Of a stretch of 63,309 nucleotides of DNA, positions 1 through 63,309 are shown piece by piece (the stretch's first letter is position 1; every line of letters starts with the position of its first letter). This DNA is from a virus. Its lineage: Duplodnaviria > Caudoviricetes. The position numbers were made by a program, and so were the translations under genes. Location of the stretch: the IMG/VR virus record IMGVR_UViG_3300036846_000911, positions 1-63,309 of that record, one strand, 5' to 3'. The notes beneath the pieces are model-generated. The model searched no databases. It was not told the DNA's origin and worked only from the letters and a program-made list of their open reading frames with translations.

Positions 1-109
1 TCCTGGCCGCACTGGTGCTCATAAAAGGTACACAACGACCACCAGTCAATCATCGGCAGTAGGTATTTGCCCTGGTCAGACCGCGTTACATCACATCGCG
101 GCCGACGTT

Positions 110-406
110 GTGCCTGCCATGAACAGCTATGAACTGCCGACGCTGATGAAGCTCCCCGAGGTGGCGTTGCTGCTGCGGATTTCCGCACGAACAATGCGCC
201 GCTACATCGCCGAAGGCACCATTCCCCCGCATCTGTACTCCCGCACCGGCGGTAAGCCGAAAGGCTCATTCCGCTTCACCCAGGACCAGGTCCGCATCAT
301 CTCCGAGCACCTGTGGTCCACGCCGGAGCCCGCACCGGCACTGCCGGACCCGGCGCCCGCCCGGACGGGCATGGTGCCCTACCGGCCGCGTCGGCGGGTC
401 GGCTGA
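110..406 (+). CDS. Excisionase-like helix-turn-helix DNA-binding protein (HTH_17/MerR-like)
   Basis: LMKLPEVALLLRISARTMRRYIAEGTIP...SFRF pattern typical of Xis-like winged HTH. Confidence 0.75.
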   Translation: MPAMNSYELPTLMKLPEVALLLRISARTMRRYIAEGTIPPHLYSRTGGKPKGSFRFTQDQVRIISEHLWSTPEPAPALPDPAPARTGMVPYRPRRRVG

Positions 407-639
407 TGTCCGCGCCACGCAACAGTCCCGGCCGCCGGTTCAACTCCGAGGATTTCTTCGCCCCCACCGGCGAAGCCGACGAGGACTTCGAGGAACTGAC
501 GCAGGCGCAGGAAGCGGCCGAGCTGACCTTCCGGATCGAGCTGACGATCGCCGCCTCGCCGGCAACACTGCCGGCGATCTCCACGGAGGTGGCGGCGACG
601 ATCGCCTCCATCCTCTATCTCCACGGGAAAGACAGATGA
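406..639 (+). CDS. Hypothetical protein
   Basis: ATG overlaps upstream TGA (TGATG); coupled to next ORF. Confidence 0.55.
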   Translation: MSAPRNSPGRRFNSEDFFAPTGEADEDFEELTQAQEAAELTFRIELTIAASPATLPAISTEVAATIASILYLHGKDR

Positions 640-848
640 TGAGCGACTTTCGCAACATGATGGTCGGCAAGGAACGCGCCGACATCGACGACGCCCACAC
701 CGACCGCATGTACAACCTGGCCTTCGAGCGGTACAAGGCGTTCAACGCGTTCCTGAGCGTGCTTCTGGGCCTGTCCGTGATTCTCGGATTCGCCGCGCTG
801 TTCGCCGTCACCGCGCTGGTTGTTTGGCTCTGGCGCGTGGTGTTGTAG
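636..848 (+). CDS. Small membrane protein
   Basis: 70 aa with long C-terminal hydrophobic segment; ATGA overlap. Confidence 0.6.
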   Translation: MMSDFRNMMVGKERADIDDAHTDRMYNLAFERYKAFNAFLSVLLGLSVILGFAALFAVTALVVWLWRVVL

Positions 849-916
849 CCGCCCCGCGTGCGCCTATCTCCCCGTTCCGTATTGGAGGGGGGATAGTTGC
901 ATTTCGGGAGGCCACA

Positions 917-2404
917 GTGGACGACGACGCGCGCCGGGTTCTGAAGGTTCCCGGCCTGCTCTCCGACGAGGCGATCGAAGGCGAGATCAAGGCGCACGCG
1001 GCGCTGCTCGACGCGGAACGCTACAACTGGGGGCGCTACGCCCGACCCTCGCAGGTGGAGCCCGAGGACTACCGCATCTGGGTGATCCTCGCCGGACGCG
1101 GATTCGGTAAGACCCGCACCGGGGCGGAGACCCTGCGCAAGTGGGCCACCCAGGCGCCCGGCCACTACGCGATCATCGCCAAGTCCAACCGTGAAGTGCT
1201 CAACGTCTGCTTCGAGGCACCCCGCGCCGGCCTGCTCGCCGTCCTGCCGGACAACGAGATCCGCAACTTCCGTCGCGGCACCGGTCTGATTTCGATGACC
1301 ATGTCCAACGGCTCCGTCATTCGGGGATTTTCCTCGGAGGCGCCCGACGCGCTGCGCGGCTACGCCTTCGACGGGGTCTGGTGCGACGAGTTCGGCGCCT
1401 GGCAGTCGTCCACCGCGCAGGCGTGTTTCGACATGCTGTGGTTCACGATGCGCGAGGCCGCCGTTCCCCGGATGGTCATCACCACCACGCCCCGCAACGT
1501 GATCCACGTTCGGAATCTGATGAACCGGGCACACTCCGACGGGGGCGTCATCATCACCCGTGGCTCCACGTCGGAGAACGCCGCGAACCTCTCCGAGGCC
1601 GCCCTGGCGGAGCTGCACAGCCGCTACGGCGGCACCCGCCTGGGTCGCCAGGAGCTGGACGGCGAACTGCTGCTCGACATCGACGGTGCCCTCTTCAACT
1701 ACTCGTGGATCGAACACGCTCGGGTGGAGGTGCCGCCGCAGCTGCTGCGCACCGTCGTCGCCGTCGACCCGGCCGGTACAGCGTCGAAAACCTCCGACGA
1801 GACCGGCATCATCGTCGTCGGTGCCGGCGTGGACGGGCACGACTACGTCCTGGCCGACCTGTCCGCGAAACTCGCCGGTGCGGCGGCGGCGCACGCCGTG
1901 TGGCGAACCTTCATCGCCTACCAGGCCGACGAGGTCGTCATCGAGGGCACGAACCTGTGGATGCTCGACGTGCTCCAGGACGCCTACACCGAGGCGGCCG
2001 ACGGGGAGATGCTGCCGGTGGGAATCGCCCCGGTTGTCACCGTCGGGACGTACAACCGGGCGAAGGCGGTCCGGGCCGAGCCGGTCGCGGCCCGCTACGA
2101 GCAGGGGCGGGTACACCACGTCGGGGAGTTCCCGATCCTGGAGGAACAGCTGTGCGCCTGGGCGCCCGGCGCGCGGGATTCCCCAGACCGTCTCGACGCT
2201 CTGGTCCACGGCGTCACCCGGCTACGTCAGCGCCTGGGCTACGGTGCCACGATCACGTACCCGCCGAGGGGGCGCCGCGCGATGCCGCGTCCGCCGGTCA
2301 CAGTGTCAGCGCCGCGCGGCGGCCTGCTGCTTCCGTATTCGCCACTACGGGATTCCGCATTCTCGCAACCCCGTGGCCCGCGAACCGGGATTGCGGCGCC
2401 CTGA
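917..2404 (+). CDS. terL: Terminase large subunit
   Basis: Walker A ILAGRGFGKT, LRG...VWCDE Walker B, nuclease VAVDPA..DETGIIV and SPDRLDAL; GGGAGG RBS before GTG 917. Confidence 0.95.
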   Translation: MDDDARRVLKVPGLLSDEAIEGEIKAHAALLDAERYNWGRYARPSQVEPEDYRIWVILAGRGFGKTRTGAETLRKWATQAPGHYAIIAKSNREVLNVCFEAPRAGLLAVLPDNEIRNFRRGTGLISMTMSNGSVIRGFSSEAPDALRGYAFDGVWCDEFGAWQSSTAQACFDMLWFTMREAAVPRMVITTTPRNVIHVRNLMNRAHSDGGVIITRGSTSENAANLSEAALAELHSRYGGTRLGRQELDGELLLDIDGALFNYSWIEHARVEVPPQLLRTVVAVDPAGTASKTSDETGIIVVGAGVDGHDYVLADLSAKLAGAAAAHAVWRTFIAYQADEVVIEGTNLWMLDVLQDAYTEAADGEMLPVGIAPVVTVGTYNRAKAVRAEPVAARYEQGRVHHVGEFPILEEQLCAWAPGARDSPDRLDALVHGVTRLRQRLGYGATITYPPRGRRAMPRPPVTVSAPRGGLLLPYSPLRDSAFSQPRGPRTGIAAP

Positions 2405-2410
2405 CGTGAA

Positions 2411-2451
2411 CCGCCCCGCCCGGCTGGATATCAGTCCAGTGGGCGGGGCGG
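2411..2451. terminator. Hairpin between convergent terminase and lysis genes
   Basis: CCGCCCCGCCC / GGGCGGGGCGG 11 bp inverted repeat right after the terL stop. Confidence 0.55.
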
Positions 2452-2595
2452 GTGGTCCAGCAGCCTGACCAGGGTGGCGCGGACGCTACCCGAGCTGGCG
2501 ACTTTCTCGGTGATCTCGCAAGGTAGCTCAGACTCTACCTTTGTCGCGAACAATCACCGGCGGACATACCGTGGACTGGAGTTCCACGGCGCGGT

Positions 2596-2706
2596 CTACC
2601 CGGAAAGGCTGCTGAACCACAACCAAAAGTAGAGCGTCAGCGAGCCGAGGAACAGCAACGCGCCGATCGCCAACATCAGCTCGTAACGACCGAAACGCCG
2701 ATTCAC
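2596..2706 (-). CDS. Tiny single-TM membrane protein downstream of lysin (possible lysis accessory)
   Basis: MNRRFGRYELMLAIGALLFLGSLTLYFWLWFSSLSG, GTG at 2706. Confidence 0.4.
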   Translation of the reverse strand: MNRRFGRYELMLAIGALLFLGSLTLYFWLWFSSLSG

Positions 2707-2716
2707 TCGGGGGATG

Positions 2717-3811
2717 CTACGCCGACGCCTCGGTGGCGCCTTCCCGCGCGGCCTGCTTCGATGCGGCCACCACCTCGTCGTAGGTGAGACCGACGCTCTC
2801 CCCGACGGCTTCGACGACAGCGTCGGCGACGGTCTGGGCGATGTCGTCGACCTGGTCGTCGGAGAGGGTGATCGCACCCGGTACCGGGCCGAAGTTTTCC
2901 GCCGTCCAGCCGAGCCGAATCCAGCCGTCGGCGGACCACTCCGCCGGGTTCGCGTTGTCCGGTGCCCGTTGGATGCTGTAGGCGCCCTGGCCGGCGAGGT
3001 ATTTGATGTCGTTCAACGATTCGTCGGCGACCGGGTTGGATTGGAAGCCGATGCACAGGTACGTCTGTCCCGTGATCGGGTCGAGCGCGAGCATGCCCAT
3101 GTCTTCCTCTTTCACTGCGGGCGTTGAAGGCTTCGCACCGATGAGTGCGGCGAAGTCCGCCTCGGTGCCTTTGAATGCGTTGGCGTCGACGCCGTAGACG
3201 CCGCCGAAGCTGGCGTTGTCGCTGTACTGCCAGAAGGTGGGGGTCTGGCCGCTGTAGGACGCCCAGCCGGGGCCGGAATCGCCACCGGAGTGGTTGTAGG
3301 AGACGTCGTACGGTTCCGATGGGCAGCCGTTGCCCTGCCAGGTGGGGTAGTTGGCGTTCCACAACCGCACCGGCGAGTTGTTCACCTCGTTGCCGTACTG
3401 GCCCTTGGAGGCGTACAGGAACACGGTCTGGCTGCCGGTGTTGTCGAGCAGCCACTGCGCGAACTGGACGCCGAGGCTGCCGGGAACGGCGTCGTAGGAC
3501 CATTTTTCGAGGTCGACCTGGAAGATGAACGCCGGGTCGGCACGCCAGTCGTAGTGACGGGAAATCGCGTTGAGGAAGTAGTTCCCTTGGGAGTCGATCG
3601 AGGGTGAGGACCGCACGACGTGGTAGGAGCCGACCCACAGCTCGGCGTTTTTCGCCCAGTTGATGGCGGAACCGAAGTCGTCGTCGGTCATCGAGGTGCC
3701 CTCGGACGCCTTGTGGGTGAACCAGACGCAGCCGGCCGCCTTCGCTGAGCGCAGCCCGTCCTGGCTCAACGACTGGTAGTGGGATGCGTCGATGCCAAAG
3801 CAGTTGGCCAT
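2717..3811 (-). CDS. Endolysin, GH25 muramidase domain plus C-terminal extension
   Basis: FGIDASHYQ, KASEG, GSYH, DLE catalytic motif, LWNANY, FWQYSD, VDANAF = GH25 signature; ATG at 3811. Confidence 0.88.
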   Translation of the reverse strand: MANCFGIDASHYQSLSQDGLRSAKAAGCVWFTHKASEGTSMTDDDFGSAINWAKNAELWVGSYHVVRSSPSIDSQGNYFLNAISRHYDWRADPAFIFQVDLEKWSYDAVPGSLGVQFAQWLLDNTGSQTVFLYASKGQYGNEVNNSPVRLWNANYPTWQGNGCPSEPYDVSYNHSGGDSGPGWASYSGQTPTFWQYSDNASFGGVYGVDANAFKGTEADFAALIGAKPSTPAVKEEDMGMLALDPITGQTYLCIGFQSNPVADESLNDIKYLAGQGAYSIQRAPDNANPAEWSADGWIRLGWTAENFGPVPGAITLSDDQVDDIAQTVADAVVEAVGESVGLTYDEVVAASKQAAREGATEASA

Positions 3812-3812
3812 C

Positions 3813-5048
3813 TCAGTCACTGATCCGGAAGTAGGTGGTGAACGCGGCCCCGTTGGTCGCGTTGCTACCGGTGAAGTTGTTGATCGAAACGCCGTAGCTG
3901 GCGTCCTGGAGGCGCGGAATCGATTCAACGAAGTTGAGGTCCACCCACGAGGCGCCGTAGGTGTTGGTGATCGAGTCGTAGGAGAAGTTGCCGTTTTCGG
4001 TGAACGTCGCCTGGAGGTAGCCGCCGCTGGTTGTGCTGGCGGCGTTGAGGTTGAACCGGATGCGGGTCACCTGGATGTAGGTCGAGCTGCGGTGGCAGAT
4101 CAGGTGGGTGTTGGGGTTGGCGACGGTGAACGCCGCCTGGCTGTAGCCGCCGTCCGTGGTCCACGGGAGCAGCACGCTGGTGGTGCCGTTGCTGATGGCC
4201 GCCGGCCGCGAGGCGAACTTGTTCCAGATGAGGCCGTGCCAGTTGACGGAGAATGGGCTGGCGACGGTGCCCACTCCGGTGACGTCGATTTCAGCCGGGC
4301 CGGGAGTGATAGCGACGGGCGGGAATGGCGGGTCGACGTCCGGCGGCAACGGCGCGACAGGGGTGTTGATGAGCGCCATGAACTGGTCCACGGTGCCCCG
4401 GAAGGCGCTGGCATCCAGGCCGTTCAACGAGCCGAAGGTGGCGTTGTCGCTGTACTGCCAGAACACCGGCATCTGATTGGAGTAGGTGATCCAGCCGGGA
4501 CCCGCGTCGGCACCGGAGTGCGCGTACGACGCGGTGTAGGACTCCGACGGGCATGAACCGGCGGACGAGTTGTACGTCGGATAGTTGGCGTTCCACAGTT
4601 TCACCGGGGCGCCGATGAGGGTGTTTCCGTATTCGCCTTTAGATGCGTACAGGAACACGGCTTTGCGGCCGGTGTTGTCGAGCAGCCACTGGGCGAGCTG
4701 GATGCCCATGGTGGCGGGAACTGCGTCGTAGGACCATTTTTCGAGGTCGACTTGGAAGATGAAGTTCGGGTCGGCCTGCCAGTTGTAGCCGGCGTTGGTG
4801 ATGGCGTTGAGGAAGTACGCGCCCTGAGTGGCAACCGACGGGCTGGAGCGGACCACGTGGTAGGCGCCGACAACGAAGCCGGCGTTGCGTGCCCACGCGA
4901 TGGCGGTCGCGAAGTTCGGGTCGAGGAAGTTGTTGCCCTCGGATGCCTTGTGGGTGAACCAGGTCGCACCGGCGGCCTTCGCCGAGTTGAGGCCGGCCTG
5001 GCTCAACGTGTTGTAGTGGGAGGCGTCGATCCCGAAGCAGTTGGCCAT
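3813..5048 (-). CDS. Chimeric protein: GH25 muramidase fused to a tail-protein C-terminal domain
   Basis: N-terminal ~230 aa closely paralogous to 2717..3811; C-terminal ~165 aa paralogous to the C-terminus of 5048..6007 (both end FRISD). Confidence 0.85.
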   Translation of the reverse strand: MANCFGIDASHYNTLSQAGLNSAKAAGATWFTHKASEGNNFLDPNFATAIAWARNAGFVVGAYHVVRSSPSVATQGAYFLNAITNAGYNWQADPNFIFQVDLEKWSYDAVPATMGIQLAQWLLDNTGRKAVFLYASKGEYGNTLIGAPVKLWNANYPTYNSSAGSCPSESYTASYAHSGADAGPGWITYSNQMPVFWQYSDNATFGSLNGLDASAFRGTVDQFMALINTPVAPLPPDVDPPFPPVAITPGPAEIDVTGVGTVASPFSVNWHGLIWNKFASRPAAISNGTTSVLLPWTTDGGYSQAAFTVANPNTHLICHRSSTYIQVTRIRFNLNAASTTSGGYLQATFTENGNFSYDSITNTYGASWVDLNFVESIPRLQDASYGVSINNFTGSNATNGAAFTTYFRISD

Positions 5049-6007
5049 CAGTCACTGATCCGGAAGAACGTCATCGACGCGGCGCCGTTTACGCCGCCGG
5101 AGCCGGTGTTGTTGTACACGGACAGGTGGTAGGTCTGGGCATTGACCATCTGGACCGACTCGGTGACGTTGATGTCGACCCAGGAACCGCCGTACGTGTT
5201 GAGGATCGTGTCGAACGCCATCGCCGAGGTGGTGATGTCGGTGAGGGTGGCCTGGAAGTAGCCGCCGCTGGTGGTGCTCGCGGTGTTGCTGAGGAAGAAC
5301 CGCAGCCGCATCAGGAAGATGTAGGCGCCGGACCGTTGGCACAGCAGCGTCGGGCTGGGGCTGGCGCCGGAGATGATGATGACGTTGCCCTGCCCGCCGG
5401 CCACCGGCGACCAGGGCACCAGGAAGTTATTGACGGCGTTGGCGATGGTCATGTTGGTGGCCGAGAACTTGTTCCAGGGAAGTCCTGCCCACCTAACCGT
5501 TAAAGGGCTGGCGGCGGTGCCCAACCCCGAAACGTTCACCTCCGGGGCGACCGAGGCAATGGAGATGCCGTTCCAGTTGACGTGCAACGGATTCCCGGCG
5601 GTGCCATCCCCGGAGAGTTGTACCCCGGTGTCCGGGACGTTGTTGAGTTGCGCCCCGAGCCAGGTGGCGAGGATCGGGTCGCCGGAGATGCCGGTGCCGG
5701 CCAGGGACACCGAGTCGGTGTTGCCGACGTGACTGGCCCCGGCGGTGACGCCGGGTACCAGCAGCCCGCCGTCGGTTCCAGTGGTGAGAACCTGCCCGGA
5801 GTCGGTGGAGACTTTCACCGACAGTCGTCCGGCATTGACCTCCATCGGCTCATCGGCGCGGCCGTCGATGCAGGCCATGGTGGCGTCGCAGTCGGGTACC
5901 GCCTTGAGCAGCCAGGGCGAGTCGACCGAACCGTTGCCGGTGAGGTTGAGTGAAGCGTCGACCGACAGTACGCAGGCGCAGGCGCCGTCGCATCCGCAGC
6001 GTGCCAT
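5048..6007 (-). CDS. Minor tail protein with GxGT..P repeats
   Basis: End of tail operon; Cys-rich N-terminus MARCGCDGACAC; four [L/V][S/T/A]G.G[T/S]..xP repeats. Confidence 0.65.
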   Translation of the reverse strand: MARCGCDGACACVLSVDASLNLTGNGSVDSPWLLKAVPDCDATMACIDGRADEPMEVNAGRLSVKVSTDSGQVLTTGTDGGLLVPGVTAGASHVGNTDSVSLAGTGISGDPILATWLGAQLNNVPDTGVQLSGDGTAGNPLHVNWNGISIASVAPEVNVSGLGTAASPLTVRWAGLPWNKFSATNMTIANAVNNFLVPWSPVAGGQGNVIIISGASPSPTLLCQRSGAYIFLMRLRFFLSNTASTTSGGYFQATLTDITTSAMAFDTILNTYGGSWVDINVTESVQMVNAQTYHLSVYNNTGSGGVNGAASMTFFRISD

Positions 6008-6022
6008 GGGCGTTTCCCCTTT

Positions 6023-6631
6023 CTAGATGACCGCGAAACCGTGTGCGGTGACGCGGTAGTGGCAGCGCTGCAAGGCACCGCCGGCTCCGGCGTTGCCGAT
6101 CATCTGGGCGCCGAAGTTGACGGTCACCGACGTCTGCGGTTCCATCCGCGCATCGGTGACGGCGAGGTGCACGGCGGTGGTGAAGTCGAAGGTCGGGGGT
6201 GCCCCGGCGGTGGCGCCGGGCCAGTAGTTGCCGGCCCCGACGGTCACGTACTGGGTGACGGGGCTGCCGACACTCGCACCGACTTCGAACCACATGGTGC
6301 CGTTGGCGTTGATGGACGCCACGCCGATCCAGGCGCAGGAGACGTGCACCTGCATCGCCCAGCATTCGGGGTTGGTGATGGTGACTGCCTGGCTGGGGAA
6401 CAGCACGTGCGCGCCGTTGGCGACGGTGGCGGTGGAGTAGTTGATGAACTCGTTTTCGTACGTCAGTGACACCTGGTCCGGCGTCCAGACACCACCGTTG
6501 GGGTCGGTGTAGAGGCCGTTACCGACGGACAGGGCGCACGGTGACGTCTTCGCCTTCGACCGTTCCCCGGCGAGGATCAGGTTGCCGTTGTCGTCGGTGG
6601 AGAACGCCGGCCCGGTGCAGATGGCGACCAT
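6023..6631 (-). CDS. Minor tail protein (beta-rich)
   Basis: Synteny in tail operon, beta-strand-like composition. Confidence 0.55.
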   Translation of the reverse strand: MVAICTGPAFSTDDNGNLILAGERSKAKTSPCALSVGNGLYTDPNGGVWTPDQVSLTYENEFINYSTATVANGAHVLFPSQAVTITNPECWAMQVHVSCAWIGVASINANGTMWFEVGASVGSPVTQYVTVGAGNYWPGATAGAPPTFDFTTAVHLAVTDARMEPQTSVTVNFGAQMIGNAGAGGALQRCHYRVTAHGFAVI

Positions 6632-6645
6632 GGATTGAACTCCTT

Positions 6646-6873
6646 TCAGGTGGTGCTGAAGTCGGCCAGGACGATGGCGCTCTGGTCTGAGTTGCGGACC
6701 GCGATGATGCGGTTCCCGCCGTCGGTGGTGATGGTGTAGCCGCCAACGACGATGCGTTGACCAAGGCCGGTTGTTTTGCGTTCCAGTTCGGCGATTCGCC
6801 GCTCGTAGTTCGCCAGAAGTGTTGCCAGGGCCTGGGAATCCGGCACGGAGGCGAGAAAACTGGGTGATGGCAT
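6646..6873 (-). CDS. Small tail-associated protein (coiled coil LLANYERRIAELER)
   Basis: Typical small gene after the hub protein in actinophage tail operons. Confidence 0.55.
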   Translation of the reverse strand: MPSPSFLASVPDSQALATLLANYERRIAELERKTTGLGQRIVVGGYTITTDGGNRIIAVRNSDQSAIVLADFSTT

Positions 6874-6879
6874 GATGTT

Positions 6880-7953
6880 TCAGCTCCCCTGCACGGCGGT
6901 GCGCGAAGACCCGCGAAACGGGTCGAGGGTGACGGCGACGGTTTCGAGCTGCCCGTTCCAGGAGACGTCGAGACTGGTGAGCCGCATCGGCTGCGCGATT
7001 TCGCGGCAGAACGAGGTCAGTGACACGTCGATGCGGGCACCGCAGATCAGGGACTCCATCGTCACCGGCGCCGAATCGGTGAGGCTGGCGCCGGAGGGGA
7101 CCTGGATGACGAGTGGCTGCGGGTAGGAGACGTCCAGTTCGGAGCGGGCGTTGTAGATCGCCTCGGCGTCGGAGTTGATGGATTCGGCGGTGACCATCCG
7201 CTCAACCAGGCCGTAGAAGGTGTCCACACCGCCGACGCACTGGTTGTTGGCCCCCTCGGAACCGTTGGCGCAGAACCGGGTGGCGAGTTGGGTGCCGTCC
7301 TGGATGAGTTGCAGGTTCGTCAGGAAGGATCGGTCGGACAGGGCCAGGCGGGGCATCAGTACGGACAGGTCGCCGCCGAGCAGGATGCGCCGCCCGACGG
7401 TGGTGTAGTCCAGATCCTGCTTGGCGAGGGTGTCCAGGGCGTTGAACCAGGTGGTGGTGTAGGCGTTGGTTGCCGAGCCGTTCATGATGCGGCCGGTTGG
7501 CAGGGCGACGATGTGGTCCAGGACGTTCGGGTCGTCCTGCGCGAACGCCTGCGAGATGTAGAACATCGCCATGTCGGTCTGGTCGACGCCGCTGTTGTTG
7601 AAGTCGAAGGCGATGTGGTTGATCCGTACCGACATCCAGGCGACAACGTCGGCGGCCTGGATGGTGACGACGTTGTTGTCCTCGGTGATGATTTGCACCG
7701 GCCCCTGCCAGACCAGGTCGTTGTCGCGGTACAGGGCCAGTTCGTGACTCCACGGCTGGGTGGTGCCGATTTCGGCGCAGCAGTCGGCGCTGGAGGACAT
7801 CTTCACCACCGACACTGACGCGGTGGAAACCCCGTCGAGTTTGCGGGTCCAGGACAGGGCGGTGACCCCACGTAGGGTGAAGGTGGGCCGGCCGCCACCA
7901 CGGAAGAAGATGACGGCGTTGTACTCGCCGGGGCAGCCCAACGTCGCGCTCAT
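6880..7953 (-). CDS. Minor tail/baseplate hub protein (ReqiPepy6 gp37-like)
   Basis: LSWTRKLDGVSTA, HELALYRDNDLVWQGPV motifs of actinophage hub proteins; ATG at 7953. Confidence 0.75.
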   Translation of the reverse strand: MSATLGCPGEYNAVIFFRGGGRPTFTLRGVTALSWTRKLDGVSTASVSVVKMSSSADCCAEIGTTQPWSHELALYRDNDLVWQGPVQIITEDNNVVTIQAADVVAWMSVRINHIAFDFNNSGVDQTDMAMFYISQAFAQDDPNVLDHIVALPTGRIMNGSATNAYTTTWFNALDTLAKQDLDYTTVGRRILLGGDLSVLMPRLALSDRSFLTNLQLIQDGTQLATRFCANGSEGANNQCVGGVDTFYGLVERMVTAESINSDAEAIYNARSELDVSYPQPLVIQVPSGASLTDSAPVTMESLICGARIDVSLTSFCREIAQPMRLTSLDVSWNGQLETVAVTLDPFRGSSRTAVQGS

Positions 7954-8354
7954 CCGGTCACCTCGGTGATGGTGATCGTGACCTCGCCCGGCGGGCCGTA
8001 TCCGTGGCTGCGTTGCGTGACCCGCTCGCCGCCGCACAGTTCAACTCCGACGAGGTACTGCGACGAGTCGTTGGGGAGCAGGCCGTAGTCGCCGACGATG
8101 CCGTCGATGAGGGCTTTCGCGGTACCGAAGTAGTTGTGGTCGTCGCGGCGGCGCGCGTCGGGGAAATGCAGGGTGATCCGGATGCGTGCCCGTTGCAGTT
8201 TCGGGAGCCGGTTGGCGCGGGCATGCAGCGCCCCGGCGTCACGCCAGCTGCGGGTGCGTTGCGCCGTTCCGGCCAGCCGATGTTGGCGGGAGTTGGCGTT
8301 GATGAAAGCGTCCGGGGCGGGGATACGCATTTCGAAGATGCGAGGCTCACTCAT
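7950..8354 (-). CDS. RusA-like Holliday junction resolvase
   Basis: FPDARRRDDHNYFGTAKALIDG...LLPNDS matches the RusA D-x-x-N...K...D...D signature. Confidence 0.75.
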   Translation of the reverse strand: MSEPRIFEMRIPAPDAFINANSRQHRLAGTAQRTRSWRDAGALHARANRLPKLQRARIRITLHFPDARRRDDHNYFGTAKALIDGIVGDYGLLPNDSSQYLVGVELCGGERVTQRSHGYGPPGEVTITITEVTG

Positions 8355-9757
8355 GCGGCGTCCTCCCGTGCCACGACGGAGACGTCGATGTCCACGTCGG
8401 TCGGGAAGTCGCAGGGCACGGTGATGGTGATGCAGAAGCCGGTGCAGTCGAAGACCGGCCAGGAGTAGGCGCGTCCGTCGGGGCCGAAAATTCCGGCGGT
8501 GTCGTCGATGACTGCGGTGCCGCGTCCGCCGTCGCAGTCCAGCGCCGCCGTGTAGTCCCGGCCGTCGATGGTCAGCGTCGCCCCGGCCGGGACGTACGGG
8601 ATCGCCATCGTGGCGCAGGCGTTACACGGGTCGAGACTGGCCGGGTCGCAGGTTGCCCCGGTTGGGTTGGCGTAGAAGCGCAGGAGTATCGCCCGTGCCG
8701 GCTCCAGTCCGGTGCGGATCTGCACCAGCGGCACCGAATCCATCCACTGCGGGGTGGTGTGCGGGGGGACGGTGACGGCGCCGGTGACGGTGTTCGGGCC
8801 GTCGTAGCAGATTCCGCACGGGTCATACGGGCGTGGCGGTTGCGGTGGGCTCGGCGGCTCGGGGCAGTTGGTGAGACGCTGCGGGTCCAGGGCGCAGGAG
8901 TGGGCTCCCGGCTTCGCGCAGCCCTGCCGGTCGACGGCGTTGTCCTGCCCGTTGGGGCAGTCGGGGCCGGGATGGTCGGGAGTTTCCCAGATCACGCAGT
9001 CGCAGTTTTCGTCTTCCCACACCACGCACGCGTCCGGGTCGGGGTCCGGGGCGCCGGACCACACAACGCAGGATTTGGCGTCGCAGCCGGCACCGAAGAC
9101 CGGGCCGTTGACCACCTGGACGGGCGCCCGGTACAGCCACGGCCGGCCCAGGATCAGGGTGAAGGTGACCTCGGCGATGACCGGGGCGGCGCTGCCGCCG
9201 CAGGCCCGTTTGAGCGCGGACACCCGGTTGGTGATCGGGCCTTCCAGGACGCCGACCTGCGACATGGTCCGCAGCGTGTAGTTCTCGTTCGCCACGGTCG
9301 GGCAGCACGTGTAGGCGCAGGCGTCGACACCGCCGCACGGCTTGCAGGTGGAGCCCCGCAGGGCCGTTGAGAGCCACGCCAGGCCGTAGGAGAGCGAACA
9401 CTGGTCCACCGCCATGGCGACGCCGGTGTAGACGACTTCACGGTGGGCGTAGCGGGTCCGGGTGATGACGGCGCCGTCGCCGAGGCGTTCCACCGGGGTC
9501 CGGATGATCGGCGAAGAGTCGAAGCCTTTCACCTGCAACCCGAAAAATCCGGCGAAGCCCGCCGACTCCGGTGCCGCAGGGTCCCACCACGGGGCGTCAT
9601 CGGTCTGCGGTGTCGTGTACGCCGGGTCGTCGATGGCGGCGCCGATCGAACACGGCGCGCAGTCGATGGTGGTGATGCCCAGCGCACGGGCGTACACGGC
9701 GGCGCGCTCGTTGTTGACCAGCTCCACGCCGGCCATCGCCAGATACCCCTCGTACAT
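8351..9757 (-). CDS. Distal tail/minor tail protein, Cys-rich
   Basis: Directly follows tape measure; MYEGYLAMAGVELVNNER..Y, DDAPWWDP motif of cluster-B-like minor tail proteins. Confidence 0.75.
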   Translation of the reverse strand: MYEGYLAMAGVELVNNERAAVYARALGITTIDCAPCSIGAAIDDPAYTTPQTDDAPWWDPAAPESAGFAGFFGLQVKGFDSSPIIRTPVERLGDGAVITRTRYAHREVVYTGVAMAVDQCSLSYGLAWLSTALRGSTCKPCGGVDACAYTCCPTVANENYTLRTMSQVGVLEGPITNRVSALKRACGGSAAPVIAEVTFTLILGRPWLYRAPVQVVNGPVFGAGCDAKSCVVWSGAPDPDPDACVVWEDENCDCVIWETPDHPGPDCPNGQDNAVDRQGCAKPGAHSCALDPQRLTNCPEPPSPPQPPRPYDPCGICYDGPNTVTGAVTVPPHTTPQWMDSVPLVQIRTGLEPARAILLRFYANPTGATCDPASLDPCNACATMAIPYVPAGATLTIDGRDYTAALDCDGGRGTAVIDDTAGIFGPDGRAYSWPVFDCTGFCITITVPCDFPTDVDIDVSVVAREDAA

Positions 9758-9768
9758 GTCAGCCCCCC

Positions 9769-12700
9769 TCAGTAGCCGGCCTGCGCGAGACGCGCGATCT
9801 GGGCGGTCACCTTGTAGGCGACGTTGACCGGGTCGGCGTTGGGTGCCGAGACGGTGATCGGCGCGTGGATCACCGTGGAGTTGGTGGCGCCACCGTTCTG
9901 GACGTTGGCGGCGAGCATCGCGGTCAGCCCGGAGTCGCGGGCGAGCTGCATGACACGGGCCGGCCGGCTCATCGGCAGGACCAGTTCCGGGCCGGCTTCG
10001 CCGAACAGGCCGACGGTGGGTTGGGTGATCAGCGCGCCTGCGGCGTAGCCCTTTGGCGGCAGGTTCGGGTTGAACTGCTGCACGTTGAAGATCGAGCCGT
10101 AGATGGCGAGGATGTATTTGATGCCGGCGGCGATGTTGGCTACCGGGTCGTAGATGTTGTCGACCAGCGACCGCAGCCGGTACGCCTCAAAAGTGGGGCC
10201 GATCAACTGCATCAGGCCGATCGATGGGTGGCCGAGCTGGGCGTTGATGTCGGTGGTGTTGACGTTGAGCGGGTCGTAGCCGGATTCGCGGCCGATGCCG
10301 ACGAGGAGCCGGGGAATCCACGTGTCGGGGACGCCGGTGTAGGTGACGGCCTGGCGGACCCAGTCGTAGATGTTGCCCGGTGCCACTGGCATCGGGGTGA
10401 GGGTGAAGTCCGGCTCCGGTGCGGTGAGCGGCTTCCCGTCTTTGCCGAACAGGCCGGCGACCGGGCCGAGCACCGACTTCAACTTGTCGATGGCGAAACC
10501 CATGACGTGGGACGGGATTCCCTTGACGACATTGGCGAACTGGGAGTTGCCGAGTTTGCCCAGTGCGGAGTTGTTGATGACGTCTTCGAGCCAGCCGGAC
10601 GGGTCGGTGAGGAATTTGAGGATGTCCGCGCCGAAGCCCAACGCCTTGGCCCACGCGTCTTTCGCGGCGCTGCCGATGCCGCCGAGGAACCCGCCGACCA
10701 CGCCGCCGATGCTGAACCGTTGGATTGTGGCGCCGGAGTTGATCGCCTGAATCGTTGCGGCGCCACCGATGCGTGCCGTCGCCTGCTTGGTGAGGACGCC
10801 TTCGCCGGGGGTCAGCATCGCCAGTTGGCTGTCCTGGTTGCCGACGCCGGGGACGATGCCGCCGTACTTGAAACCCAGGGTGATGTCCGCCGGGAAGACG
10901 TCGCCGCCGGGGAATTTGCGGACCACGGTAGCGAAGCCGTGGTAGATCTTCTCCAGGACGCTGAACAGGGCGTTACCGGCATCAATAAAGGCGCTGGTGA
11001 TCGCGTTTCCGAGCCCTTTCAGGGCGCCGGGGATTCCGGTGATGAGACTGGCGAAGAACGTGATCACATCGTTGATCAGATTCTTCACGGTCTCTTTCGA
11101 ATCTTTCCACAGGCCCGTAAAGAATGCGCCGAGCAGTCCGGGGATGCTCTTGATCGCGGCCCACATTCGCGGCCACAAATCGATGAGGAACTGGACTGTT
11201 TCGTTGAGCCAGCGACGCACGGTGTCGACCGAGTCGTGCCACAGGTTGAACCAGAAATCGTGCATCTGCTGCGGGATACGCAGCAGTTCGGCGAAGATCC
11301 TGACGCCGAGGTCCCTGAACCAGACGATTAGGTCGACGATGCCCTGAATCGTCAGGTTGATCATTTCGGTGAACAGGTCACCGACCCATTTCGCGGCTGC
11401 CGGAATGAAGTCGGCGAGGATCTGGCCGAGTTTGCGGGGCAGCAGGTAGAACACGCCGACGATGAGGCCGATTTCGGCGCCCAGGGCGAACAGCATCGCG
11501 TTTCCGAGATCTTCCAGGCCCTTGACCGCCAGGCCGGGGAGGGCCTGGAGGGCGCTGAGCAGCGCGCTGCCGACGGCGGCGAACATGCTGCCCAGGAATC
11601 CTGGGATGGCTTCAACGAATCCGACGATCGCCGACCAGAGTCCGGTGAAGAATCCGGTCACCGCATCGAAGGCGGTGGTCAAGGCGCCGGGGATGGCGAG
11701 GACGAATTTGACGATCGCATCCCAGACGGATTTGAGGACGCCGGGTACGGCCTTGAAGAAGTCCATGACCGCGCCCCAGTGCTTCACCAGTTCGATGACG
11801 CCGACAACCAGGCCGGCGATAATGGCGATCAGGGCGGCGATGCCCAGGGCGACGACACCGATGGGGTTGGCGTCCATCGCGATGTCCAGGCCGATCATGT
11901 CGGCGGTCAGTTCGCCGAGCCCGACCACCATCGCCGGGATGGTCTCAGTGACAAAGGTTGCGAAAGCCACGCCCATGGCCTGAACCGACTTGACGGTGCC
12001 CTGCATGGCGAGGCCGACGCTGTCGAGCGCCTTGCCGATGCCCTTGAATCCGGCGCCAGTGAACTGATCAGCCATCGCCTGCAATGCGGGACCAATTCCC
12101 GCCGATTGCTTGAGGATGTCGCTGAATCCGCCGACGATGCCGGCGAATTTGACGCCGTCGGCGACAACGGAGAAGCCGATCAGGGCAAGCTTCGCACCCA
12201 GGAATGCCGCAGCGACGTCGATGACGATCTGCTTGTGCGCGTCGAGGTATTGCAGTAGTGGGGTGATCGCGTTGACGAAGTCGTTGACGAGCGGGGTGAG
12301 GGCAACCAGCGCGGCGGTGAGCCCCTGCGCCAGGGCGGCAATCAGCGGTGCCAGCAGCGGCAGCAGCGGCACGATGGCAAGGACGAGGTTGGCGAATGCG
12401 GTGGCGAGCAGCGGCAGCTGCGGGGCGATGGTGGTGATGACACTGGAGAGTGCGGTGAATAGCGGAACGATCGCCGGGCCGAGGTTGGCCAGCGCCTGAC
12501 CCAGTGCGGTGACCAGTGCCGCGAGGCCGGGCGCGAGTGCGACAACGGCCTTGGCGATCAGCGGCACGATGCCGGCCAGGGCGGTGCCCAACGCGTTGAA
12601 GATGGGCATCAGTGCGGCGCTGACGCCGGCCAGGGCGTCGAAGAAGTCGCGTAGCGCCTTGCCTCCGGCGGCGCTGGCGAAGAATTTGCCGATACCGCCG

Positions 12701-14247
12701 GTGATCAGTTCGACGGTGGACAGGAAACTCAGCGCGGTCTGGCCGGAGTTTTTGAACGCCGACTCCAGCAAGCTGGCGACGTTCTCAACGATCTTGCCGA
12801 GTTCGCGGAGTACCTGGAGTGCCGTCTGAATCCAGGCGGTGGCCTTGCCGGAGGCAGAGATTTTCTGTACCCACAGGCCGAATTTGCGGACCAGGTTGTC
12901 GAAGCCGAGCGCCAGGCCGTCAACGATCGGCTTCGCTTTCGTGTTGAGGTCGGCGAATCCGACAAGCACCTGGGTAAAGGCGTTGCCGAATCCGGACAGG
13001 GCCAGGTGGGCGGTGTTGAACCACTGCTGGAGCAGGGTCACACCCTTGCTGGAGGCGAGGAACAGTCCGAACTTGTCGGTCATCGAACCGATGTCGGTGC
13101 CGAGGGTTTTGAAGCCGGTGCGCAGCGGGCCGGTGATGGCCTTGGTGAGGGCGGCGACATTGCCGAGAACCTGGGAGGCGAAGGCGTCCTGGGCGGCCTG
13201 CTGCACGGAACGGAACTGCGGCATGAGGTTGCGCAGTTCGGTGGCGAGCTTCTTGGCGTTGGTCCCCATGTTGGCGGTCGCTTTCGCGAACGCCTTGTCG
13301 TCGATGGCGGTTGCGGCCTTGGCGAAGCCGGCGAACGCGAACTTGGCGGCGATGAAGGTGAGTGCGAGCGGGCCGAGTGCCGCCGGCAACGCCAGGAAAA
13401 TCCCGGTGAGACTGACCGCCGCCGCGCCGAGGGAGAGCAGCTGCGGAGTGAGTAGTGCGGCCCCGCCCGCGACTGCGGCGAAGCTGAGGCCGGCCAACGA
13501 TCCAGCACCGGCAAGCGCGCCGAGACCTTTCGTCAGGGGAAGCAGAACGGTGCCGAGTCCTTTGCCAAGGGAGAGCAGTCGCTTGCCGAATGAGGATTCC
13601 AGGGCCTTGCCGGCGTCTTCACCGACCTTGCCCATCGCTTCTTCGACGGTCTTCGATGACTTGAGGATGCTCGCGGCGGTGGCGATGGTGATGCGCTTGC
13701 CGGCGTTGTCAGCGGCCCGGACCAGCTTTTCCGATGCGATCAGGAAGCTGGGGTCCTGTTGGTTGGAGCCGGTGCGCAGTTCGCGGTAGAAGCGTTCGAC
13801 GACGGTTTTGGATTCCCGCGCGATGTCGGCTTCCAGCTTGCCGAAGTCGACGGAGATGCCGGTGCGCTTGCTTTCGTCGGCGGCGGCCTTACTCAGCGTC
13901 CGGGCGACGTCTTCGCCCAGGGTGATGGCCTTCTTGAGGGTGGCAGTGTCGTCGAAGACGTCGGGGATGACCTTCTTCGACTTCTTGACGCCCTTACCGA
14001 CACTGTCCCCGGCGCTTTTGCCGAGGTCTTCGCCGGCCTTCTCAATCTCGGGGGCGGACTTTTTGAGACCGTCGGAAATGCCGCTGCCAAGGTCGTGACC
14101 GATTTCGGGGCCGGTCTTCGTCGCCGTCTTCTTGCCGGCGGCGGTCAGGACGTCGTCGAGCGGCTGTTCGACCTCGTGGCGCAGGCTGGCGGGGAAACCG
14201 CTGCCATCGGCGACGATTTCGATGTAGGCCCGACCGAGTGTGGTCAC
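9769..14247 (-). CDS. Tape measure protein with C-terminal lytic transglycosylase (SLT) domain
   Basis: 1492 aa Ala/Gly/Leu-rich, ANPIG repeat region; RESGYDP..N..DIN...GHPSIGLMQ..TF and DPVANIAAGIKY SLT motifs; GEAGPE tail. Confidence 0.95.
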   Translation of the reverse strand: MTTLGRAYIEIVADGSGFPASLRHEVEQPLDDVLTAAGKKTATKTGPEIGHDLGSGISDGLKKSAPEIEKAGEDLGKSAGDSVGKGVKKSKKVIPDVFDDTATLKKAITLGEDVARTLSKAAADESKRTGISVDFGKLEADIARESKTVVERFYRELRTGSNQQDPSFLIASEKLVRAADNAGKRITIATAASILKSSKTVEEAMGKVGEDAGKALESSFGKRLLSLGKGLGTVLLPLTKGLGALAGAGSLAGLSFAAVAGGAALLTPQLLSLGAAAVSLTGIFLALPAALGPLALTFIAAKFAFAGFAKAATAIDDKAFAKATANMGTNAKKLATELRNLMPQFRSVQQAAQDAFASQVLGNVAALTKAITGPLRTGFKTLGTDIGSMTDKFGLFLASSKGVTLLQQWFNTAHLALSGFGNAFTQVLVGFADLNTKAKPIVDGLALGFDNLVRKFGLWVQKISASGKATAWIQTALQVLRELGKIVENVASLLESAFKNSGQTALSFLSTVELITGGIGKFFASAAGGKALRDFFDALAGVSAALMPIFNALGTALAGIVPLIAKAVVALAPGLAALVTALGQALANLGPAIVPLFTALSSVITTIAPQLPLLATAFANLVLAIVPLLPLLAPLIAALAQGLTAALVALTPLVNDFVNAITPLLQYLDAHKQIVIDVAAAFLGAKLALIGFSVVADGVKFAGIVGGFSDILKQSAGIGPALQAMADQFTGAGFKGIGKALDSVGLAMQGTVKSVQAMGVAFATFVTETIPAMVVGLGELTADMIGLDIAMDANPIGVVALGIAALIAIIAGLVVGVIELVKHWGAVMDFFKAVPGVLKSVWDAIVKFVLAIPGALTTAFDAVTGFFTGLWSAIVGFVEAIPGFLGSMFAAVGSALLSALQALPGLAVKGLEDLGNAMLFALGAEIGLIVGVFYLLPRKLGQILADFIPAAAKWVGDLFTEMINLTIQGIVDLIVWFRDLGVRIFAELLRIPQQMHDFWFNLWHDSVDTVRRWLNETVQFLIDLWPRMWAAIKSIPGLLGAFFTGLWKDSKETVKNLINDVITFFASLITGIPGALKGLGNAITSAFIDAGNALFSVLEKIYHGFATVVRKFPGGDVFPADITLGFKYGGIVPGVGNQDSQLAMLTPGEGVLTKQATARIGGAATIQAINSGATIQRFSIGGVVGGFLGGIGSAAKDAWAKALGFGADILKFLTDPSGWLEDVINNSALGKLGNSQFANVVKGIPSHVMGFAIDKLKSVLGPVAGLFGKDGKPLTAPEPDFTLTPMPVAPGNIYDWVRQAVTYTGVPDTWIPRLLVGIGRESGYDPLNVNTTDINAQLGHPSIGLMQLIGPTFEAYRLRSLVDNIYDPVANIAAGIKYILAIYGSIFNVQQFNPNLPPKGYAAGALITQPTVGLFGEAGPELVLPMSRPARVMQLARDSGLTAMLAANVQNGGATNSTVIHAPITVSAPNADPVNVAYKVTAQIARLAQAGY

Positions 14248-14297
14248 AGCGTCGATCGTACGGATTGTCAGGGGGGAGAAAGTACAAAAAGGAGGGT

Positions 14298-14627
14298 CTA
14301 CTTCGCGGCGCCGAGCCGCGATCCGGAGTTACCCATCGCGGCGGTGAACGACTCGAATGATTCGAACGTTTCCTCGTCACTCCACCCTGGAGCGTGCTCG
14401 GTCGCGCCGATCGCGTCGGGTTCGTACAGCTTGGCGTCGAAGCCCTGCACCGACTCCGTGGTCGCACCGTCGGTCATCCAGGAGTAGATGACCGACAGCA
14501 GTTCCGGCAGCGGCAGGCTCAGCGGTGATTTGCCGACCCGCCGGAGGTAATCGCCTTCGAAGGCCGGCCAACGGTCGACCGCCGAGGCGAGGAGCCGTTG
14601 GCAGACGTAGGGGGGCGGCCACTCCAC
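14298..14627 (-). CDS. Tail assembly chaperone, frameshifted (GT-like) C-terminal part
   Basis: Overlaps upstream chaperone in the -1 frame directly before the tape measure. Confidence 0.7.
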   Translation of the reverse strand: MEWPPPYVCQRLLASAVDRWPAFEGDYLRRVGKSPLSLPLPELLSVIYSWMTDGATTESVQGFDAKLYEPDAIGATEHAPGWSDEETFESFESFTAAMGNSGSRLGAAK

Positions 14628-14932
14628 GTTTCCATCGCCCAGGTCATGATTTCCATGATGGCGTCCAGGTCGAGGTCGTCGTTGGGGTCCAGCAGGCGGG
14701 CGCGCAGGATCTCGTCCCCCGGTGACACCAGAGCGCTTTCCAGGAAGTCGAGGATCGCCGCGACCCGGTCGCTGGAGCTGCGGCTGGCAGCGGAAGACGC
14801 GAACAGGAAGGCCAGCTGTGACTCTTTCGGTGCGCGCAGGGTGTACTCAACACCGTCCAATGTGAACGGTAGGTCTTCCAGAACCGGCCGGTCGCCGCTG
14901 CGCACACGGGCCGAGGAGCTGAACTCTTTCAC
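14519..14932 (-). CDS. Tail assembly chaperone (G-like)
   Basis: FTLDGVEY, LLDPNDDLDL...WSGRPPT; position upstream of TMP. Confidence 0.8.
   Translation of the reverse strand: MKEFSSSARVRSGDRPVLEDLPFTLDGVEYTLRAPKESQLAFLFASSAASRSSSDRVAAILDFLESALVSPGDEILRARLLDPNDDLDLDAIMEIMTWAMETWSGRPPTSANGSSPRRSTVGRPSKAITSGGSANHR
14609..14615 (-). other. Putative -1 programmed frameshift heptamer C CCC CCT
   Basis: Minus strand GGC CGC CCC CCT ACG (GRPPT) joins the -1 frame CCG CCC CCC TAC (PPPY). Confidence 0.55.
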
Positions 14933-14993
14933 GCCGAATCTCCCTCTGTCGCTCGCGCAGATCCTAAGCCGAAATCAGGGGGGGGGGATTGTT

Positions 14994-15401
14994 CTACCCG
15001 GCGGTTTTGGTGACGACGAATCCGACGCGTCGCCCGATCCGTTCCAGCGGGTCGAGCAGGTACGGCTGCCCCGCCGTCGCCGGGTGCTGCACGCTGGCCG
15101 CGAATCCGAACGCCCCGAGATACAGGACGTGGCCGGGTCGGGCGTGTTCCTCGTGGGCGCGGGTGCCTTCGTGGACGAACAGCGCGTACGCCTCGTCGCT
15201 GCCGACCTCGGCGCTGACGCGCATCCCCGAGACGGTGGGTGCGGTGGCGTGGATGGAGGCGGCCAGCGCCCCGGTGTCTTTGGGCGCCAACAGTTTCGCG
15301 GCGACAGCGACCTCGTCCGCCGTTTCGGTGACGAGTTTCGTGGCATGTTCGGCGATGAACGCCTGAATGACGCCCTCGTAGAGGACCAGCCGCACAGCCA
15401 T
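14994..15401 (-). CDS. HK97 gp10-like neck/tail-completion protein
   Basis: APKDTGALAASI, YALFVHEGT, HPATAGQPYL motifs. Confidence 0.8.
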   Translation of the reverse strand: MAVRLVLYEGVIQAFIAEHATKLVTETADEVAVAAKLLAPKDTGALAASIHATAPTVSGMRVSAEVGSDEAYALFVHEGTRAHEEHARPGHVLYLGAFGFAASVQHPATAGQPYLLDPLERIGRRVGFVVTKTAG

Positions 15402-15420
15402 CAGGCGCCCACCGCCGAGG

Positions 15421-16341
15421 TCACGGCCCGCAGGGGCAGGCGCACGGGTCGATGTTCACGCGTACGCCGTAGACGCCACCGCAGTCGATGGTCATGGCGT
15501 AGGGCTGCTCGGCGACCGCGAGGGTGGTGTTGTGGGCGGTGTCCTGGGTGTAGGGCACCGTCAGGCCGCCCCGGTACACGTCGACCTGCGGCGTGATGTA
15601 CATCCAGAACGTACAGTCGGTGGCCTGCTCGGAGGGGCCGTCGCCGGTGTATCCGCCGCCGAGCGCGAACCGGGTACCCAACCGGGTTTGCAGCGGGTAG
15701 CCGGCTGCCATGTCGAACTGCTGCTGCTGCGCCAGGTAGGCCGCCGCCCAGGCGGGGGCGTGGATGATGCCCTGACCGTCGTAGCAGGACGCCATCTGCC
15801 CTTCCAGGGCGGCGACGGCGGAGACGATTCCGCATTCGCAGGCGGCCGGCGTGATGTCGTCGGCGATGGTGGGCAGGATCGTGGAGAAGACGTTCTCCAC
15901 CGCGCGCCACGCCCCGGCGGCGAGGATGGTGCGGGCACGATCCTCCATCAGCGTCGGGTCTTCCAGCGGGTTAATGCAGGCCGGTGCCCACAGCGTGAAC
16001 GGCGCCCCGTAGGAGACCTGCTGGGAGCAGGTGCAGGAGATGGTGGCGGCGAAGATGGCGTCGGTCAACGCCACCGTCGCGTCCATGCCCGGCGTGGAGC
16101 CGGAGGTGGTGCTGCACGACGCGACGGTGATCGTCGGCGCCGCGTTCGCACTGCACGGCGCCGGCCACGCGCCGACCACCCGGTTGCAGGTGTCGGAGAG
16201 GTACATGACTCCAGCGGCCCCGAGACGGTTCAGGTCGTGAACCGCCTCGGGGCCGATCGCGTCGAGCAGCCCACCCCGTAGGGGCCGCCGCGTCGGTGCG
16301 GCGACCTCAACGTATGGGGCGGTGAGCGTCGGTAGGGCCAT
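15421..16341 (-). CDS. Probable major capsid pentamer protein (Rosebush gp16-like)
   Basis: Directly downstream of a cluster-B-like major capsid gene; TRLGTRFALGGGY and NTTLAVAEQPY motifs. Confidence 0.55.
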   Translation of the reverse strand: MALPTLTAPYVEVAAPTRRPLRGGLLDAIGPEAVHDLNRLGAAGVMYLSDTCNRVVGAWPAPCSANAAPTITVASCSTTSGSTPGMDATVALTDAIFAATISCTCSQQVSYGAPFTLWAPACINPLEDPTLMEDRARTILAAGAWRAVENVFSTILPTIADDITPAACECGIVSAVAALEGQMASCYDGQGIIHAPAWAAAYLAQQQQFDMAAGYPLQTRLGTRFALGGGYTGDGPSEQATDCTFWMYITPQVDVYRGGLTVPYTQDTAHNTTLAVAEQPYAMTIDCGGVYGVRVNIDPCACPCGP

Positions 16342-16389
16342 TGCGTGTCCTCACCTCGTGGGTGATCAGGGCGGCGAGGCGGGATGGGG

Positions 16390-18339
16390 TTACGGCGCGA
16401 TCCCGGTCACCCAGGCGGTGCCGTCCCAGTGAGTGTTGCTGGAGTTGCCGGTGGTGACGTACTGCCCGGTCGTCCAGGCGGTTGCCGGGGAGGCGGTGAC
16501 GCTGGACATGCCGGCCAGGTTGGCGGGCGGAGTCGAACCAGACGGCGTGAATGTGCCCGGCGTGCCGGCGTTCGCCCCGGTCGCTGCGACCGCCGGCGTG
16601 GTGCAGGTGTAGGCGACTGGTGCCGCGACAGCGCCGGACGGGCACAGACCCATCGTGTAGATGTAGGACGGGTAGCAGCGCTTGATGAACAGCGAGCATT
16701 CCTCGCTGAACAGGCGCATGTACTCGTTCTGCTCCAGCAGGGTCGAGTCGTAGACCGCGTCGAGGCGGATGATGTTGCGGGTGCCGTAGGCGAAGGTGCC
16801 CGGCGCGTAGATGACGAACTGGAGCTGTTCGGGCCACGACAGCGCTGGGGTGACCCCGCCGAGGCCGCCGGCCAGGCCACCGAAGGCGTCCTGCCAGTTG
16901 TTGATCCACTGGACGCGGATGTTGGACGCCGCGAGCTGGGCGGTGATCCCAGCCTTGGTCGGCGCGACCGGGGTCGAGGCGCAGCCACGGCGCATCGCGT
17001 CGGCGTTGGCGACGTCCGGCAGCCAGGATGGCAGCAGGACTTCCAGCTCCAGGCTCGCCGAGGCGAGCTGGCGGCGCCGGTAGTCCACGGCGGCCAGGGT
17101 GATCATGGAGATGACCCCGGACATGGTGTTGTCGTCGGCGATGTCGGAGGCGCTGCCAACGGCGACCGGGGTGGAGCCGGCGATGACACCGGCGAGCTTC
17201 TGCTGGGCGAGCTTGAGTTGGTGCAGCGCGAGCACGTCCTGCAACAGCCGGTCGTAATACTCCGGCCAGGACGAGTCGTTGATGATGTCGCCCTTGATGC
17301 AGATGCCGTCGCAGACCATCTTCGCCGTCTGCCACGTGGTGCAGGGCATCGTGTAGCACGTCTTTGGCGTGCCGGCGATGGAGTCGTCCTCGGTGTAGTG
17401 GAAGCCGATGTTGGCGTAGTCCGGGATCAGGTCGGGCACCACCGGGAACGTGACGGCGGTGCGGGTGAAACCGAACGAGGGCAGGTCGATGGTTCCGTCG
17501 ACGGAGATCAGCGACGGGCACAGGTCCCACATCTGCACCGGCGGCGGGCACCAGGCCCCGGCGGCGATCAGCGACTTGCCCTTGAGCTTGCCGGGGTCGC
17601 AGACGGTGTCGATGACCTCGGTGTCGTTGCGGCCGTCGGCGACCAGGCCCAGCGCCGGGTAGGCGAGCTGAGCGACGCCCTGGCGCAGGAACATCTTCGA
17701 CCGGGACGTCATCGGGATCTTCGCCTGGTCGGGGAAGCCGGACAGGCGTACCCGCAGCGCCTCGCCGACCTCGCGGAGGTCCTTGAAGCGGTGCCCGTTG
17801 GCGTAGCCGGGCATGTCGGCGGCGGCGGTGATGACGACGCGGCCGGCGTTGGAGAGGTCCGGCTTGGTGCCGCGCGAGGCGGCGGCGCGGGTCAGCGAGA
17901 CGTTGGGGCGTACCGCGACGGTGCCGGCGTTGGTGGTGGTGGCGGCGGCGACGGGCTCCAGCACGGCGGTGCGGGGCGCGTCGACCGGCTCGGTCTCCAC
18001 CACCGGGTTGTCCTGCTCGTCGTCGGGCTCATCCTGCTCGCCATCCTGCTCACCGTCTTCGTTGGCAGGATCGGCGGCGGCTTCCTCGCCGGGGACGTGC
18101 ACGGCGTCGACCATCGCCTGCAACTCGGCGGCGGAGGCTTCCTCAGCGGCGGTCAACGCCACCTGGGCGTCGCGGGTGGTGGTGATGAATGTCGCGAGGG
18201 CGCGCAGGTTCGCCATGCCGTCCGCGTCGAGCTTTGGATCGTCGCGCTGCTCATCGAATGCGGCGATGGCGGCGGATTCCAGCTCGACGAGCTTGTCGCG
18301 GCTGAGGCCGTCAATGGTCTGCGGGATCTTGAACTTCAC
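16390..18339 (-). CDS. Major capsid (hexamer) protein with N-terminal scaffold region and C-terminal surface domain
   Basis: Cluster-B-like: LIAAGAWCPP, IDLPSF, KTCYTMPC, DAVYDSTLLEQNEY.RLFSEE; C-terminal AGTPGTFTP...PATAWTTGQYV...WDGTAW domain. Confidence 0.85.
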   Translation of the reverse strand: MKFKIPQTIDGLSRDKLVELESAAIAAFDEQRDDPKLDADGMANLRALATFITTTRDAQVALTAAEEASAAELQAMVDAVHVPGEEAAADPANEDGEQDGEQDEPDDEQDNPVVETEPVDAPRTAVLEPVAAATTTNAGTVAVRPNVSLTRAAASRGTKPDLSNAGRVVITAAADMPGYANGHRFKDLREVGEALRVRLSGFPDQAKIPMTSRSKMFLRQGVAQLAYPALGLVADGRNDTEVIDTVCDPGKLKGKSLIAAGAWCPPPVQMWDLCPSLISVDGTIDLPSFGFTRTAVTFPVVPDLIPDYANIGFHYTEDDSIAGTPKTCYTMPCTTWQTAKMVCDGICIKGDIINDSSWPEYYDRLLQDVLALHQLKLAQQKLAGVIAGSTPVAVGSASDIADDNTMSGVISMITLAAVDYRRRQLASASLELEVLLPSWLPDVANADAMRRGCASTPVAPTKAGITAQLAASNIRVQWINNWQDAFGGLAGGLGGVTPALSWPEQLQFVIYAPGTFAYGTRNIIRLDAVYDSTLLEQNEYMRLFSEECSLFIKRCYPSYIYTMGLCPSGAVAAPVAYTCTTPAVAATGANAGTPGTFTPSGSTPPANLAGMSSVTASPATAWTTGQYVTTGNSSNTHWDGTAWVTGIAP

Positions 18340-18530
18340 GGGGGGCTCCGGTGGAAACGAAGTGGTGCTCGTTTCGACCGGCCCGCAGCCAGCGTCGAGT
18401 TCGATTGAGAGCTTAACTCAATCGGGGGGGAGAAAGTCCTATCGGATGCTGTTACTGCGGTAATCTGGCCGTGCTACTGCTGCTGGCTGCGGGCCGGGCT
18501 TGACGGACTTCCCTTTGGCGGAGGATTCCA

Positions 18531-19490
18531 ATGCCCACCGAGTGCACCGCACTACTTCGCGGCAAGGTCGCCCGGATCACCAAGGTCGACGGCTGTGGCA
18601 ACCCGATCCACTGCGATGCGCCGCAGAACACGGTGCCGCAGTATGTGGTTTCCGACGGCATCATCTCCATTCAGATCCAGCCGGAAATCGACGCTGGCAC
18701 CGACATCACGCAGACGAACTGGAACGGCGATACGTGTGTCGACGTGCCGGCCTGCCCGAAGATTCGGTGGATCAACCTGACCGTGTCGATGTGCAAGATG
18801 GACCCGGACCTGTTCTCCATGTGGACGGGCGTGTCGGTGGTGAAGGATGCGGCCGGCAACGCGACCGGCTTCCGGGTGCGTAAGTCGGTCTCCTGCGACG
18901 AGGGTGTCGCCCTGGAGATCTGGACCGGGTCGGCGGGCAGTGGCACCTGCCTGGCGGGTGGGCAGAAGCCCCGCTACGGCTACATCGTCATCCCGTGGGT
19001 GGTCAATGGCATCCTCGGCGACTACACCATCGAAAACGGCGCGGTCACCTTCCAGGTCACCGCGAAGGGCATCGACGGCGGCGGCTGGGGTGTCGGCCCC
19101 TACGACGTGTACGACGACGGTGCGGGCGGCGGTTTGAAGTTGGCGACCCCGTTCGGCGTCGGCGACCTAGAGCACATCGACACGACGACGATGCCGCCGC
19201 CGGTCGCCGGTTGCGGCGCGAACTGCACGATCACCCCGGTCCCGCCGACCGTGACGGTGGCTGCGGCCCCGAGTGACGTCTCCGGCCAGACGGTGCTGTT
19301 GACCTACGACAACGCCAACTCCGGCCCGGTCTACATCGACTGGGGTGACGCCTCGCAGGTGGTGGCGACGCCGACCGGCGCGGGCACGGTGCAGCACCCG
19401 TACGTCGGTGCCGGGCCGTTCACCATCACCGTCACCGACACCAACAACGTGGACGCGACAACGACGAAGGTCTTCACCCCTGGCCCGTAG
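18531..19490 (+). CDS. Major tail protein with C-terminal PKD/Ig-like domain
   Basis: RITKVDGCGNP, ALEIWT, YGYIVIPWV, WGVGPYDV of cluster-B-like tail tube proteins; IDWGD...HPY..GPFTITVT PKD motif. Confidence 0.85.
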   Translation: MPTECTALLRGKVARITKVDGCGNPIHCDAPQNTVPQYVVSDGIISIQIQPEIDAGTDITQTNWNGDTCVDVPACPKIRWINLTVSMCKMDPDLFSMWTGVSVVKDAAGNATGFRVRKSVSCDEGVALEIWTGSAGSGTCLAGGQKPRYGYIVIPWVVNGILGDYTIENGAVTFQVTAKGIDGGGWGVGPYDVYDDGAGGGLKLATPFGVGDLEHIDTTTMPPPVAGCGANCTITPVPPTVTVAAAPSDVSGQTVLLTYDNANSGPVYIDWGDASQVVATPTGAGTVQHPYVGAGPFTITVTDTNNVDATTTKVFTPGP

Positions 19491-19503
19491 TCGGCTTCCG
19501 GAC

Positions 19504-19538
19504 GTGCCGGCGGACACCCCCCGTGTGTCCGCCGGCAC
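19504..19538 (+). terminator. Hairpin after major tail gene
   Basis: GTGCCGGCGGACAC / GTGTCCGCCGGCAC inverted repeat. Confidence 0.5.
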
Positions 19539-19562
19539 CCAACCACGGCAGGGAGGTAGAGG

Positions 19563-20417
19563 GTGGCCGATCCAACCGCACCGCTGCCGGCCGGCCGGGT
19601 CGGCGGGCCGTGCGACTGGCCATTCGACGTGTCGTGCTGCCCCGGCCTGGACATGAGCACAATCGCGGACCCGTTGATGGACATGGCGAAAACGTGGGTC
19701 GCCGAGATCCTGTGGTCGGCGACCGGGCGCCGGTTCGGGTTGTGCGACATGCTGGTGCGCCCCTGCAACCGGGGTTGCCTCAACCGGCTGCCGCTGCCGA
19801 TGCCGACCGTCATGGGCGACCGGTCGATGTGGCCGACGCCGTACCTGTACGGCGGGCAGTGGTTCAACTCGTGCGGCTGCATCCAATACTCCGACTGCTC
19901 ATGTGGCCCGCTCTGCGAACTGGCGCTGCCCGGCCCGATCGACTCGATCACCGAAGTGCTCATCGACGGGGAGGTCATCGACCCGGCCACCTACCGGGTC
20001 GACAACCACCGGCTGCTGGTCCGCCTCGGCGGTGAGGAGTGCTGGCCGCGCTGCCAGCACATGGACGCGAACATCGACGAACCGGGCAGTTTCGCGATCT
20101 CCTACCGGCGCGGCACGCCGGTGCCGGAGGGCGGGGCATACGTCGCCGGGATCTACCTGGGTGAGGTGTTGAAGCAGTGCATCGGCGACAAGTCGTGCCG
20201 GCTGCCGCGCAACGTCACCCAGGTCAACCGGGCCGGGATCACCACCAACTTCTCCGCCGGGGGCGGGAAATTCGCCGGCCTGACCCAACTGCCTGAAGTG
20301 GACATGTGGATCAACCTGGTGAACCCCAACGGTTTAGCCTCGGCCAGCGATGTGTGGTCGCCGGACAACCGAGCCAGGGTCCGCACCGCGACGGCGCCGC
20401 GTGACGTGATGCCGTGA
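19563..20417 (+). CDS. Head-to-tail adaptor
   Basis: LWSATGRRFGLC..VRPC, LPGPIDSITEV.IDG, CRLPRNVT.VNRAG, LPEVDMWI..VNP motifs. Confidence 0.8.
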   Translation: MADPTAPLPAGRVGGPCDWPFDVSCCPGLDMSTIADPLMDMAKTWVAEILWSATGRRFGLCDMLVRPCNRGCLNRLPLPMPTVMGDRSMWPTPYLYGGQWFNSCGCIQYSDCSCGPLCELALPGPIDSITEVLIDGEVIDPATYRVDNHRLLVRLGGEECWPRCQHMDANIDEPGSFAISYRRGTPVPEGGAYVAGIYLGEVLKQCIGDKSCRLPRNVTQVNRAGITTNFSAGGGKFAGLTQLPEVDMWINLVNPNGLASASDVWSPDNRARVRTATAPRDVMP

Positions 20418-20965
20418 CCGCGCCGCTGCTGCCCGTGTGGTGGCCGATCTTCGACACGGTCCGCACCTGCCTGTGTCAGAACCTGGCCGCCACCCTCGGC
20501 GGCCCGGTGGGGCGCTGCTGTGTCCAGCCCGGCGGGGCGATCATCCTGGACGAGTGCTGTGACGGCACCGCCTGGGTACGCGTGGATCGGGTGTGGTTGA
20601 AGGCGGCGGCCGGCACCACGCAGGTTCGCCGTGATCCGATCGGGTGGGGTGGCGCACCCTGCGGCGACCAGATGGTCATGATGACGCTGGGCCTGGGCGT
20701 GATGCGCTGTGCCGCGACGATCGACGAGCGCGGTACCCCGCCCGGCTGCGAAGTCCTGGAAGACGAGTCGATGCGGATGCTCTCCGACATCGACGCCCTC
20801 TACAAAACGGCGGTCTGCTGCCTGGAGGAGAGTTCCGAATCGTTTGCCATCTATGCGACCGAGCCGCTGCTGCTCATCCCGCAGGGGCCGGCCGGCGGCT
20901 GCGTCGGCGCCGAACTGAGCGTGCAGTACACGGTCGAGTTGTGCCCCTGTCTGGATCGAGGGTGA
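20414..20965 (+). CDS. Head-tail connector/tail terminator-like protein
   Basis: Cys-rich; AWVRV, LGVMRCA, PQGPAGGCVG motifs; follows adaptor. Confidence 0.6.
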   Translation: MTAPLLPVWWPIFDTVRTCLCQNLAATLGGPVGRCCVQPGGAIILDECCDGTAWVRVDRVWLKAAAGTTQVRRDPIGWGGAPCGDQMVMMTLGLGVMRCAATIDERGTPPGCEVLEDESMRMLSDIDALYKTAVCCLEESSESFAIYATEPLLLIPQGPAGGCVGAELSVQYTVELCPCLDRG

Positions 20966-20968
20966 ACC

Positions 20969-21223
20969 ATGGCGAAGCGCAGTTTCGGACGCAACACCAA
21001 GGGACGCGGCAACGCGGAGACCCTGCGCCGCTACTGGTCGGAAGGTAAAGGCGCGGCGAAGATTCGCTGGGGCCAGGGCGGCGACTTCAACCGCTGCACC
21101 CGACTGCTGACCAAATACATGCCCGGCCAGGAGAAGGGCTACTGTAACCTGCTGCACAAACGCGCAACAGGCATGTACCCGGCGACCCACGCGAAGCTCA
21201 TCCGGGGCGGACGCAAAAAGTAG
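20969..21223 (+). CDS. Conserved small basic actinophage protein
   Basis: LRRYW..GKGAAKIRWG..GDFNRC...CNLLHKRATG.YP domain seen in actinophage head modules. Confidence 0.7.
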   Translation: MAKRSFGRNTKGRGNAETLRRYWSEGKGAAKIRWGQGGDFNRCTRLLTKYMPGQEKGYCNLLHKRATGMYPATHAKLIRGGRKK

Positions 21224-21255
21224 ACGCTGCGTACACATCTTGCTATTGTGTATAC

Positions 21256-21519
21256 ATGACTCAAATTTCTGCCCGCGCACTGCGGGAAAACCTCGCCGAA
21301 ACCCTGGAATCTGCGGCTCGCGGCGACGATGTGATCGTCACCCGCAACGGCCGCGAACTGGCGGCAGTTATCTCAATGGACGCCTACCGCGCCCTGGTGG
21401 CCATGGAGGACGAGGCGCTGGGGCGCCTCGCCTCGCAGCGCCTGGCCGAGCTGGACCCTTCGATTCCCCTGGCCACCCTGGATGAGGTTCTGGCCGAAAC
21501 GGCGGCCCGCACGTCGTGA
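21256..21519 (+). CDS. Phd/YefM-family antitoxin
   Basis: ISARALRENLAETLE...VIVTRNGRELAAVISMDAY. Confidence 0.9.
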   Translation: MTQISARALRENLAETLESAARGDDVIVTRNGRELAAVISMDAYRALVAMEDEALGRLASQRLAELDPSIPLATLDEVLAETAARTS

Positions 21520-21776
21520 AGTACCGCACCATCTTTGAACCGACCGCCCGCGCCGAACTGCGCAGGCTGGATCGGCGGATTGCAATGCAGATTCTGCACA
21601 AGCTGGCAGAACTGGAGGCCGATCCACTGGGTTGTGCCACCACCGAGCTGGTGACCGCACCCGGTATTCGCCGGCTGCGCGTCGGCGATTACCGGGTGGC
21701 ATACAAGATTGTCAAAAATCAGGTAGTGATCCTGGTCGTCGCGGTTGCGCACCGCAGTGAAATCTACGAAAGATAG
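21516..21776 (+). CDS. relE: RelE/ParE-family toxin
   Basis: RRLRVGDYRVAY.I....VILVVAVAHRSEIY; GTGA overlap with antitoxin. Confidence 0.9.
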   Translation: MKYRTIFEPTARAELRRLDRRIAMQILHKLAELEADPLGCATTELVTAPGIRRLRVGDYRVAYKIVKNQVVILVVAVAHRSEIYER

Positions 21777-21908
21777 AACCGCTCTCACCGGCTGCTGACG
21801 GCCGGCACTGATCCTCGCCAAGCAGTGTCGGCCGTCAGTGTGTATTGGCCGCAAAAAGTCACCCCCGACCGAGGGGGGGAAAGTTCAACGGATACGTATG
21901 CTCTGCAT

Positions 21909-22232
21909 GTGTCCTGGTTGGAACTGCTGTTGGTCGTCCTCGCCGTCGCACGGTTGACGGTGCTGGTACGCGCTGACCGAATCAGCCGACCAATTCGGTA
22001 TGCGGTGGCCAAGAAACTGCCGGAAAACGGCTATCTGCTGTACCTCCTGGACTGTCCGTGGTGTATCGGCATGTGGATCTCCGCCGCCGCAGCCATTTCG
22101 GCCTACTTCTGCTGGCATGACGCCTGGTTCCGCATCCTCACGTTCGCATTGGCACTGTCCTATGTGGTGGGTGCGCTGGCGGCGATGCCGTGGGAGCCGG
22201 ACAGCGATCTACCCAAGCGGGAGGCAGCATAA
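21909..22232 (+). CDS. DUF1360-like membrane protein (possible holin)
   Basis: LAVARLT.LV..D.I..P.R, LL.CPWC.GMW; three hydrophobic segments; start uncertain (ORF open from 21825). Confidence 0.7.
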   Translation: MSWLELLLVVLAVARLTVLVRADRISRPIRYAVAKKLPENGYLLYLLDCPWCIGMWISAAAAISAYFCWHDAWFRILTFALALSYVVGALAAMPWEPDSDLPKREAA

Positions 22233-24197
22233 ATGCCCGCATTCTGGCGCAAAAACGCGACGATTCCACCGGCTGGTGACGCTTTCATCGCCTCGGCAAC
22301 CCCGACGCCACTGATCGACGAGGCAATCGTCGCCTCGGCCGCACGGGTCACGCCGGGAAACCTGCGCTACAACCGTTCATCCTCGGATACGTCGTGGCAA
22401 CGCGAGGCGTGGGACTTCTACGACACAGTCGCCGAGTTCCGCTACGTCTGCGACTGGAAATCGCAGGCCGCCTCGCGGGTGAAACTGTTCATCACCACCG
22501 TGGACGAATCCGGCGAGCCCGACACCGACGCCGCCGGCCCGATACCTTTCGCCACAACGTTTCTGGGTGGCCCGGCGATCCAATCGCAGGTGATCGCCGC
22601 GATGGTGCTGCACCTGGAGATCGTGGGGCTGTGTTTCCTCATCGGCCAGGTGCTCCCCGACGGCGGCGAATCGTGGGACGTCTTCTCCCTGGATGATCTG
22701 CTCGACAACGGCGACGGAACGATCTCGATAGACACCGGCACCGGCCCGATCACCGTCCTTGACCCCAACGCGTCGGTGATTATCAAAATCTGGCGCCCGC
22801 ATCCGCGTAAGAAAGCCGAAGCCAACGCCCCGGCCCGCGCCGCCCGCGCCCCGCTGCGGGAAATCGTGCGCGCCGACCAGTCCATCGCGGCGCAGATCGA
22901 CTCCCGGCTCACCGGCGCCGGGATTCTGTTGCTGCCCAAAGAGTTGACGTTCACCATCTCCGGCGCCAACCAGGACGACGGGCCAGGCGACGACGGCGGC
23001 ACCGACCAGTTCATGACGAAACTGACCGAGTCGATGATGACGTCGATCGCCGACCCCGACTCGGTGGAAGCCGTGGTGCCGATCATCATCCGGGGACCCG
23101 GCGACCAGCTCGACAAGGTCCGTCTGCTGACCATGTCGACGCCGGTCTCCGAGGCGACGATGACGATCCGGGACGGCGCCGTCGGCCGACTGGCACGCGG
23201 CCTGGATGTGGCGGCGGAAGTGTTGCTGGGAATGGGCAACACCAACCACCTCTCCGGCTGGCAGATTGAGGAATCCAACGCGAAAGTCCACCTCGCCAAC
23301 CCACTGGAACTGATCTGCGCCGCGCTGACCGAGCAGTACCTGTGGCCGGCGATGATGGGCCAGGTACCGGACTACCGGCGTTACGTCGTCTGGTACGACC
23401 TCTCCGACCTGGTGCAGCGCCCCGACCGGGCCGCCGACGCCCAGCAAGTTTTCGACCGTGGCGAACTATCCGGCACCGCGCTGCGCCGCGAAAACGGCTT
23501 CACCGAAAACGACCAGCCCACCGACGACGAACGCCGCCGCCACGACCTTCTCGAAGTCGCCGGCAAGGTGCCGATCGCCGCCCCGGCCGTCCTCTCCGAG
23601 CTGCTGCGGGACCTGGGCGTCAACCCCGCCAACGCGCTGCCGGTCGCCCCGGCCGCCGGACCCGGCTCGCAGGGGCGTGGCCTGTCGACCACGGCACCGG
23701 CCGAATCCCGGCCGCTGCCCTCATCGAACCCGGCGCCGCCGACCACCCCGAACGCGCCGACGAATCCGGCCGGCCCGGTGCAGGCGTCCTCCATGGTGAG
23801 CAAAGTCGCCGAACAGCAACACATCGCCAAGGTGCTCGGCGCCGACGCGCACACCACCGGCGTTGTCGCGGCGGCGGAGGCGTTGACACTGCGGGCGCTG
23901 GAAACCGCCGGGAAACGTCTCGTCGGGCGCAGCCGGCACAAGATGGATCAGCTGCGGCTGGAGGCGTGGGACTACCACACCGCACCGGGGATGGCCTGCA
24001 CCCCGACGTCGGCGGAGCGCCTGCTGGAAGGTTGCTTCGCGGCCTGCCCGGTGGTTGCCGCCGCCGCCGGGGTCAACGAGGCGCAGCTGTCCACATGCCT
24101 GCACGACTATGTCAGCGCGCTGCTGTGCGCCGGGGAGTCACACACCTCCACCGCGCTGATCAACCACCTACGCAGCAGCACCCTGTTTCAAATCTGA
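22233..24197 (+). CDS. Portal protein
   Basis: SWQREAWDFYD.V.EFRY, IWRPHPR, RLTGAGILLLP.E, RLARGLDV..EVLLG.G..NH = cluster-B-like portal. Confidence 0.9.
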   Translation: MPAFWRKNATIPPAGDAFIASATPTPLIDEAIVASAARVTPGNLRYNRSSSDTSWQREAWDFYDTVAEFRYVCDWKSQAASRVKLFITTVDESGEPDTDAAGPIPFATTFLGGPAIQSQVIAAMVLHLEIVGLCFLIGQVLPDGGESWDVFSLDDLLDNGDGTISIDTGTGPITVLDPNASVIIKIWRPHPRKKAEANAPARAARAPLREIVRADQSIAAQIDSRLTGAGILLLPKELTFTISGANQDDGPGDDGGTDQFMTKLTESMMTSIADPDSVEAVVPIIIRGPGDQLDKVRLLTMSTPVSEATMTIRDGAVGRLARGLDVAAEVLLGMGNTNHLSGWQIEESNAKVHLANPLELICAALTEQYLWPAMMGQVPDYRRYVVWYDLSDLVQRPDRAADAQQVFDRGELSGTALRRENGFTENDQPTDDERRRHDLLEVAGKVPIAAPAVLSELLRDLGVNPANALPVAPAAGPGSQGRGLSTTAPAESRPLPSSNPAPPTTPNAPTNPAGPVQASSMVSKVAEQQHIAKVLGADAHTTGVVAAAEALTLRALETAGKRLVGRSRHKMDQLRLEAWDYHTAPGMACTPTSAERLLEGCFAACPVVAAAAGVNEAQLSTCLHDYVSALLCAGESHTSTALINHLRSSTLFQI

Positions 24198-24208
24198 AGG
24201 AGTTTACG

Positions 24209-26227
24209 ATGCTGAATACCCGGATTGTGGTGGCGCGGGCCGGCGGCCGTAACTCCGGCCTGCCGATGGCGCTGTTGAATGACCCGCAGGTCATCACCGC
24301 CGCCGCCTACCCGCTGCCGATTTTCGGCGACAACGATGAGCCGCTGGGTCGGGTGTTGAGCCTCGTGGAGCAGGACGGCGTCCTGTACGCAGATGCCGAG
24401 CTGTTCCACGAAGAAGTTCCGGCGTTCACCCACATCAACTACGTCGAGATCGACGTTAAGCACCAGGACGGCCGGCGCATCATCACCTCCGCCGTCCTTG
24501 ACTCACTCACCGCCGCGTCCCCCACGCCACCACCCCCGCCCGCGTCCCCTCCGGCGGGCGGGGGTGGTTCGCCCGACACACCGCCGGTCGACGACACCGG
24601 CGAACCGACCGACGACCCGAACATCACCGTCGACACGGAACTGCCGATCGCCCCGCTGGACACCGCCTGGGACCCGCACACCGCCACCGCCCGGATGCTC
24701 GCCAACGCCAACACCGGCGGCACCGTGGATGCGGAACTACTCGGCAACGGATTCCTCTACCAGGACCCCGGCAGCGACGGCACCTCGGTTGCCGACTACC
24801 AGTTCCCCGTCGCCGACGTCCTTTCCGGCACGCTGACGATCGTCCCCAACGCGCTGCTCGACGCGGCGTCCGTCATCGACGCCGGGGGGCCGGCCACCGA
24901 CCACATCTCCGACGCGGACATGCAGGCCCTGTCCGACGTCCTCGACGAGCTGTACACCCTCGTTGCCGGCGACAGCGGCAGCACCGACACGCCGATGGAT
25001 TCCGGCTGCGCAACCTGCGGCGACAACGCGATGGTCGCCGCCGCCACCGCCGACCTGCCGATCGCCCCCGAATCCACCACCTGGGATGGCAGCGCGGCGG
25101 AGAGTCGCGTGTTGAAGTGGGCGACCGGCGCCGATGGCACCGTCAACGGCACGAAACTGGGCACCGCGTACCTGTACCAGACGCCCGGTTCCGACCCGAC
25201 GTTGCAGGCCAGCTACAAGCTGCCGGTCGCCGACGTCATCAACGGAACCCTGATGGTTGTCCCCGCCGCTGTCCGGGCCGCCGCCGCATCACTGGGCGGC
25301 GCCCGAACAGCGCTGAAAGGTCTCACCCCGGCGGCGAAGAAGACGGCCCGCGCGGTGGTCGACAAGCTGATGGCGAAGGTCCGCGCCGCCGGCAAGTCGT
25401 CGAGCACCCCGGCGAAGCCAACCCCACCAACCCCACCGACCAAGCCGGTGACAGCGAGCGCCGCCACCGGCTGGCGCCGGCACCTGCGCCCACCGGAGGC
25501 ATTCTTCGCGCCGCTGAACCTTTCCGGCCCCACCCCGATCACCGTCACGCCCGACGGGGAAGTGTTCGGCCACTGCGGCGACTGGTCCACCTGCCACCGA
25601 TCCTTTGTCGCCTCCGGCATCTGCATCCCACCGCCACGCTCCACCTGCGACTACTGCCACTACAACCTCGGCACCGTCTACACCGCCGAAGGCAACCCGA
25701 TCAACGTCGGCGCCTACTCGGTCGGCGGTGGGCACGCCAGTCTGGATCTGGGGATGGCCGCCGCCACCGCCCACTACGACAACATCGCCGCCGTCCCCGC
25801 GATCGGGGTGATGCGCGAAGACGAACACGGGCCGTACTTCCACGGCGCGTTGACTCCACAAGCGACCGACGAGCAGATCTACAGCATGCTGGCCTTCCCG
25901 CCCTCCGGCGACTGGCGGGAGGAACGCCCCGGCACCGGCCTGGAGATGATTGCCGTCACCTCCGTTGCCACGCCTGGTTTCGCGGTGAAAGCGAACCTCA
26001 CCGCCGCCGGTGAAGTATCCGCTCTCATCATTCCTCGGCAGGGCGGCTACGCGGTCACGACCAGTGAAAACGCGGATATTCTCACCGAAGTGGCGGCGCT
26101 ACGTGACCAGGCGGTCGCCGTGCTCGCCGCCTCCATCGGCCGCACCCGCGCCGACGAACTTCTCGCCCTGTCCAACCTGATTCACGTCACCGAATACGCG
26201 ACGCTCAACGAGCAGAGCCGCCGATAG
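24209..26227 (+). CDS. Capsid maturation protease-like protein with a duplicated internal domain
   Basis: AAGGAG RBS, ATG 24209; C-terminal PTPITVT.DG.VFGH...TCH, GGGHA, SGDWR..LEMIAV motifs; two copies of LPIAP...WD...YLYQ.PG...Y.[F/L]PVADV..GTL..VP. Confidence 0.7.
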   Translation: MLNTRIVVARAGGRNSGLPMALLNDPQVITAAAYPLPIFGDNDEPLGRVLSLVEQDGVLYADAELFHEEVPAFTHINYVEIDVKHQDGRRIITSAVLDSLTAASPTPPPPPASPPAGGGGSPDTPPVDDTGEPTDDPNITVDTELPIAPLDTAWDPHTATARMLANANTGGTVDAELLGNGFLYQDPGSDGTSVADYQFPVADVLSGTLTIVPNALLDAASVIDAGGPATDHISDADMQALSDVLDELYTLVAGDSGSTDTPMDSGCATCGDNAMVAAATADLPIAPESTTWDGSAAESRVLKWATGADGTVNGTKLGTAYLYQTPGSDPTLQASYKLPVADVINGTLMVVPAAVRAAAASLGGARTALKGLTPAAKKTARAVVDKLMAKVRAAGKSSSTPAKPTPPTPPTKPVTASAATGWRRHLRPPEAFFAPLNLSGPTPITVTPDGEVFGHCGDWSTCHRSFVASGICIPPPRSTCDYCHYNLGTVYTAEGNPINVGAYSVGGGHASLDLGMAAATAHYDNIAAVPAIGVMREDEHGPYFHGALTPQATDEQIYSMLAFPPSGDWREERPGTGLEMIAVTSVATPGFAVKANLTAAGEVSALIIPRQGGYAVTTSENADILTEVAALRDQAVAVLAASIGRTRADELLALSNLIHVTEYATLNEQSRR

Positions 26228-26236
26228 GGAGACCGA

Positions 26237-26500
26237 TTGCTGACCCCCGAGCACCGGGCCGCCAACGAGGCGCTGACCACCGCGATCCAGCAGGTGCTCA
26301 ACGCCTACGGCTGGTCCAAAGACCTGGTGCTCGGCGACTTCGTGGTGATCGGCGCGCAAACCGGCTACAGCGACGACGGGGAAGTCATCAACAACTACTT
26401 CCAGCTGCTGCGCGACGGGGAGATGCCGCACCACCACATCCTCGGGCTGCTGCGCGGCAGTCTCGACCACTACGCCAGCCACGACCACGACGAGGAGTAG
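26237..26500 (+). CDS. Hypothetical protein
   Basis: GGGAG RBS, TTG start, phage-like codon usage. Confidence 0.6.
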   Translation: MLTPEHRAANEALTTAIQQVLNAYGWSKDLVLGDFVVIGAQTGYSDDGEVINNYFQLLRDGEMPHHHILGLLRGSLDHYASHDHDEE

Positions 26501-26504
26501 CGCC

Positions 26505-26678
26505 ATGGGCTGCAACTGCAACCAGCAGGCGGTCACCAAATACCGGCTGACCCGACCGGATCAGACGTACACCGACTTCGACACACTCGATGAGGCGCGG
26601 CACATCAACGACACCGAGGTTGGCGGTAAAGGCATCATCCGCACCGTCCGCACCGTCGTCGCCAAGACGAAGGCGTAG
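26505..26678 (+). CDS. Small MGCNC-type actinophage protein
   Basis: MGCNCNQQAVTKYRLTRPD...GGKGIIRTV, 57 aa, GAGGAG RBS; below the ORF-track cutoff. Confidence 0.65.
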   Translation: MGCNCNQQAVTKYRLTRPDQTYTDFDTLDEARHINDTEVGGKGIIRTVRTVVAKTKA

Positions 26679-26693
26679 CCGGAGGCGTCGCAG

Positions 26694-27383
26694 GTGAACA
26701 AGCTCGTCCTGCTGGACCTGTACTGCGGCGCCGGGGGCGCCGGGGTCGGCTACCAGCGCGCCGGGTTCCGCGTCATCGGCGTCGACCACGTCGCTCAACC
26801 CCTGTACCCGTGCGATTTCATTCAAGGCGACGCCGTTGGGCTGCTGCCGTGGCTGATCCGCCGCTACCGGCCGCACCTCGTGCACGCCTCACCGCCCTGC
26901 CAGGCGCACACCCGCGTCACCAACCTCAACACCAACTTCCGCCGCCACGTTGTCGAAGAGACACTGCTGCCGAAACTGCGGGAAACGCTGCACGAACAGG
27001 GCGTGGACTACGTGATCGAAAACATCAACACCCGGTCCGCCGGCCTGCGCAACCCGATCATGTTGTGCGGCAGCCAATTCGGCCTGGACGTGTACCGGCA
27101 CAGGGGATTCGAGTCGAGCCTGCCGCTGCGCCGTAAGCCGCACCGGCCGCACGTACGGGTCGTCTCCCCCAACGGGGTGATGCCGACAAGTGAACGTCCG
27201 GTGCTCACCATCACCGGACGCAACGGCCGGCAGTCGAAGCAGTGGCAGGCCGCCGCCCGCGCCGCGATGGGCACACCCTGGATCACCGACCTCAACGGCC
27301 TGTGCGAGGCGATCCCGCCGGCCTACACCGAACACATCGGCCGCCAGATCCTGCTCCAGTTCGCCGCCCGGAGGGCCGCATGA
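26694..27383 (+). CDS. DNA cytosine-5 methyltransferase (short phage type)
   Basis: LDLYCGAGG motif I, ASPPCQ catalytic motif IV, VIEN motif VI, RHRGFE, EAIPPAY. Confidence 0.85.
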   Translation: MNKLVLLDLYCGAGGAGVGYQRAGFRVIGVDHVAQPLYPCDFIQGDAVGLLPWLIRRYRPHLVHASPPCQAHTRVTNLNTNFRRHVVEETLLPKLRETLHEQGVDYVIENINTRSAGLRNPIMLCGSQFGLDVYRHRGFESSLPLRRKPHRPHVRVVSPNGVMPTSERPVLTITGRNGRQSKQWQAAARAAMGTPWITDLNGLCEAIPPAYTEHIGRQILLQFAARRAA

Positions 27384-27652
27384 TTCAACTACCGCAACCG
27401 ATCAACGTCACCTTCTTCGAAGTGTCCGTCGAGAAAGTCGAAACCGAGGACGGCACCATCGAAGATGTCCTATCAATAATGATGGGCACGGAAGACCACC
27501 TGGCGGTGTACCGGGTGGGCCTGGATGGCGCCGCCGGCCTGGTCGCCGCGATCGGCGCCATGGCGACAGCCTGCGACGCGCAGTTCATCGCCCGCCTGGA
27601 TGACCAGGCGGATCGCCTCGTCTCCATGCCGCTGATGGCGGAACCCACATGA
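27380..27652 (+). CDS. Hypothetical protein
   Basis: ATGA-coupled ORF. Confidence 0.55.
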   Translation: MIQLPQPINVTFFEVSVEKVETEDGTIEDVLSIMMGTEDHLAVYRVGLDGAAGLVAAIGAMATACDAQFIARLDDQADRLVSMPLMAEPT

Positions 27653-27870
27653 ACCCCGTCACCTTCGCCGACCCGTACAAGGTCTGCACCACCTGTGCGG
27701 GTTGGGTCACCGGCTACGACGACTACGGGGTCATCCCGTGTGGACATGACGACTACGTCGATGTCTGCCCGTCCTGGTCGCCGGTCGGCGGATGCGCCTG
27801 CATGGGCGTACTCGGATACGTTCAGCACGGCACGCCACCCGACCCGCACCGTCCGGGGGTGGTGCTGTGA
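27649..27870 (+). CDS. Small Cys-rich hypothetical protein
   Basis: CTTC, PCGH, VCPSWSPVGGCAC; coupled. Confidence 0.6.
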   Translation: MNPVTFADPYKVCTTCAGWVTGYDDYGVIPCGHDDYVDVCPSWSPVGGCACMGVLGYVQHGTPPDPHRPGVVL

Positions 27871-28163
27871 ACGCCGCCCAACCGCCCCTGTTCGGCGTCC
27901 AGGATGTACCGGCGATGGAACGGCCGCGGCCGATAGGTCGCAATGAATACCTTGCTGGTGTGCCCCGGTATCAGCGGCTGCGCTGCGCCCGCCGGGTGCT
28001 GTGCGACGACTGCGTCCTGCTGCTGTCGCAGAACAACTGGGCCGGCCCGGCGCCGCTGCCCGCCGGGTGGGAACGCAAAACGACCGCCGGGCGGCTGCGG
28101 CTGTGTCACCCGCACATGACCGCCTGGATGAAGGCCGACCGGGCGGGGCGGGAGACGCGATGA
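27867..28163 (+). CDS. Hypothetical protein (CxxC...C..H)
   Basis: GTGA-coupled ORF. Confidence 0.55.
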   Translation: MNAAQPPLFGVQDVPAMERPRPIGRNEYLAGVPRYQRLRCARRVLCDDCVLLLSQNNWAGPAPLPAGWERKTTAGRLRLCHPHMTAWMKADRAGRETR

Positions 28164-28417
28164 AACGCGGCGCGACACTGTGGAACATGCGCACCTGCGG
28201 CGACGCCGAACTCGGCGGGCGGCTACGCGGCGCCCGCAAACGCGCCAAGCTCACCCAGGCCGCGCTCGCCGCCGAACTGGGTGTGTGCACCTCGGCGGTG
28301 TGCATGTGGGAAACCGGGCAGCGCGGCATCGGCATCGACGACCTGCTCGCCTTCGCGCTGGCCACCCACGCCACCTTCGCAGATTTGATCGGCGAGGCGA
28401 ATCTGCCCGTGTACTAA
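28160..28417 (+). CDS. XRE-family HTH transcriptional regulator
   Basis: LGGRLRGARKRAKLTQAALAAELGVCTSAVCMWETGQR. Confidence 0.85.
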   Translation: MKRGATLWNMRTCGDAELGGRLRGARKRAKLTQAALAAELGVCTSAVCMWETGQRGIGIDDLLAFALATHATFADLIGEANLPVY

Positions 28418-28443
28418 CACCGAGCGTGAAAGTTGGGACAGGC

Positions 28444-28764
28444 ATGACCGCGAGCGAACCCGAATACGAACAATGCGACCGCTGCGGGGAACAGTTCCCG
28501 CTGCGCAGCGTCGTGCATGCCGCACTGGCGTTTCACGACAGTTTCGAGGCATACACGGCCTGCACGTTGGATCACCTCGCCGAACTGATCTCGGTGCGCG
28601 CGGTCGACGAGGAACGCCGGCACGGCCACGAGCACGCCCTGGTCGACGACGGCGACCTGGAACCACTGTCGTGGGACGACATTCCGGCGTTGACCGCCCA
28701 GCGCATTCAAGAAGCACTGGAACACCCAGGGACATTCGTGCCACGGCAACGGCCGCAGAGGTGA
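28444..28764 (+). CDS. Hypothetical protein (CDRC)
   Basis: ATG 28444, coupled to next ORF. Confidence 0.5.
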   Translation: MTASEPEYEQCDRCGEQFPLRSVVHAALAFHDSFEAYTACTLDHLAELISVRAVDEERRHGHEHALVDDGDLEPLSWDDIPALTAQRIQEALEHPGTFVPRQRPQR

Positions 28765-29084
28765 GCATGCGCGACATGTTCTTTGGGATCGGCATCGACA
28801 CCGGCTCCAAAATGGTGTCCTGCGACCACTGCTCCATGGTTGTGCCGTGGTCGACGACGCTGATCCTCATCAGCGAAGTCTCGCTGAGGTTCGACCTCGA
28901 CAACCGGCCGCACGCCGCCGAACGCAGCCCGTCGGCGTGCGGACTCATCCAAATCGTCGCCTGCTCACTGGGGTGCCTCGCGCCGCTGGTCGCCGTCGCC
29001 AGTGGGCGCAGCCTCACGCCCAACGGCGGCGACGACGACTACTACGAACGGAAACGGGGACGCCGCCTTGACCACGCTTCGTGA
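28761..29084 (+). CDS. Hypothetical protein (CDHC...CSLGC)
   Basis: GTGA overlap; Zn-finger-like pairs similar to previous ORF. Confidence 0.5.
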   Translation: MSMRDMFFGIGIDTGSKMVSCDHCSMVVPWSTTLILISEVSLRFDLDNRPHAAERSPSACGLIQIVACSLGCLAPLVAVASGRSLTPNGGDDDYYERKRGRRLDHAS

Positions 29085-29766
29085 ATGGCCCGACGGAAGC
29101 CGCATCGAAATACCCGGCCGCCGGCACACCCTGTACTACCGCGACGACGGCGACACCGGCCTGTGCGCCGACGTCGCGGCCGACGCCACCCGCCATTGGT
29201 TCACCGGCCGGGACTGCGCCGGGCTCACCTGGGCCGACCTGCTCGACATCCACGGCGAAGACGACCTGGCCGCCGCCCGCCCCCTGTACCAGCCGACCGA
29301 ACAACGCCCACCCGCCTACCGGCCGGTAACGGTGCTGCTCGGCGGCACCGTCGAAGCGCCCACCGCGTGGGTGTTCACCGACACGGACGACGCACACGCC
29401 GCACGCGCCGACGGCGCCGGCACCGTGCTGCTGCCCACCGTCGTGTTCGGCGTCGGGGTGCTGCCGACCCGGCACACCATCTTCACCGGCTGGGCACGGG
29501 TCGGCCGGGACTTCCACGACGACTGCGCACCGCAGATCGTCCAAACTGAAACCCATCACATCCGACCCGACACGTCCCCGTGGCTGCAATGCAGCGGCGA
29601 CGACCAGGACACCATCGCGGTACTCGGCCACGACGTCCTGGACCTGTACGCCGCCGGCCCCAGCGCCGCCGACGTCATCAACAACCTGGATCTACGGATG
29701 GCGCTACTGATCGACGCACGGATGTCACCACCCACGCCGATCGGCGCCCACGCGGCGCAAATGTGA
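29068..29766 (+). CDS. Hypothetical protein
   Basis: Long ORF with phage codon usage; start uncertain. Confidence 0.55.
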   Translation: MTTLREWPDGSRIEIPGRRHTLYYRDDGDTGLCADVAADATRHWFTGRDCAGLTWADLLDIHGEDDLAAARPLYQPTEQRPPAYRPVTVLLGGTVEAPTAWVFTDTDDAHAARADGAGTVLLPTVVFGVGVLPTRHTIFTGWARVGRDFHDDCAPQIVQTETHHIRPDTSPWLQCSGDDQDTIAVLGHDVLDLYAAGPSAADVINNLDLRMALLIDARMSPPTPIGAHAAQM

Positions 29767-30083
29767 GTGAAGACCCCGACCCGCTCGACGGCCCGCTGAG
29801 CAACCTGGGAATGGCGGCGGCGACCGGCAAATACCTCGCGATCCAGCTGCTCTCCATCGACACCTACGCCCCCGACGAGCGCTCCATCGTGCCCAGCTCC
29901 CGCCCCCGTGAAGTGCAGAGCATCCCGGTCATCTTCGCCTCCGAGGGCGGCTGCGAAGGACGCCACCAGGGGTGCCTGTCACTGCGCTACCGGGCGGCCG
30001 GGGTGTACGGCCGGCTACACCTCACCCCGGCCGATGCGCGGCGCCTGGAGGCCATCCTGCACGCCCTCTGCGCCGGTGAGTGA
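29763..30083 (+). CDS. Hypothetical protein
   Basis: GTGA-coupled ORF. Confidence 0.55.
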   Translation: MSEDPDPLDGPLSNLGMAAATGKYLAIQLLSIDTYAPDERSIVPSSRPREVQSIPVIFASEGGCEGRHQGCLSLRYRAAGVYGRLHLTPADARRLEAILHALCAGE

Positions 30084-30243
30084 CGCCGCAAGCCAGCCTC
30101 ACCCGACCCAGCCCTGACCGATGCGCGTTTGCGCTGCGACTCAGGGCGCCCCGGCGTTCGAACACACGTCTAGTTGAGTGTAGGGGACTCAACTCTGGGG
30201 ATTCGGCGAGAGCCCTTCTCTCAAAAATCGACCTTCGCATCGC

Positions 30244-30700
30244 CATGACAAGTCTTTAACCATCGGCCGACAGGGGCTGACCTGCGGCTATGACAGGAAT
30301 GACAGGAATGACAACTTTCCCGGAAACCGATGATACGTGAAAGGTTCTTCATCGAGACCGTCGAGACGAAACGGCGCCACACGGGCAAGGATTCGAGAGG
30401 GGGCCATGACAACTTTGAGCGATTTGCAACCAGCTCCTAGAGTCTCTTCTATGTCATCTATTATCTCCTATTACTCTCACTACCCTACTTTCACGCAATA
30501 GTTGTCATAGTTGTCATGGACTGTAGGAAGTGCCAGGTCAGAGGCCGAATTTCACAGTGACGAAACGCGCCTGAGAGTTGTCATGCATGACAGGAATTTT
30601 CGTCATGGGACGGTAGATGGCAGAGTGTCAAAATGTCCGCAGATAGGCGATGGTTTCTGACACCAGGGTCCCATGACAAGAATCCATGACAACTTTCTCC
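30244..30700. repeat. Iteron-like ATGACA/TGTCAT repeats flanking an AT-rich core; putative replication origin
   Basis: About 12 ATGACA or TGTCAT copies, e.g. ATGACAGGAATGACAGGAATGACAAC near 30290 and GTTGTCATAGTTGTCAT at 30501; AT/pyrimidine-rich tract ~30440-30500. Confidence 0.55.
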
Positions 30701-30871
30701 ATGGATTTGAGGGCTACCATGTCCGCTTCATGCCCCGATGTCCGTTTTAGAATGATGACGGCTCCGCCGTCCCATTCGAAAACGGACACCAGGTCCTGAA
30801 TCGGACATGGTACGCGGGGGGGCCGCGATGTGAGCTTGCTCACGTCGCGACGGCCTTGACAGTGAGAGCGC

Positions 30872-30908
30872 TCGATGTCCGTTGTCGCTTCGCGACAACG
30901 GACATCGA
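30872..30908. repeat. Perfect 17 bp stem hairpin with 3 nt loop
   Basis: TCGATGTCCGTTGTCGC-TTC-GCGACAACGGACATCGA. Confidence 0.9.
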
Positions 30909-30913
30909 TGCCT

Positions 30914-30951
30914 CGCTCCACTATGGAGCGCATGCGCTCCATAGTGGAGCG
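30914..30951. repeat. Perfect 38 bp palindrome with nested hairpins
   Basis: CGCTCCACTATGGAGCGCA|TGCGCTCCATAGTGGAGCG; each half itself folds (CGCTCCA-3 nt-TGGAGCG). Confidence 0.95.
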
Positions 30952-31498
30952 TCAGCTAGGGGCGGTACTGACATGCGGTCAGTATCGGACAACGGCAGCG
31001 AGGGCTGAACCCGTTGCATGTCAACGCTTTCCGCCATCACTCGCGCCCGGTATGCACCGATATGAGTGCGTGCCACGTCCACATTGGACATGCTTGCGTT
31101 GACCGCAAGCCGGACTGTCCACCTGCGACACGTGCACGGGCCTGCCTGGCGAGCGCCCCATTCGATGTCCCGTGCTGCCCCGTTGTCATGCCCGTCGATG
31201 TCCCCCAGGCTGCCATGCTGTGACGTGCTTCGATGCCGCGTGCGCCGTGTCCAGGTACATGCGTCTATGCCCTTGGCCGGCCGCGGCCTGTCGCATGTGG
31301 ACACCCGTCCAGGTACACCCGTCGATGTCCTGGCCGCGTCTCGCGTGGTGTAGGACCGTCCACCCGCGACCCTCGCACGCTACCGCCCCACCGCTAGCGT
31401 GAGTAGGAATCCTGGCCAGCTGTCAAGCTGCGGAAATGTGGGATAGCCGACACCCGACTTGCTACCGGAATCGCGCAATTAACGACTAGGCTCACGGT

Positions 31499-31873
31499 AT
31501 GACTTCCACACAGACACCCGCTAGCGGGTACGCGCCGCGCCCGGCCACCATGCGCACCATCATCGGCGAACAGCTGGCCTGGCAGGCTGAGGCTGAAACC
31601 CTCGCCGTTGCGCTCTCAGCCGCTATCCGCAGCGACGCGTCCCCGTCCGCGTACACGGACATCCTTGACAACCTTGCCTACGCGATCTTTCAGGGCTGGT
31701 CGGCCGAATGCGGTTTCGAGTCCGACGCTGACGCGTGGGACGTCGTCGAAGAGTTCTGGCAGGCAGGCCGCACGATCGCTAGCGCCATCGACTCACGCGC
31801 GGTGTACCGGGCGGAACTCGCTCACACCCTCGCGATCTACGGCACGATCAACTGGACCTCCGTCCAATCCTGA
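31499..31873 (+). CDS. Hypothetical protein (first gene of hairpin-delimited array)
   Basis: 124 aa acidic ORF; TAGGCT -10-like element just upstream suggests a leaderless start. Confidence 0.65.
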   Translation: MTSTQTPASGYAPRPATMRTIIGEQLAWQAEAETLAVALSAAIRSDASPSAYTDILDNLAYAIFQGWSAECGFESDADAWDVVEEFWQAGRTIASAIDSRAVYRAELAHTLAIYGTINWTSVQS

Positions 31874-31877
31874 CTAT

Positions 31878-31942
31878 CCGGCCACTCGTGGTGGACAACG
31901 GGCGCGTAGCCCGTTGCCTGCCATGTCCGACCGGACAACCAA
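31878..31942 (+). repeat. Conserved intergenic hairpin element, copy 1
   Basis: CCGGCCACTCGTGGTGGACAACGG...CCGTTGCCTGCCATGTCCGACCGGAC. Confidence 0.95.
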
Positions 31943-31959
31943 CCGAACGGAGTCTTGAC

Positions 31960-32550
31960 ATGGCACAGGAATCGGCCGAATCGCTGACCAGCGCGTTTAT
32001 CGGCAAGGCTGACGACACGGAGTGGCGCGCGGTTACGCGTGGCGACATCCGCTACCGCACAGCCAACGGCGCGCCAATCGTCGACGGTATGCGCGCATTC
32101 AACAACAACCTTGACGTCACCATTGTCCGCGTGACGCGCGGCGCCGTTCCCGGTAGCGAGTTTCACGCGAGTTGGGATGGCTGGTTTGAGTGCGAATCGG
32201 TTACGGGCGAGCGCATGCCGATCATGGATGGCGAGCGCTTGACGACGCGTCACCCGTTTACGGGTGAGCGTGCCGACGATGCCGCGCGCGTGGCTATCGC
32301 TGATTTGGACCGTTGGGATTACGCGCGGAGCATGACAGAAGCGCTCGATTGCGTGAAAGAGGAACGCGCGCGTTTGCTGTCCGAACGTCGGTCGAATTTG
32401 GGCTATGCCGTAGCTGACTTGGATTCGCTGTGCGCGCTTTACGGTCTAACTGCCCTGCAAACGCGTGACCTTATGGCGTACGCGCTCGGCTGGCCAGTTG
32501 ACGAATTGCCGATTGTTGAGCCTAGGGCAATCCCGTATCCGTTGGCCTAA
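31960..32550 (+). CDS. Hypothetical protein
   Basis: GGAG RBS then ATG 31960, between hairpin copies 1 and 2. Confidence 0.7.
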   Translation: MAQESAESLTSAFIGKADDTEWRAVTRGDIRYRTANGAPIVDGMRAFNNNLDVTIVRVTRGAVPGSEFHASWDGWFECESVTGERMPIMDGERLTTRHPFTGERADDAARVAIADLDRWDYARSMTEALDCVKEERARLLSERRSNLGYAVADLDSLCALYGLTALQTRDLMAYALGWPVDELPIVEPRAIPYPLA

Positions 32551-32555
32551 CCACC

Positions 32556-32622
32556 CCGGCCACTCGTGGTGGACAACGGCGCGATTCGCTCCGTTGCCTG
32601 CCATGTCCGACCGGACAACCAA
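32556..32622 (+). repeat. Conserved intergenic hairpin element, copy 2
   Basis: Invariant 26-mer at 32591-32616. Confidence 0.95.
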
Positions 32623-32645
32623 TCGCACAGCAAAGGAATGCCGCC

Positions 32646-33623
32646 ATGTCACAGCACACCATCGACTACCTGAACGAAAACACGCTCATTGGTTTCACGG
32701 GCATGCGTGGCAACGCGTGGACGTGGAAGGCCGGTACGGACAATCACTTTGCGGGTGAGGTACCAATGGAGCGCGTACTCCAACTGTTCGCGTGGGAGCC
32801 GACCGTCAATCTGATGGTGTGCCCTTGCGGTTGTGGGGAAACGTGGAAAGCGGTTTCGCGTTCCGACAACCGGCACCGCATGGGTATCTTCAAAGAGGGC
32901 TACGAACCGCACTCTTTCAAGACGTGGCTCGTGGAAGCGGTCGGGACCATTCTTGACGACACGCTCCGTATCGGTTCGGCCGGTCAGCTGCGATTCGGTG
33001 CCGTCGGTTGGGTATCGGCCGAGACTCCCGACACGCTCACTACTCCGGAGGGTGTCGATTTCCGGCCACACTTGCTGGCGACGACGTCTTTTGACGGGAG
33101 CGTTGCCACGACCTATAAGCCGGTCGTGACACGCGTGGTGTGTGACAACACGTTGGAGATGGCAAAGCGCGAAAACAGCGCGACGTACAAAATCAAGCAC
33201 ACGCGCAATAGCGGTTTCCGCGTGGCCAGTGCGCGCGATGCGCTCGGAATCGTCCACGCCGTTGCGGAAGACTTTGAGGCGGAAGTACGCGAGTTGTGCG
33301 CGACTACCGTCACAGAGAAGCAATGGGCTGCATTCCTTGACGCGTACGCGCCGATGCCGGATGACAAGGGTCGTGGCCGCACGATTGCCGAAAACAAGCG
33401 TGACGGTTTGGCGCGCATGTACCGCCACGACTTGCGCGCAGCTCCATGGTCGGGAACGGCTTTCGGTGTGTTGCAGGCGGTTGACACGTGGACGCAACAC
33501 GAACAGACCGTGCGCAACGTCGGACGGGCAGAGCGCAACATGCTCTCCATCGTGACGGGCAAGCACGCGAAAGCCTCTGATGAGGTAGCGACCACGCTGC
33601 GCAAGGTACTTGCCTCTGTCTGA
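32646..33623 (+). CDS. DUF932 (LGT_TIGR03299 phage/plasmid) family protein
   Basis: SAGQLRFG, LLATTSFDGS, TRVVCDNTL, IKHTRN, GTAFGVLQAV motifs. Confidence 0.88.
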   Translation: MSQHTIDYLNENTLIGFTGMRGNAWTWKAGTDNHFAGEVPMERVLQLFAWEPTVNLMVCPCGCGETWKAVSRSDNRHRMGIFKEGYEPHSFKTWLVEAVGTILDDTLRIGSAGQLRFGAVGWVSAETPDTLTTPEGVDFRPHLLATTSFDGSVATTYKPVVTRVVCDNTLEMAKRENSATYKIKHTRNSGFRVASARDALGIVHAVAEDFEAEVRELCATTVTEKQWAAFLDAYAPMPDDKGRGRTIAENKRDGLARMYRHDLRAAPWSGTAFGVLQAVDTWTQHEQTVRNVGRAERNMLSIVTGKHAKASDEVATTLRKVLASV

Positions 33624-33628
33624 CGATT

Positions 33629-33693
33629 CCGGCCACTCATGGTGGGCAACGGGGCAACCCGTTGCCTGCCATGTCCGACCGGACTACCGATCA
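33629..33693 (+). repeat. Conserved intergenic hairpin element, copy 3
   Basis: Invariant 26-mer at 33659-33684; GCAA tetraloop. Confidence 0.95.
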
Positions 33694-33713
33694 CCCGTAC
33701 AGAGGAAACGCAC

Positions 33714-34184
33714 ATGACTACCGACACCGAACCGACCGTGACCGTTCACCCTATGGCAATGGGAGTGTTGCGCGCGATTGCCAGCGACTTGGAGGCAATC
33801 GGCGACACGATCGGACGCGAATCTACGGTGTACCGCGCAATGTCCGACTCGTGGCTACGCGCTTCCGGTAACGTCTGGCGACTCTTGGAGGGTGGCGGTT
33901 CACTCTCCCGTGACGATTCCCGTTCCCTGTATATCGTGACCGGCTACGGCATGCATGTGGGAGTCATCTTTTTCGCCGATCGCGACACCTACAAGGACGC
34001 AATGGTGGCAGGGACCGATCCGATGATGCCGCACGTGAACGCGTGCAGTCGACACAACGGCGCTGCCTACCCGTCGACTACGGAGCATTGCGCCGGTCAT
34101 CCTGGCGAAGGTGCACCGGTACGGGAGTCGTTCTGTATCCGTCGCACCATTCCGATGCCCGGTACATGGAGCCTGCACTCCTGA
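33714..34184 (+). CDS. Hypothetical protein
   Basis: GAGGAAACGCAC-ATG leader; ends GTWSLHS. Confidence 0.7.
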   Translation: MTTDTEPTVTVHPMAMGVLRAIASDLEAIGDTIGRESTVYRAMSDSWLRASGNVWRLLEGGGSLSRDDSRSLYIVTGYGMHVGVIFFADRDTYKDAMVAGTDPMMPHVNACSRHNGAAYPSTTEHCAGHPGEGAPVRESFCIRRTIPMPGTWSLHS

Positions 34185-34260
34185 CCGGTCGGACATGGTG
34201 AGCAACGGCGCGATTGCGATTCGCTCCGTTGCCTGCCATGTCCGACCGGACTACCGATCA
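34185..34260 (+). repeat. Conserved intergenic hairpin element, copy 4 (fully paired basal stem)
   Basis: CCGGTCGGACATGG...CCATGTCCGACCGG; invariant 26-mer at 34226-34251. Confidence 0.95.
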
Positions 34261-34280
34261 ACTCAGCGAAGGAAACGCAC

Positions 34281-34526
34281 ATGAGTACCCACCAATCGCG
34301 CCGTACGGGCCGCACGCGTGCCCGGATGGCTGCCCTAGCCTTGTCTGCCTCTTTGCTCTCTACGGGCGCGTACGGCGCCGTGACTGCCCTTGCCGACCCT
34401 CGCCCGTGGATAGCGTGCGGTCCCGGAGCGTGTACGGCTGGTGTCGACGTCCACGGGTACGCGGTCAGCATGGCTGTGCTGCGGAGCGCTCCGGTCGTTT
34501 CCGTCGTGATCGGTGCCGACCGATGA
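34281..34526 (+). CDS. Small signal-peptide/membrane protein
   Basis: AAGGAAACGCAC-ATG leader; basic N-terminus then hydrophobic stretch. Confidence 0.6.
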   Translation: MSTHQSRRTGRTRARMAALALSASLLSTGAYGAVTALADPRPWIACGPGACTAGVDVHGYAVSMAVLRSAPVVSVVIGADR

Positions 34527-34717
34527 TGCGCGCGCGACGTCGTGAGGCTGTCAGCCTGGCTCTCGCCGCTGTGCTCGGTATCGGTCTGTACGCCGCAGGA
34601 TTCACCCTCCGACCGGAGTGCCAGGCCAGCCGCTGCGAGTTGCTGGTGAGCGCTCCGGGTGAGGCATGGCTGGCGGTTGGCATGCATGGCTGGCACCCGT
34701 ACGCGGTTCACAGCTGA
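34523..34717 (+). CDS. Small signal-anchor protein
   Basis: ATGA overlap; RARRR then hydrophobic helix, Cys pair. Confidence 0.5.
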   Translation: MMRARRREAVSLALAAVLGIGLYAAGFTLRPECQASRCELLVSAPGEAWLAVGMHGWHPYAVHS

Positions 34718-34726
34718 CCTTGGTTC

Positions 34727-34798
34727 GCACGCGTGAACGCGTGTACCTGGACGACCGTCGCATGTGGACGGTGTACCTGGACACGCGTTCACGCGTGC
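34727..34798. repeat. 18 bp inverted repeat enclosing two GTGTACCTGGAC direct repeats
   Basis: GCACGCGTGAACGCGTGT (34727-34744) / ACACGCGTTCACGCGTGC (34781-34798). Confidence 0.9.
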
Positions 34799-34869
34799 TT
34801 GCGCGTATGCGGTAGCGCGTGGTTTACTTGACGGGTACCGCCCGCCGGGAGCAAAGGAGAAGACAACCC

Positions 34870-35076
34870 ATGACGCTTGCCCGCATATGGGATGCGAATT
34901 TTAGTCACCGCTACATCGACGTTGTCGACGTAACCGACGGAATGCTTGAGCTTGAGCTTCCGGACGGCGAGTCGCTGATGTTGAGCGAGGGCAGTGCGCG
35001 CGTTTTGCGGCGCGAGATCAACCGCTACCTCGCCGGCCAGGCCCAACTGGCTAAGCAAGCGTCGCAAGACTCTTGA
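34870..35076 (+). CDS. Hypothetical protein
   Basis: AAAGGAG RBS, ATG 34870. Confidence 0.6.
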   Translation: MTLARIWDANFSHRYIDVVDVTDGMLELELPDGESLMLSEGSARVLRREINRYLAGQAQLAKQASQDS

Positions 35077-35118
35077 CCGGCCGGTCACCCGCGAGGCAAC
35101 GTGCCTAGCGTCTCGTCA

Positions 35119-35158
35119 AAGCTGGCACGGTGTGGCCTAGCTCACACCGTGCCAGCTT
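35119..35158. repeat. 16 bp stem hairpin
   Basis: AAGCTGGCACGGTGTG-GCCTAGCT-CACACCGTGCCAGCTT. Confidence 0.85.
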
Positions 35159-35191
35159 GCGGGAACCCGGTAGCAGGGCTAGACTTTCGGT

Positions 35192-35662
35192 ATGAGCACA
35201 GAGAGCAACACGGAGGGCGCGGGGGCCGCGCGCGCGGGCCGCCCGGCCGCAGCCGCGCCCACCACGGCCGAAACCGGCGACGCGGCGCCCGACCCGGCCG
35301 TGGTGGCCGCAGCCCTGGACGGGTACGTCGAGTGTGCGCTGTGGTCCGAGCTGGACGACGACGGCGAGCCGCTGGACGCCCACCACGCACGGGAGGCGAT
35401 CCACGTCGACAGTCTCGCCGACATGTACGCCGATGTGCTGGCGTTCATCCGTGGTTGCCTGCAAGAGCGCCCGGACGTGTTCGAGGGTATGGCACCCGGC
35501 CAGATAGGCCACGATTTCTGGCTGACTCGCAACCATCACGGCGCGGGTTTCTGGGATCGCGGGTTGGGCGAACGGGGCGAGTGGTTGACGGCCATGGCCC
35601 ATCCGTACGGAGACGCATCGCTGTACGTCGGCGATGATGGCAACGTGTACTACAACGGCTAG
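35192..35662 (+). CDS. Conserved phage early-region protein (GHDFWLTRNxHGAGFWDR family)
   Basis: YVECALWSE...QIGHDFWLTRNHHGAGFWDRG motif; acidic. Confidence 0.75.
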   Translation: MSTESNTEGAGAARAGRPAAAAPTTAETGDAAPDPAVVAAALDGYVECALWSELDDDGEPLDAHHAREAIHVDSLADMYADVLAFIRGCLQERPDVFEGMAPGQIGHDFWLTRNHHGAGFWDRGLGERGEWLTAMAHPYGDASLYVGDDGNVYYNG

Positions 35663-35671
35663 GAGACGACC

Positions 35672-35992
35672 ATGATGGACACAGAAACGTACGTGCTGAA
35701 CGCGAATGTGGAGATGCACAGGATCGAGATGTGCCCCGATTGCGTGCTCATCACAGCCAACGGCGAGCCCGGCGGCGACCCGGCGGATTTCGACCTGGAC
35801 CGTTGGTCGGCCGGGGTTGAGAATTTGTGGCCGCACGCGGACGGCTGGTCGTTCGGCAATGGCTGGTCGGACCCGGACGCGGAGCCGTGGTTTTCCTGGA
35901 GCCCGTGCGAGGGTTGCGGGTCAACACTCGGCGGGGATCGCGAGTACGGGTACGTGGGAAGGCCCGCATCAAGATCAACTTCTCCGGAGTGA
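35672..35992 (+). CDS. Small Zn-binding acidic protein
   Basis: CPDC...ANGE...FSWSPCEGCGSTLGGDR. Confidence 0.7.
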   Translation: MMDTETYVLNANVEMHRIEMCPDCVLITANGEPGGDPADFDLDRWSAGVENLWPHADGWSFGNGWSDPDAEPWFSWSPCEGCGSTLGGDREYGYVGRPASRSTSPE

Positions 35993-36078
35993 TCCTGGGA
36001 AGGCCATCGACCAAGATCAACTTCACTATCAAGATCATCTTCTCTAGGTGGGTCCACGGGGATCACCTATCAAGATCA
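35970..36078 (+). repeat. Cluster of CAAGATCA direct repeats (operator-like)
   Basis: Copies at 35970, 36012, 36030, 36071; further copies at 36456, 36518, 36814, 37282. Confidence 0.65.
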
Positions 36079-36103
36079 TTCGCGAGTTGGAGAAGGGCAC
36101 ATC

Positions 36104-36310
36104 ATGATCAGCACGACCGCTTGCGGCTACTGCGGGCTACCCGCCGAGGAAGCCGAGACACCGTTGGGCATCGCGTGGGTTCACGGCGAAGGCACCCCGG
36201 ATGTCCCGGCCGTCACGTCGCCGGGCGACTTTGTCACCGGGAACCACCGACCAGGCACCAGGATCAACCCGGTCGACCTGGTGGACGACGACGACGAGAC
36301 GCCTTCATGA
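36104..36310 (+). CDS. Hypothetical protein
   Basis: CGYCG, WVH; 68 aa. Confidence 0.5.
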   Translation: MISTTACGYCGLPAEEAETPLGIAWVHGEGTPDVPAVTSPGDFVTGNHRPGTRINPVDLVDDDDETPS

Positions 36311-36348
36311 TCGTTTACCGACCGCTCAACGTTCCGCGTTGAGCGCGC

Positions 36349-36440
36349 GGGCCGCGCAAGCTCAGTGATGGAGAGAGCACCGATCCCGCGCCTATCGGGC
36401 CAGTGTTCGGCGACCGCAGGTTCGAATCCTGCCCGGCCCA
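36349..36440 (+). ncRNA. tRNA-like element with non-canonical anticodon arm (pseudo-tRNA or tRNA mimic)
   Basis: Acceptor GGGCCG/CGGCCC, D arm GCTC-AGTGATGGAGA-GAGC, T arm GCAGG-TTCGAAT-CCTGC; anticodon stem CCGAT/ATCGG with 9 nt loop; no CCA. Confidence 0.65.
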
Positions 36441-36494
36441 CGCATCAAACGGCACCAAGATCAACTACCCAGCCGGAAGCAGGGAGCGTCGGGC

Positions 36495-36752
36495 ATGTCG
36501 CAGGTGACATACCTAGTCAAGATCAACGTGGATAGCGCCGCGTGGGCCACCGAATACGGCCATGCGGACATCTTCGACGCGGCGCTCGACGCCGCACAGC
36601 ACGTGACGTCCGCCGAATACGCGCAGGCCATGATCGACGCCGTCAAGGCGTTGGGCGCGAGCGGCCTGTACCAGGTCGACGCGGCGGTGATCGACACCAC
36701 CACCGATGACGTCCCGTTCACCCCGCTGGAAAACCCGCCCGTGAATCGGTGA
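36495..36752 (+). CDS. Hypothetical protein
   Basis: GAAGCAGGGAGC leader. Confidence 0.6.
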   Translation: MSQVTYLVKINVDSAAWATEYGHADIFDAALDAAQHVTSAEYAQAMIDAVKALGASGLYQVDAAVIDTTTDDVPFTPLENPPVNR

Positions 36753-36796
36753 CCACCCCGTCAGGATCAAGTGCAGAAGCAGGGAGCAAGGCGACC

Positions 36797-37267
36797 ATGG
36801 ATACAACCCAACTCAAGATCATCCGCAGCGTTGAGCGGATCGGCCGGAACACGGCCAACGGAAACCCGGTCTACCGGGTGTCCTTCACCGACGGCACGGA
36901 AGGCACGACGGTCGCGGACGGCTCGATCGGTTTCATGATCGACAATTCCGACCTGCGTGATGTTCCGGTCTGGATCTCCACGCGGGACAACAAGATCGCC
37001 GCCGCCCAGCGCGCCACCTGCGGCTACGCCGCCGCCCACCGGGGCAGGCCCGCCGCCGCCATCATCGACTGCGGCCCGATCGTCGGTCTGGTGGCGGCAT
37101 GTGCGGCATGCGCGGACCTGTACGCAAGTCTTATCCGGTGCCGCTACTGCCTGGCGAACATCGGGCCGGAACGCGGCGTCTACGTCGACCGTCACCACTC
37201 GTCCACGTGCGAGCAATCGCCGACGAAACACCACCGGCCCACGGTCGACGCGGAAGCGAGCGCGTGA
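36797..37267 (+). CDS. Hypothetical protein with C-terminal Cys motifs
   Basis: Same GAAGCAGGGAGC leader; NTANGNPVYRVSF. Confidence 0.6.
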   Translation: MDTTQLKIIRSVERIGRNTANGNPVYRVSFTDGTEGTTVADGSIGFMIDNSDLRDVPVWISTRDNKIAAAQRATCGYAAAHRGRPAAAIIDCGPIVGLVAACAACADLYASLIRCRYCLANIGPERGVYVDRHHSSTCEQSPTKHHRPTVDAEASA

Positions 37268-37325
37268 CGCGGTATACGCACCAAGATCAAGATCGTCAGC
37301 ACAACCACGCAAAGGAATACGCACC

Positions 37326-37829
37326 ATGATCGATAGCCAGCCCGACCCCGGTTTCCCAACCAGCGCGTCAACCACTCCCGACGTCCCCGAGGTCGCCCGC
37401 AACAGGTGGGCTTTCCGGGAGAATTTCGCCCGTGGGAAGCAGCGGTACCAGACGCTGCACCCGCCGCAGTACGAGGCGCGTAAGGCCGCGTTGGAGGCCA
37501 AGTGGGCGGAGCGGGACGCGCGCACAGCGCAGATGCGGGAAGACTTCCGGGTCAAGCGCGGCGGGGCCGCCACGACGCCGGAGCAGGTTGCCGCCGACGC
37601 GGCCCGTGCCGGCATGTCGGTGGTCGACTACGCGGCGGCACAGGCCGTCCTGACGGGCGGGCAGGCCGGTGCGGCGGCGGTGCAGCAGTTCAAAACCGTC
37701 ACGTCCGGTGGGGTGAAGCACGGGCTGCACGCGACGTTGACCGTGTTCACCTGCGGGCTGTGGGCTCCGGTCTGGTTGCTGGCAACGATATTCGCCAACA
37801 AGAAGATCAAAACGACGGTCCCGAGGTAG
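37326..37829 (+). CDS. Membrane protein (HxLHxxLTxFTCGLWxxVW C-terminus)
   Basis: AAAGGAA RBS; conserved actinophage membrane motif. Confidence 0.7.
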   Translation: MIDSQPDPGFPTSASTTPDVPEVARNRWAFRENFARGKQRYQTLHPPQYEARKAALEAKWAERDARTAQMREDFRVKRGGAATTPEQVAADAARAGMSVVDYAAAQAVLTGGQAGAAAVQQFKTVTSGGVKHGLHATLTVFTCGLWAPVWLLATIFANKKIKTTVPR

Positions 37830-37838
37830 GTGCGGACG

Positions 37839-38171
37839 ATGGGCGTGAAACCTCTCAACTTCCCGCCGGGCCACACGTGGGCGACGGTGCGGGTGGAGCA
37901 CGTCATCTCGATCACCGATGTGGTCCTGGCGCTCGCTACGGTGGCGATCCGTCGTGGCGAGATGCCCGACAAGCTCACCAGGGCGCAGGTGTCGTTGATC
38001 GTGCGGGACAAGTTGTACGACGACGGCGCGGACTGGGCGCAGGAAGACCTGTGGGATGAGCTGCCGGAGGAGCAGGCCGGGCAGGTACGCGCGTGGGCGT
38101 TTGCACACGTGTCGCGGTTGTGGCCGGAAGCGGCCAAAGGTGTCATGGGATGGATGACCGGCGCCGTCTAG
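37839..38171 (+). CDS. Hypothetical protein
   Basis: ORF with phage codon usage. Confidence 0.55.
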   Translation: MGVKPLNFPPGHTWATVRVEHVISITDVVLALATVAIRRGEMPDKLTRAQVSLIVRDKLYDDGADWAQEDLWDELPEEQAGQVRAWAFAHVSRLWPEAAKGVMGWMTGAV

Positions 38172-38261
38172 CTAGCTTGCGCCAACCGCTAGCAAGATGC
38201 GATACTTGACCGACCAGCGCGGCACCCCCGCCGCACGGCAAATGCAGGGAGCACAACGGAA

Positions 38262-38729
38262 ATGACGACATCCACGACCGTCCTGGCAATGGACGAGTAC
38301 AACGCGTTGACCTTGAGCGCCATGGCCGATTGTTTCAGCCCGGAGGGTCCCGGGTCGGCGGGCGATGCGTTTCTCCTGCGGGTGCGCAACGCGGTGTCCG
38401 GTGCGATCAGGGAAGGGCGCATCTGCCTGGATGGCACCGAGCGCAACGACGACGGCGAGAAGCGCATCGACGTGGTGTCCACGATCTGCGACGGAACACC
38501 GAGCGTGTACACCCCGACGCGGTGGGCCGAGTTCGTCGACCTGCGCGCATACCAGGAGGACGCGCGCGACGGCGAGTGGCCGGCGGATTTGACCGACGCC
38601 GCCGCCGTCGCGTTGATCGTCATCGCTGAGCGGCTGGCCGATGCGCTGATCGATGAGGCGCGCGAGCAGTACGCGGCGGAGCACGAGGGCGACGACGAGG
38701 ACCAGGACGACGAGGAGACCGGCGAATGA
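38262..38729 (+). CDS. Acidic protein, possible Ocr-like antirestriction DNA mimic
   Basis: ICDGTPSVYT.RWAEFVDL..Y resembles Ocr ADNAVPHYY region; very acidic tail EHEGDDEDQDDEETGE. Confidence 0.5.
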   Translation: MTTSTTVLAMDEYNALTLSAMADCFSPEGPGSAGDAFLLRVRNAVSGAIREGRICLDGTERNDDGEKRIDVVSTICDGTPSVYTPTRWAEFVDLRAYQEDARDGEWPADLTDAAAVALIVIAERLADALIDEAREQYAAEHEGDDEDQDDEETGE

Positions 38730-39280
38730 CTCTTACCATCACGGGTCCGGAGATGCTGTCTCGATTGGAGGCGATGTTTCCCGATCAACGATTCGAGATC
38801 ACCGAGGAAGGCGACTACCACCCGATCATGAGCCCGTCGTATGAGCACGCCAGCCTGGCGCTGGAACTTCAGTTCTGGTTGGTGCGGTTCGTTGAGCAGA
38901 TGAGGGTGCGCCCAACCGGCCATTTCCAAACTCATCTGCACGGCAATCGTGAGCCGGATATCGCGGTGCTCGATGGGCGGGAGGTGCCGAAGGCGTGGGC
39001 GCCACCGGCGCAGTTCGTGTCGCTGGTCATCGAGATCAACTCTCCGTCGAATCTGAAAGACGACTGGGAGCTGAAGATGGCCGCATATGCGCATTCAGGT
39101 ATCCGGCACTACTGGATTGTCGGGCTCGATGAGCGAGTGACGATGCTGACGCTCGCGCACGACCCGACCGGGCAGCCGATCTACGTCCAGGCGCACGGTG
39201 AGACGCCGACGGTGGCCGAACTCATCAAGCAAGATCAACTTCCGGTGGGTGTGCTGCTGGACTACCAGGGCGGGAAGTGA
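38726..39280 (+). CDS. Uma2 (DUF820) family endonuclease
   Basis: MSP...H, REPDIAV, LVIEINSPSN..DD...K..YA..GIRHYWIV. Confidence 0.85.
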   Translation: MTLTITGPEMLSRLEAMFPDQRFEITEEGDYHPIMSPSYEHASLALELQFWLVRFVEQMRVRPTGHFQTHLHGNREPDIAVLDGREVPKAWAPPAQFVSLVIEINSPSNLKDDWELKMAAYAHSGIRHYWIVGLDERVTMLTLAHDPTGQPIYVQAHGETPTVAELIKQDQLPVGVLLDYQGGK

Positions 39281-39678
39281 ATAGGCGAATGGCTGCGAAA
39301 CGGTTCGGTTGGCGCCCCGAAGCCAATGAGCTGATGGTGGAACGCGGGCCGCGTGTTGATCCGCGAACGTGGGCGATTGCCGTCGCCGACGCGGAAGCCA
39401 ACGAGTTCGCGATCAGCGGTTGGGTACGCAAGGCGCTGCACGAGTACATGAGCCAGCCGGAGAAGGTGACCCCGCCGCACGCGACGATCGGCCGGGTAGC
39501 GCCGGTGGCGGCCCGGTCGCTGCGCACGACGGCATCGGTGTGGACGGAGGTTGCGGCGCGGGCACACCGGGAACGTACGACCGTGTCAGGGGTTGTCGCG
39601 GCGGCGATCATGTTCGCCCACGGGCGCCAGGGGGACGACGCCGCCGACACCTCCGAGGTGGCCGAGGTCGCCCCGTGA
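39277..39678 (+). CDS. Tandem ribbon-helix-helix-like DNA-binding protein, paralog 1
   Basis: RGPRV....W...ISGWVRKAL and RSLR....W...TVSGVV; paralogous to 40211..40582. Confidence 0.6.
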   Translation: MNRRMAAKRFGWRPEANELMVERGPRVDPRTWAIAVADAEANEFAISGWVRKALHEYMSQPEKVTPPHATIGRVAPVAARSLRTTASVWTEVAARAHRERTTVSGVVAAAIMFAHGRQGDDAADTSEVAEVAP

Positions 39679-40016
39679 TCGGCCCGTTGGGGTTGCCGGT
39701 CGGACTGCCGGCGAAACTGCCCGACATCATGCTCATTCCCTGCCGGCCGGTGGACATCAGCGGCCTGCCGCGCATTGAGGGCATCGACCTGCGGGACGTG
39801 GTGACGATCGAACACACCCGCATCCTGTGCGACGAATGCGCCCGGCCGTGCTGGATCGGCCCGCGTCAGCAACGGGTCTGGGAACAGCATCAGGACCGGG
39901 CGGTGCGGGCCTGCTACTTCTGCACGTTCAAGATTGCCGACGCGAACCTTGACCCCGGCGAAACGATGGCGCTCTATGACCTCGGTGGGGGTAAGGCGCC
40001 GCGACGCGGGGTCTGA
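39675..40016 (+). CDS. Zn-finger hypothetical protein
   Basis: CDECARPCWIGP...CYFC. Confidence 0.55.
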   Translation: MIGPLGLPVGLPAKLPDIMLIPCRPVDISGLPRIEGIDLRDVVTIEHTRILCDECARPCWIGPRQQRVWEQHQDRAVRACYFCTFKIADANLDPGETMALYDLGGGKAPRRGV

Positions 40017-40210
40017 TACGCAAACACACAGCAGCGCGGCGTCGACTTGTGAAGGCAGAGACGCCGCGCTGCTGTGTGCAGAGGAGGTGGTCCTGAGCAT
40101 TGGAACCCGCGAAGGCAACCCGCCGAACATTCTACGCCCGGTAGTCACGTCATCCACTAACCGCTATCCTCGGCTTGCGTTGCCCGCAAACCGGAAAGGT
40201 CCAGGTCACC

Positions 40211-40582
40211 ATGGTCAAGAAGCTGCGAGGCTGGCAGCCCCTCGTGGAACCGATGGCGGAACGCAGCCCGCGCATCAGCCCCGAGGTGTGGGCAATCGCG
40301 CAAGCCTGCGCTGATGCGCAAACGTCCACAATCGCCTCGTGGGTGCGGCAAAGCCTGTTCGCCTACCTCGCCCAGTCGACCCGCATCCCATCCCCGCCGG
40401 TGCGCTGCGGTGAACGCCGGATGCCGACCCGTTCGGTACGGGCGTCACGCACGCTGTGGGACAAGGTCGCGGCGCGGGCGCTGCGGGACCGGACCACGAT
40501 CTCCGGCGTGGTCGGCGCCGCCATCTTGTACGGAAACGCGGTACACGCGCAGCAGCTCGCCGATGCGGCGGGTGTGTCGTGA
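40211..40582 (+). CDS. Tandem ribbon-helix-helix-like DNA-binding protein, paralog 2
   Basis: RSPRISPEVW...IASWVRQSL, RSVR...LW...TISGVV. Confidence 0.6.
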   Translation: MVKKLRGWQPLVEPMAERSPRISPEVWAIAQACADAQTSTIASWVRQSLFAYLAQSTRIPSPPVRCGERRMPTRSVRASRTLWDKVAARALRDRTTISGVVGAAILYGNAVHAQQLADAAGVS

Positions 40583-41172
40583 TCCCCGACCCGGCGGCTG
40601 TCCTGGTGGCGCTGCGGGAGGTGGAACGGGAGCACCACCGGGGCGGCTGGGACGGGGCACCGGCGGTGCACGCGCTGCGGGCGCGGCGCGGCGCGGTGGC
40701 GGCGAGTGTGGCGCTGCCGCTACGCAACGAGGTGCCGCCGGGTGCGGCGCTGGCGGCGGTGGCGGTGTCGATGGTCGACGCCGGCCGGCCGGCGGTGCCG
40801 TTGACCGGGGCCACGTTCGCCGGCTGGGCGATAGTGTCGGAAGCCTGGATGGTGGAGGGTCAGGAGCGGCCGAATGTGCGTTCGCTCAAAGACGCGCCGG
40901 GCCGCTTCGAGATCCGCTTCGCGATGGCGGCCGACACGACCGGGCAGTTGTACTACGTGCAACGCAAACGCGGCGAGGCTCCGACCGCCCAGATCATCGA
41001 CGGCGGCGCCAGCGGTGTTGACGGGATGGCCGTCGATGGTCGGCTCGCGGCGGCGTTGCAGCTGATGATCGCCGCGACGGCGCCGTATCTGGATGGTGCG
41101 CACGCGGCGCAGTGGCTGGTTGATTTTCGGGATGCGCTGATTTCACGACTGATCGGGGAGTTGGACAACTGA
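40579..41172 (+). CDS. Hypothetical protein
   Basis: GWDGAP, SEAWMV, EIRF motifs; coupled. Confidence 0.6.
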   Translation: MIPDPAAVLVALREVEREHHRGGWDGAPAVHALRARRGAVAASVALPLRNEVPPGAALAAVAVSMVDAGRPAVPLTGATFAGWAIVSEAWMVEGQERPNVRSLKDAPGRFEIRFAMAADTTGQLYYVQRKRGEAPTAQIIDGGASGVDGMAVDGRLAAALQLMIAATAPYLDGAHAAQWLVDFRDALISRLIGELDN

Positions 41173-41501
41173 TGTCCGGACCGTTTGTGGAAGACCCGCG
41201 TTTCGACACCCGGCGTCGGGAGATGGTGAAACTGTTCGGGATGGTGCCCCGCCTGAGCCTGGACCAGATTGACGACGCGGTGCATTCGGCGAATGTGCAC
41301 ACGGCGACTTTCGTTGCGGCGAAACACCTCTACGAGCTGATGAATGATCCGGGGTCGTGGGATCAGGCGGTGCATGCCGAGCAGGAACGATGGCTGGCCT
41401 GGATCGAGGAATGCCTCGGGGTGTTTCGGGCGGCGATGGCGGCGCAGATGCTCCGCCAAGATCGGGACCAAGATCAAGATCAGCTCGGGGCGCCAGAATG
41501 A
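41172..41501 (+). CDS. Hypothetical protein
   Basis: TGATG coupling. Confidence 0.55.
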   Translation: MSGPFVEDPRFDTRRREMVKLFGMVPRLSLDQIDDAVHSANVHTATFVAAKHLYELMNDPGSWDQAVHAEQERWLAWIEECLGVFRAAMAAQMLRQDRDQDQDQLGAPE

Positions 41502-41692
41502 ACGGATGGCGCGAAAGCTGATCAAGATCATCTACTCGCGGAAGACCGGCCGGCCGTGGATCACCTGTCCCCGCTGCGGCGCGCGCGGCGTCTGCGCTGA
41601 CGAGATCATCTGCGAAGAAACCCTCTACAAGCGACTCTGGGACATCTGAGCCGGGTTGCCCACCCGCGTGGACGACTGGTAACTGTGCCAGC

Positions 41693-42082
41693 GTGACAAC
41701 GTGGATGGACAGCATCAACCTGCTGACCTACGCGCTGTTCATCGCCGGATTTTCGCTGTTCATCACCGGCGCCACCCTGCTGTACTCGATCCGCCGGCAC
41801 CGCCGCCAGCTGCGCCGTCACCGCGTGGAGTGCTGGGCGTTGAACATGCGGATTTCGTCCATGGAAGCGGAGTACGCGCAGATGCGCCAACGGCCACCGA
41901 TCATCGTCGTCCCCCGCGTGTTCCCGTCGCGGGTGGTCGTGTCACGGTCGGCGAGCCTGCGGCGCACCTGCGCGCCGTGCCCGGTCTGCGCGGCACCATA
42001 TGGCTTCCACGACAACGACATCCACCACAAGGTGGAGATCGACCCGTCGCATCTGCTGGAGAAAGGGTGGCATCTGGCGTGA
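41693..42082 (+). CDS. Membrane-anchored hypothetical protein
   Basis: N-terminal TM, C-terminal CPVC...H. Confidence 0.55.
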   Translation: MTTWMDSINLLTYALFIAGFSLFITGATLLYSIRRHRRQLRRHRVECWALNMRISSMEAEYAQMRQRPPIIVVPRVFPSRVVVSRSASLRRTCAPCPVCAAPYGFHDNDIHHKVEIDPSHLLEKGWHLA

Positions 42083-42984
42083 GGGTGATGGTCTGCGGGG
42101 ACACCCACGGCGACATCGCGCACCTACGGCTGCTGGTCCGCGAATCCCGGCAGCTGCACGCTGATGCGATCTTCGTTGTCGGCGATTTCGGCTTCTGGGA
42201 ACACCAGCAGGACGGGGTCGAGTTCCTGGACACCCTGGACGTGATGCTGATGCTCGCCGGGACGAAGCTGTACTTCCTGGACGGCAACCACGACAAGACT
42301 TCGCTGATCCTGGCGCAGTACGGCCACCAGGTCGACGACGACGGTTTCCACCCGGTGCGGGAGCGGATCTTCTACTCGGCGCGGGGGCACCGTTGGACGT
42401 GGCGGGGCTGGCGGTTCATCAGCCTCGGCGGTGCCTACTCGGTCGACAAGGACCAGCGCCTCGGGCTGGAGGCGCACCGGGCGGAGAAGATCCGCCAAGC
42501 CAACCGCTACCGCTCCCCGGACCGGCGGCGCAGCCCCGACACCGCCGGGCTGTACTGGTTCCCGGAGGAAGAGATGACCGACGAGGCGTTGGCGAAGATT
42601 CTCGTCGACCCGACGCCGGTGGACATCATGCTCACCCACGACATGCCGCGTGGGGCGAATCCGGGGACGCACTTCAAAACACTGGCTGAATGCGCCCCGA
42701 ATCAGGACCGTATCCAGTTGGCCGCCACTACGCTGCAACCCCGACTGCTCGTTCACGGGCATCTGCACATGCGCTACACCGACCGGGTCCGCATCGGCGA
42801 CAATGACCGCACGATGCGGGTGGAAGGCTTGTCGTGTAACCCTTCCGGCGCCCGGACCACCCGCTACCGGGCAGATGACTCCTACCTGGTGTTGAAACTG
42901 CCGCATGTCGAATCCGGGCATGTGCCGGCGATCATCGCCAACGGGGAGACAAACCCGATCCTGCGCGCGATGGGAAAGGTGTGA
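42079..42984 (+). CDS. Calcineurin-like metallophosphoesterase
   Basis: GDTHG, GDFG, DGNHD, THD, HGHLH motifs. Confidence 0.92.
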   Translation: MRVMVCGDTHGDIAHLRLLVRESRQLHADAIFVVGDFGFWEHQQDGVEFLDTLDVMLMLAGTKLYFLDGNHDKTSLILAQYGHQVDDDGFHPVRERIFYSARGHRWTWRGWRFISLGGAYSVDKDQRLGLEAHRAEKIRQANRYRSPDRRRSPDTAGLYWFPEEEMTDEALAKILVDPTPVDIMLTHDMPRGANPGTHFKTLAECAPNQDRIQLAATTLQPRLLVHGHLHMRYTDRVRIGDNDRTMRVEGLSCNPSGARTTRYRADDSYLVLKLPHVESGHVPAIIANGETNPILRAMGKV

Positions 42985-43031
42985 GGGCCGGGCGTGAATC
43001 GTGGGATTACAGCGACGGACCGGGGGCGATC

Positions 43032-43334
43032 ATGAACACCGGTGACCTGATCGACGACGCGTCCGGCAGCCTGGCCGTGTTCGCGCTGTCGCTGCTGTGG
43101 CGCGACACCGAACAGGGCTGCTGCGCGTTGTGCTGCACCGGCTGCCACGCCCTGGCGACGCTGCTCGGGGCCGGCCAGTTGAACCCGCTGCTGCGCCGAC
43201 ACATGCTGCGGCACAACGACTTCGACTGGGCCTGGTGGGGTGACGATGACGGCGTCGATGAGTTGTGGTTGCGTCATGCGATGCGCGACACCGATAACCA
43301 CCCCAGCCATTCAACGACGGTGGTGACGTCATGA
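43032..43334 (+). CDS. Hypothetical protein (Cys cluster)
   Basis: GCCALCCTGC; start uncertain. Confidence 0.5.
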   Translation: MNTGDLIDDASGSLAVFALSLLWRDTEQGCCALCCTGCHALATLLGAGQLNPLLRRHMLRHNDFDWAWWGDDDGVDELWLRHAMRDTDNHPSHSTTVVTS

Positions 43335-43708
43335 TCGAGGAGAACGGGTTGTTCACCTGCTTGACGTGCGCCATGACGTCGCACAATCCGAACGACATCC
43401 GGGAACGCTACTGCGGGGCGTGTCACCACTGGTGCGATGACCGCGACGTCCAGGACGCGGTCGCCGGTGTGTACGAGCCGATGTTTCTGGATGTACCGCC
43501 GCGTGGTGCCGGTGCCGCGAGTCGGGGTCTGCGGCTGTCGCGCATCATTTTTGCCGGCACCGGCTGGCTGATGCTGTTGGTGTGCTTCATTCAGCTGTTT
43601 TTCGGCCGGGTCGATGCGGCGCCGCTGGCGCTGCTCGGCGGCATCCTGGCGACCAGCGTGATCTGCATGGCCGCGTTCGAGGTTGCCTCACGGGTGAAGA
43701 AGTCATGA
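43331..43708 (+). CDS. Zn-ribbon plus two-TM membrane protein
   Basis: TCLTCAMTSHNPNDIRERYCGACH then hydrophobic helices. Confidence 0.65.
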   Translation: MIEENGLFTCLTCAMTSHNPNDIRERYCGACHHWCDDRDVQDAVAGVYEPMFLDVPPRGAGAASRGLRLSRIIFAGTGWLMLLVCFIQLFFGRVDAAPLALLGGILATSVICMAAFEVASRVKKS

Positions 43709-43852
43709 CCGAACCCGAGACGCCACGCACCATGCGCGAGGTGTACGACGACCTGCCGGTGGATGAGTGGGAGACGATCCCCGAACTGCCGCCGGGTTGG
43801 CGGATCAAGAGGTTGCCGTCACCGGAGCAGACCATGAACATCGAGCCCGACA

Positions 43853-44221
43853 ATGACTGAGCCCGGCAGTGCTCGCGTGGATGTCCTCACCGCGCAGGTG
43901 CGAGTGTTGATGGTCGGCAACCAGCAGATCACCACGTCGGTCGCCAAGCAGCTCGACCGCGCACCGCTGGTTGAGGTGTTCGGGCGGATCGATGCCAATG
44001 GCTGGTCGGCATGGTTCGGTCTGCTTATCGGCCGGGATGCCGGTGGGGCACTTGCGCTGGAGGCGCCCAACACGTGGCTTGAGCGCATGCACCCCGACCT
44101 GCACGCGGCCTGGTTCGACAGGGATCGCTACGCCACCGCGAAGGTGCTTGTAGCATCCGACGCGCTCCGCGAGTTCATCACCGCCAAGTTCCCCCTAATT
44201 ATCCTTGCGGGCCTGCGGTGA
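43853..44221 (+). CDS. Hypothetical protein
   Basis: LTAQVRVLMVGNQQIT.SVAKQLD motif. Confidence 0.6.
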   Translation: MTEPGSARVDVLTAQVRVLMVGNQQITTSVAKQLDRAPLVEVFGRIDANGWSAWFGLLIGRDAGGALALEAPNTWLERMHPDLHAAWFDRDRYATAKVLVASDALREFITAKFPLIILAGLR

Positions 44222-44454
44222 CCGGCGACGCCCCGGAGGTCATCTCCGACTTGACGATGACGACCAGGTTCACCGCCGTCGAGCCGCCGCAGGCGCTGTT
44301 CTACGAAGACGACACCGCGTTCATGTTCTGGCGGGATGCCTGGTGGATTCGGCTCGCCGGCTTCTGGTTCCAGCCGCACAGCCGACAGCTGGACAAGATG
44401 CTCGCCGCGCGCTGGACGCACCTGCATCAACATCTGCCGGGGGAGAAGTCGTGA
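44218..44454 (+). CDS. Hypothetical protein
   Basis: GTGA-coupled ORF. Confidence 0.5.
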   Translation: MTGDAPEVISDLTMTTRFTAVEPPQALFYEDDTAFMFWRDAWWIRLAGFWFQPHSRQLDKMLAARWTHLHQHLPGEKS

Positions 44455-44729
44455 GCTACGCCCGGCTGCGGCGCCGCTGGATGGGTCATCAGCGGTACCT
44501 GTGGCGCATCTCGGAGCTTGACCCGTTCTGCACGATCCCGCCGTCGTACAGCCGGTACATGAATCGGATCTGCCGCAAACTCGGCCTGCAACCTGTTGAT
44601 CTCGGCCAATATGTTGCCGCCAACAACATAGAAGACCTGCCGATTTTTGGCGCTACCGTGGAGGGTGCGGGCCATGCTGCGGCTACAGCCGACGACCCGC
44701 CGGAGCGTCGGTCGTTCCCACATTGGTGA
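44451..44729 (+). CDS. Hypothetical protein
   Basis: GTGA-coupled ORF. Confidence 0.45.
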   Translation: MSYARLRRRWMGHQRYLWRISELDPFCTIPPSYSRYMNRICRKLGLQPVDLGQYVAANNIEDLPIFGATVEGAGHAAATADDPPERRSFPHW

Positions 44730-44772
44730 TGCGCCCGGCCGGCGCTCCGCCCCATTGGTGAGGTGAACCCCC

Positions 44773-44997
44773 GTGGATTCCCGGACAGACCCCGATCTCC
44801 AGCGGATGACCGTCAACCTGACCCGACGGGCCAGCAAGGCACTGAATCACGCCCTGGAGGTGGAGGGCGGAAACCGCACCGAGGTCGTCAACCGGGCGCT
44901 GATTCTGTATGCGTTGTTCTCCGAGGCGCTGGACACCGGCGCGCAGGTCTGTATCCGCCGGCCGGATGGCACGATCGAGGCGCTGCACATCATCTGA
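44773..44997 (+). CDS. Ribbon-helix-helix (CopG-like) protein
   Basis: RMTVNLTRRASKAL...NRTEVVNRAL. Confidence 0.75.
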   Translation: MDSRTDPDLQRMTVNLTRRASKALNHALEVEGGNRTEVVNRALILYALFSEALDTGAQVCIRRPDGTIEALHII

Positions 44998-45205
44998 ATC
45001 GGCCGATGTTTGCGATACGGTGTGGGGGCTCCAGTCGATTTGAGACGGTCGGCGAGCACGGCGAACGCGGCCCGCGCCTATCGGGTTACGCTGTTCGCGT
45101 CCGGGGCGTCAGACGGGCGGCGAAATCCGAATGGCGCCCCGGAACCCGTGTACATGGTGATGTACATGTACATCGGTGCCGACCGCCCACCGTGGGAGAG
45201 TTCCG

Positions 45206-45553
45206 ATGGCGCCACAGTCGTACCCGTTGACCCTGTACCGGGGTGACACGTTCTCGTGGCGATTCGTGTTCTGGAATGACCTGGACCGCACAATCCCGTA
45301 TGACCTGACCGGGGTCACACCAGCCGCGCAGATCCGGGCTACGTGTCTGCTGATGACGTTGGACTGCACAGTGTTGCTGCCGAACACTGTCGCCGTCGAG
45401 CTGCCCGCCGATGCGTGGCCGCTGAGTTGGCCGGCGCTGACCGCAGCCGGTTGGGATCTTCAACTGACCCAACCGGACGGCACGGTGCACACCATGGTCG
45501 CCGGCCCGGTGTACGTCACGACCGACGTGACCCGGCTGGTGGGTGCGCCGTGA
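45206..45553 (+). CDS. BppU/LtfC-like beta-sandwich fibre-anchoring protein
   Basis: [46 protein letters not shown]. Confidence 0.75.
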
Positions 45554-46797
45554 CCGCGCCCGCCGTGATCGACGTCATCGTCGAGGCGTCGCCGATCTAC
45601 ATCGACGTCATCGACCAGTCCGGACCGCCCGGCCCGGTGGGTCCCGCCGGCCCGACGGGGCCGCCCGGTCCCGCTGGCCCGACCGGCGACCCCGGCCCGA
45701 TCGGGCCGCAGGGACCGCAGGGCGATCCCGGTGCGACCGGTCCGGCGGGTGATCCTGGTCCGACTGGTGCGACCGGCGACCCCGGTCCGCAGGGGCCGAT
45801 CGGCCCGACCGGCAACACCGGCCCAGCCGGGCCGACCGGACCGGCGGGTGATCCTGGCCCCACGGGTCCAACTGGTACGACTGGTGCCACCGGCGATCCT
45901 GGTCCGCAGGGGCCGATCGGACCGACCGGCAGTACCGGCGCGCAGGGGCCAATCGGCAACACCGGCGCGCAGGGGCCGATCGGCGACCCTGGCCCGCAGG
46001 GGCCGGCCGGTAACACCGGCGCGACCGGCCCGGCCGGCGCGACTGGCGCGACTGGCGACCCCGGTCCGCAGGGGCCGACCGGACCGACCGGCGACACCGG
46101 CCCGCAGGGGCCGATCGGGCTGACTGGTGCCACCGGCGCGACCGGCGACCCCGGCCCGATCGGACCGCAGGGCGACCCCGGTGCGACCGGCCCGGCCGGT
46201 GCGACGGGTCCGGCTGGCCCGACCGGCGACCCCGGCCCGCAGGGACCGGCGGGCGCGTGGGACGGGTCGTGGCGGCCCGTCGACCATGCCTTGATCTCCT
46301 GGATGTACGACCCGGCGGTGACGTCGAATTTCTCGTCGGCGTTGCAGGGTGCCGGGCAGATTCAGTTGATGCGGCTGCACATCCCGGCGGCAACAAACGT
46401 CACCGGGATCACCGTCTACCTCGCCAACGGTGGCGCCGGGCTTGTGGCGGGTCAGTGTTGGGCGGCGCTGTTCGACGCGGCCACCGGGAATCTGATCGGG
46501 GTCACCGCCGACCAGGCGACGAACTGGGCGTCGGCCGGCGCGAAACGGATGGATCTGACTGGTGGCCCGTTTGCCCGGCCGGTCGGGGACGTGTACGCCG
46601 GGTTGGTGTTCAACGGCACCACCAGTCCGAACGTCACCCGGCAGGCGGCCGGCGCACCGGCGCTGATCAACATCAATTTGGGGACGGGGTCGACGTACCG
46701 GTACGGGTTGACCACCGCCACGTACACGACGGCGCCGCCGTCAACGCTGGGTGTGCGGGGTATCGGCTTCCACTCGTTCTGGGCGGCGCTGCACTGA
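45550..46797 (+). CDS. Collagen-like fibre protein with C-terminal globular domain
   Basis: About 70 uninterrupted Gly-X-Y triplets ([12 protein letters not shown]...), beta-rich C-terminal domain. Confidence 0.9.
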
Positions 46798-46804
46798 ACG
46801 TGCG

Positions 46805-46843
46805 ACGCGGCGGCCCCCACCCTCATTGGGGGCCGCCGCGTTT
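46805..46843. terminator. Intrinsic terminator-like hairpin
   Basis: ACGCGGCGGCCCCCA / TGGGGGCCGCCGCGT followed by T residues, between convergent genes. Confidence 0.65.
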
Positions 46844-46897
46844 CATAACCAGTCCAACAATCTCCCTGCTGCCAGTCTACTGCCAGTTGCTGCCGGT

Positions 46898-47239
46898 TTA
46901 GCGGGAAAGCCTGGTGACGGTGACGGCGGTGCCGTAGGCGCAGAGTTCCATCCATGTGTCCGACAGGCTGCGGTGGTCGAACCGGACTCCGACGACGGCG
47001 TTGGCGCCCAGGCGCTCGGCTTCCCGGCCCATCCGCCGTACGGCGAGCATCCGGGCCTGGACGAGGATGGTGGGGAACTCCCGTTCTTGGCCTACGACAA
47101 GGGTTTTGACGCCGTCGAGGAAGCGGTTCAGGGCGCGGGCTTCGACACCGACGACCATGCCGAACATGTCGACGATGAGGTGCGTCGGCGGTTGTTCCAG
47201 GGTGCAGATGAGGATCGGGTGCGCCGTTCTGCTGGTCAT
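46898..47239 (-). CDS. YbjQ/UPF0145 family protein
   Basis: FGMVVG, ARMLAVRRM..EAERLGANAVVGVRFD...ELCAYGTAV. Confidence 0.9.
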   Translation of the reverse strand: MTSRTAHPILICTLEQPPTHLIVDMFGMVVGVEARALNRFLDGVKTLVVGQEREFPTILVQARMLAVRRMGREAERLGANAVVGVRFDHRSLSDTWMELCAYGTAVTVTRLSR

Positions 47240-47301
47240 GCTCGGCCGCCTGTGTTTGCGCCGAAACGGTTTGTCGGCCGCTGACGCCGTCTTACGCTGC
47301 G

Positions 47302-47526
47302 GTGATGAGTGTTCGGGTGCTGGTGCGGGTCCACTGTGACGTGTGCGGCGGCGACGAGCTGATGCCGCAGGCGGGGGCGTCGCCGGAGCGGGCTCGGCTG
47401 ATCCTGCACGCCGAGGGGTGGCGGGTTTCGTCGACGGGGATCGCCGACATCTGCGGGTCGTGTGTCAGGCTGCGGCAACTGCGTCGCCGTCCTGTGTCGC
47501 CGAGGACAGCGCCCGTCGGGCCTTGA
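47302..47526 (+). CDS. Small Zn-ribbon protein
   Basis: CDVC...AR......GW...DICGSC. Confidence 0.55.
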   Translation: MMSVRVLVRVHCDVCGGDELMPQAGASPERARLILHAEGWRVSSTGIADICGSCVRLRQLRRRPVSPRTAPVGP

Positions 47527-48118
47527 TCCGTCGGTCGAGTTCCCCGCGTAGTGCTTCCATCCGGGCGACGCGGGCTGCCTCGTCGAGGTGGGTGAGGTCG
47601 ACACCGTCCACGGTGGACGCGCCACCGGCACGCCGGCGCATCGAGGTCTCTTCCGCCCACGAGGAGCGTTCCAGTTTCGAGGCGACCTCCGCGAGGCGTG
47701 ACAGCTCCAGTGGGGTGAGGGCGTCGATCGGGATGGTCAGTAGCCGTGCCTCCACGATGGACATGATGGAGCGGCCGAGTCGGGCGTGACGTTCGATCAT
47801 CTCGGTGCGTTGGTCGGCGGCTTTCGCGGAGAACAGCCGGTGCTGCTCCACATCCCAGGCGCCGGCCCGGTTGATCCACTGCCACTGGGTTGCGATGCGG
47901 TGGAAGTGATCCCGTGACTTGTGGGCGCGGTCGGCGGCTTTGGCGATGGTGCGGTCCTGGCCGAGGTCGCGGTAGGTGAGGAAGTGGACGTAGGAGTTTT
48001 CACTTTCGCCGGGCATGCGGTCCCACGGCGTGTGGGGTAGAACAATCTCCCCTTCCAGCGTCTCGGCTGGATCGTTCGCGTGTGGATTGCGGGTGACGAT
48101 CTCGTCAAGGTTGGCCAC
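47465..48118 (-). CDS. Terminase small subunit-like protein
   Basis: PWDRMPGES..Y..F..YRDLG..RT...W.W..RA.AWD motif, helical C-terminus with DLTHLDE. Confidence 0.6.
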   Translation of the reverse strand: MANLDEIVTRNPHANDPAETLEGEIVLPHTPWDRMPGESENSYVHFLTYRDLGQDRTIAKAADRAHKSRDHFHRIATQWQWINRAGAWDVEQHRLFSAKAADQRTEMIERHARLGRSIMSIVEARLLTIPIDALTPLELSRLAEVASKLERSSWAEETSMRRRAGGASTVDGVDLTHLDEAARVARMEALRGELDRRIKARRALSSATQDGDAVAAA

Positions 48119-48333
48119 GGCCCCACTCCAAACGTGAAATTCATGGCACGCCGATGTATGCCCAGGTTAATGCCTACGCAGCACTAACGGTGGCAAGGGT
48201 GCGCGGAGATACGGCTTCGTTCGCGATGTGTCAAAGGCGGTTGTACCGCTCGGTAACGTCCGGGGTTTGTGTAAGAGTGGCCGGCATCCGTTCCGCAAAT
48301 TTCTCCCCCCTCACGATGCCGGAGGTGTCTGCC

Positions 48334-48834
48334 GTGAAGACCGCCCTACTGTCCCGTGAAGAAATCGCCAGCCGCTACCGGTTGGGCACCAGCCGCACCG
48401 CCCTGGCCAACGCGGCGGAGATCAGCCGCACCCGCGTCGACCGGATTCTCACCGAATACGGCCACGACCTGACCCCGGCGTACGTGACGGCCGAAACGCG
48501 GCGCAACATCTTGGCGTCCTACGGCGACGGTCTGTCCGCGCCGGAGTGCGCCCGACTGTGGCATGTGGCCCTGGCCACCGTCACCAACCTCGTCTACGAG
48601 GCCGGCATCCTGCGCCCGCCGGGGCGTCGTTCCGGCCGCGTGCAGCTGCACCCCGGCGTCGACATCCTCCAGCTGCACGCGCAGGGCGGCGCCCGCGCGG
48701 TCAGCGAGGTCGCCTCGGTTTCCCTGTCCACCGCCTACCGGATGCTGCGGGACGCCCGCCGCACAGCCAGGGGCATGCCGTCCGCGTCGAACTGCGACCT
48801 GCACAACAGCGCCAGCTGCCTGGACTGCCCATGA
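48334..48834 (+). CDS. Multi-HTH DNA-binding protein
   Basis: Three HTH-like repeats (Y..G.S...A....S.T.V..L); GGAGG RBS. Confidence 0.7.
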   Translation: MKTALLSREEIASRYRLGTSRTALANAAEISRTRVDRILTEYGHDLTPAYVTAETRRNILASYGDGLSAPECARLWHVALATVTNLVYEAGILRPPGRRSGRVQLHPGVDILQLHAQGGARAVSEVASVSLSTAYRMLRDARRTARGMPSASNCDLHNSASCLDCP

Positions 48835-49259
48835 TCGCCTACGTCGGGTACACCGGGCGGCGCGGCAATTTCGGCCGGACCCACGCCTCCATCGCCACGG
48901 CCGCCGTCGCCCTGGCCCACACCCGTGGGGATCTGCTCGCCGCCTGCAATCTGCTGCTCGGCGCGCGCCCGTCGTATCCGCCGCCGCCGATGAAACTGTT
49001 CGACCTGGATGCGCATCGGATGCCGATCCTGCCGCTGGACGCCGGGTTGACGATCGCCGCCGACTTCGAGCGGTACTGCCTGGACTTCTACGCGCCCGTC
49101 GGGGTGCTCCCCGGTCTGGCGTGGGGGCCGATCGGCTCGCTGAACGTCAAGTTCAGCCTCTCCGACGTCGAGGCGTTGGAGGCGGCGCTGTACCTGCTCG
49201 GCGGCCCGGAGCGGCGCTCGATGCACCGGCGGCTGCGCACAGTGCGGCCGGCGACATGA
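48831..49259 (+). CDS. Hypothetical protein
   Basis: ATGA-coupled. Confidence 0.5.
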   Translation: MIAYVGYTGRRGNFGRTHASIATAAVALAHTRGDLLAACNLLLGARPSYPPPPMKLFDLDAHRMPILPLDAGLTIAADFERYCLDFYAPVGVLPGLAWGPIGSLNVKFSLSDVEALEAALYLLGGPERRSMHRRLRTVRPAT

Positions 49260-50449
49260 GCACCGTCGCGGTCGCCTGCCGGATCTGCGGCGGGGACCTG
49301 GACCCCATCTCGTTCGCCTCCAACCGGGGAGTGCACATCGGTGACACCCCTGAGATGGAGTTGGCCGCCGGTGTCACCGGCGCCGAGGCGATCATCGCCC
49401 GGCAGAAAGCCAGCTGCACCGCCGGCATCGAAGCCGCCGCACTGAAGACACTCGGCGCCGTGGAGGTGGTCAACCGCTGGGAGATCTCCGGCACCGTCGT
49501 CGGCGAACGGTACCCGTGCCGGTGCGGCGAGTTCGACGCCTGGAACCACGCCCACGACCGTTGCCCCTGCAAGGGTCGTCCCGACGGGGTGTGGATGCCC
49601 AAAACGTGCTGCGCGCACATCGACGGCCCACCGCCGCCACCGCCGTCGACCATCGCCGAACTGCGCGACGTGCTCATCGACTTCGAGCTGTCCCGGCCAC
49701 GCACCATGCAGGTGGAGTTGGGGCCATCCGAGCTGGGCACCCCGTGTGTAGCGCAGATGGCCCGCAAGATAGCGGCGTTTCCGCAGCAGGATCTGACCGA
49801 GCCCGCCTGGGCGCCGTTCCAGGGTGTCGCCGTGCACCAGCAGATGGAAGACGTCGTCGCCCACTGGAACAACGCCATCGGCCGGCAGCGGTGGATCGCC
49901 GAGGCGGACCTGCACATCAACGAACACATCCACGGCCACGGCGACGCGTTCGACGTCGACCATGACCTGGTTGTCGACTGGAAACACGTCGGCTCGACCG
50001 CGTTGACGAAACTGCGCACCGCCCGCCGCGCCGACAAACCGATCGCCGAGCAGGTCTCCCAGGAGTACCGCGTCCAGGCGCACCTGTACGGGCTCGGGCA
50101 CGAACGTGCCGGGCGCACCGTGCACTGGGTGCGCCTCGTCCTGCTGGCCCGATCGTGGCGGTTCGACGACTCGGATGAGTGGACCGAGGCGTACAGCCCG
50201 GAACTCGCCCACTGGGCGCTTGACCGCTACGCCGCCACCGTCGACCTGCTCACCAACCTCGGCATCGACGCCACCCCCGACCTGATCGCCGCTATACCCC
50301 GCACGCCGGGGCGCGGCTGCACCTGGTGCCCCTTCCACCGGCCCAACCAACGCAACGACATGTACGGCTGCCCAGGCGACGAGGAAGCCCAGGCAGCCGC
50401 TCGCGCCCGAATCTCATCCGGACTGATCGCACCAGGAGTGACCGCATGA
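49256..50449 (+). CDS. Cas4-like PD-(D/E)XK exonuclease
   Basis: LGPSELGTPC, G.AVH, GHGD, VVDWK, QAHLYG, CTWCPF...GC. Confidence 0.85.
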   Translation: MSTVAVACRICGGDLDPISFASNRGVHIGDTPEMELAAGVTGAEAIIARQKASCTAGIEAAALKTLGAVEVVNRWEISGTVVGERYPCRCGEFDAWNHAHDRCPCKGRPDGVWMPKTCCAHIDGPPPPPPSTIAELRDVLIDFELSRPRTMQVELGPSELGTPCVAQMARKIAAFPQQDLTEPAWAPFQGVAVHQQMEDVVAHWNNAIGRQRWIAEADLHINEHIHGHGDAFDVDHDLVVDWKHVGSTALTKLRTARRADKPIAEQVSQEYRVQAHLYGLGHERAGRTVHWVRLVLLARSWRFDDSDEWTEAYSPELAHWALDRYAATVDLLTNLGIDATPDLIAAIPRTPGRGCTWCPFHRPNQRNDMYGCPGDEEAQAAARARISSGLIAPGVTA

Positions 50450-51111
50450 CCATGCCCACCGCCAACGAACTGTTGATGAGCGCCGGGGAGGGTGGCCGCT
50501 CCGCGACGTTCAACACGATCGGCGAGTTCATCTCCGGGGAGATCGTCGCCGAGCCGACCGTCTCCCAGCAGACCGATCCCGCCGACCGCTCCCTGAAGAC
50601 CTTCCCCAACGGCGACCCGATGTTGCAGGTCGTCTTCCGGTTGCAGACCGCCGAGCGCATCGACGGTGACGATGACGGCATCCGGATGCTGTATGCGAAG
50701 AACAAGATGCTGGTCGCCATCAAAGAGGCGATCATTGCCGCCGAATGCAAGGCCGTCGGCGTGGGCGGGCAGCTCACCGTGCAGTTCATCAGCGGTGGTG
50801 AGCGATTGAAGACCGGCCTGTTCTCGCCGAAAGAGTACCGGGCACGCTACGTTCCGCCGGCAACACCGGCAAACGCGTTGCTCGGGTTGACTTCCCCGCA
50901 GCCCGCAGCGCAGCCAGCGCCGGCACTACCGCCGATGCCGCCGGCACCACAGACGGCGGCGGCGGCGGGGAACGGCACACCCCCGCCGCCGCCCCCCACC
51001 ACCAACAGCGCCGCGCCGCCGCCGGGCATCCCGGCAGATGTGTGGGCGCGTCTCACCCCGATCCAGCAGCAGGCACTAAGCAATTCGCCGGCAGGTGTGG
51101 CGCCGTACTAG
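50446..51111 (+). CDS. Single-stranded DNA-binding protein (actinophage type)
   Basis: QQTD...FPNGDPMLQ..LQT, DDDGIR.LY, VGGQLTV, KEYRARY; Pro-rich tail ending APY. Confidence 0.7.
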   Translation: MTMPTANELLMSAGEGGRSATFNTIGEFISGEIVAEPTVSQQTDPADRSLKTFPNGDPMLQVVFRLQTAERIDGDDDGIRMLYAKNKMLVAIKEAIIAAECKAVGVGGQLTVQFISGGERLKTGLFSPKEYRARYVPPATPANALLGLTSPQPAAQPAPALPPMPPAPQTAAAAGNGTPPPPPPTTNSAAPPPGIPADVWARLTPIQQQALSNSPAGVAPY

Positions 51112-51270
51112 AAACGTGATGGCGGCTCGTTGCCGCAGCGGGCCGACACGATGGACCCCAGACGGCGAGTGACTGGACTCCGCGCCGGTTGGAGGGTCGA
51201 CATCGCTGCGACACCGGCCGCCATCACCACCCCCCGCACGAGGAAACACCCGAGCAAGGCAGGTTGCCAA

Positions 51271-53718
51271 ATGAGCGAGGATGTGTTCAGCGCCGCTGTC
51301 GAATGGTTGACTGCGGGTTTCTGTGTCCTTCCAGCCGCCGTTGACGGGTCGAAACGCCCCGGCCTGGCCCAGTGGAAGGTGTGGCAGACGCGGCGCCCTG
51401 AACTCGTCGACATTGCCGTGTGGTTCGGCAACGGCCACGGCGGCATGGGGGTGGTCTGCGGGGAAGTCTCCGGCTACCTGGAGATGTCCGAATTTGAGGG
51501 CCGCGCCTGTGTCGAAGGTGGCGAGCTGGACCAGGCGGAGCGCCTGGTCGCCGACGCCGGTCTGGGCGAACTGTGGGAGCAGATCTGCCACGGCTACCGG
51601 GAGGTCACCCCCACCGGGGGCGTACACCTGTTCTACCGGATCGCGGACGGGCCGGTGCCCGGCAACACGAAGGTCGCCCGCCGCCCCGCCACCGAGGCCG
51701 AGCTGGCGGAGAACCCGACCGACCGGATCAAGGTGCTCATCGAGACGCGGGGTGAAGGCGGCTGGGTTGTCACCGCGCCGTCGAATGGCACCACGCATCC
51801 GACCGGCCGGCCGTGGCGGGTCGACTACGGCAGCCCGGCGGGCATTGCGACGATCACCTTGGCGCAGCGCGACGCGCTGATGAAGGTGCTGTCCACACTG
51901 GACCAGATGCCGGTCGAGGTGATCGGCCCGATCACGCCGGCCGCGCCGCCGGCACAGGTTGGCGGGGAGCTGCGCGCCGGGGACGATTTCGAAGCCCGCA
52001 CCTCGTGGGAGGAGATCCTGGTCCCGCACGGCTGGACCCAGCTGCACACCGACGCCACCGGCACCACGTACTGGCTGCGTCCCGGCAAAACCGACCGGCG
52101 CTCGAAGTCGGCGTCGACCGGCAACGCCGGGGACCGGGACCGGCTGTACGTCTTCTCATCCTCCACGGTGTTCGAGCCGGAGAAGCCGTACACGAAGTTC
52201 GGCGCCTACGCGCTGCTGGAACACGGCGGCGATCACGGTGCTGCGGCGAAGACGTTACGGGGGCAGGGTTTCGGGGATGACACATCGCAGCAGGCACTGA
52301 TCGCCGCCGTCGTGTCACCGGCGTCGCTCGACGCCGCGCTCCGCACCGCCCCGGCGCTGTCTGCGACGGCGGGGATGCCGGAAAATCCCACCGAGAAGCA
52401 GATCGCCCGGTACGTGGCGCAGACGTACGGTTCCGTGCTGCAACTACGCCCCGACTCCGGGGCGGGTGAGGGGTGGCACGCCTGGAATGGGATGACGTGG
52501 GAGCCCCAACACCGCCATGGTCTCCAGCACGTCTATGCGGACCTGGCGCTGGGGGCGATACCGAATCCGAAGGGTTTAGTGAAGTGGGGTTCGCACGCAA
52601 CGGGAATGGCGGTGGAACAGGAGATGCGCAACCTCCCGGCACTACAACACTCCAAAGAGGACTGGGACGTCGATGCGCACCTACTCAACACGCCCGGTGG
52701 GATCGTGGATCTACGTACCGGCGCCATCTCGCCGCACGATCCGGCACGTTACTGCACCCGGATCACCGCCTACGCTCCCGACCCCCTGGCGCGAGCCCCG
52801 CGTTTTGTTCAGTTTCTGACCGAAACTTTTCTGGGCGATGCAGAGTTACTGACCTACGTGCACCGCCTTTTTGGATACAGCTTGTTCGGACACAACGATG
52901 AACATGTCATCCCGCTGTGTCATGGCGTCGGGCGCAACGGAAAATCGTTGCTGCTCAACACCATCCTGCACATCGTCGGAACCTACGGGGTGAAGGCGAA
53001 CAGCGAATGGTTCATGTACCGCCGAAACGGCGCCCACGATTCCGAGGCGGTCACCCTGGAAGGTGCGCGGTTCGTCTTCACCTCCGAGATCAACGACACG
53101 TCCACATTGGACGAAGCGCGGCTCAAGGAGTACACCGGCGGGGAGAAGGTCACTGCCCGGCGGATGTACAGCTCCACCCAGTACGCCTTCATGCCCCGGT
53201 GCACCATCTGGATGCTCGCCAACCAGCGCCCCACCGCGAGGCAGGGCGGGGAGTCGCTGTTCCGGCGGATGCGGGAAATCCCGTTCAAGTACCTCGTGCC
53301 CGAGTCCAGTGTGGACATCGGTCTCGGGAGCCTGTTCCAGACCCCCGAGTACGGGGCGGCGATCACGTCCTGGCTGATCGCCGGTGCGGTCGACTACACC
53401 CGACACGGGCTGACGATCCCCGAGGGCGTGAAGGCGGCGACCGCCGAGTACGCGGCGGAGTCCGGCGGCGCCGTGGGCATGTTCCTGGACGAGCGTTGCC
53501 GCCTCGGCGGCGGCGACATGGCGACGATGGACAAGAGCGTCCTGCACAACGTCTACCTGGGCTGGTGCAACGAGCAGGGCATCGACCCGCTCAGCAAGAT
53601 TATGTTCAGTAAGGCGTTAAAGTCGGCCGGCGTCGGGGACGGCCGGTCGATGACGGCGCGGCGGTACACGAACATCACCCTGCTCAACCTCGGTGACGGT
53701 GATGGCGAAGAGGGCTGA
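51271..53718 (+). CDS. Bifunctional primase-polymerase / SF3 (D5-like) helicase
   Basis: Prim-Pol TPTGGVHLFY, IETRGEGG.VV.APS; D5_N LLNTPGGIVDLRTG; Walker A GVGRNGKS, KEYTGGE. Confidence 0.92.
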   Translation: MSEDVFSAAVEWLTAGFCVLPAAVDGSKRPGLAQWKVWQTRRPELVDIAVWFGNGHGGMGVVCGEVSGYLEMSEFEGRACVEGGELDQAERLVADAGLGELWEQICHGYREVTPTGGVHLFYRIADGPVPGNTKVARRPATEAELAENPTDRIKVLIETRGEGGWVVTAPSNGTTHPTGRPWRVDYGSPAGIATITLAQRDALMKVLSTLDQMPVEVIGPITPAAPPAQVGGELRAGDDFEARTSWEEILVPHGWTQLHTDATGTTYWLRPGKTDRRSKSASTGNAGDRDRLYVFSSSTVFEPEKPYTKFGAYALLEHGGDHGAAAKTLRGQGFGDDTSQQALIAAVVSPASLDAALRTAPALSATAGMPENPTEKQIARYVAQTYGSVLQLRPDSGAGEGWHAWNGMTWEPQHRHGLQHVYADLALGAIPNPKGLVKWGSHATGMAVEQEMRNLPALQHSKEDWDVDAHLLNTPGGIVDLRTGAISPHDPARYCTRITAYAPDPLARAPRFVQFLTETFLGDAELLTYVHRLFGYSLFGHNDEHVIPLCHGVGRNGKSLLLNTILHIVGTYGVKANSEWFMYRRNGAHDSEAVTLEGARFVFTSEINDTSTLDEARLKEYTGGEKVTARRMYSSTQYAFMPRCTIWMLANQRPTARQGGESLFRRMREIPFKYLVPESSVDIGLGSLFQTPEYGAAITSWLIAGAVDYTRHGLTIPEGVKAATAEYAAESGGAVGMFLDERCRLGGGDMATMDKSVLHNVYLGWCNEQGIDPLSKIMFSKALKSAGVGDGRSMTARRYTNITLLNLGDGDGEEG

Positions 53719-53995
53719 GTCGAAGGTTGAGACGCACGTCGGTTCCCGACACCTGATCACCACCGAGGCGAAGGTGGCCAGATGCCGCGTCTGCGGGGAG
53801 CTGGTGCTGCGCGGGTACTCCGACGGCATCCCGACGACGGTGGGGATCGCGCCGGTCCGCGACGAGTCGGCGGCGCGGGCCGCCGGCCTGTGGACGTACA
53901 ACCTGTGGCGTGGACGCTTGAACTACCGGGAATCCTGGACGCGGGAGGGCGGTGGTGACTACGGGCCGATCCTCGCCGACCACCGGCACGGCTGA
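53702..53995 (+). CDS. Hypothetical protein (CRVC...H)
   Basis: Follows primase. Confidence 0.55.
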   Translation: MAKRAESKVETHVGSRHLITTEAKVARCRVCGELVLRGYSDGIPTTVGIAPVRDESAARAAGLWTYNLWRGRLNYRESWTREGGGDYGPILADHRHG

Positions 53996-54165
53996 TTGCC
54001 GCAGCAGAAGTTGACTGGGCAAGTATTTGAGGTTTGGCGCATGAAATCGCCATCTGGGGGTTGTGAGAGTTGTGAGGTCTGTGAATACTCCCGGTAACGC
54101 AGATTTCGCCATCTGTGAAGGAGATAGGACATGTGTACTACGGTCGCTAGCTGGCGGTATAGCGA

Positions 54166-54849
54166 ATGACTAATTGCGTACGGTGTTTTACACCGACCGA
54201 GGCATGTAAGACGTTGACGCTCCACCTAGGGGTCCAGGGCTTTCGGCTCGACCTATGCGTCAAGCACGCCGACCTGTTCGAGATTGAGATCTCAGCCTGG
54301 ACCCGCGTGGCCGTTGAGCTGCCCGTTTCCGCCGCCGAGCCGGTCTCCGCACCCCCTGCGCATGTTGCACCACGAACGTTGCGCAGTGTCCCTAGGCAGG
54401 TCGGTGTTGTCGACGAACCGCTGCCGGTGCCGGCGGTTTCGCAGCGCCAGGCCCTGGCCGCGATCCGCGAGCGGGAGCGTCTACGCGCAGCTCAGGAGGC
54501 GTTGCCGCCGCCGCAGCGGACGGTCCAGCTGACCGGGCGGGTGAACAACACCGCGATTCCGGCCGCCTTTAGTGATGCGCAAACGGCGTCGGAGAATGGG
54601 TGGCGCTTCACCGATCACGCAATTGAGCGTGCCCAGATGCGTAACATCCCGTTGGTCCTAGCGATGCAGGCGGTGTTGCGCCCGACGTGGACGCGCACCG
54701 CGAAGAACGGGGCCGCCTGGTACTACGGCAACGGAATGAGGGTCTGCGTCAACGAACGTGAGCACACCATCATCACCGTCTGCCGCCCCAACGAAGATGA
54801 TCCACACGTGTTTACCCACGCCTATCGCCGAGAGGTCGCAGCTTCATGA
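54166..54849 (+). CDS. Lsr2-dimerisation-like N-terminus fused to DUF4258-like C-terminal domain
   Basis: LTLHLGVQGFRLDLCVKHA; FTDHAIERAQMRNI...HTIITV. Confidence 0.55.
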   Translation: MTNCVRCFTPTEACKTLTLHLGVQGFRLDLCVKHADLFEIEISAWTRVAVELPVSAAEPVSAPPAHVAPRTLRSVPRQVGVVDEPLPVPAVSQRQALAAIRERERLRAAQEALPPPQRTVQLTGRVNNTAIPAAFSDAQTASENGWRFTDHAIERAQMRNIPLVLAMQAVLRPTWTRTAKNGAAWYYGNGMRVCVNEREHTIITVCRPNEDDPHVFTHAYRREVAAS

Positions 54850-55859
54850 GCACCGCCACCAAGCCCCTGTCCGGGCGCCGCATGCGCAACGACGAATACA
54901 AGACTATCTATGCCGATCTGGAGAAGTGGCTGATCAGCTGGGGCGTCAGCTACGCCTTCCAGCAGATTTCCGTCGAGCGGATCGACCTGGCCCGGTCGAT
55001 GAAGAACCAGGCCCGCATCGGTGAGCCGATCGACCGTGAAGTGGTCGAGCGGTACACCAACGCGATGGCCGACGGCGACGAGTTCCCCCCGGTCGTGGTG
55101 CACCGCACCCGCGAGGGGTACATCGTCATCGACGGTAACCACCGCGCCCACGCGGCGATCGGCGCCCGCCTGGACCAGCTTCCCGCGTTCGTCATCGAAG
55201 ACGCCACCGCAATGGCGATCACCGGCATGACGTTCGAGGCCAACGTGCGGCACGGGAAGAACGTCACCGAAACCGAACGCATCCACCATGCACTGTGGAT
55301 GGTCGACAACGGCATGTCCCTACAGGAAGCCGGCCGCCGGCTCGCCCTGCCGGCCGCCGCGCTGCGCCGGGCACGCCAGGAGATCGAAGCGAACCGCAGA
55401 GCAGACGCGGCCGGTGTCGACCGCCGGCAGTGGGACGCGATTCCCCCGACGGCGCGGGTGCGGCTGTGCAACGTCTCCACCGATGAGGGTTTCCTGGCGT
55501 TGACGAAACTCACCGTCGAGGCGGCGCTGGGCGTCACCGTCCTGTTCAACGTCGTATCCCAGATGAACGATTCGAAGTCGGCGTCCAAGCAGGTCGCGAT
55601 CGTCGCGCAGCTGCGCGAGGAGTACGCCGACCGGATCGCCGCGAACCGGGTCGGCGGCGCCGACAACATCAAAGGCATACGCTCCCGTGCGCCGAAAGCG
55701 TCGTGGTCCTCGGCGTTGGGCTTCGCGGCGGCGGTACCCCCGATCCGCTCCGTCATCGAATCGACGTCCCCGTCGGAGCGTGAAGAGATGCTGGCGAAGG
55801 TTCAGAAGACGATCGCGATGCTCACCGAGGCCGCGAGCGAGTTGGAGGCCGCGCGATGA
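54846..55859 (+). CDS. ParB/Srx N-terminal domain protein
   Basis: NQAR..PID...V..Y..AM..GDEFPPVVV...VIDGNHRAHA, N.RHG. Confidence 0.85.
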   Translation: MSTATKPLSGRRMRNDEYKTIYADLEKWLISWGVSYAFQQISVERIDLARSMKNQARIGEPIDREVVERYTNAMADGDEFPPVVVHRTREGYIVIDGNHRAHAAIGARLDQLPAFVIEDATAMAITGMTFEANVRHGKNVTETERIHHALWMVDNGMSLQEAGRRLALPAAALRRARQEIEANRRADAAGVDRRQWDAIPPTARVRLCNVSTDEGFLALTKLTVEAALGVTVLFNVVSQMNDSKSASKQVAIVAQLREEYADRIAANRVGGADNIKGIRSRAPKASWSSALGFAAAVPPIRSVIESTSPSEREEMLAKVQKTIAMLTEAASELEAAR

Positions 55860-56491
55860 ATGAAAGCGCCAGCGACTTCACTGTTCGCGGTGCGATCCGG
55901 GAAGCCCTCAAAGATGGGGAATGGCACAACACCGTCGACATCCACGCCCGCGTCACGCGCCGGGTTCCGCCGGGGATCGCCGTGCGGTGGGCGGAGAAAT
56001 CGCACATGCGGCCGAAGGCGAAGTTGAGCACTGAGCAGATGATTCTGTTCGGGCAACGCAAGATGACCTCGGTCGCGATGCTCAGCGCGCGCACCAACCA
56101 GGTGGTGGAGACGGACCCGCCGTACGGGAATCTGCTGACCCCCGGCGGAAGAATCCGGCTGCTACCCACCATCGACCTCACCGGGACGATGACCATCCAC
56201 GAGGTGGCGCTTGCGTTGGGTTACTTCGACTCCACCGTGTACAAGGCGGTCGAGGCCGCCGGCCTGGGGCGGGTGACGACGCCGATCGGGGTGCGGGTCT
56301 ACCGCAAAGACCTCAACGCGATTGCCACCCAGGTCGCCAGCAACATCCACCTCCACGGCACCATGCGGTGGGCGCGTTACGACGCCGACTTCGACGGTCT
56401 GTGGAACCGCAACGAGAAGCACTGGGAACTCATCGACGGCAACCCGGTGCTCCGCAAAGCCGAACCACGCCGTCGCCCGGAGGGCGATTGA
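55856..56491 (+). CDS. Hypothetical protein with HTH-like segment
   Basis: MTIHEVALALGYFDSTVYK. Confidence 0.55.
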   Translation: MNESASDFTVRGAIREALKDGEWHNTVDIHARVTRRVPPGIAVRWAEKSHMRPKAKLSTEQMILFGQRKMTSVAMLSARTNQVVETDPPYGNLLTPGGRIRLLPTIDLTGTMTIHEVALALGYFDSTVYKAVEAAGLGRVTTPIGVRVYRKDLNAIATQVASNIHLHGTMRWARYDADFDGLWNRNEKHWELIDGNPVLRKAEPRRRPEGD

Positions 56492-57069
56492 TGGACGCGG
56501 GACAGTCCCACGACCTGTCCCCCACCGCCGTCGATGAGATCAGTGGATGGTGCGTGGAGGCGATGCGTGACGCCCACCGCCACATGGCCGATGCCGAATC
56601 GGCCTTCACCCCGGCGCAACTCGCCTCCGGCACGGTGTCGCTGGTCTTCGACACCACCCCCCTGCTGGCCGAGCTGATCGGAAAGATTACCGACAGCCAC
56701 CAGCTGGCGGGGATGGAGGTGGCGGCGAGTTTCTACGCCTACATGGCCGGCAAATTCGCCGACGCCGCCGCCGGCCTGCCGCTGCTGGACGGCCAGCAGA
56801 ACCGCCGGGTCACCCTGATCTTCGAAGACGAAAACGGCGAAACCGTTGGCGCCGACGAAGTTGACCTGACGCCTCGGCTGGTCGGCCAGTTTTTCGCCGC
56901 AATCGCCGCCCGCGACAGCGGAACCGCCCACGCGCTGTGGCTGGCCTGCATCGAGCAGGGACCGCAGGAGACCCTGGAATTTCTCGGCGAACTGTTCGTC
57001 TTCGCCCTGCGCACGCAGCAGCATCTGCGGCACCTGCGGAAGCCTCGGGGCGAGCCCGGCGCCAACTGA
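56491..57069 (+). CDS. Hypothetical protein
   Basis: Coupled; weakly similar to 58157..58618. Confidence 0.6.
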   Translation: MDAGQSHDLSPTAVDEISGWCVEAMRDAHRHMADAESAFTPAQLASGTVSLVFDTTPLLAELIGKITDSHQLAGMEVAASFYAYMAGKFADAAAGLPLLDGQQNRRVTLIFEDENGETVGADEVDLTPRLVGQFFAAIAARDSGTAHALWLACIEQGPQETLEFLGELFVFALRTQQHLRHLRKPRGEPGAN

Positions 57070-57148
57070 ACGGGCGGGGCGGGGAGCCCAGCACACCTCC
57101 GGCACCACACCCCCGCCCCGCCACCTCCCCATCATGTAGGAGCCCCCG

Positions 57149-57835
57149 ATGACCACATCCCCGCGCCTGCGGTGTCCCTGCCAGCACCCCGCCGGGGTGG
57201 ACCCGGACACCGGCCGCTGCGACTGCGGACACGCTCCGGTCGCGCATCGCCGCAACGGACCCTGCGAAGTGCTGATCAGCCTGGACGACATCTACGCCCA
57301 GGTCCCCGACGTCGGCTGTCGCGGGAAATGCCAGAAGTCCTGCAACAACATCGCCATGTCCGGCGTTGAACGCGCCCAGGTCGCCGCCGCCGGCTACACC
57401 ATCCCGGCCCCGATTCCGATCGCCCTGCGCAGCACCGGCAACCAGATCGGCGGGCCGTGCCCGGCGTTGACGATATTCGGCACCTGCGCCGTCTATTCGG
57501 TGCGTCCCGGCGTGTGCCGTCTCTGGGGTGCCGTTGAATCGTTGCGCTGTTGGTACGGCTGCCAACCGGAAGGCGGTTTCATGTCGGAGGCGCGGGGAAT
57601 GGCGGTGTTGGAACAGCTCAACGCATTCGACGCCGGCCGACCCATCACCCCGAACGACGCCTACGCGATGTTCGCCCTGATCGATACACCGGCGGTACGG
57701 CCGCATTGGATGGCGATGCAGGCCACCATGAGCAATCCGCATTCGGCGACGCTGCGCGCGGATGCCCAGGAACAGTTCACCGAGGCGTTGACCCGTGCGC
57801 GCCGTAGGCAGGCGCGACAGCGGAGTACACCGTGA
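57149..57835 (+). CDS. YkgJ-family (CxxxCxxC...RPxxCR) cysteine-cluster protein
   Basis: CRGKCQKSC, CPAL...CAVYSVRPGVCRLWG, L.C..GC. Confidence 0.8.
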   Translation: MTTSPRLRCPCQHPAGVDPDTGRCDCGHAPVAHRRNGPCEVLISLDDIYAQVPDVGCRGKCQKSCNNIAMSGVERAQVAAAGYTIPAPIPIALRSTGNQIGGPCPALTIFGTCAVYSVRPGVCRLWGAVESLRCWYGCQPEGGFMSEARGMAVLEQLNAFDAGRPITPNDAYAMFALIDTPAVRPHWMAMQATMSNPHSATLRADAQEQFTEALTRARRRQARQRSTP

Positions 57836-58164
57836 CCGGCGACGACGAGATGCGGCGGCACCCGATCGGCGGCGATCCCGCCGCATACGCCAAAGCGTTG
57901 GGCCGAATCATGGAGGAAACCCCGGAGCTGAACAGGTGGCTGATGGTCGCCGGATTGTGGCCCGGACCCATTGTCGCCGTGGTGATCCTGTCCCTGGTCG
58001 GGATTCTCGGCTCAGGGGCAACGCTGGTGGGGCTCTGCTGCACCTGCGCCGGGCTCATCTTCTGCACCATTGTCGCCGACCGGAAAGCCCGCCGACTGGC
58101 GGATCTGCACTATGAGGCGCTGATGGCGATGCCCATGGAACGGCAGGACGACACCGATGAATAG
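57832..58164 (+). CDS. Membrane protein
   Basis: Two hydrophobic helices. Confidence 0.6.
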   Translation: MTGDDEMRRHPIGGDPAAYAKALGRIMEETPELNRWLMVAGLWPGPIVAVVILSLVGILGSGATLVGLCCTCAGLIFCTIVADRKARRLADLHYEALMAMPMERQDDTDE

Positions 58165-58618
58165 CGACACCCGCCAGGCGATGGACGCCCTCGCCCACTA
58201 CATCCTGACCGCCGCCGTCGAAGAAGACTGGGACAAGGTCCGGGACCTGTCAAACACCATTGTCGCGGCGATGCGTCGGATGCCCGAATACGACCCCGGC
58301 GACATCATCTTGAGCTGGGTCGACGAAACCGCGAGGGTCATGCGATGGGAGCGGGAACTGTTCGCCGACATCGACGGGATCATCTTCGCCAGCGCTATCG
58401 ACGGCCGGGACCTGGACGCCGATAACGAAGTGGCCGCACCGCAACGCTGGGCGGCCCGGATTGTTTTCGCCCGACTCACCCGCAACTTCGACAACTTCGC
58501 CGCGCTGCTCTCCGTGCTGCACGACCCGGAGAAGGGCAAATGGATCGACTGCCTGTTGTCGCTGCTGGCATCGACGATCCGGGACGGGATTCCCGGAGTG
58601 TTCGTCCTGCTCGACTGA
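58157..58618 (+). CDS. Hypothetical protein
   Basis: DAD.EV..PQRWAARIV.AR motif. Confidence 0.6.
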   Translation: MNSDTRQAMDALAHYILTAAVEEDWDKVRDLSNTIVAAMRRMPEYDPGDIILSWVDETARVMRWERELFADIDGIIFASAIDGRDLDADNEVAAPQRWAARIVFARLTRNFDNFAALLSVLHDPEKGKWIDCLLSLLASTIRDGIPGVFVLLD

Positions 58619-58665
58619 ACCAGGGTAGGGTGCCAGCATTTATCGGCGGCGGAAGGGGTTGCGCG

Positions 58666-59445
58666 GTGAACGCCGCATACGGGTATGACGGCCACGACAA
58701 CCTCGTCCCCACCGAGGCCGCGATCATCGACGAACTCGCCTGCCGGGTACTTCTCGGCGAACCGCTCGCCGCGATAGCCGGCGACCTCAACCGGCGGGGC
58801 GTCACCACGAAACTGGGCCGCAAATGGAGCGGCCCCACGATCCGGCTACTGCTGACCAACCCGCGTATCGCCGGGACCACCGAGGGCGCCAACCCCCGGA
58901 AGGTCCCGGCGATCATTTCAACGGAGACCCGGACGCGACTCATGGCGCTTTTCGCCGACCCAACGCGCCGCGCCAACACCGGCAGTCAGGGAATCCGACA
59001 CATGCTCACCGGCGGGGTGCTGCGGTGTTCGCTGTGCGGCACGGTGATGGTCTCCAAACTGGGCGCGGGCATGAAGTACAAGTGCGATACGAAAGCGCCC
59101 CGGCACGGCTGTGGACGCATCGTTGTCGCCGCCGCGAACCTGGAACTGGAGATCGCCGCGCAGATGCTCGCCAGGCTCACCCTGCCCGGCAGTCAGGAAG
59201 CCATTCTGAGCGCCCTGGCAGCTCGCCCAGAGGTGCCGTGCGCCGCCACGATGATTCGCTACTTCAAAGACTCTGACAGCCTCTCAGCGGGCCGCCTGGG
59301 GGCCTGGTGGGGTACCACCGATGTCGCCACCCGCCGGGCGCTGGTCGGGCTTCTCATTGAACGTGTCATCGTCTCCCCGGCGGTCAGCCTGGGCCGGCAG
59401 CAGCCGTCGCTGATCCGGGACCGGATCACCATTGCGTGGAGGTGA
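58666..59445 (+). CDS. Large serine recombinase-derived protein lacking the catalytic domain (recombinase + Zn-ribbon domains only)
   Basis: YGY..EA.II..., LNRRGV.T..G.KW..TIR.LL.NP.IAG, PAIIS, LTGGVLRCSLCG..M, YKC...GC; no Y.R.S resolvase domain upstream. Confidence 0.8.
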   Translation: MNAAYGYDGHDNLVPTEAAIIDELACRVLLGEPLAAIAGDLNRRGVTTKLGRKWSGPTIRLLLTNPRIAGTTEGANPRKVPAIISTETRTRLMALFADPTRRANTGSQGIRHMLTGGVLRCSLCGTVMVSKLGAGMKYKCDTKAPRHGCGRIVVAAANLELEIAAQMLARLTLPGSQEAILSALAARPEVPCAATMIRYFKDSDSLSAGRLGAWWGTTDVATRRALVGLLIERVIVSPAVSLGRQQPSLIRDRITIAWR

Positions 59446-59448
59446 AAC

Positions 59449-59484
59449 AAACCCCGCACCGGCAGGGAGCGCAGTGCGGGGTTT
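59449..59484. terminator. Bidirectional terminator-like hairpin
   Basis: AAACCCCGCAC / GTGCGGGGTTT between convergent genes. Confidence 0.6.
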
Positions 59485-59516
59485 GGGTACGGGGCGTCAA
59501 AGTTAGACCCCTCTAA

Positions 59517-59756
59517 CTAACGCGCACCCGCAGCGGACGCCACACGCACCCCCGCGTCGGCGCCCACACCAGATTCTACGATCTGGGCCAGGAATGCCTC
59601 CAGCGCCTCATCGGGCAACCGCCACTGGGAACCGCACTTCACCCCACCGGGGATCTCCCCGGTCCGCAGCTTCCGCGCCACGGTGACCGGCTGATATCCG
59701 ATGAGGGCACCCACCCGAGAAGTCGACAGCAGCATTCCAACCTCCACATCGTGCAC
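59517..59756 (-). CDS. Excisionase-like HTH_17 protein, divergent from integrase
   Basis: LLSTSRVGALIG...TV.RKLRTGEIPG.VKCGSQWRL. Confidence 0.75.
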   Translation of the reverse strand: MHDVEVGMLLSTSRVGALIGYQPVTVARKLRTGEIPGGVKCGSQWRLPDEALEAFLAQIVESGVGADAGVRVASAAGAR

Positions 59757-59852
59757 TTTTCACGAACCGGACATCCGGGCCGTTTCTGAACGAAACGTGA
59801 CTGTAACGGAAGTTCACGGGTTGTGACAAGCTAACTACTGCCCGTGAGTGGA

Positions 59853-60174
59853 TGTTGGCACGACACGACGACCGCGATCGATCCGAACGGAGATCCGGGG
59901 ATCGGGGCCGTGCAGGCGAACGGGGTGTTGACATCCTCCGTGTTGACGAAGTGTTGCCTGCCAACTAGTGTCAACATGCAGCGGACATAAGGGCCGCAAA
60001 ACGACACGACAAGAGTACCAAAAGGTACGTACTGAAGTACCTAAAACAACACTAGAACAGCATAAATGCAGGTCAAAGGGTTGGAACTATACGCATTCAA
60101 TCCCAGTATCGCCCACCGCTTTGACCTGCGGAAACGCGAAAATGGACGACAAGCTGCCAACACTGTTGTCAACA
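59853..60174. other. attP site: tRNA-Val-like 3' core with arm-type repeats
   Basis: Core TTCAATCCCAGTATCGCCCACC (60096-60117) resembles the T-loop/3' end of actinobacterial tRNA-Val; flanking IR GCAGGTCAAAG/CTTTGACCTGC; TG[T/C]CAAA-type TG[T/C]CAAC repeats on both sides (59853, 59926, 59941, 59959, 59969, 60155, 60167). Confidence 0.75.
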
Positions 60175-60233
60175 CCGTCACTGGCAGGTAGTGCAGCTCG
60201 TTGATCCCTGACGCCGGATGCAGGGAGAACAAA

Positions 60234-61613
60234 ATGGCAAGTATCGTGCGCCGATTCAACCCGATCGCCTTCCGCGTCGTGTGGCGCGAGAAGGGTCTGC
60301 CGGGGCAGCAGGGACGGACGTTCCACACCCTGCCGGAGGCGAACCTGTTCCTCAAACTCGTTCAGGGCGAGGGGCGCGGCAACGACCGGATGCCCCCCGA
60401 CGAGGTGCTGCGCCGCTACGGCCTACTGCCCACCGGGTCGGGCGTGAAGGTGGAGCACGAGCAGCGGGGCGACCAGGTGACTGTCGTTGAGGCGGTTCGC
60501 CGCTACGTGGACGAATACCTTGCCGGCAAGCCCGAGCGGACCCGGCCGGCGGAGCGCACCCTCAAGGAGTACCGCTCGCTGTACCGCAACTACATCCTGG
60601 ATTCGGTGCTGGGCCAGTTCGATGTGGCGAATGTCGATGGCGAGCAGATCGAGCAGTGGGCCACCGAACAGTCCGGTCGGCAGCGCCGGGATCGGCGGGT
60701 CGACGAATCGGGTGCGCCGGTCCTGCTCTCCGCCGTCTCCATCAACAAGGCGATGACACTGCTCTCCGCCATGTTCAAGTGGGCAATGATGGGCATCTCC
60801 GGTCCGCGCGGGACGGATGGGCGTCGGATTCCGCTGCGGCGAATGGGTGGCAACCCGACGCTGGAGGTGGAGCGCGTCAAGGTGCACAAGAACGAGGAAG
60901 ACGAGAAGGCGGTGCTGTTCAACATCGCCGAATACGAGGCTTTCCTGCGGGCCATCTACGTGGTCGATCCGACGTGGGCGGACATGGTGGCGGTGACCAT
61001 GTTCACCGGAAGCCGGTTCGGTGAAATCACCGCACTGCGGGTGGAGCAGGTCGATTTCGACCTGGAGGTAATCAACTTCGACCGCCGTATCTCGGCGGGC
61101 AAAGAAGAAGGCGGTACGAAAGGTTCCAAGCGCGCCCCGGAAACTTGGATCAAGCGCCGCGTCCGTGTCCCCCAGGCGGTGATGACGCTGCTGCGGGCTC
61201 GCTGCTTCACGGCGAATGGCCGCCGTAAGCCGGGAACCGATTTCGTGTTCGACGGACCGGAGTTTTCGACGAACAAGCGGTGGTCGCCGGCATCGGACAA
61301 CGACCGTTGGGTACGCCTGGAACCGATACTCGACCTGTTCGAGTTGAACCGGCACTTCCGCCACCACAACATGCGGCACAGCTACGTGACGTTCCTCCAG
61401 GATCACGGCATCCCCGAAGTGATGGTCGGATTCGCGGTCGGCCACCGGGGCAAGTCGATGTCGGTGACGGGTCGGATTTACACCCACGTCACGCCAGAAA
61501 TGTGGACGAAGATTGTCAACATCTGGACTCCAGTCACCCGAGAGTTGTTGCAGATTCGGGAAAAGGGCTACGCCGCGCTTTTTGAGCGCCGCCTGCTGAG
61601 TGTGGCGTCGTAG
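60234..61613 (+). CDS. int: Tyrosine integrase
   Basis: Catalytic set TGSRFGE (R), TKG (K), HNMRHS (HxxR), VGH, IYTH (Y). Confidence 0.95.
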   Translation: MASIVRRFNPIAFRVVWREKGLPGQQGRTFHTLPEANLFLKLVQGEGRGNDRMPPDEVLRRYGLLPTGSGVKVEHEQRGDQVTVVEAVRRYVDEYLAGKPERTRPAERTLKEYRSLYRNYILDSVLGQFDVANVDGEQIEQWATEQSGRQRRDRRVDESGAPVLLSAVSINKAMTLLSAMFKWAMMGISGPRGTDGRRIPLRRMGGNPTLEVERVKVHKNEEDEKAVLFNIAEYEAFLRAIYVVDPTWADMVAVTMFTGSRFGEITALRVEQVDFDLEVINFDRRISAGKEEGGTKGSKRAPETWIKRRVRVPQAVMTLLRARCFTANGRRKPGTDFVFDGPEFSTNKRWSPASDNDRWVRLEPILDLFELNRHFRHHNMRHSYVTFLQDHGIPEVMVGFAVGHRGKSMSVTGRIYTHVTPEMWTKIVNIWTPVTRELLQIREKGYAALFERRLLSVAS

Positions 61614-61640
61614 ACTGGGCGCACCCTTTCCGGCGGGTAG

Positions 61641-61678
61641 AGACCCGAGCGCATTTCGCAGATGCGCTCGGGTCTTTC
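61641..61678 (+). terminator. Hairpin after integrase
   Basis: AGACCCGAGCGCAT / ATGCGCTCGGGTCT then TT. Confidence 0.6.
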
Positions 61679-61746
61679 CGTATACGGGTCGCGCCCGTCA
61701 CCGGGGCGTCGTAGCCTCGTTGGGCTTCCACGGAAAGGGGTCAGTA

Positions 61747-62478
61747 GTGACGAAGCTCAATCAGATGATCGCCATCGGCAAGGGTGTCCGGACCGGGGCG
61801 CAGACGAAGTTCACCAAGGCGTACCACGAATTGCAGAAGACCAGCCCGATGTCCGGCATCGCCCGGACGTACCAGCCGAAGGACGATGAGGGCGATGCGC
61901 TTCCGCCGGAGTCGACGCGGGTGCAGTTCACCGCCCGCGACGTGCTCCACGATGTGGGCAAGGATCTGTCGCGGATGTTCGACGTGCAGATGACCCTGGA
62001 CGTCGCCAACACCGAGGCGCGGGCCGACGTCGAGATCGACGGGGAGACGCTGATCCACGACGTGCCGGTGTCGTTCCTGCTGTTCCTGGAAAAGCAGCTC
62101 ATCGACATTCAGACGCTGGTGGCGAAACTGCCGGTTCTGGACCCGGCGACGGCCTGGACGTTCTCGGCGACGGCGGGCAATTACGCCTCGGAGCCGGTGC
62201 AGACAACCCGGACGCAGAAGGTGCCGCGTAACCACCTGGTGGCCGCCGCGACGGAGAAGCACGCCGCGCAGGTGCAGGTGTACCACGAGGACATTATCGT
62301 CGGGACGTGGACGACGACGCGATTCTCTGGGGCGCTGCCGGCGACCGAGGTGCGCGCGATGTCGGAGCGGGTGACGAAGTTGCGCGAGGCGGTGAAGATG
62401 GCGCGGGAGAAGGCCAACTCCATCGACGTCGCGGACTGGACACCGGGTCCGGCGATTCTGACCTACCTGTTCGGGTAG
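61747..62478 (+). CDS. Conserved hypothetical protein of actinobacteria and phages (KLNQ.IA..KG...LPPESTRVQ...LLFLEKQL...FSGA family)
   Basis: Family I recall from Streptomyces-like genomes; helical/coiled-coil with beta hairpin; function unknown. Confidence 0.8.
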   Translation: MTKLNQMIAIGKGVRTGAQTKFTKAYHELQKTSPMSGIARTYQPKDDEGDALPPESTRVQFTARDVLHDVGKDLSRMFDVQMTLDVANTEARADVEIDGETLIHDVPVSFLLFLEKQLIDIQTLVAKLPVLDPATAWTFSATAGNYASEPVQTTRTQKVPRNHLVAAATEKHAAQVQVYHEDIIVGTWTTTRFSGALPATEVRAMSERVTKLREAVKMAREKANSIDVADWTPGPAILTYLFG

Positions 62479-62519
62479 GTCACACAGACTCCCCCGCCTC
62501 ATAGCGGGCGGGGGGCGCG

Positions 62520-62894
62520 GTCAGGGGCCGCGAAGCTCAAGCTGACATGGCATCAAGATGATGGGCACGCCCCTAAGCGGATGTGCATCGCGGGGCGGTT
62601 TCCCGTCAGATTCCTCTTATCGCTCAAGCTGAAAAGTTCGGAAATCCGCCAGATCGACCGGCCGTAGACAACATCGCCGAGATTCGAGTTCAAATCTCGA
62701 CTGAGCCTCCAAACATGGCTCGGTAGCTTAATGGCAGAGCGCGACGATTGATGAGATCTGATCCACGGTCTTAAATGTTCGCTGGTGGAAGTTATGACAT
62801 ACCGAGCGCCCGACAAGGTCTGGACTTGTAATCCACTCACCTATCAATGGGTTCACCTACAGACGCCCGCCGGCTGGACATGCCGGCGGGCGTC
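62520..62894 (+). ncRNA. Putative structured ncRNA with a circularly permuted tRNA-like domain (YrlA-like)
   Basis: T arm TCGAG-TTCAAAT-CTCGA (62684-62700), closed acceptor stem CTGAGCC/GGCTCGG (62701-62723), TA, D arm GCTT-AATGGCA-GAGC (62726-62740); bounded by hairpins near 62491 and 62862-62894; RNA ends are approximate. Confidence 0.75.
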
Positions 62895-62913
62895 GCCACG
62901 TCCGGGGGACGAT

Positions 62914-63180
62914 ATGGCGATGGAGCATGTGCAGGAGTTCGACGGCCTGGTCGGCAACTGGGACGGCAAGCTGTGGTCGGCGCGCGTGGACGGGCTTCCC
63001 GACGGGATGGTGGTCCGGTCGCAGGGGCACACCCTGGATGAGGCTGCCGCCAGGGCTACCGACGCGGTCGCCCTGGCGCTCGACGTGCCCATCGCCATGG
63101 TGCGGGTCACCCTGACGATCGCCGACTGGCAGGAGAGTGGCGGGTGGCGGCGGCGGCCGGGGCGTCACGCACGTCGGTGA
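62914..63180 (+). CDS. HicB-like domain protein
   Basis: WSARVDGLP...SQGHTLDEA...DAVALALDVP. Confidence 0.6.
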   Translation: MAMEHVQEFDGLVGNWDGKLWSARVDGLPDGMVVRSQGHTLDEAAARATDAVALALDVPIAMVRVTLTIADWQESGGWRRRPGRHARR

Positions 63181-63208
63181 GTGCGCTTTGCTCCCGAGTG
63201 GGGAGCAT

Positions 63209-63258
63209 GTTAGGAGAATCGGCCCTCACGTTAGGAGAATCGGCCCTCACGTTAGGAG
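63209..63258 (+). repeat. 21 bp tandem repeat (2.4 copies)
   Basis: GTTAGGAGAATCGGCCCTCAC x2 + GTTAGGAG. Confidence 0.9.
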
Positions 63259-63309
63259 CATTCGCGTTCTGCTGATGGTGAACAAACGGGCAAATAAATG
63301 GTAACTGGG

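Follow-up and report, generated by a model that had tools for sequence, protein, structure and literature searches.

The DNA analysed here (the window, 63,309 nucleotides) is the whole of a virus record that represents the complete 63.3-kb genome of an uncultured soil actinophage. At the head of its rightward non-structural block, downstream of a 1.4-kb non-coding region, lies a putative early operon of six genes, designated A to F, and each of the gaps between the first five of these genes contains one of four near-identical hairpins of approximately 55–65 bases. The hairpin-flanking genes fall in the two lowest-GC of the 31 2-kb segments of the genome. The features referred to below are as follows.

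31249..31317, + strand: pair of GTCCAGGTACA upstream of gene A (copies at 31249 and 31307)
31499..31873, + strand: gene A, 124 aa, GC3 0.80; first gene after the non-coding region, no family match
31878..31934, + strand: hairpin copy 1, gene A/B gap; arms 31878–31901 and 31911–31934, 5x5 internal loop, apical loop GCGUA; conserved leader ACAACCAA up to 31942
31960..32550, + strand: gene B, 196 aa, GC3 0.69; orphan that found only itself among 5.8 billion proteins
32556..32614, + strand: hairpin copy 2, gene B/C gap; left arm as in copy 1, apex CGCGATTCGCT common to copy 4; leader ACAACCAA up to 32622
32646..33623, + strand: gene C, 325 aa, GC3 0.72; DUF932 / TIGR03299 / phrog_1221
33629..33682, + strand: hairpin copy 3, gene C/D gap; better paired through two left-arm changes, with 16 contiguous pairs and a GCAA tetraloop; leader ACTACCGATCA up to 33693
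33714..34184, + strand: gene D, 156 aa, GC3 0.69; no family match
34185..34249, + strand: hairpin copy 4, gene D/E gap, immediately 3' of the TGA stop; basal 14 bp perfect, which closes the internal loop, and a 6-nt GCGATT duplication in the apex; leader ACTACCGATCA up to 34260
34281..34526, + strand: gene E, 81 aa, GC3 0.71; N-terminal hydrophobic stretch
34523..34717, + strand: gene F, 64 aa, GC3 0.72; one hydrophobic stretch, ATGA overlap with gene E and no hairpin between them
34727..34798, no strand assigned: composite palindrome after gene F; 18-nt perfect arms and a 36-nt spacer with two inverted GTCCAGGTACA
60201..61613: the only tyrosine recombinase in the genome; 20.1 bits against TIGR02249 (cut-off 265 bits)

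The right arm of the hairpin is formed by a 26-mer, CCGTTGCCTGCCATGTCCGACCGGAC, which was found in four exact copies, all on the + strand, at positions 31911, 32591, 33659 and 34226; allowing up to three mismatches yielded no extra matches (0 expected from 100 shuffles). Likewise, a covariance model (R1) searched against the whole genome recovered just these four copies, with the runner-up at 14.6 bits (E 0.13). The upstream stop codons end at 31873, 32550, 33623 and 34184, and the CCGG stem bases begin 4, 5, 5 and 0 nt further on. The stems end at 31934, 32614, 33682 and 34249 and are followed by ATG codons at 31960, 32646, 33714 and 34281, with GGAG or AGGA before each, so that all four hairpins end 26–32 nt upstream of the next start, in the orientation of transcription. 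Hairpins occur only in gaps of 86–96 nt; genes E and F overlap, as do later genes of the block. The 26-mer was also considered as a coding sequence and rejected, because its frame relative to the neighbouring genes differs and the open frame of copies 1 and 3 is absent in copy 2.

Most of the anatomy given in a preliminary description of this locus is borne out by these data. Regularly placed intercistronic hairpins are real, and in all four copies the elements start 0–5 nt after a stop codon and carry the invariant 26-mer as the right arm. The leaders are shared pairwise as described (ACAACCAA in copies 1 and 2, ACTACCGATCA...AGGAAACGCACATGA in copies 3 and 4), tandem U·G/G·U pairs are present in every copy, and folding reproduces both the GCAA loop of copy 3 and the perfect pairing of the copy 4 left arm over the basal 14 bp. 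The statement that each element ends just before the next ribosome-binding site holds if the conserved leader is counted as part of the element, but the stem proper ends 15–20 nt before the Shine-Dalgarno sequence.

The two arms of the hairpin are not equally conserved. The right arm shows no variation across 26 nt, whereas 7 of the 24 left-arm columns are variable (Fisher p = 0.009). The left arm of copies 1–3 is itself conserved (24/24 and 22/24 identical), with an identical internal loop, and differs from the complement of the right arm at 5–6 of 14 basal positions; the U·G/G·U tandem is retained even in copy 4 with its perfect basal pairing. On the 3' side, conservation continues past the stem into the leader and, for copies 3 and 4, across the ribosome-binding site (AGGAAACGCACATGA), and the conserved unit is therefore linked to the downstream cistron. 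Among the ten left-arm differences from the form seen in copies 1 and 2, nine raise complementarity to the right arm and one lowers it; those that raise it comprise both changes in copy 3, six of seven in copy 4 and the single change in a variant from a soil sequencing run (X3). That variant has G instead of A at position 31895, which turns an A·C mismatch of copy 1 into a G-C pair like that of copies 3 and 4, although it was seen weakly, in one contig at a depth of 4.3.

The copies are also mosaic: copies 1, 2 and 3 group together by the left arm, 2 with 4 and 1 with 3 by the apex, and 1 with 2 and 3 with 4 by the leader. They have 26–37 identical bases in direct orientation, and the groupings are consistent with the recombination between copies that the leaders had suggested. 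The phage is present in three soil metagenome DNA runs, in the form of contigs interrupted at the repeats. No joints indicative of excised circles or reordered cassettes were seen in these runs, in which contigs broken at the repeats would miss rare forms.

Folding of copies 1–4 as RNA gave energies of -35.8, -31.9, -41.1 and -52.3 kcal/mol (z -4.0, -3.5, -5.9 and -9.5), and none of 200 shuffles of each copy folded equally well. The structure is an imperfect hairpin with 24-bp arms that lie 4–19 nt apart, and the + strand fold contains 19–23 pairs per copy. When the 24 pairs are imposed on all copies, 84.4% of the 96 cells pair, compared with 28–42% in slid controls in which the partner was moved by 1–3 columns. 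The reverse strand folds equally well or better (-41.2, -33.7, -43.5 and -51.7 kcal/mol). In no pair have both partners changed, since the right arm is constant, and it is complementarity alone that supports the hairpin; the lack of covariation and the similar folding of both strands are compatible with either RNA or DNA as the active form. Burial of the Shine-Dalgarno sequence by a longer pairing was rejected as a general device, since the extended pairing was found in copy 3 alone.

The genes that flank the hairpins are mutually unrelated, compositionally atypical and, with the exception of the DUF932 gene, orphan. GC3 is 0.69–0.72 in genes B–G, as against 0.80 in gene A and 0.84 in gene H. 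Genes B–G have no 13-mer in common and a best mutual blastp E-value of 0.05, so tandem gene duplication was rejected as the origin of the array. For genes A, B, D, E, F and G, no families were found in Pfam, NCBIfam or PADLOC, and in PHROG only gene B has a match, a weak one to a family of unknown function. For gene D, two distant relatives were found in metagenomes (43% and 39% identity). Gene A has an ESM Atlas entry that begins at Met18, with only low-confidence helical-bundle look-alikes. The earlier suggestion that these are anti-defence genes finds no support in these family searches, nor do the titles and abstracts of 13 DUF932 papers show such a role. Family searches recognised no DNA-binding gene among genes A–G, and neither a phage sigma factor, nor a phage RNase III gene, nor a serine recombinase was found in the genome.

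Apart from the GTCCAGGTACA pair upstream of gene A, the only genomic copies of this sequence are two in inverted orientation at 34742 and 34772, within the composite palindrome after gene F, which likely represents the end or a regulatory boundary of the A–F unit. The right arm of the hairpin includes ATGTCCG, and 6 of the 27 genomic copies of this heptamer are in the adjacent upstream non-coding region of 1.4 kb, where several occur as CCATGTCCG or within palindromes. The paired copies upstream are arranged head-to-head and those in hairpin copy 4 tail-to-tail.

Searches for relatives of the element yielded nothing related. The 26-mer has no matches in IMG/VR, and a degenerate pattern of the hairpin apex gave seven matches, all unrelated. 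An exact 20-mer had four matches in contigs of 185,579 species genomes and five in JGI metagenome contigs, all of them chance, unrelated occurrences with no hairpin-like context; this search covered exact matches only, so diverged families would escape it. The unrelated 20-mer matches are mostly gene starts with ATGTCCGACCGGA. In Rfam, the sole overlapping match in the region 29500–36000 at E <= 1 was sX7, on the opposite strand, at 23.5 bits against a gathering threshold of 55 bits (E 0.27). The phage itself is similarly isolated. Comparison of the hairpin region with GenBank phages by megablast and blastn returned nothing except one 145-nt DUF932 match, tblastn with genes B and D gave no matches, and the best relatives of the portal protein are only about 33% identical. 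Scans of IMG/VR for related phages yielded two distant loci with DUF932 and none with the MuF-like protein or the gene-D alignment. Model R1 had no match at E < 0.1 in any of five DUF932 loci of other phages or plasmids (L005, L006, L024, L025 and L026), and no comparable hairpin repeats were seen around L005, L006, L024 and L026.

We tentatively favour, at somewhat less than an even chance, a reading in which the four elements are a portable intercistronic mRNA module, namely a site of RNase III-type processing or of stabilisation, with repeats that also recombine. In favour of it are the regular placement of all four copies, the stable stems, a left arm in copies 1–3 that is conserved in its own right, the continuation of conservation towards the downstream cistron, the restriction to gaps between separated cistrons, the unrelated orphan genes, the mosaicism and, weakly, the soil variant. 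Genes A–F are presumably transcribed as one mRNA, and the module would act on this + strand transcript. In order, it would consist of the stop codon, a stem-loop with 24-bp arms, an unstructured A/C-rich leader of 10–20 nt, a Shine-Dalgarno motif and the start codon. Most likely, a host RNase III-type double-strand-specific endonuclease would cut the stem-loop and/or the stem-loop would protect the 3' end. Its cleavage or folding could uncouple the orphan cistrons, presumably gained by horizontal transfer, from one another, and the invariant right arm and the leader would then serve as the 5' untranslated region of the cistron that follows. The 19–23 pairs of each copy amount to about two turns of double-stranded RNA, as expected of an RNase III site, and stems of 20–24 bp are within the size range of RNase III substrates. 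The early RNase III sites of T7 and the early-mRNA processing sites of Bacillus phage SP82 are sequence-conserved hairpins between early cistrons. As the copies have long identical stretches in direct orientation, they may also recombine, which would have produced the mosaicism and would allow the genes between them to be added, deleted or swapped, like PeSL in T4-like phages.

Several observations count against the mRNA module. Covariation is absent, and as the phage has no RNase III gene, cleavage would depend on a host enzyme. Both strands fold alike, and the choice of + strand RNA as the active form is our proposal. The invariant 26-nt arm exceeds what pairing needs, and a DNA- or RNA-binding protein site or recent copying would fit it equally well. 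Copy 4 lacks the internal loop, so the copies would not be equivalent if the loop matters. Finally, the sample is small, four copies in one genome, with no relatives found to show conservation over time. In a related but improbable reading, the arm, internal loop and leader would together form the common site of a sequence-specific factor, of phage or host origin, that would place a set of exchangeable orphan cistrons under co-ordinate processing or translational control; the module itself would double as the crossover point at which these cistrons are gained and lost, and would thus amount to an actinophage cassette system that couples a post-transcriptional regulon to PeSL- or integron-like gene exchange.

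The arm asymmetry and the lack of covariation also suit a rival explanation, which we regard as unlikely, that a phage or host protein binds the elements as DNA and controls transcription of each downstream gene, as suggested for ESAS and other actinophage intergenic repeats, with the right arm being recognised and the hairpin a by-product of the dyad. The similar folding of both strands and the recurrence of ATGTCCG in the upstream non-coding region (6/27 copies) point the same way, and the authors of the Cluster K ESAS study preferred DNA-binding proteins because departures from the consensus did not support RNA pairing (PMC3203893). However, 24-bp arms 4–19 nt apart go far beyond the usual operator length, mismatches at 5–6 of 14 basal positions of a conserved left arm are unexpected for half-sites of one dimer, and the ATGTCCG pairs have opposite arrangements upstream and in copy 4; furthermore, no DNA-binding gene was recognised in A–G, and 84% of the cells pair, unlike in ESAS. 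That the elements are partial terminators or attenuators without a U-tract, which would step transcription down or isolate genes and might be regulated by a phage factor, seems rather improbable to us. Their tails, ACAACCAA or ACUACCGAUCA, contain no U-run, and the terminator scan lists none of the four. Purified mycobacterial RNA polymerase requires a U-tract, and NusA and NusG do not rescue termination without one (PMC3993855). Moreover, efficient termination would demand a promoter for each downstream gene, but there are no promoter-like sites in 30000–36000 and no phage sigma factor, and termination does not need an invariant 26-nt arm. Such a role is nevertheless suggested by stable GC-rich stems immediately 3' of stop codons, by the block-ending hairpins at 30872–30908, 30914–30951 and 35119–35158, which also lack a T-run, so that the phage may not use canonical tails, and by the function of PeSL stem-loops as terminators or attenuators (PMC2839356).

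Alternatively, the elements might be a functionless or selfish palindromic repeat of the REP or MITE type, spread from gap to gap by recombination or gene conversion and tolerated there, the arm asymmetry having arisen by templated quasi-palindrome correction. The mosaic nature of just four copies within 2.4 kb, the absence of relatives that would display long-term conservation and the nine of ten left-arm changes that raise complementarity, as template-switch correction would, are in accord with this explanation, but we consider it quite improbable. The regular stop/Shine-Dalgarno/start spacing and uniform orientation of all four copies argue against it, as do the lack of target-site duplications and of copies elsewhere in the genome, and the right arm has never been changed by any correction event. 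In addition, among exact matches in the species genomes and JGI metagenomes, the 20-mer occurs in no hairpin-like context, which argues against a host REP family, whose members would be expected in many copies and varied contexts. An analogy with integron attC sites had also been drawn; on that reading, the elements would fold in single-stranded DNA and a phage tyrosine recombinase would capture and shuffle cassettes. Imperfect hairpins with unpaired bases and about as long as attC, one per boundary, in uniform orientation and between unrelated orphan genes, resemble such an array; the copies are mosaic, and the phage does encode a tyrosine recombinase. An integron array has an integrase gene (IntI) next to it, with attI and Pc, and the attC consensus, which conserves structure rather than sequence, places R''/L'' and L'/R' boxes (RYYYAAC ... 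GTTRRRY) at the outer stem ends. Here, by contrast, the stem base is CCGG/CCGG instead of the R''/R' boxes, AAC/GTT lies near the apex, and 26 nt are identical. The recombinase, a 470-aa protein encoded 26 kb away, is well below the integron-integrase cut-off and looks like an ordinary phage integrase; the contig data, which would miss rare forms, contain no joints or circles. With no integron integrase, the attC analogy fails, and cassette capture of this kind is very improbable. A further analogy that had been proposed, with single-stranded DNA promoters, does not suit a tailed double-stranded DNA phage in which no promoter-like site was found.

Actinophages contain many cluster-specific gap repeats (SAS/ESAS and those of Clusters O, EC, EG and EI) whose functions have been unsolved since 2011. 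The hairpin described here is an unusually clear case: its length makes it unambiguous, and it is found strictly in the space from a stop codon to the next start. The copies also form a built-in natural series, the internal loop being open in copies 1–3 and closed in copy 4, and the apical loop differing in all four. If the mRNA module indeed serves for processing or insulation, it would account for context-independent expression of recently gained orphan genes in high-GC phages and would offer a compact part for operon building in actinobacteria; if a protein binds the element instead, the finding would bear on the ESAS question. With four copies in one uncultured phage, these suggestions have a limited reach.

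Among known systems, the early RNase III sites of T7 and the SP82 sites are hairpins of about 50–60 nt between early cistrons, with an internal loop that separates the lower from the upper stem and with several copies per operon. The hairpins of this phage are likewise sequence-conserved and intercistronic, with an internal loop between stems, although the internal loop is missing from copy 4, neither Rfam nor sequence comparison gives a match, and cleavage is a prediction. With integron attC sites they share one imperfect hairpin per boundary of promoterless genes, in a single orientation, but the defining attC features are absent.

A similar layout is found in PeSL of T4-like phages, in which a stop codon is likewise followed by a conserved stem-loop with G·T pairs, a Shine-Dalgarno sequence and a start codon; both elements adjoin orphan genes, lie in a plastic region of distinct composition and form direct repeats able to recombine (PMC2839356, PMC4122927). 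In contrast to PeSL, the hairpins have no embedded sigma-70-type promoter (no promoter-like sites in 30000–36000) and no AT-rich upstream tract. By eye, TTGCCT-17 nt-TACCGA in copies 3 and 4, or AACCAA in copies 1 and 2, is spaced as in a promoter, but agreement with the -10 consensus extends to only 2 of 6 positions. The mini-circles and indels between related genomes reported for PeSL were not seen here, where no relatives were found, and the host lineage and sequence are unrelated.

Among actinophages, the ESAS of Cluster K are imperfect 17-bp inverted repeats with a 4–13-bp spacer and one better-conserved arm, located upstream of starts (PMC3203893). ESAS/SAS of Cluster K mycobacteriophages and Cluster EF Microbacterium phages are limited like our hairpins to non-structural genes, and ESAS resemble them in occupying unusually long gaps upstream of starts, in one orientation, with a variable spacer and unequal arms (PMC3203893, PMC7302621). 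The SAS-like conserved block over the ribosome-binding site is present here in copies 3 and 4 only (AGGAAACGCACATGA). Several differences are evident: the arms are 24 bp instead of 17 bp, the better-conserved arm is the right one here and the left one in ESAS, and 84% of cells pair, whereas departures in ESAS do not support pairing (PMC3203893); four copies lie within 2.4 kb, as opposed to 11–19 SAS over half a genome (PMC3203893, PMC7302621). There is no sequence similarity to the published consensus, and no 13-bp SAS consensus is common to all copies. Other cluster-specific motifs, including the 18-bp EC and 30-bp EI motifs, the 18-bp EG inverted repeat and the 17-bp dyad of Cluster O, are similarly placed in short gaps 14–30 bp upstream of non-structural gene starts, but they are 17–30 bp long, asymmetric or short dyads and distributed genome-wide, unlike the long hairpins here (PMC7302621, PMC4351075). 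In Microbacterium phage Paschalis, we found the published EC motif 28 nt upstream of a DUF932 gene (locus L025, 3956–3973, one mismatch), and the same gene family is therefore preceded by a gene-gap repeat in a second lineage. Rather than an integron attC site, the element resembles the known gene-gap motifs (ESAS, PeSL and T7 RNase III sites).

The 26-mer shared without change by all copies of the repeat occurs exactly four times in the genome, on the + strand only, and a whole-genome search allowing up to three mismatches returned no further copies (chance expectation 0). Each occurrence forms the right arm of a hairpin whose arms are 24 nt long, located in one of the four gaps between genes A to E:

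30084-31498, non-coding stretch of 1.4 kb upstream of gene A, rich in repeats and palindromes
30715-30812, palindrome with 40-nt arms, 85% complementary
30872-30908, palindrome with 17-nt perfect arms
30914-30951, palindrome with 19-nt perfect arms
31499-31873, gene A
31878-31934, + strand, hairpin copy 1
31960-32550, gene B
32556-32614, + strand, hairpin copy 2
32646-33623, gene C (DUF932)
33629-33682, + strand, hairpin copy 3
33714-34184, gene D
34185-34249, + strand, hairpin copy 4
34281-34526, gene E
34523-34717, gene F
34727-34798, composite palindrome after gene F

The stems start 4, 5, 5 and 0 nt past the stop codons of A, B, C and D, respectively, and the ATG codons of B, C, D and E, each with a ribosome-binding site (GGAG or AGGA), lie 26, 32, 32 and 32 nt downstream of the stem ends. 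Copies 1 to 4 have fold energies of -35.8, -31.9, -41.1 and -52.3 kcal/mol with 19-23 pairs per stem, and for every copy none of 200 shuffles folded as well. When the 24 pairs are imposed, standard pairs occupy 84.4% of the 96 cells, compared with 28-42% when the partner arm is slid. Folding of the opposite strand is equally good. Within this genome, a covariance model derived from the four copies matches those four only, and their arms display no covariation, since the right arm is the same in all of them. The number of 26-mers, their placement and the folds confirm the preliminary description of an intercistronic hairpin repeat of ~65 bp in four copies, which was also correct about the GCAA loop of copy 3, the perfect 14 bp of copy 4, the leaders common to copies 1/2 and 3/4, and the tandem G.U pairs (U.G/G.U in 4/4 copies).

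The left arm varies in 7 of 24 columns and the right arm in none (Fisher p = 0.009). Left arms of copies 1 and 2 are identical and that of copy 3 has two differences; these three copies possess a 5x5 internal loop over a 4-bp CCGG/CCGG base, and in copy 4 five changes close this loop. Relative to the copy 1/2 form, ten differences were counted in left arms, nine of which raise complementarity to the right arm (2/2 in copy 3, 6/7 in copy 4 and 1/1 in a variant from X3, a soil metagenome run) and one of which lowers it. Three runs together showed five single-base differences over 8 kb, among them the X3 variant, an A-to-G change at 31895 in copy 1 (one contig, depth 4.3), which turns an A.C mismatch into a G-C pair, matching copies 3 and 4. 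The apex is variable: CGCGATTCGCT is common to copies 2 and 4, the latter with an added 6-nt duplication, and the closing GGG/CCC is common to copies 1 and 3. Downstream of the stem, copies 1 and 2 have ACAACCAA in common, and copies 3 and 4 have ACTACCGATCA and AGGAAACGCACATGA. In a longer fold (33610-33710), seen for copy 3 only, pairing between CCUCUGUCUGACG at the end of gene C and the region of the gene D ribosome-binding site (CAGAGG) lengthens the hairpin base.

Because pairwise sharing differs between left arm, apex and leader, the copies are mosaics of each other, and this mosaicism shows, as far as sequence comparison goes, that exchange between them has happened. Their identities of 26-37 nt in direct orientation are substrates for homologous recombination. 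Gene gain, loss and swapping at the PeSL stem-loop cassettes of T4-like phages are documented in two studies (PMC2839356; PMC4122927), and by analogy similar events through the hairpin repeats are plausible. The first interpretation of the array, as a system for shuffling or individually processing and expressing early anti-defence genes, is reasonable in its recombination part; an anti-defence role of the genes is not supported.

After the non-coding stretch come gene A and then four cistrons parted by the hairpins, with E and F overlapping by ATGA. Genes A-G are mutually unrelated, which rejects the repeat as a remnant of tandem gene duplication. Gene C belongs to DUF932 (TIGR03299); a search of 5.8 billion proteins found no relatives of gene B and two distant ones of gene D. 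Gene B has a single weak PHROG match (phrog_8476, function unknown, E 1.3e-05), and A, D, E, F and G have no family match in Pfam, PHROGs, NCBIfam or PADLOC. The 30-34 kb region comprises the two lowest-GC windows out of 31. GC3 is 0.69-0.72 in B-G, 0.80 in A and 0.84 in H, against a median of 0.85 in 55 other genes, a list made up largely of ORFs that had already passed a GC3 >= 0.75 filter, so that its minimum is set by construction. Gene A has no Shine-Dalgarno sequence; TAGGCT, a hexamer of the TANNNT type, is found 6 nt ahead of its ATG (31487-31501), so its mRNA may be leaderless; its start is uncertain, however, since the ESM Atlas version of the protein begins at Met18 (31550).

The non-coding stretch is the lowest-GC part of the genome, holds 13 of 25 genome copies of ATGACA and 6 of 27 of ATGTCCG, and looks like a regulatory, origin or partition region. 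The only four genome copies of GTCCAGGTACA lie upstream of A (31249 and 31307, + strand) and, inverted, inside the palindrome after F (34742 and 34772, - strand). GTCGCATGTGGAC is likewise common to both places, and these sites could be operators of the A-F unit or mark its boundaries as a module.

The 63,309 bases represent the entire virus record (completeness estimate 100%, GC ~66%). The phage encodes a large terminase, a major head protein, a portal, a MuF-like protein, a major tail protein, a head-tail adaptor, a GH25 lysin, a metallophosphatase, a collagen-repeat protein, a primase/D5 helicase, an exonuclease and a ParB-like protein; the positions of three genes are:

824-2404, large terminase
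54846-55859, ParB-like gene
60201-61613, tyrosine integrase

Rhodococcus phages provide the best DUF932 protein matches (42-44% identity) and the portal is ~33% identical to those of Arthrobacter and Gordonia phages. Since actinophages give the best protein matches, the phage is, judging by these, a temperate-type, high-GC actinophage. No close sequenced relatives were found; near-identical DNA occurs in three soil metagenome runs, each belonging to a different study. The structural genes (2717-30083) are divided between the - strand (head protein, unusually long at 649 aa; a tape-measure-sized ORF; lysin) and the + strand (major tail protein, adaptor, portal, MuF-like protein, DNA methyltransferase). 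The collagen triple-helix repeat protein (484 aa, 45343-46797, Pfam E 1.1e-32) belongs to the non-structural block and is the source of many of the genome's repeated 11-mers. A leftward gene (47465-48118, - strand) has a PHROG match labelled 'terminase small subunit' (E 2.6e-17); located in a short leftward block remote from the large terminase, it may encode a DNA-binding regulator instead of a packaging protein.

Every element follows the same layout of stop codon, hairpin, A/C-rich leader, ribosome-binding site and start, in one orientation between unrelated orphan cistrons. Most likely, it is a portable intercistronic expression module that works on mRNA at the head of an operon. RNase III sites exist in the T7 early region and in the early mRNA of Bacillus phage SP82, and the hairpins resemble them in stem length (19-23 pairs), conservation between copies and, in three copies, a conserved internal loop. 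These likenesses favour processing and/or 3'-end protection at the hairpin, presumably by a double-strand-specific nuclease of the host; the downstream cistron would then have a 5' untranslated region made up of the invariant right arm and the unstructured, A/C-rich leader. The processing and expression part of the first interpretation is reasonable. A protein-binding site in the invariant right arm fits as well: 26 invariant nt exceed what pairing needs, the arm includes ATGTCCG, which is enriched in the upstream non-coding region, and for the closest published analogue, the Cluster K ESAS, the authors prefer DNA-binding proteins (PMC3203893); the arms here pair, however, unlike those of ESAS. 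Attenuation without a U-tract is also conceivable, given that other block-ending hairpins of the phage likewise have no T-runs, but purified mycobacterial RNA polymerase needs a U-tract (PMC3993855).

Several other identities were rejected. The hairpin is a member of no Rfam family found, and it is not a canonical terminator, with no U-run and 0/4 copies flagged by a terminator scan. A scan of 30000-36000 for host-type promoters gave 0 sites, no phage sigma factor was found, and the proposed likeness to ssDNA promoters is not supported. The attC comparison likewise fails: the sole tyrosine recombinase is encoded at a distant site and reaches 20.1 bits where the integron-integrase cut-off is 265 bits, and the stem ends have no attC boxes. 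The repeat is not coding, because the copies read in different frames. Within the reach of exact 20-26-mer matching, it is no host REP-type repeat: IMG/VR gave 0 matches, and JGI metagenomes and the genomes of 185,579 species gave only unrelated ones.

Actinophages are known to carry cluster-specific gap repeats upstream of non-structural gene starts: Clusters K and EF have SAS/ESAS, and Clusters O, EC, EG and EI have other motifs. Paschalis, a Microbacterium phage, carries the published 18-bp intergenic motif of Cluster EC (PMC7302621) with one mismatch at 3956-3973, 28 nt upstream of a DUF932 gene, so the DUF932 family has a gap repeat in a second lineage; another copy (7961-7978) precedes gene 65. 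A low-GC IMG/VR phage locus (L006, 518-6129) has five copies of a 16-23-nt motif containing TTGTAATGTCC, distributed over the gaps between the genes surrounding its DUF932 gene and different from the repeat described here. Unlike the Cluster K ESAS, the present elements have pairing arms, and by its sequence the hairpin element is a new family with a distinct and clearly hairpin-forming architecture.
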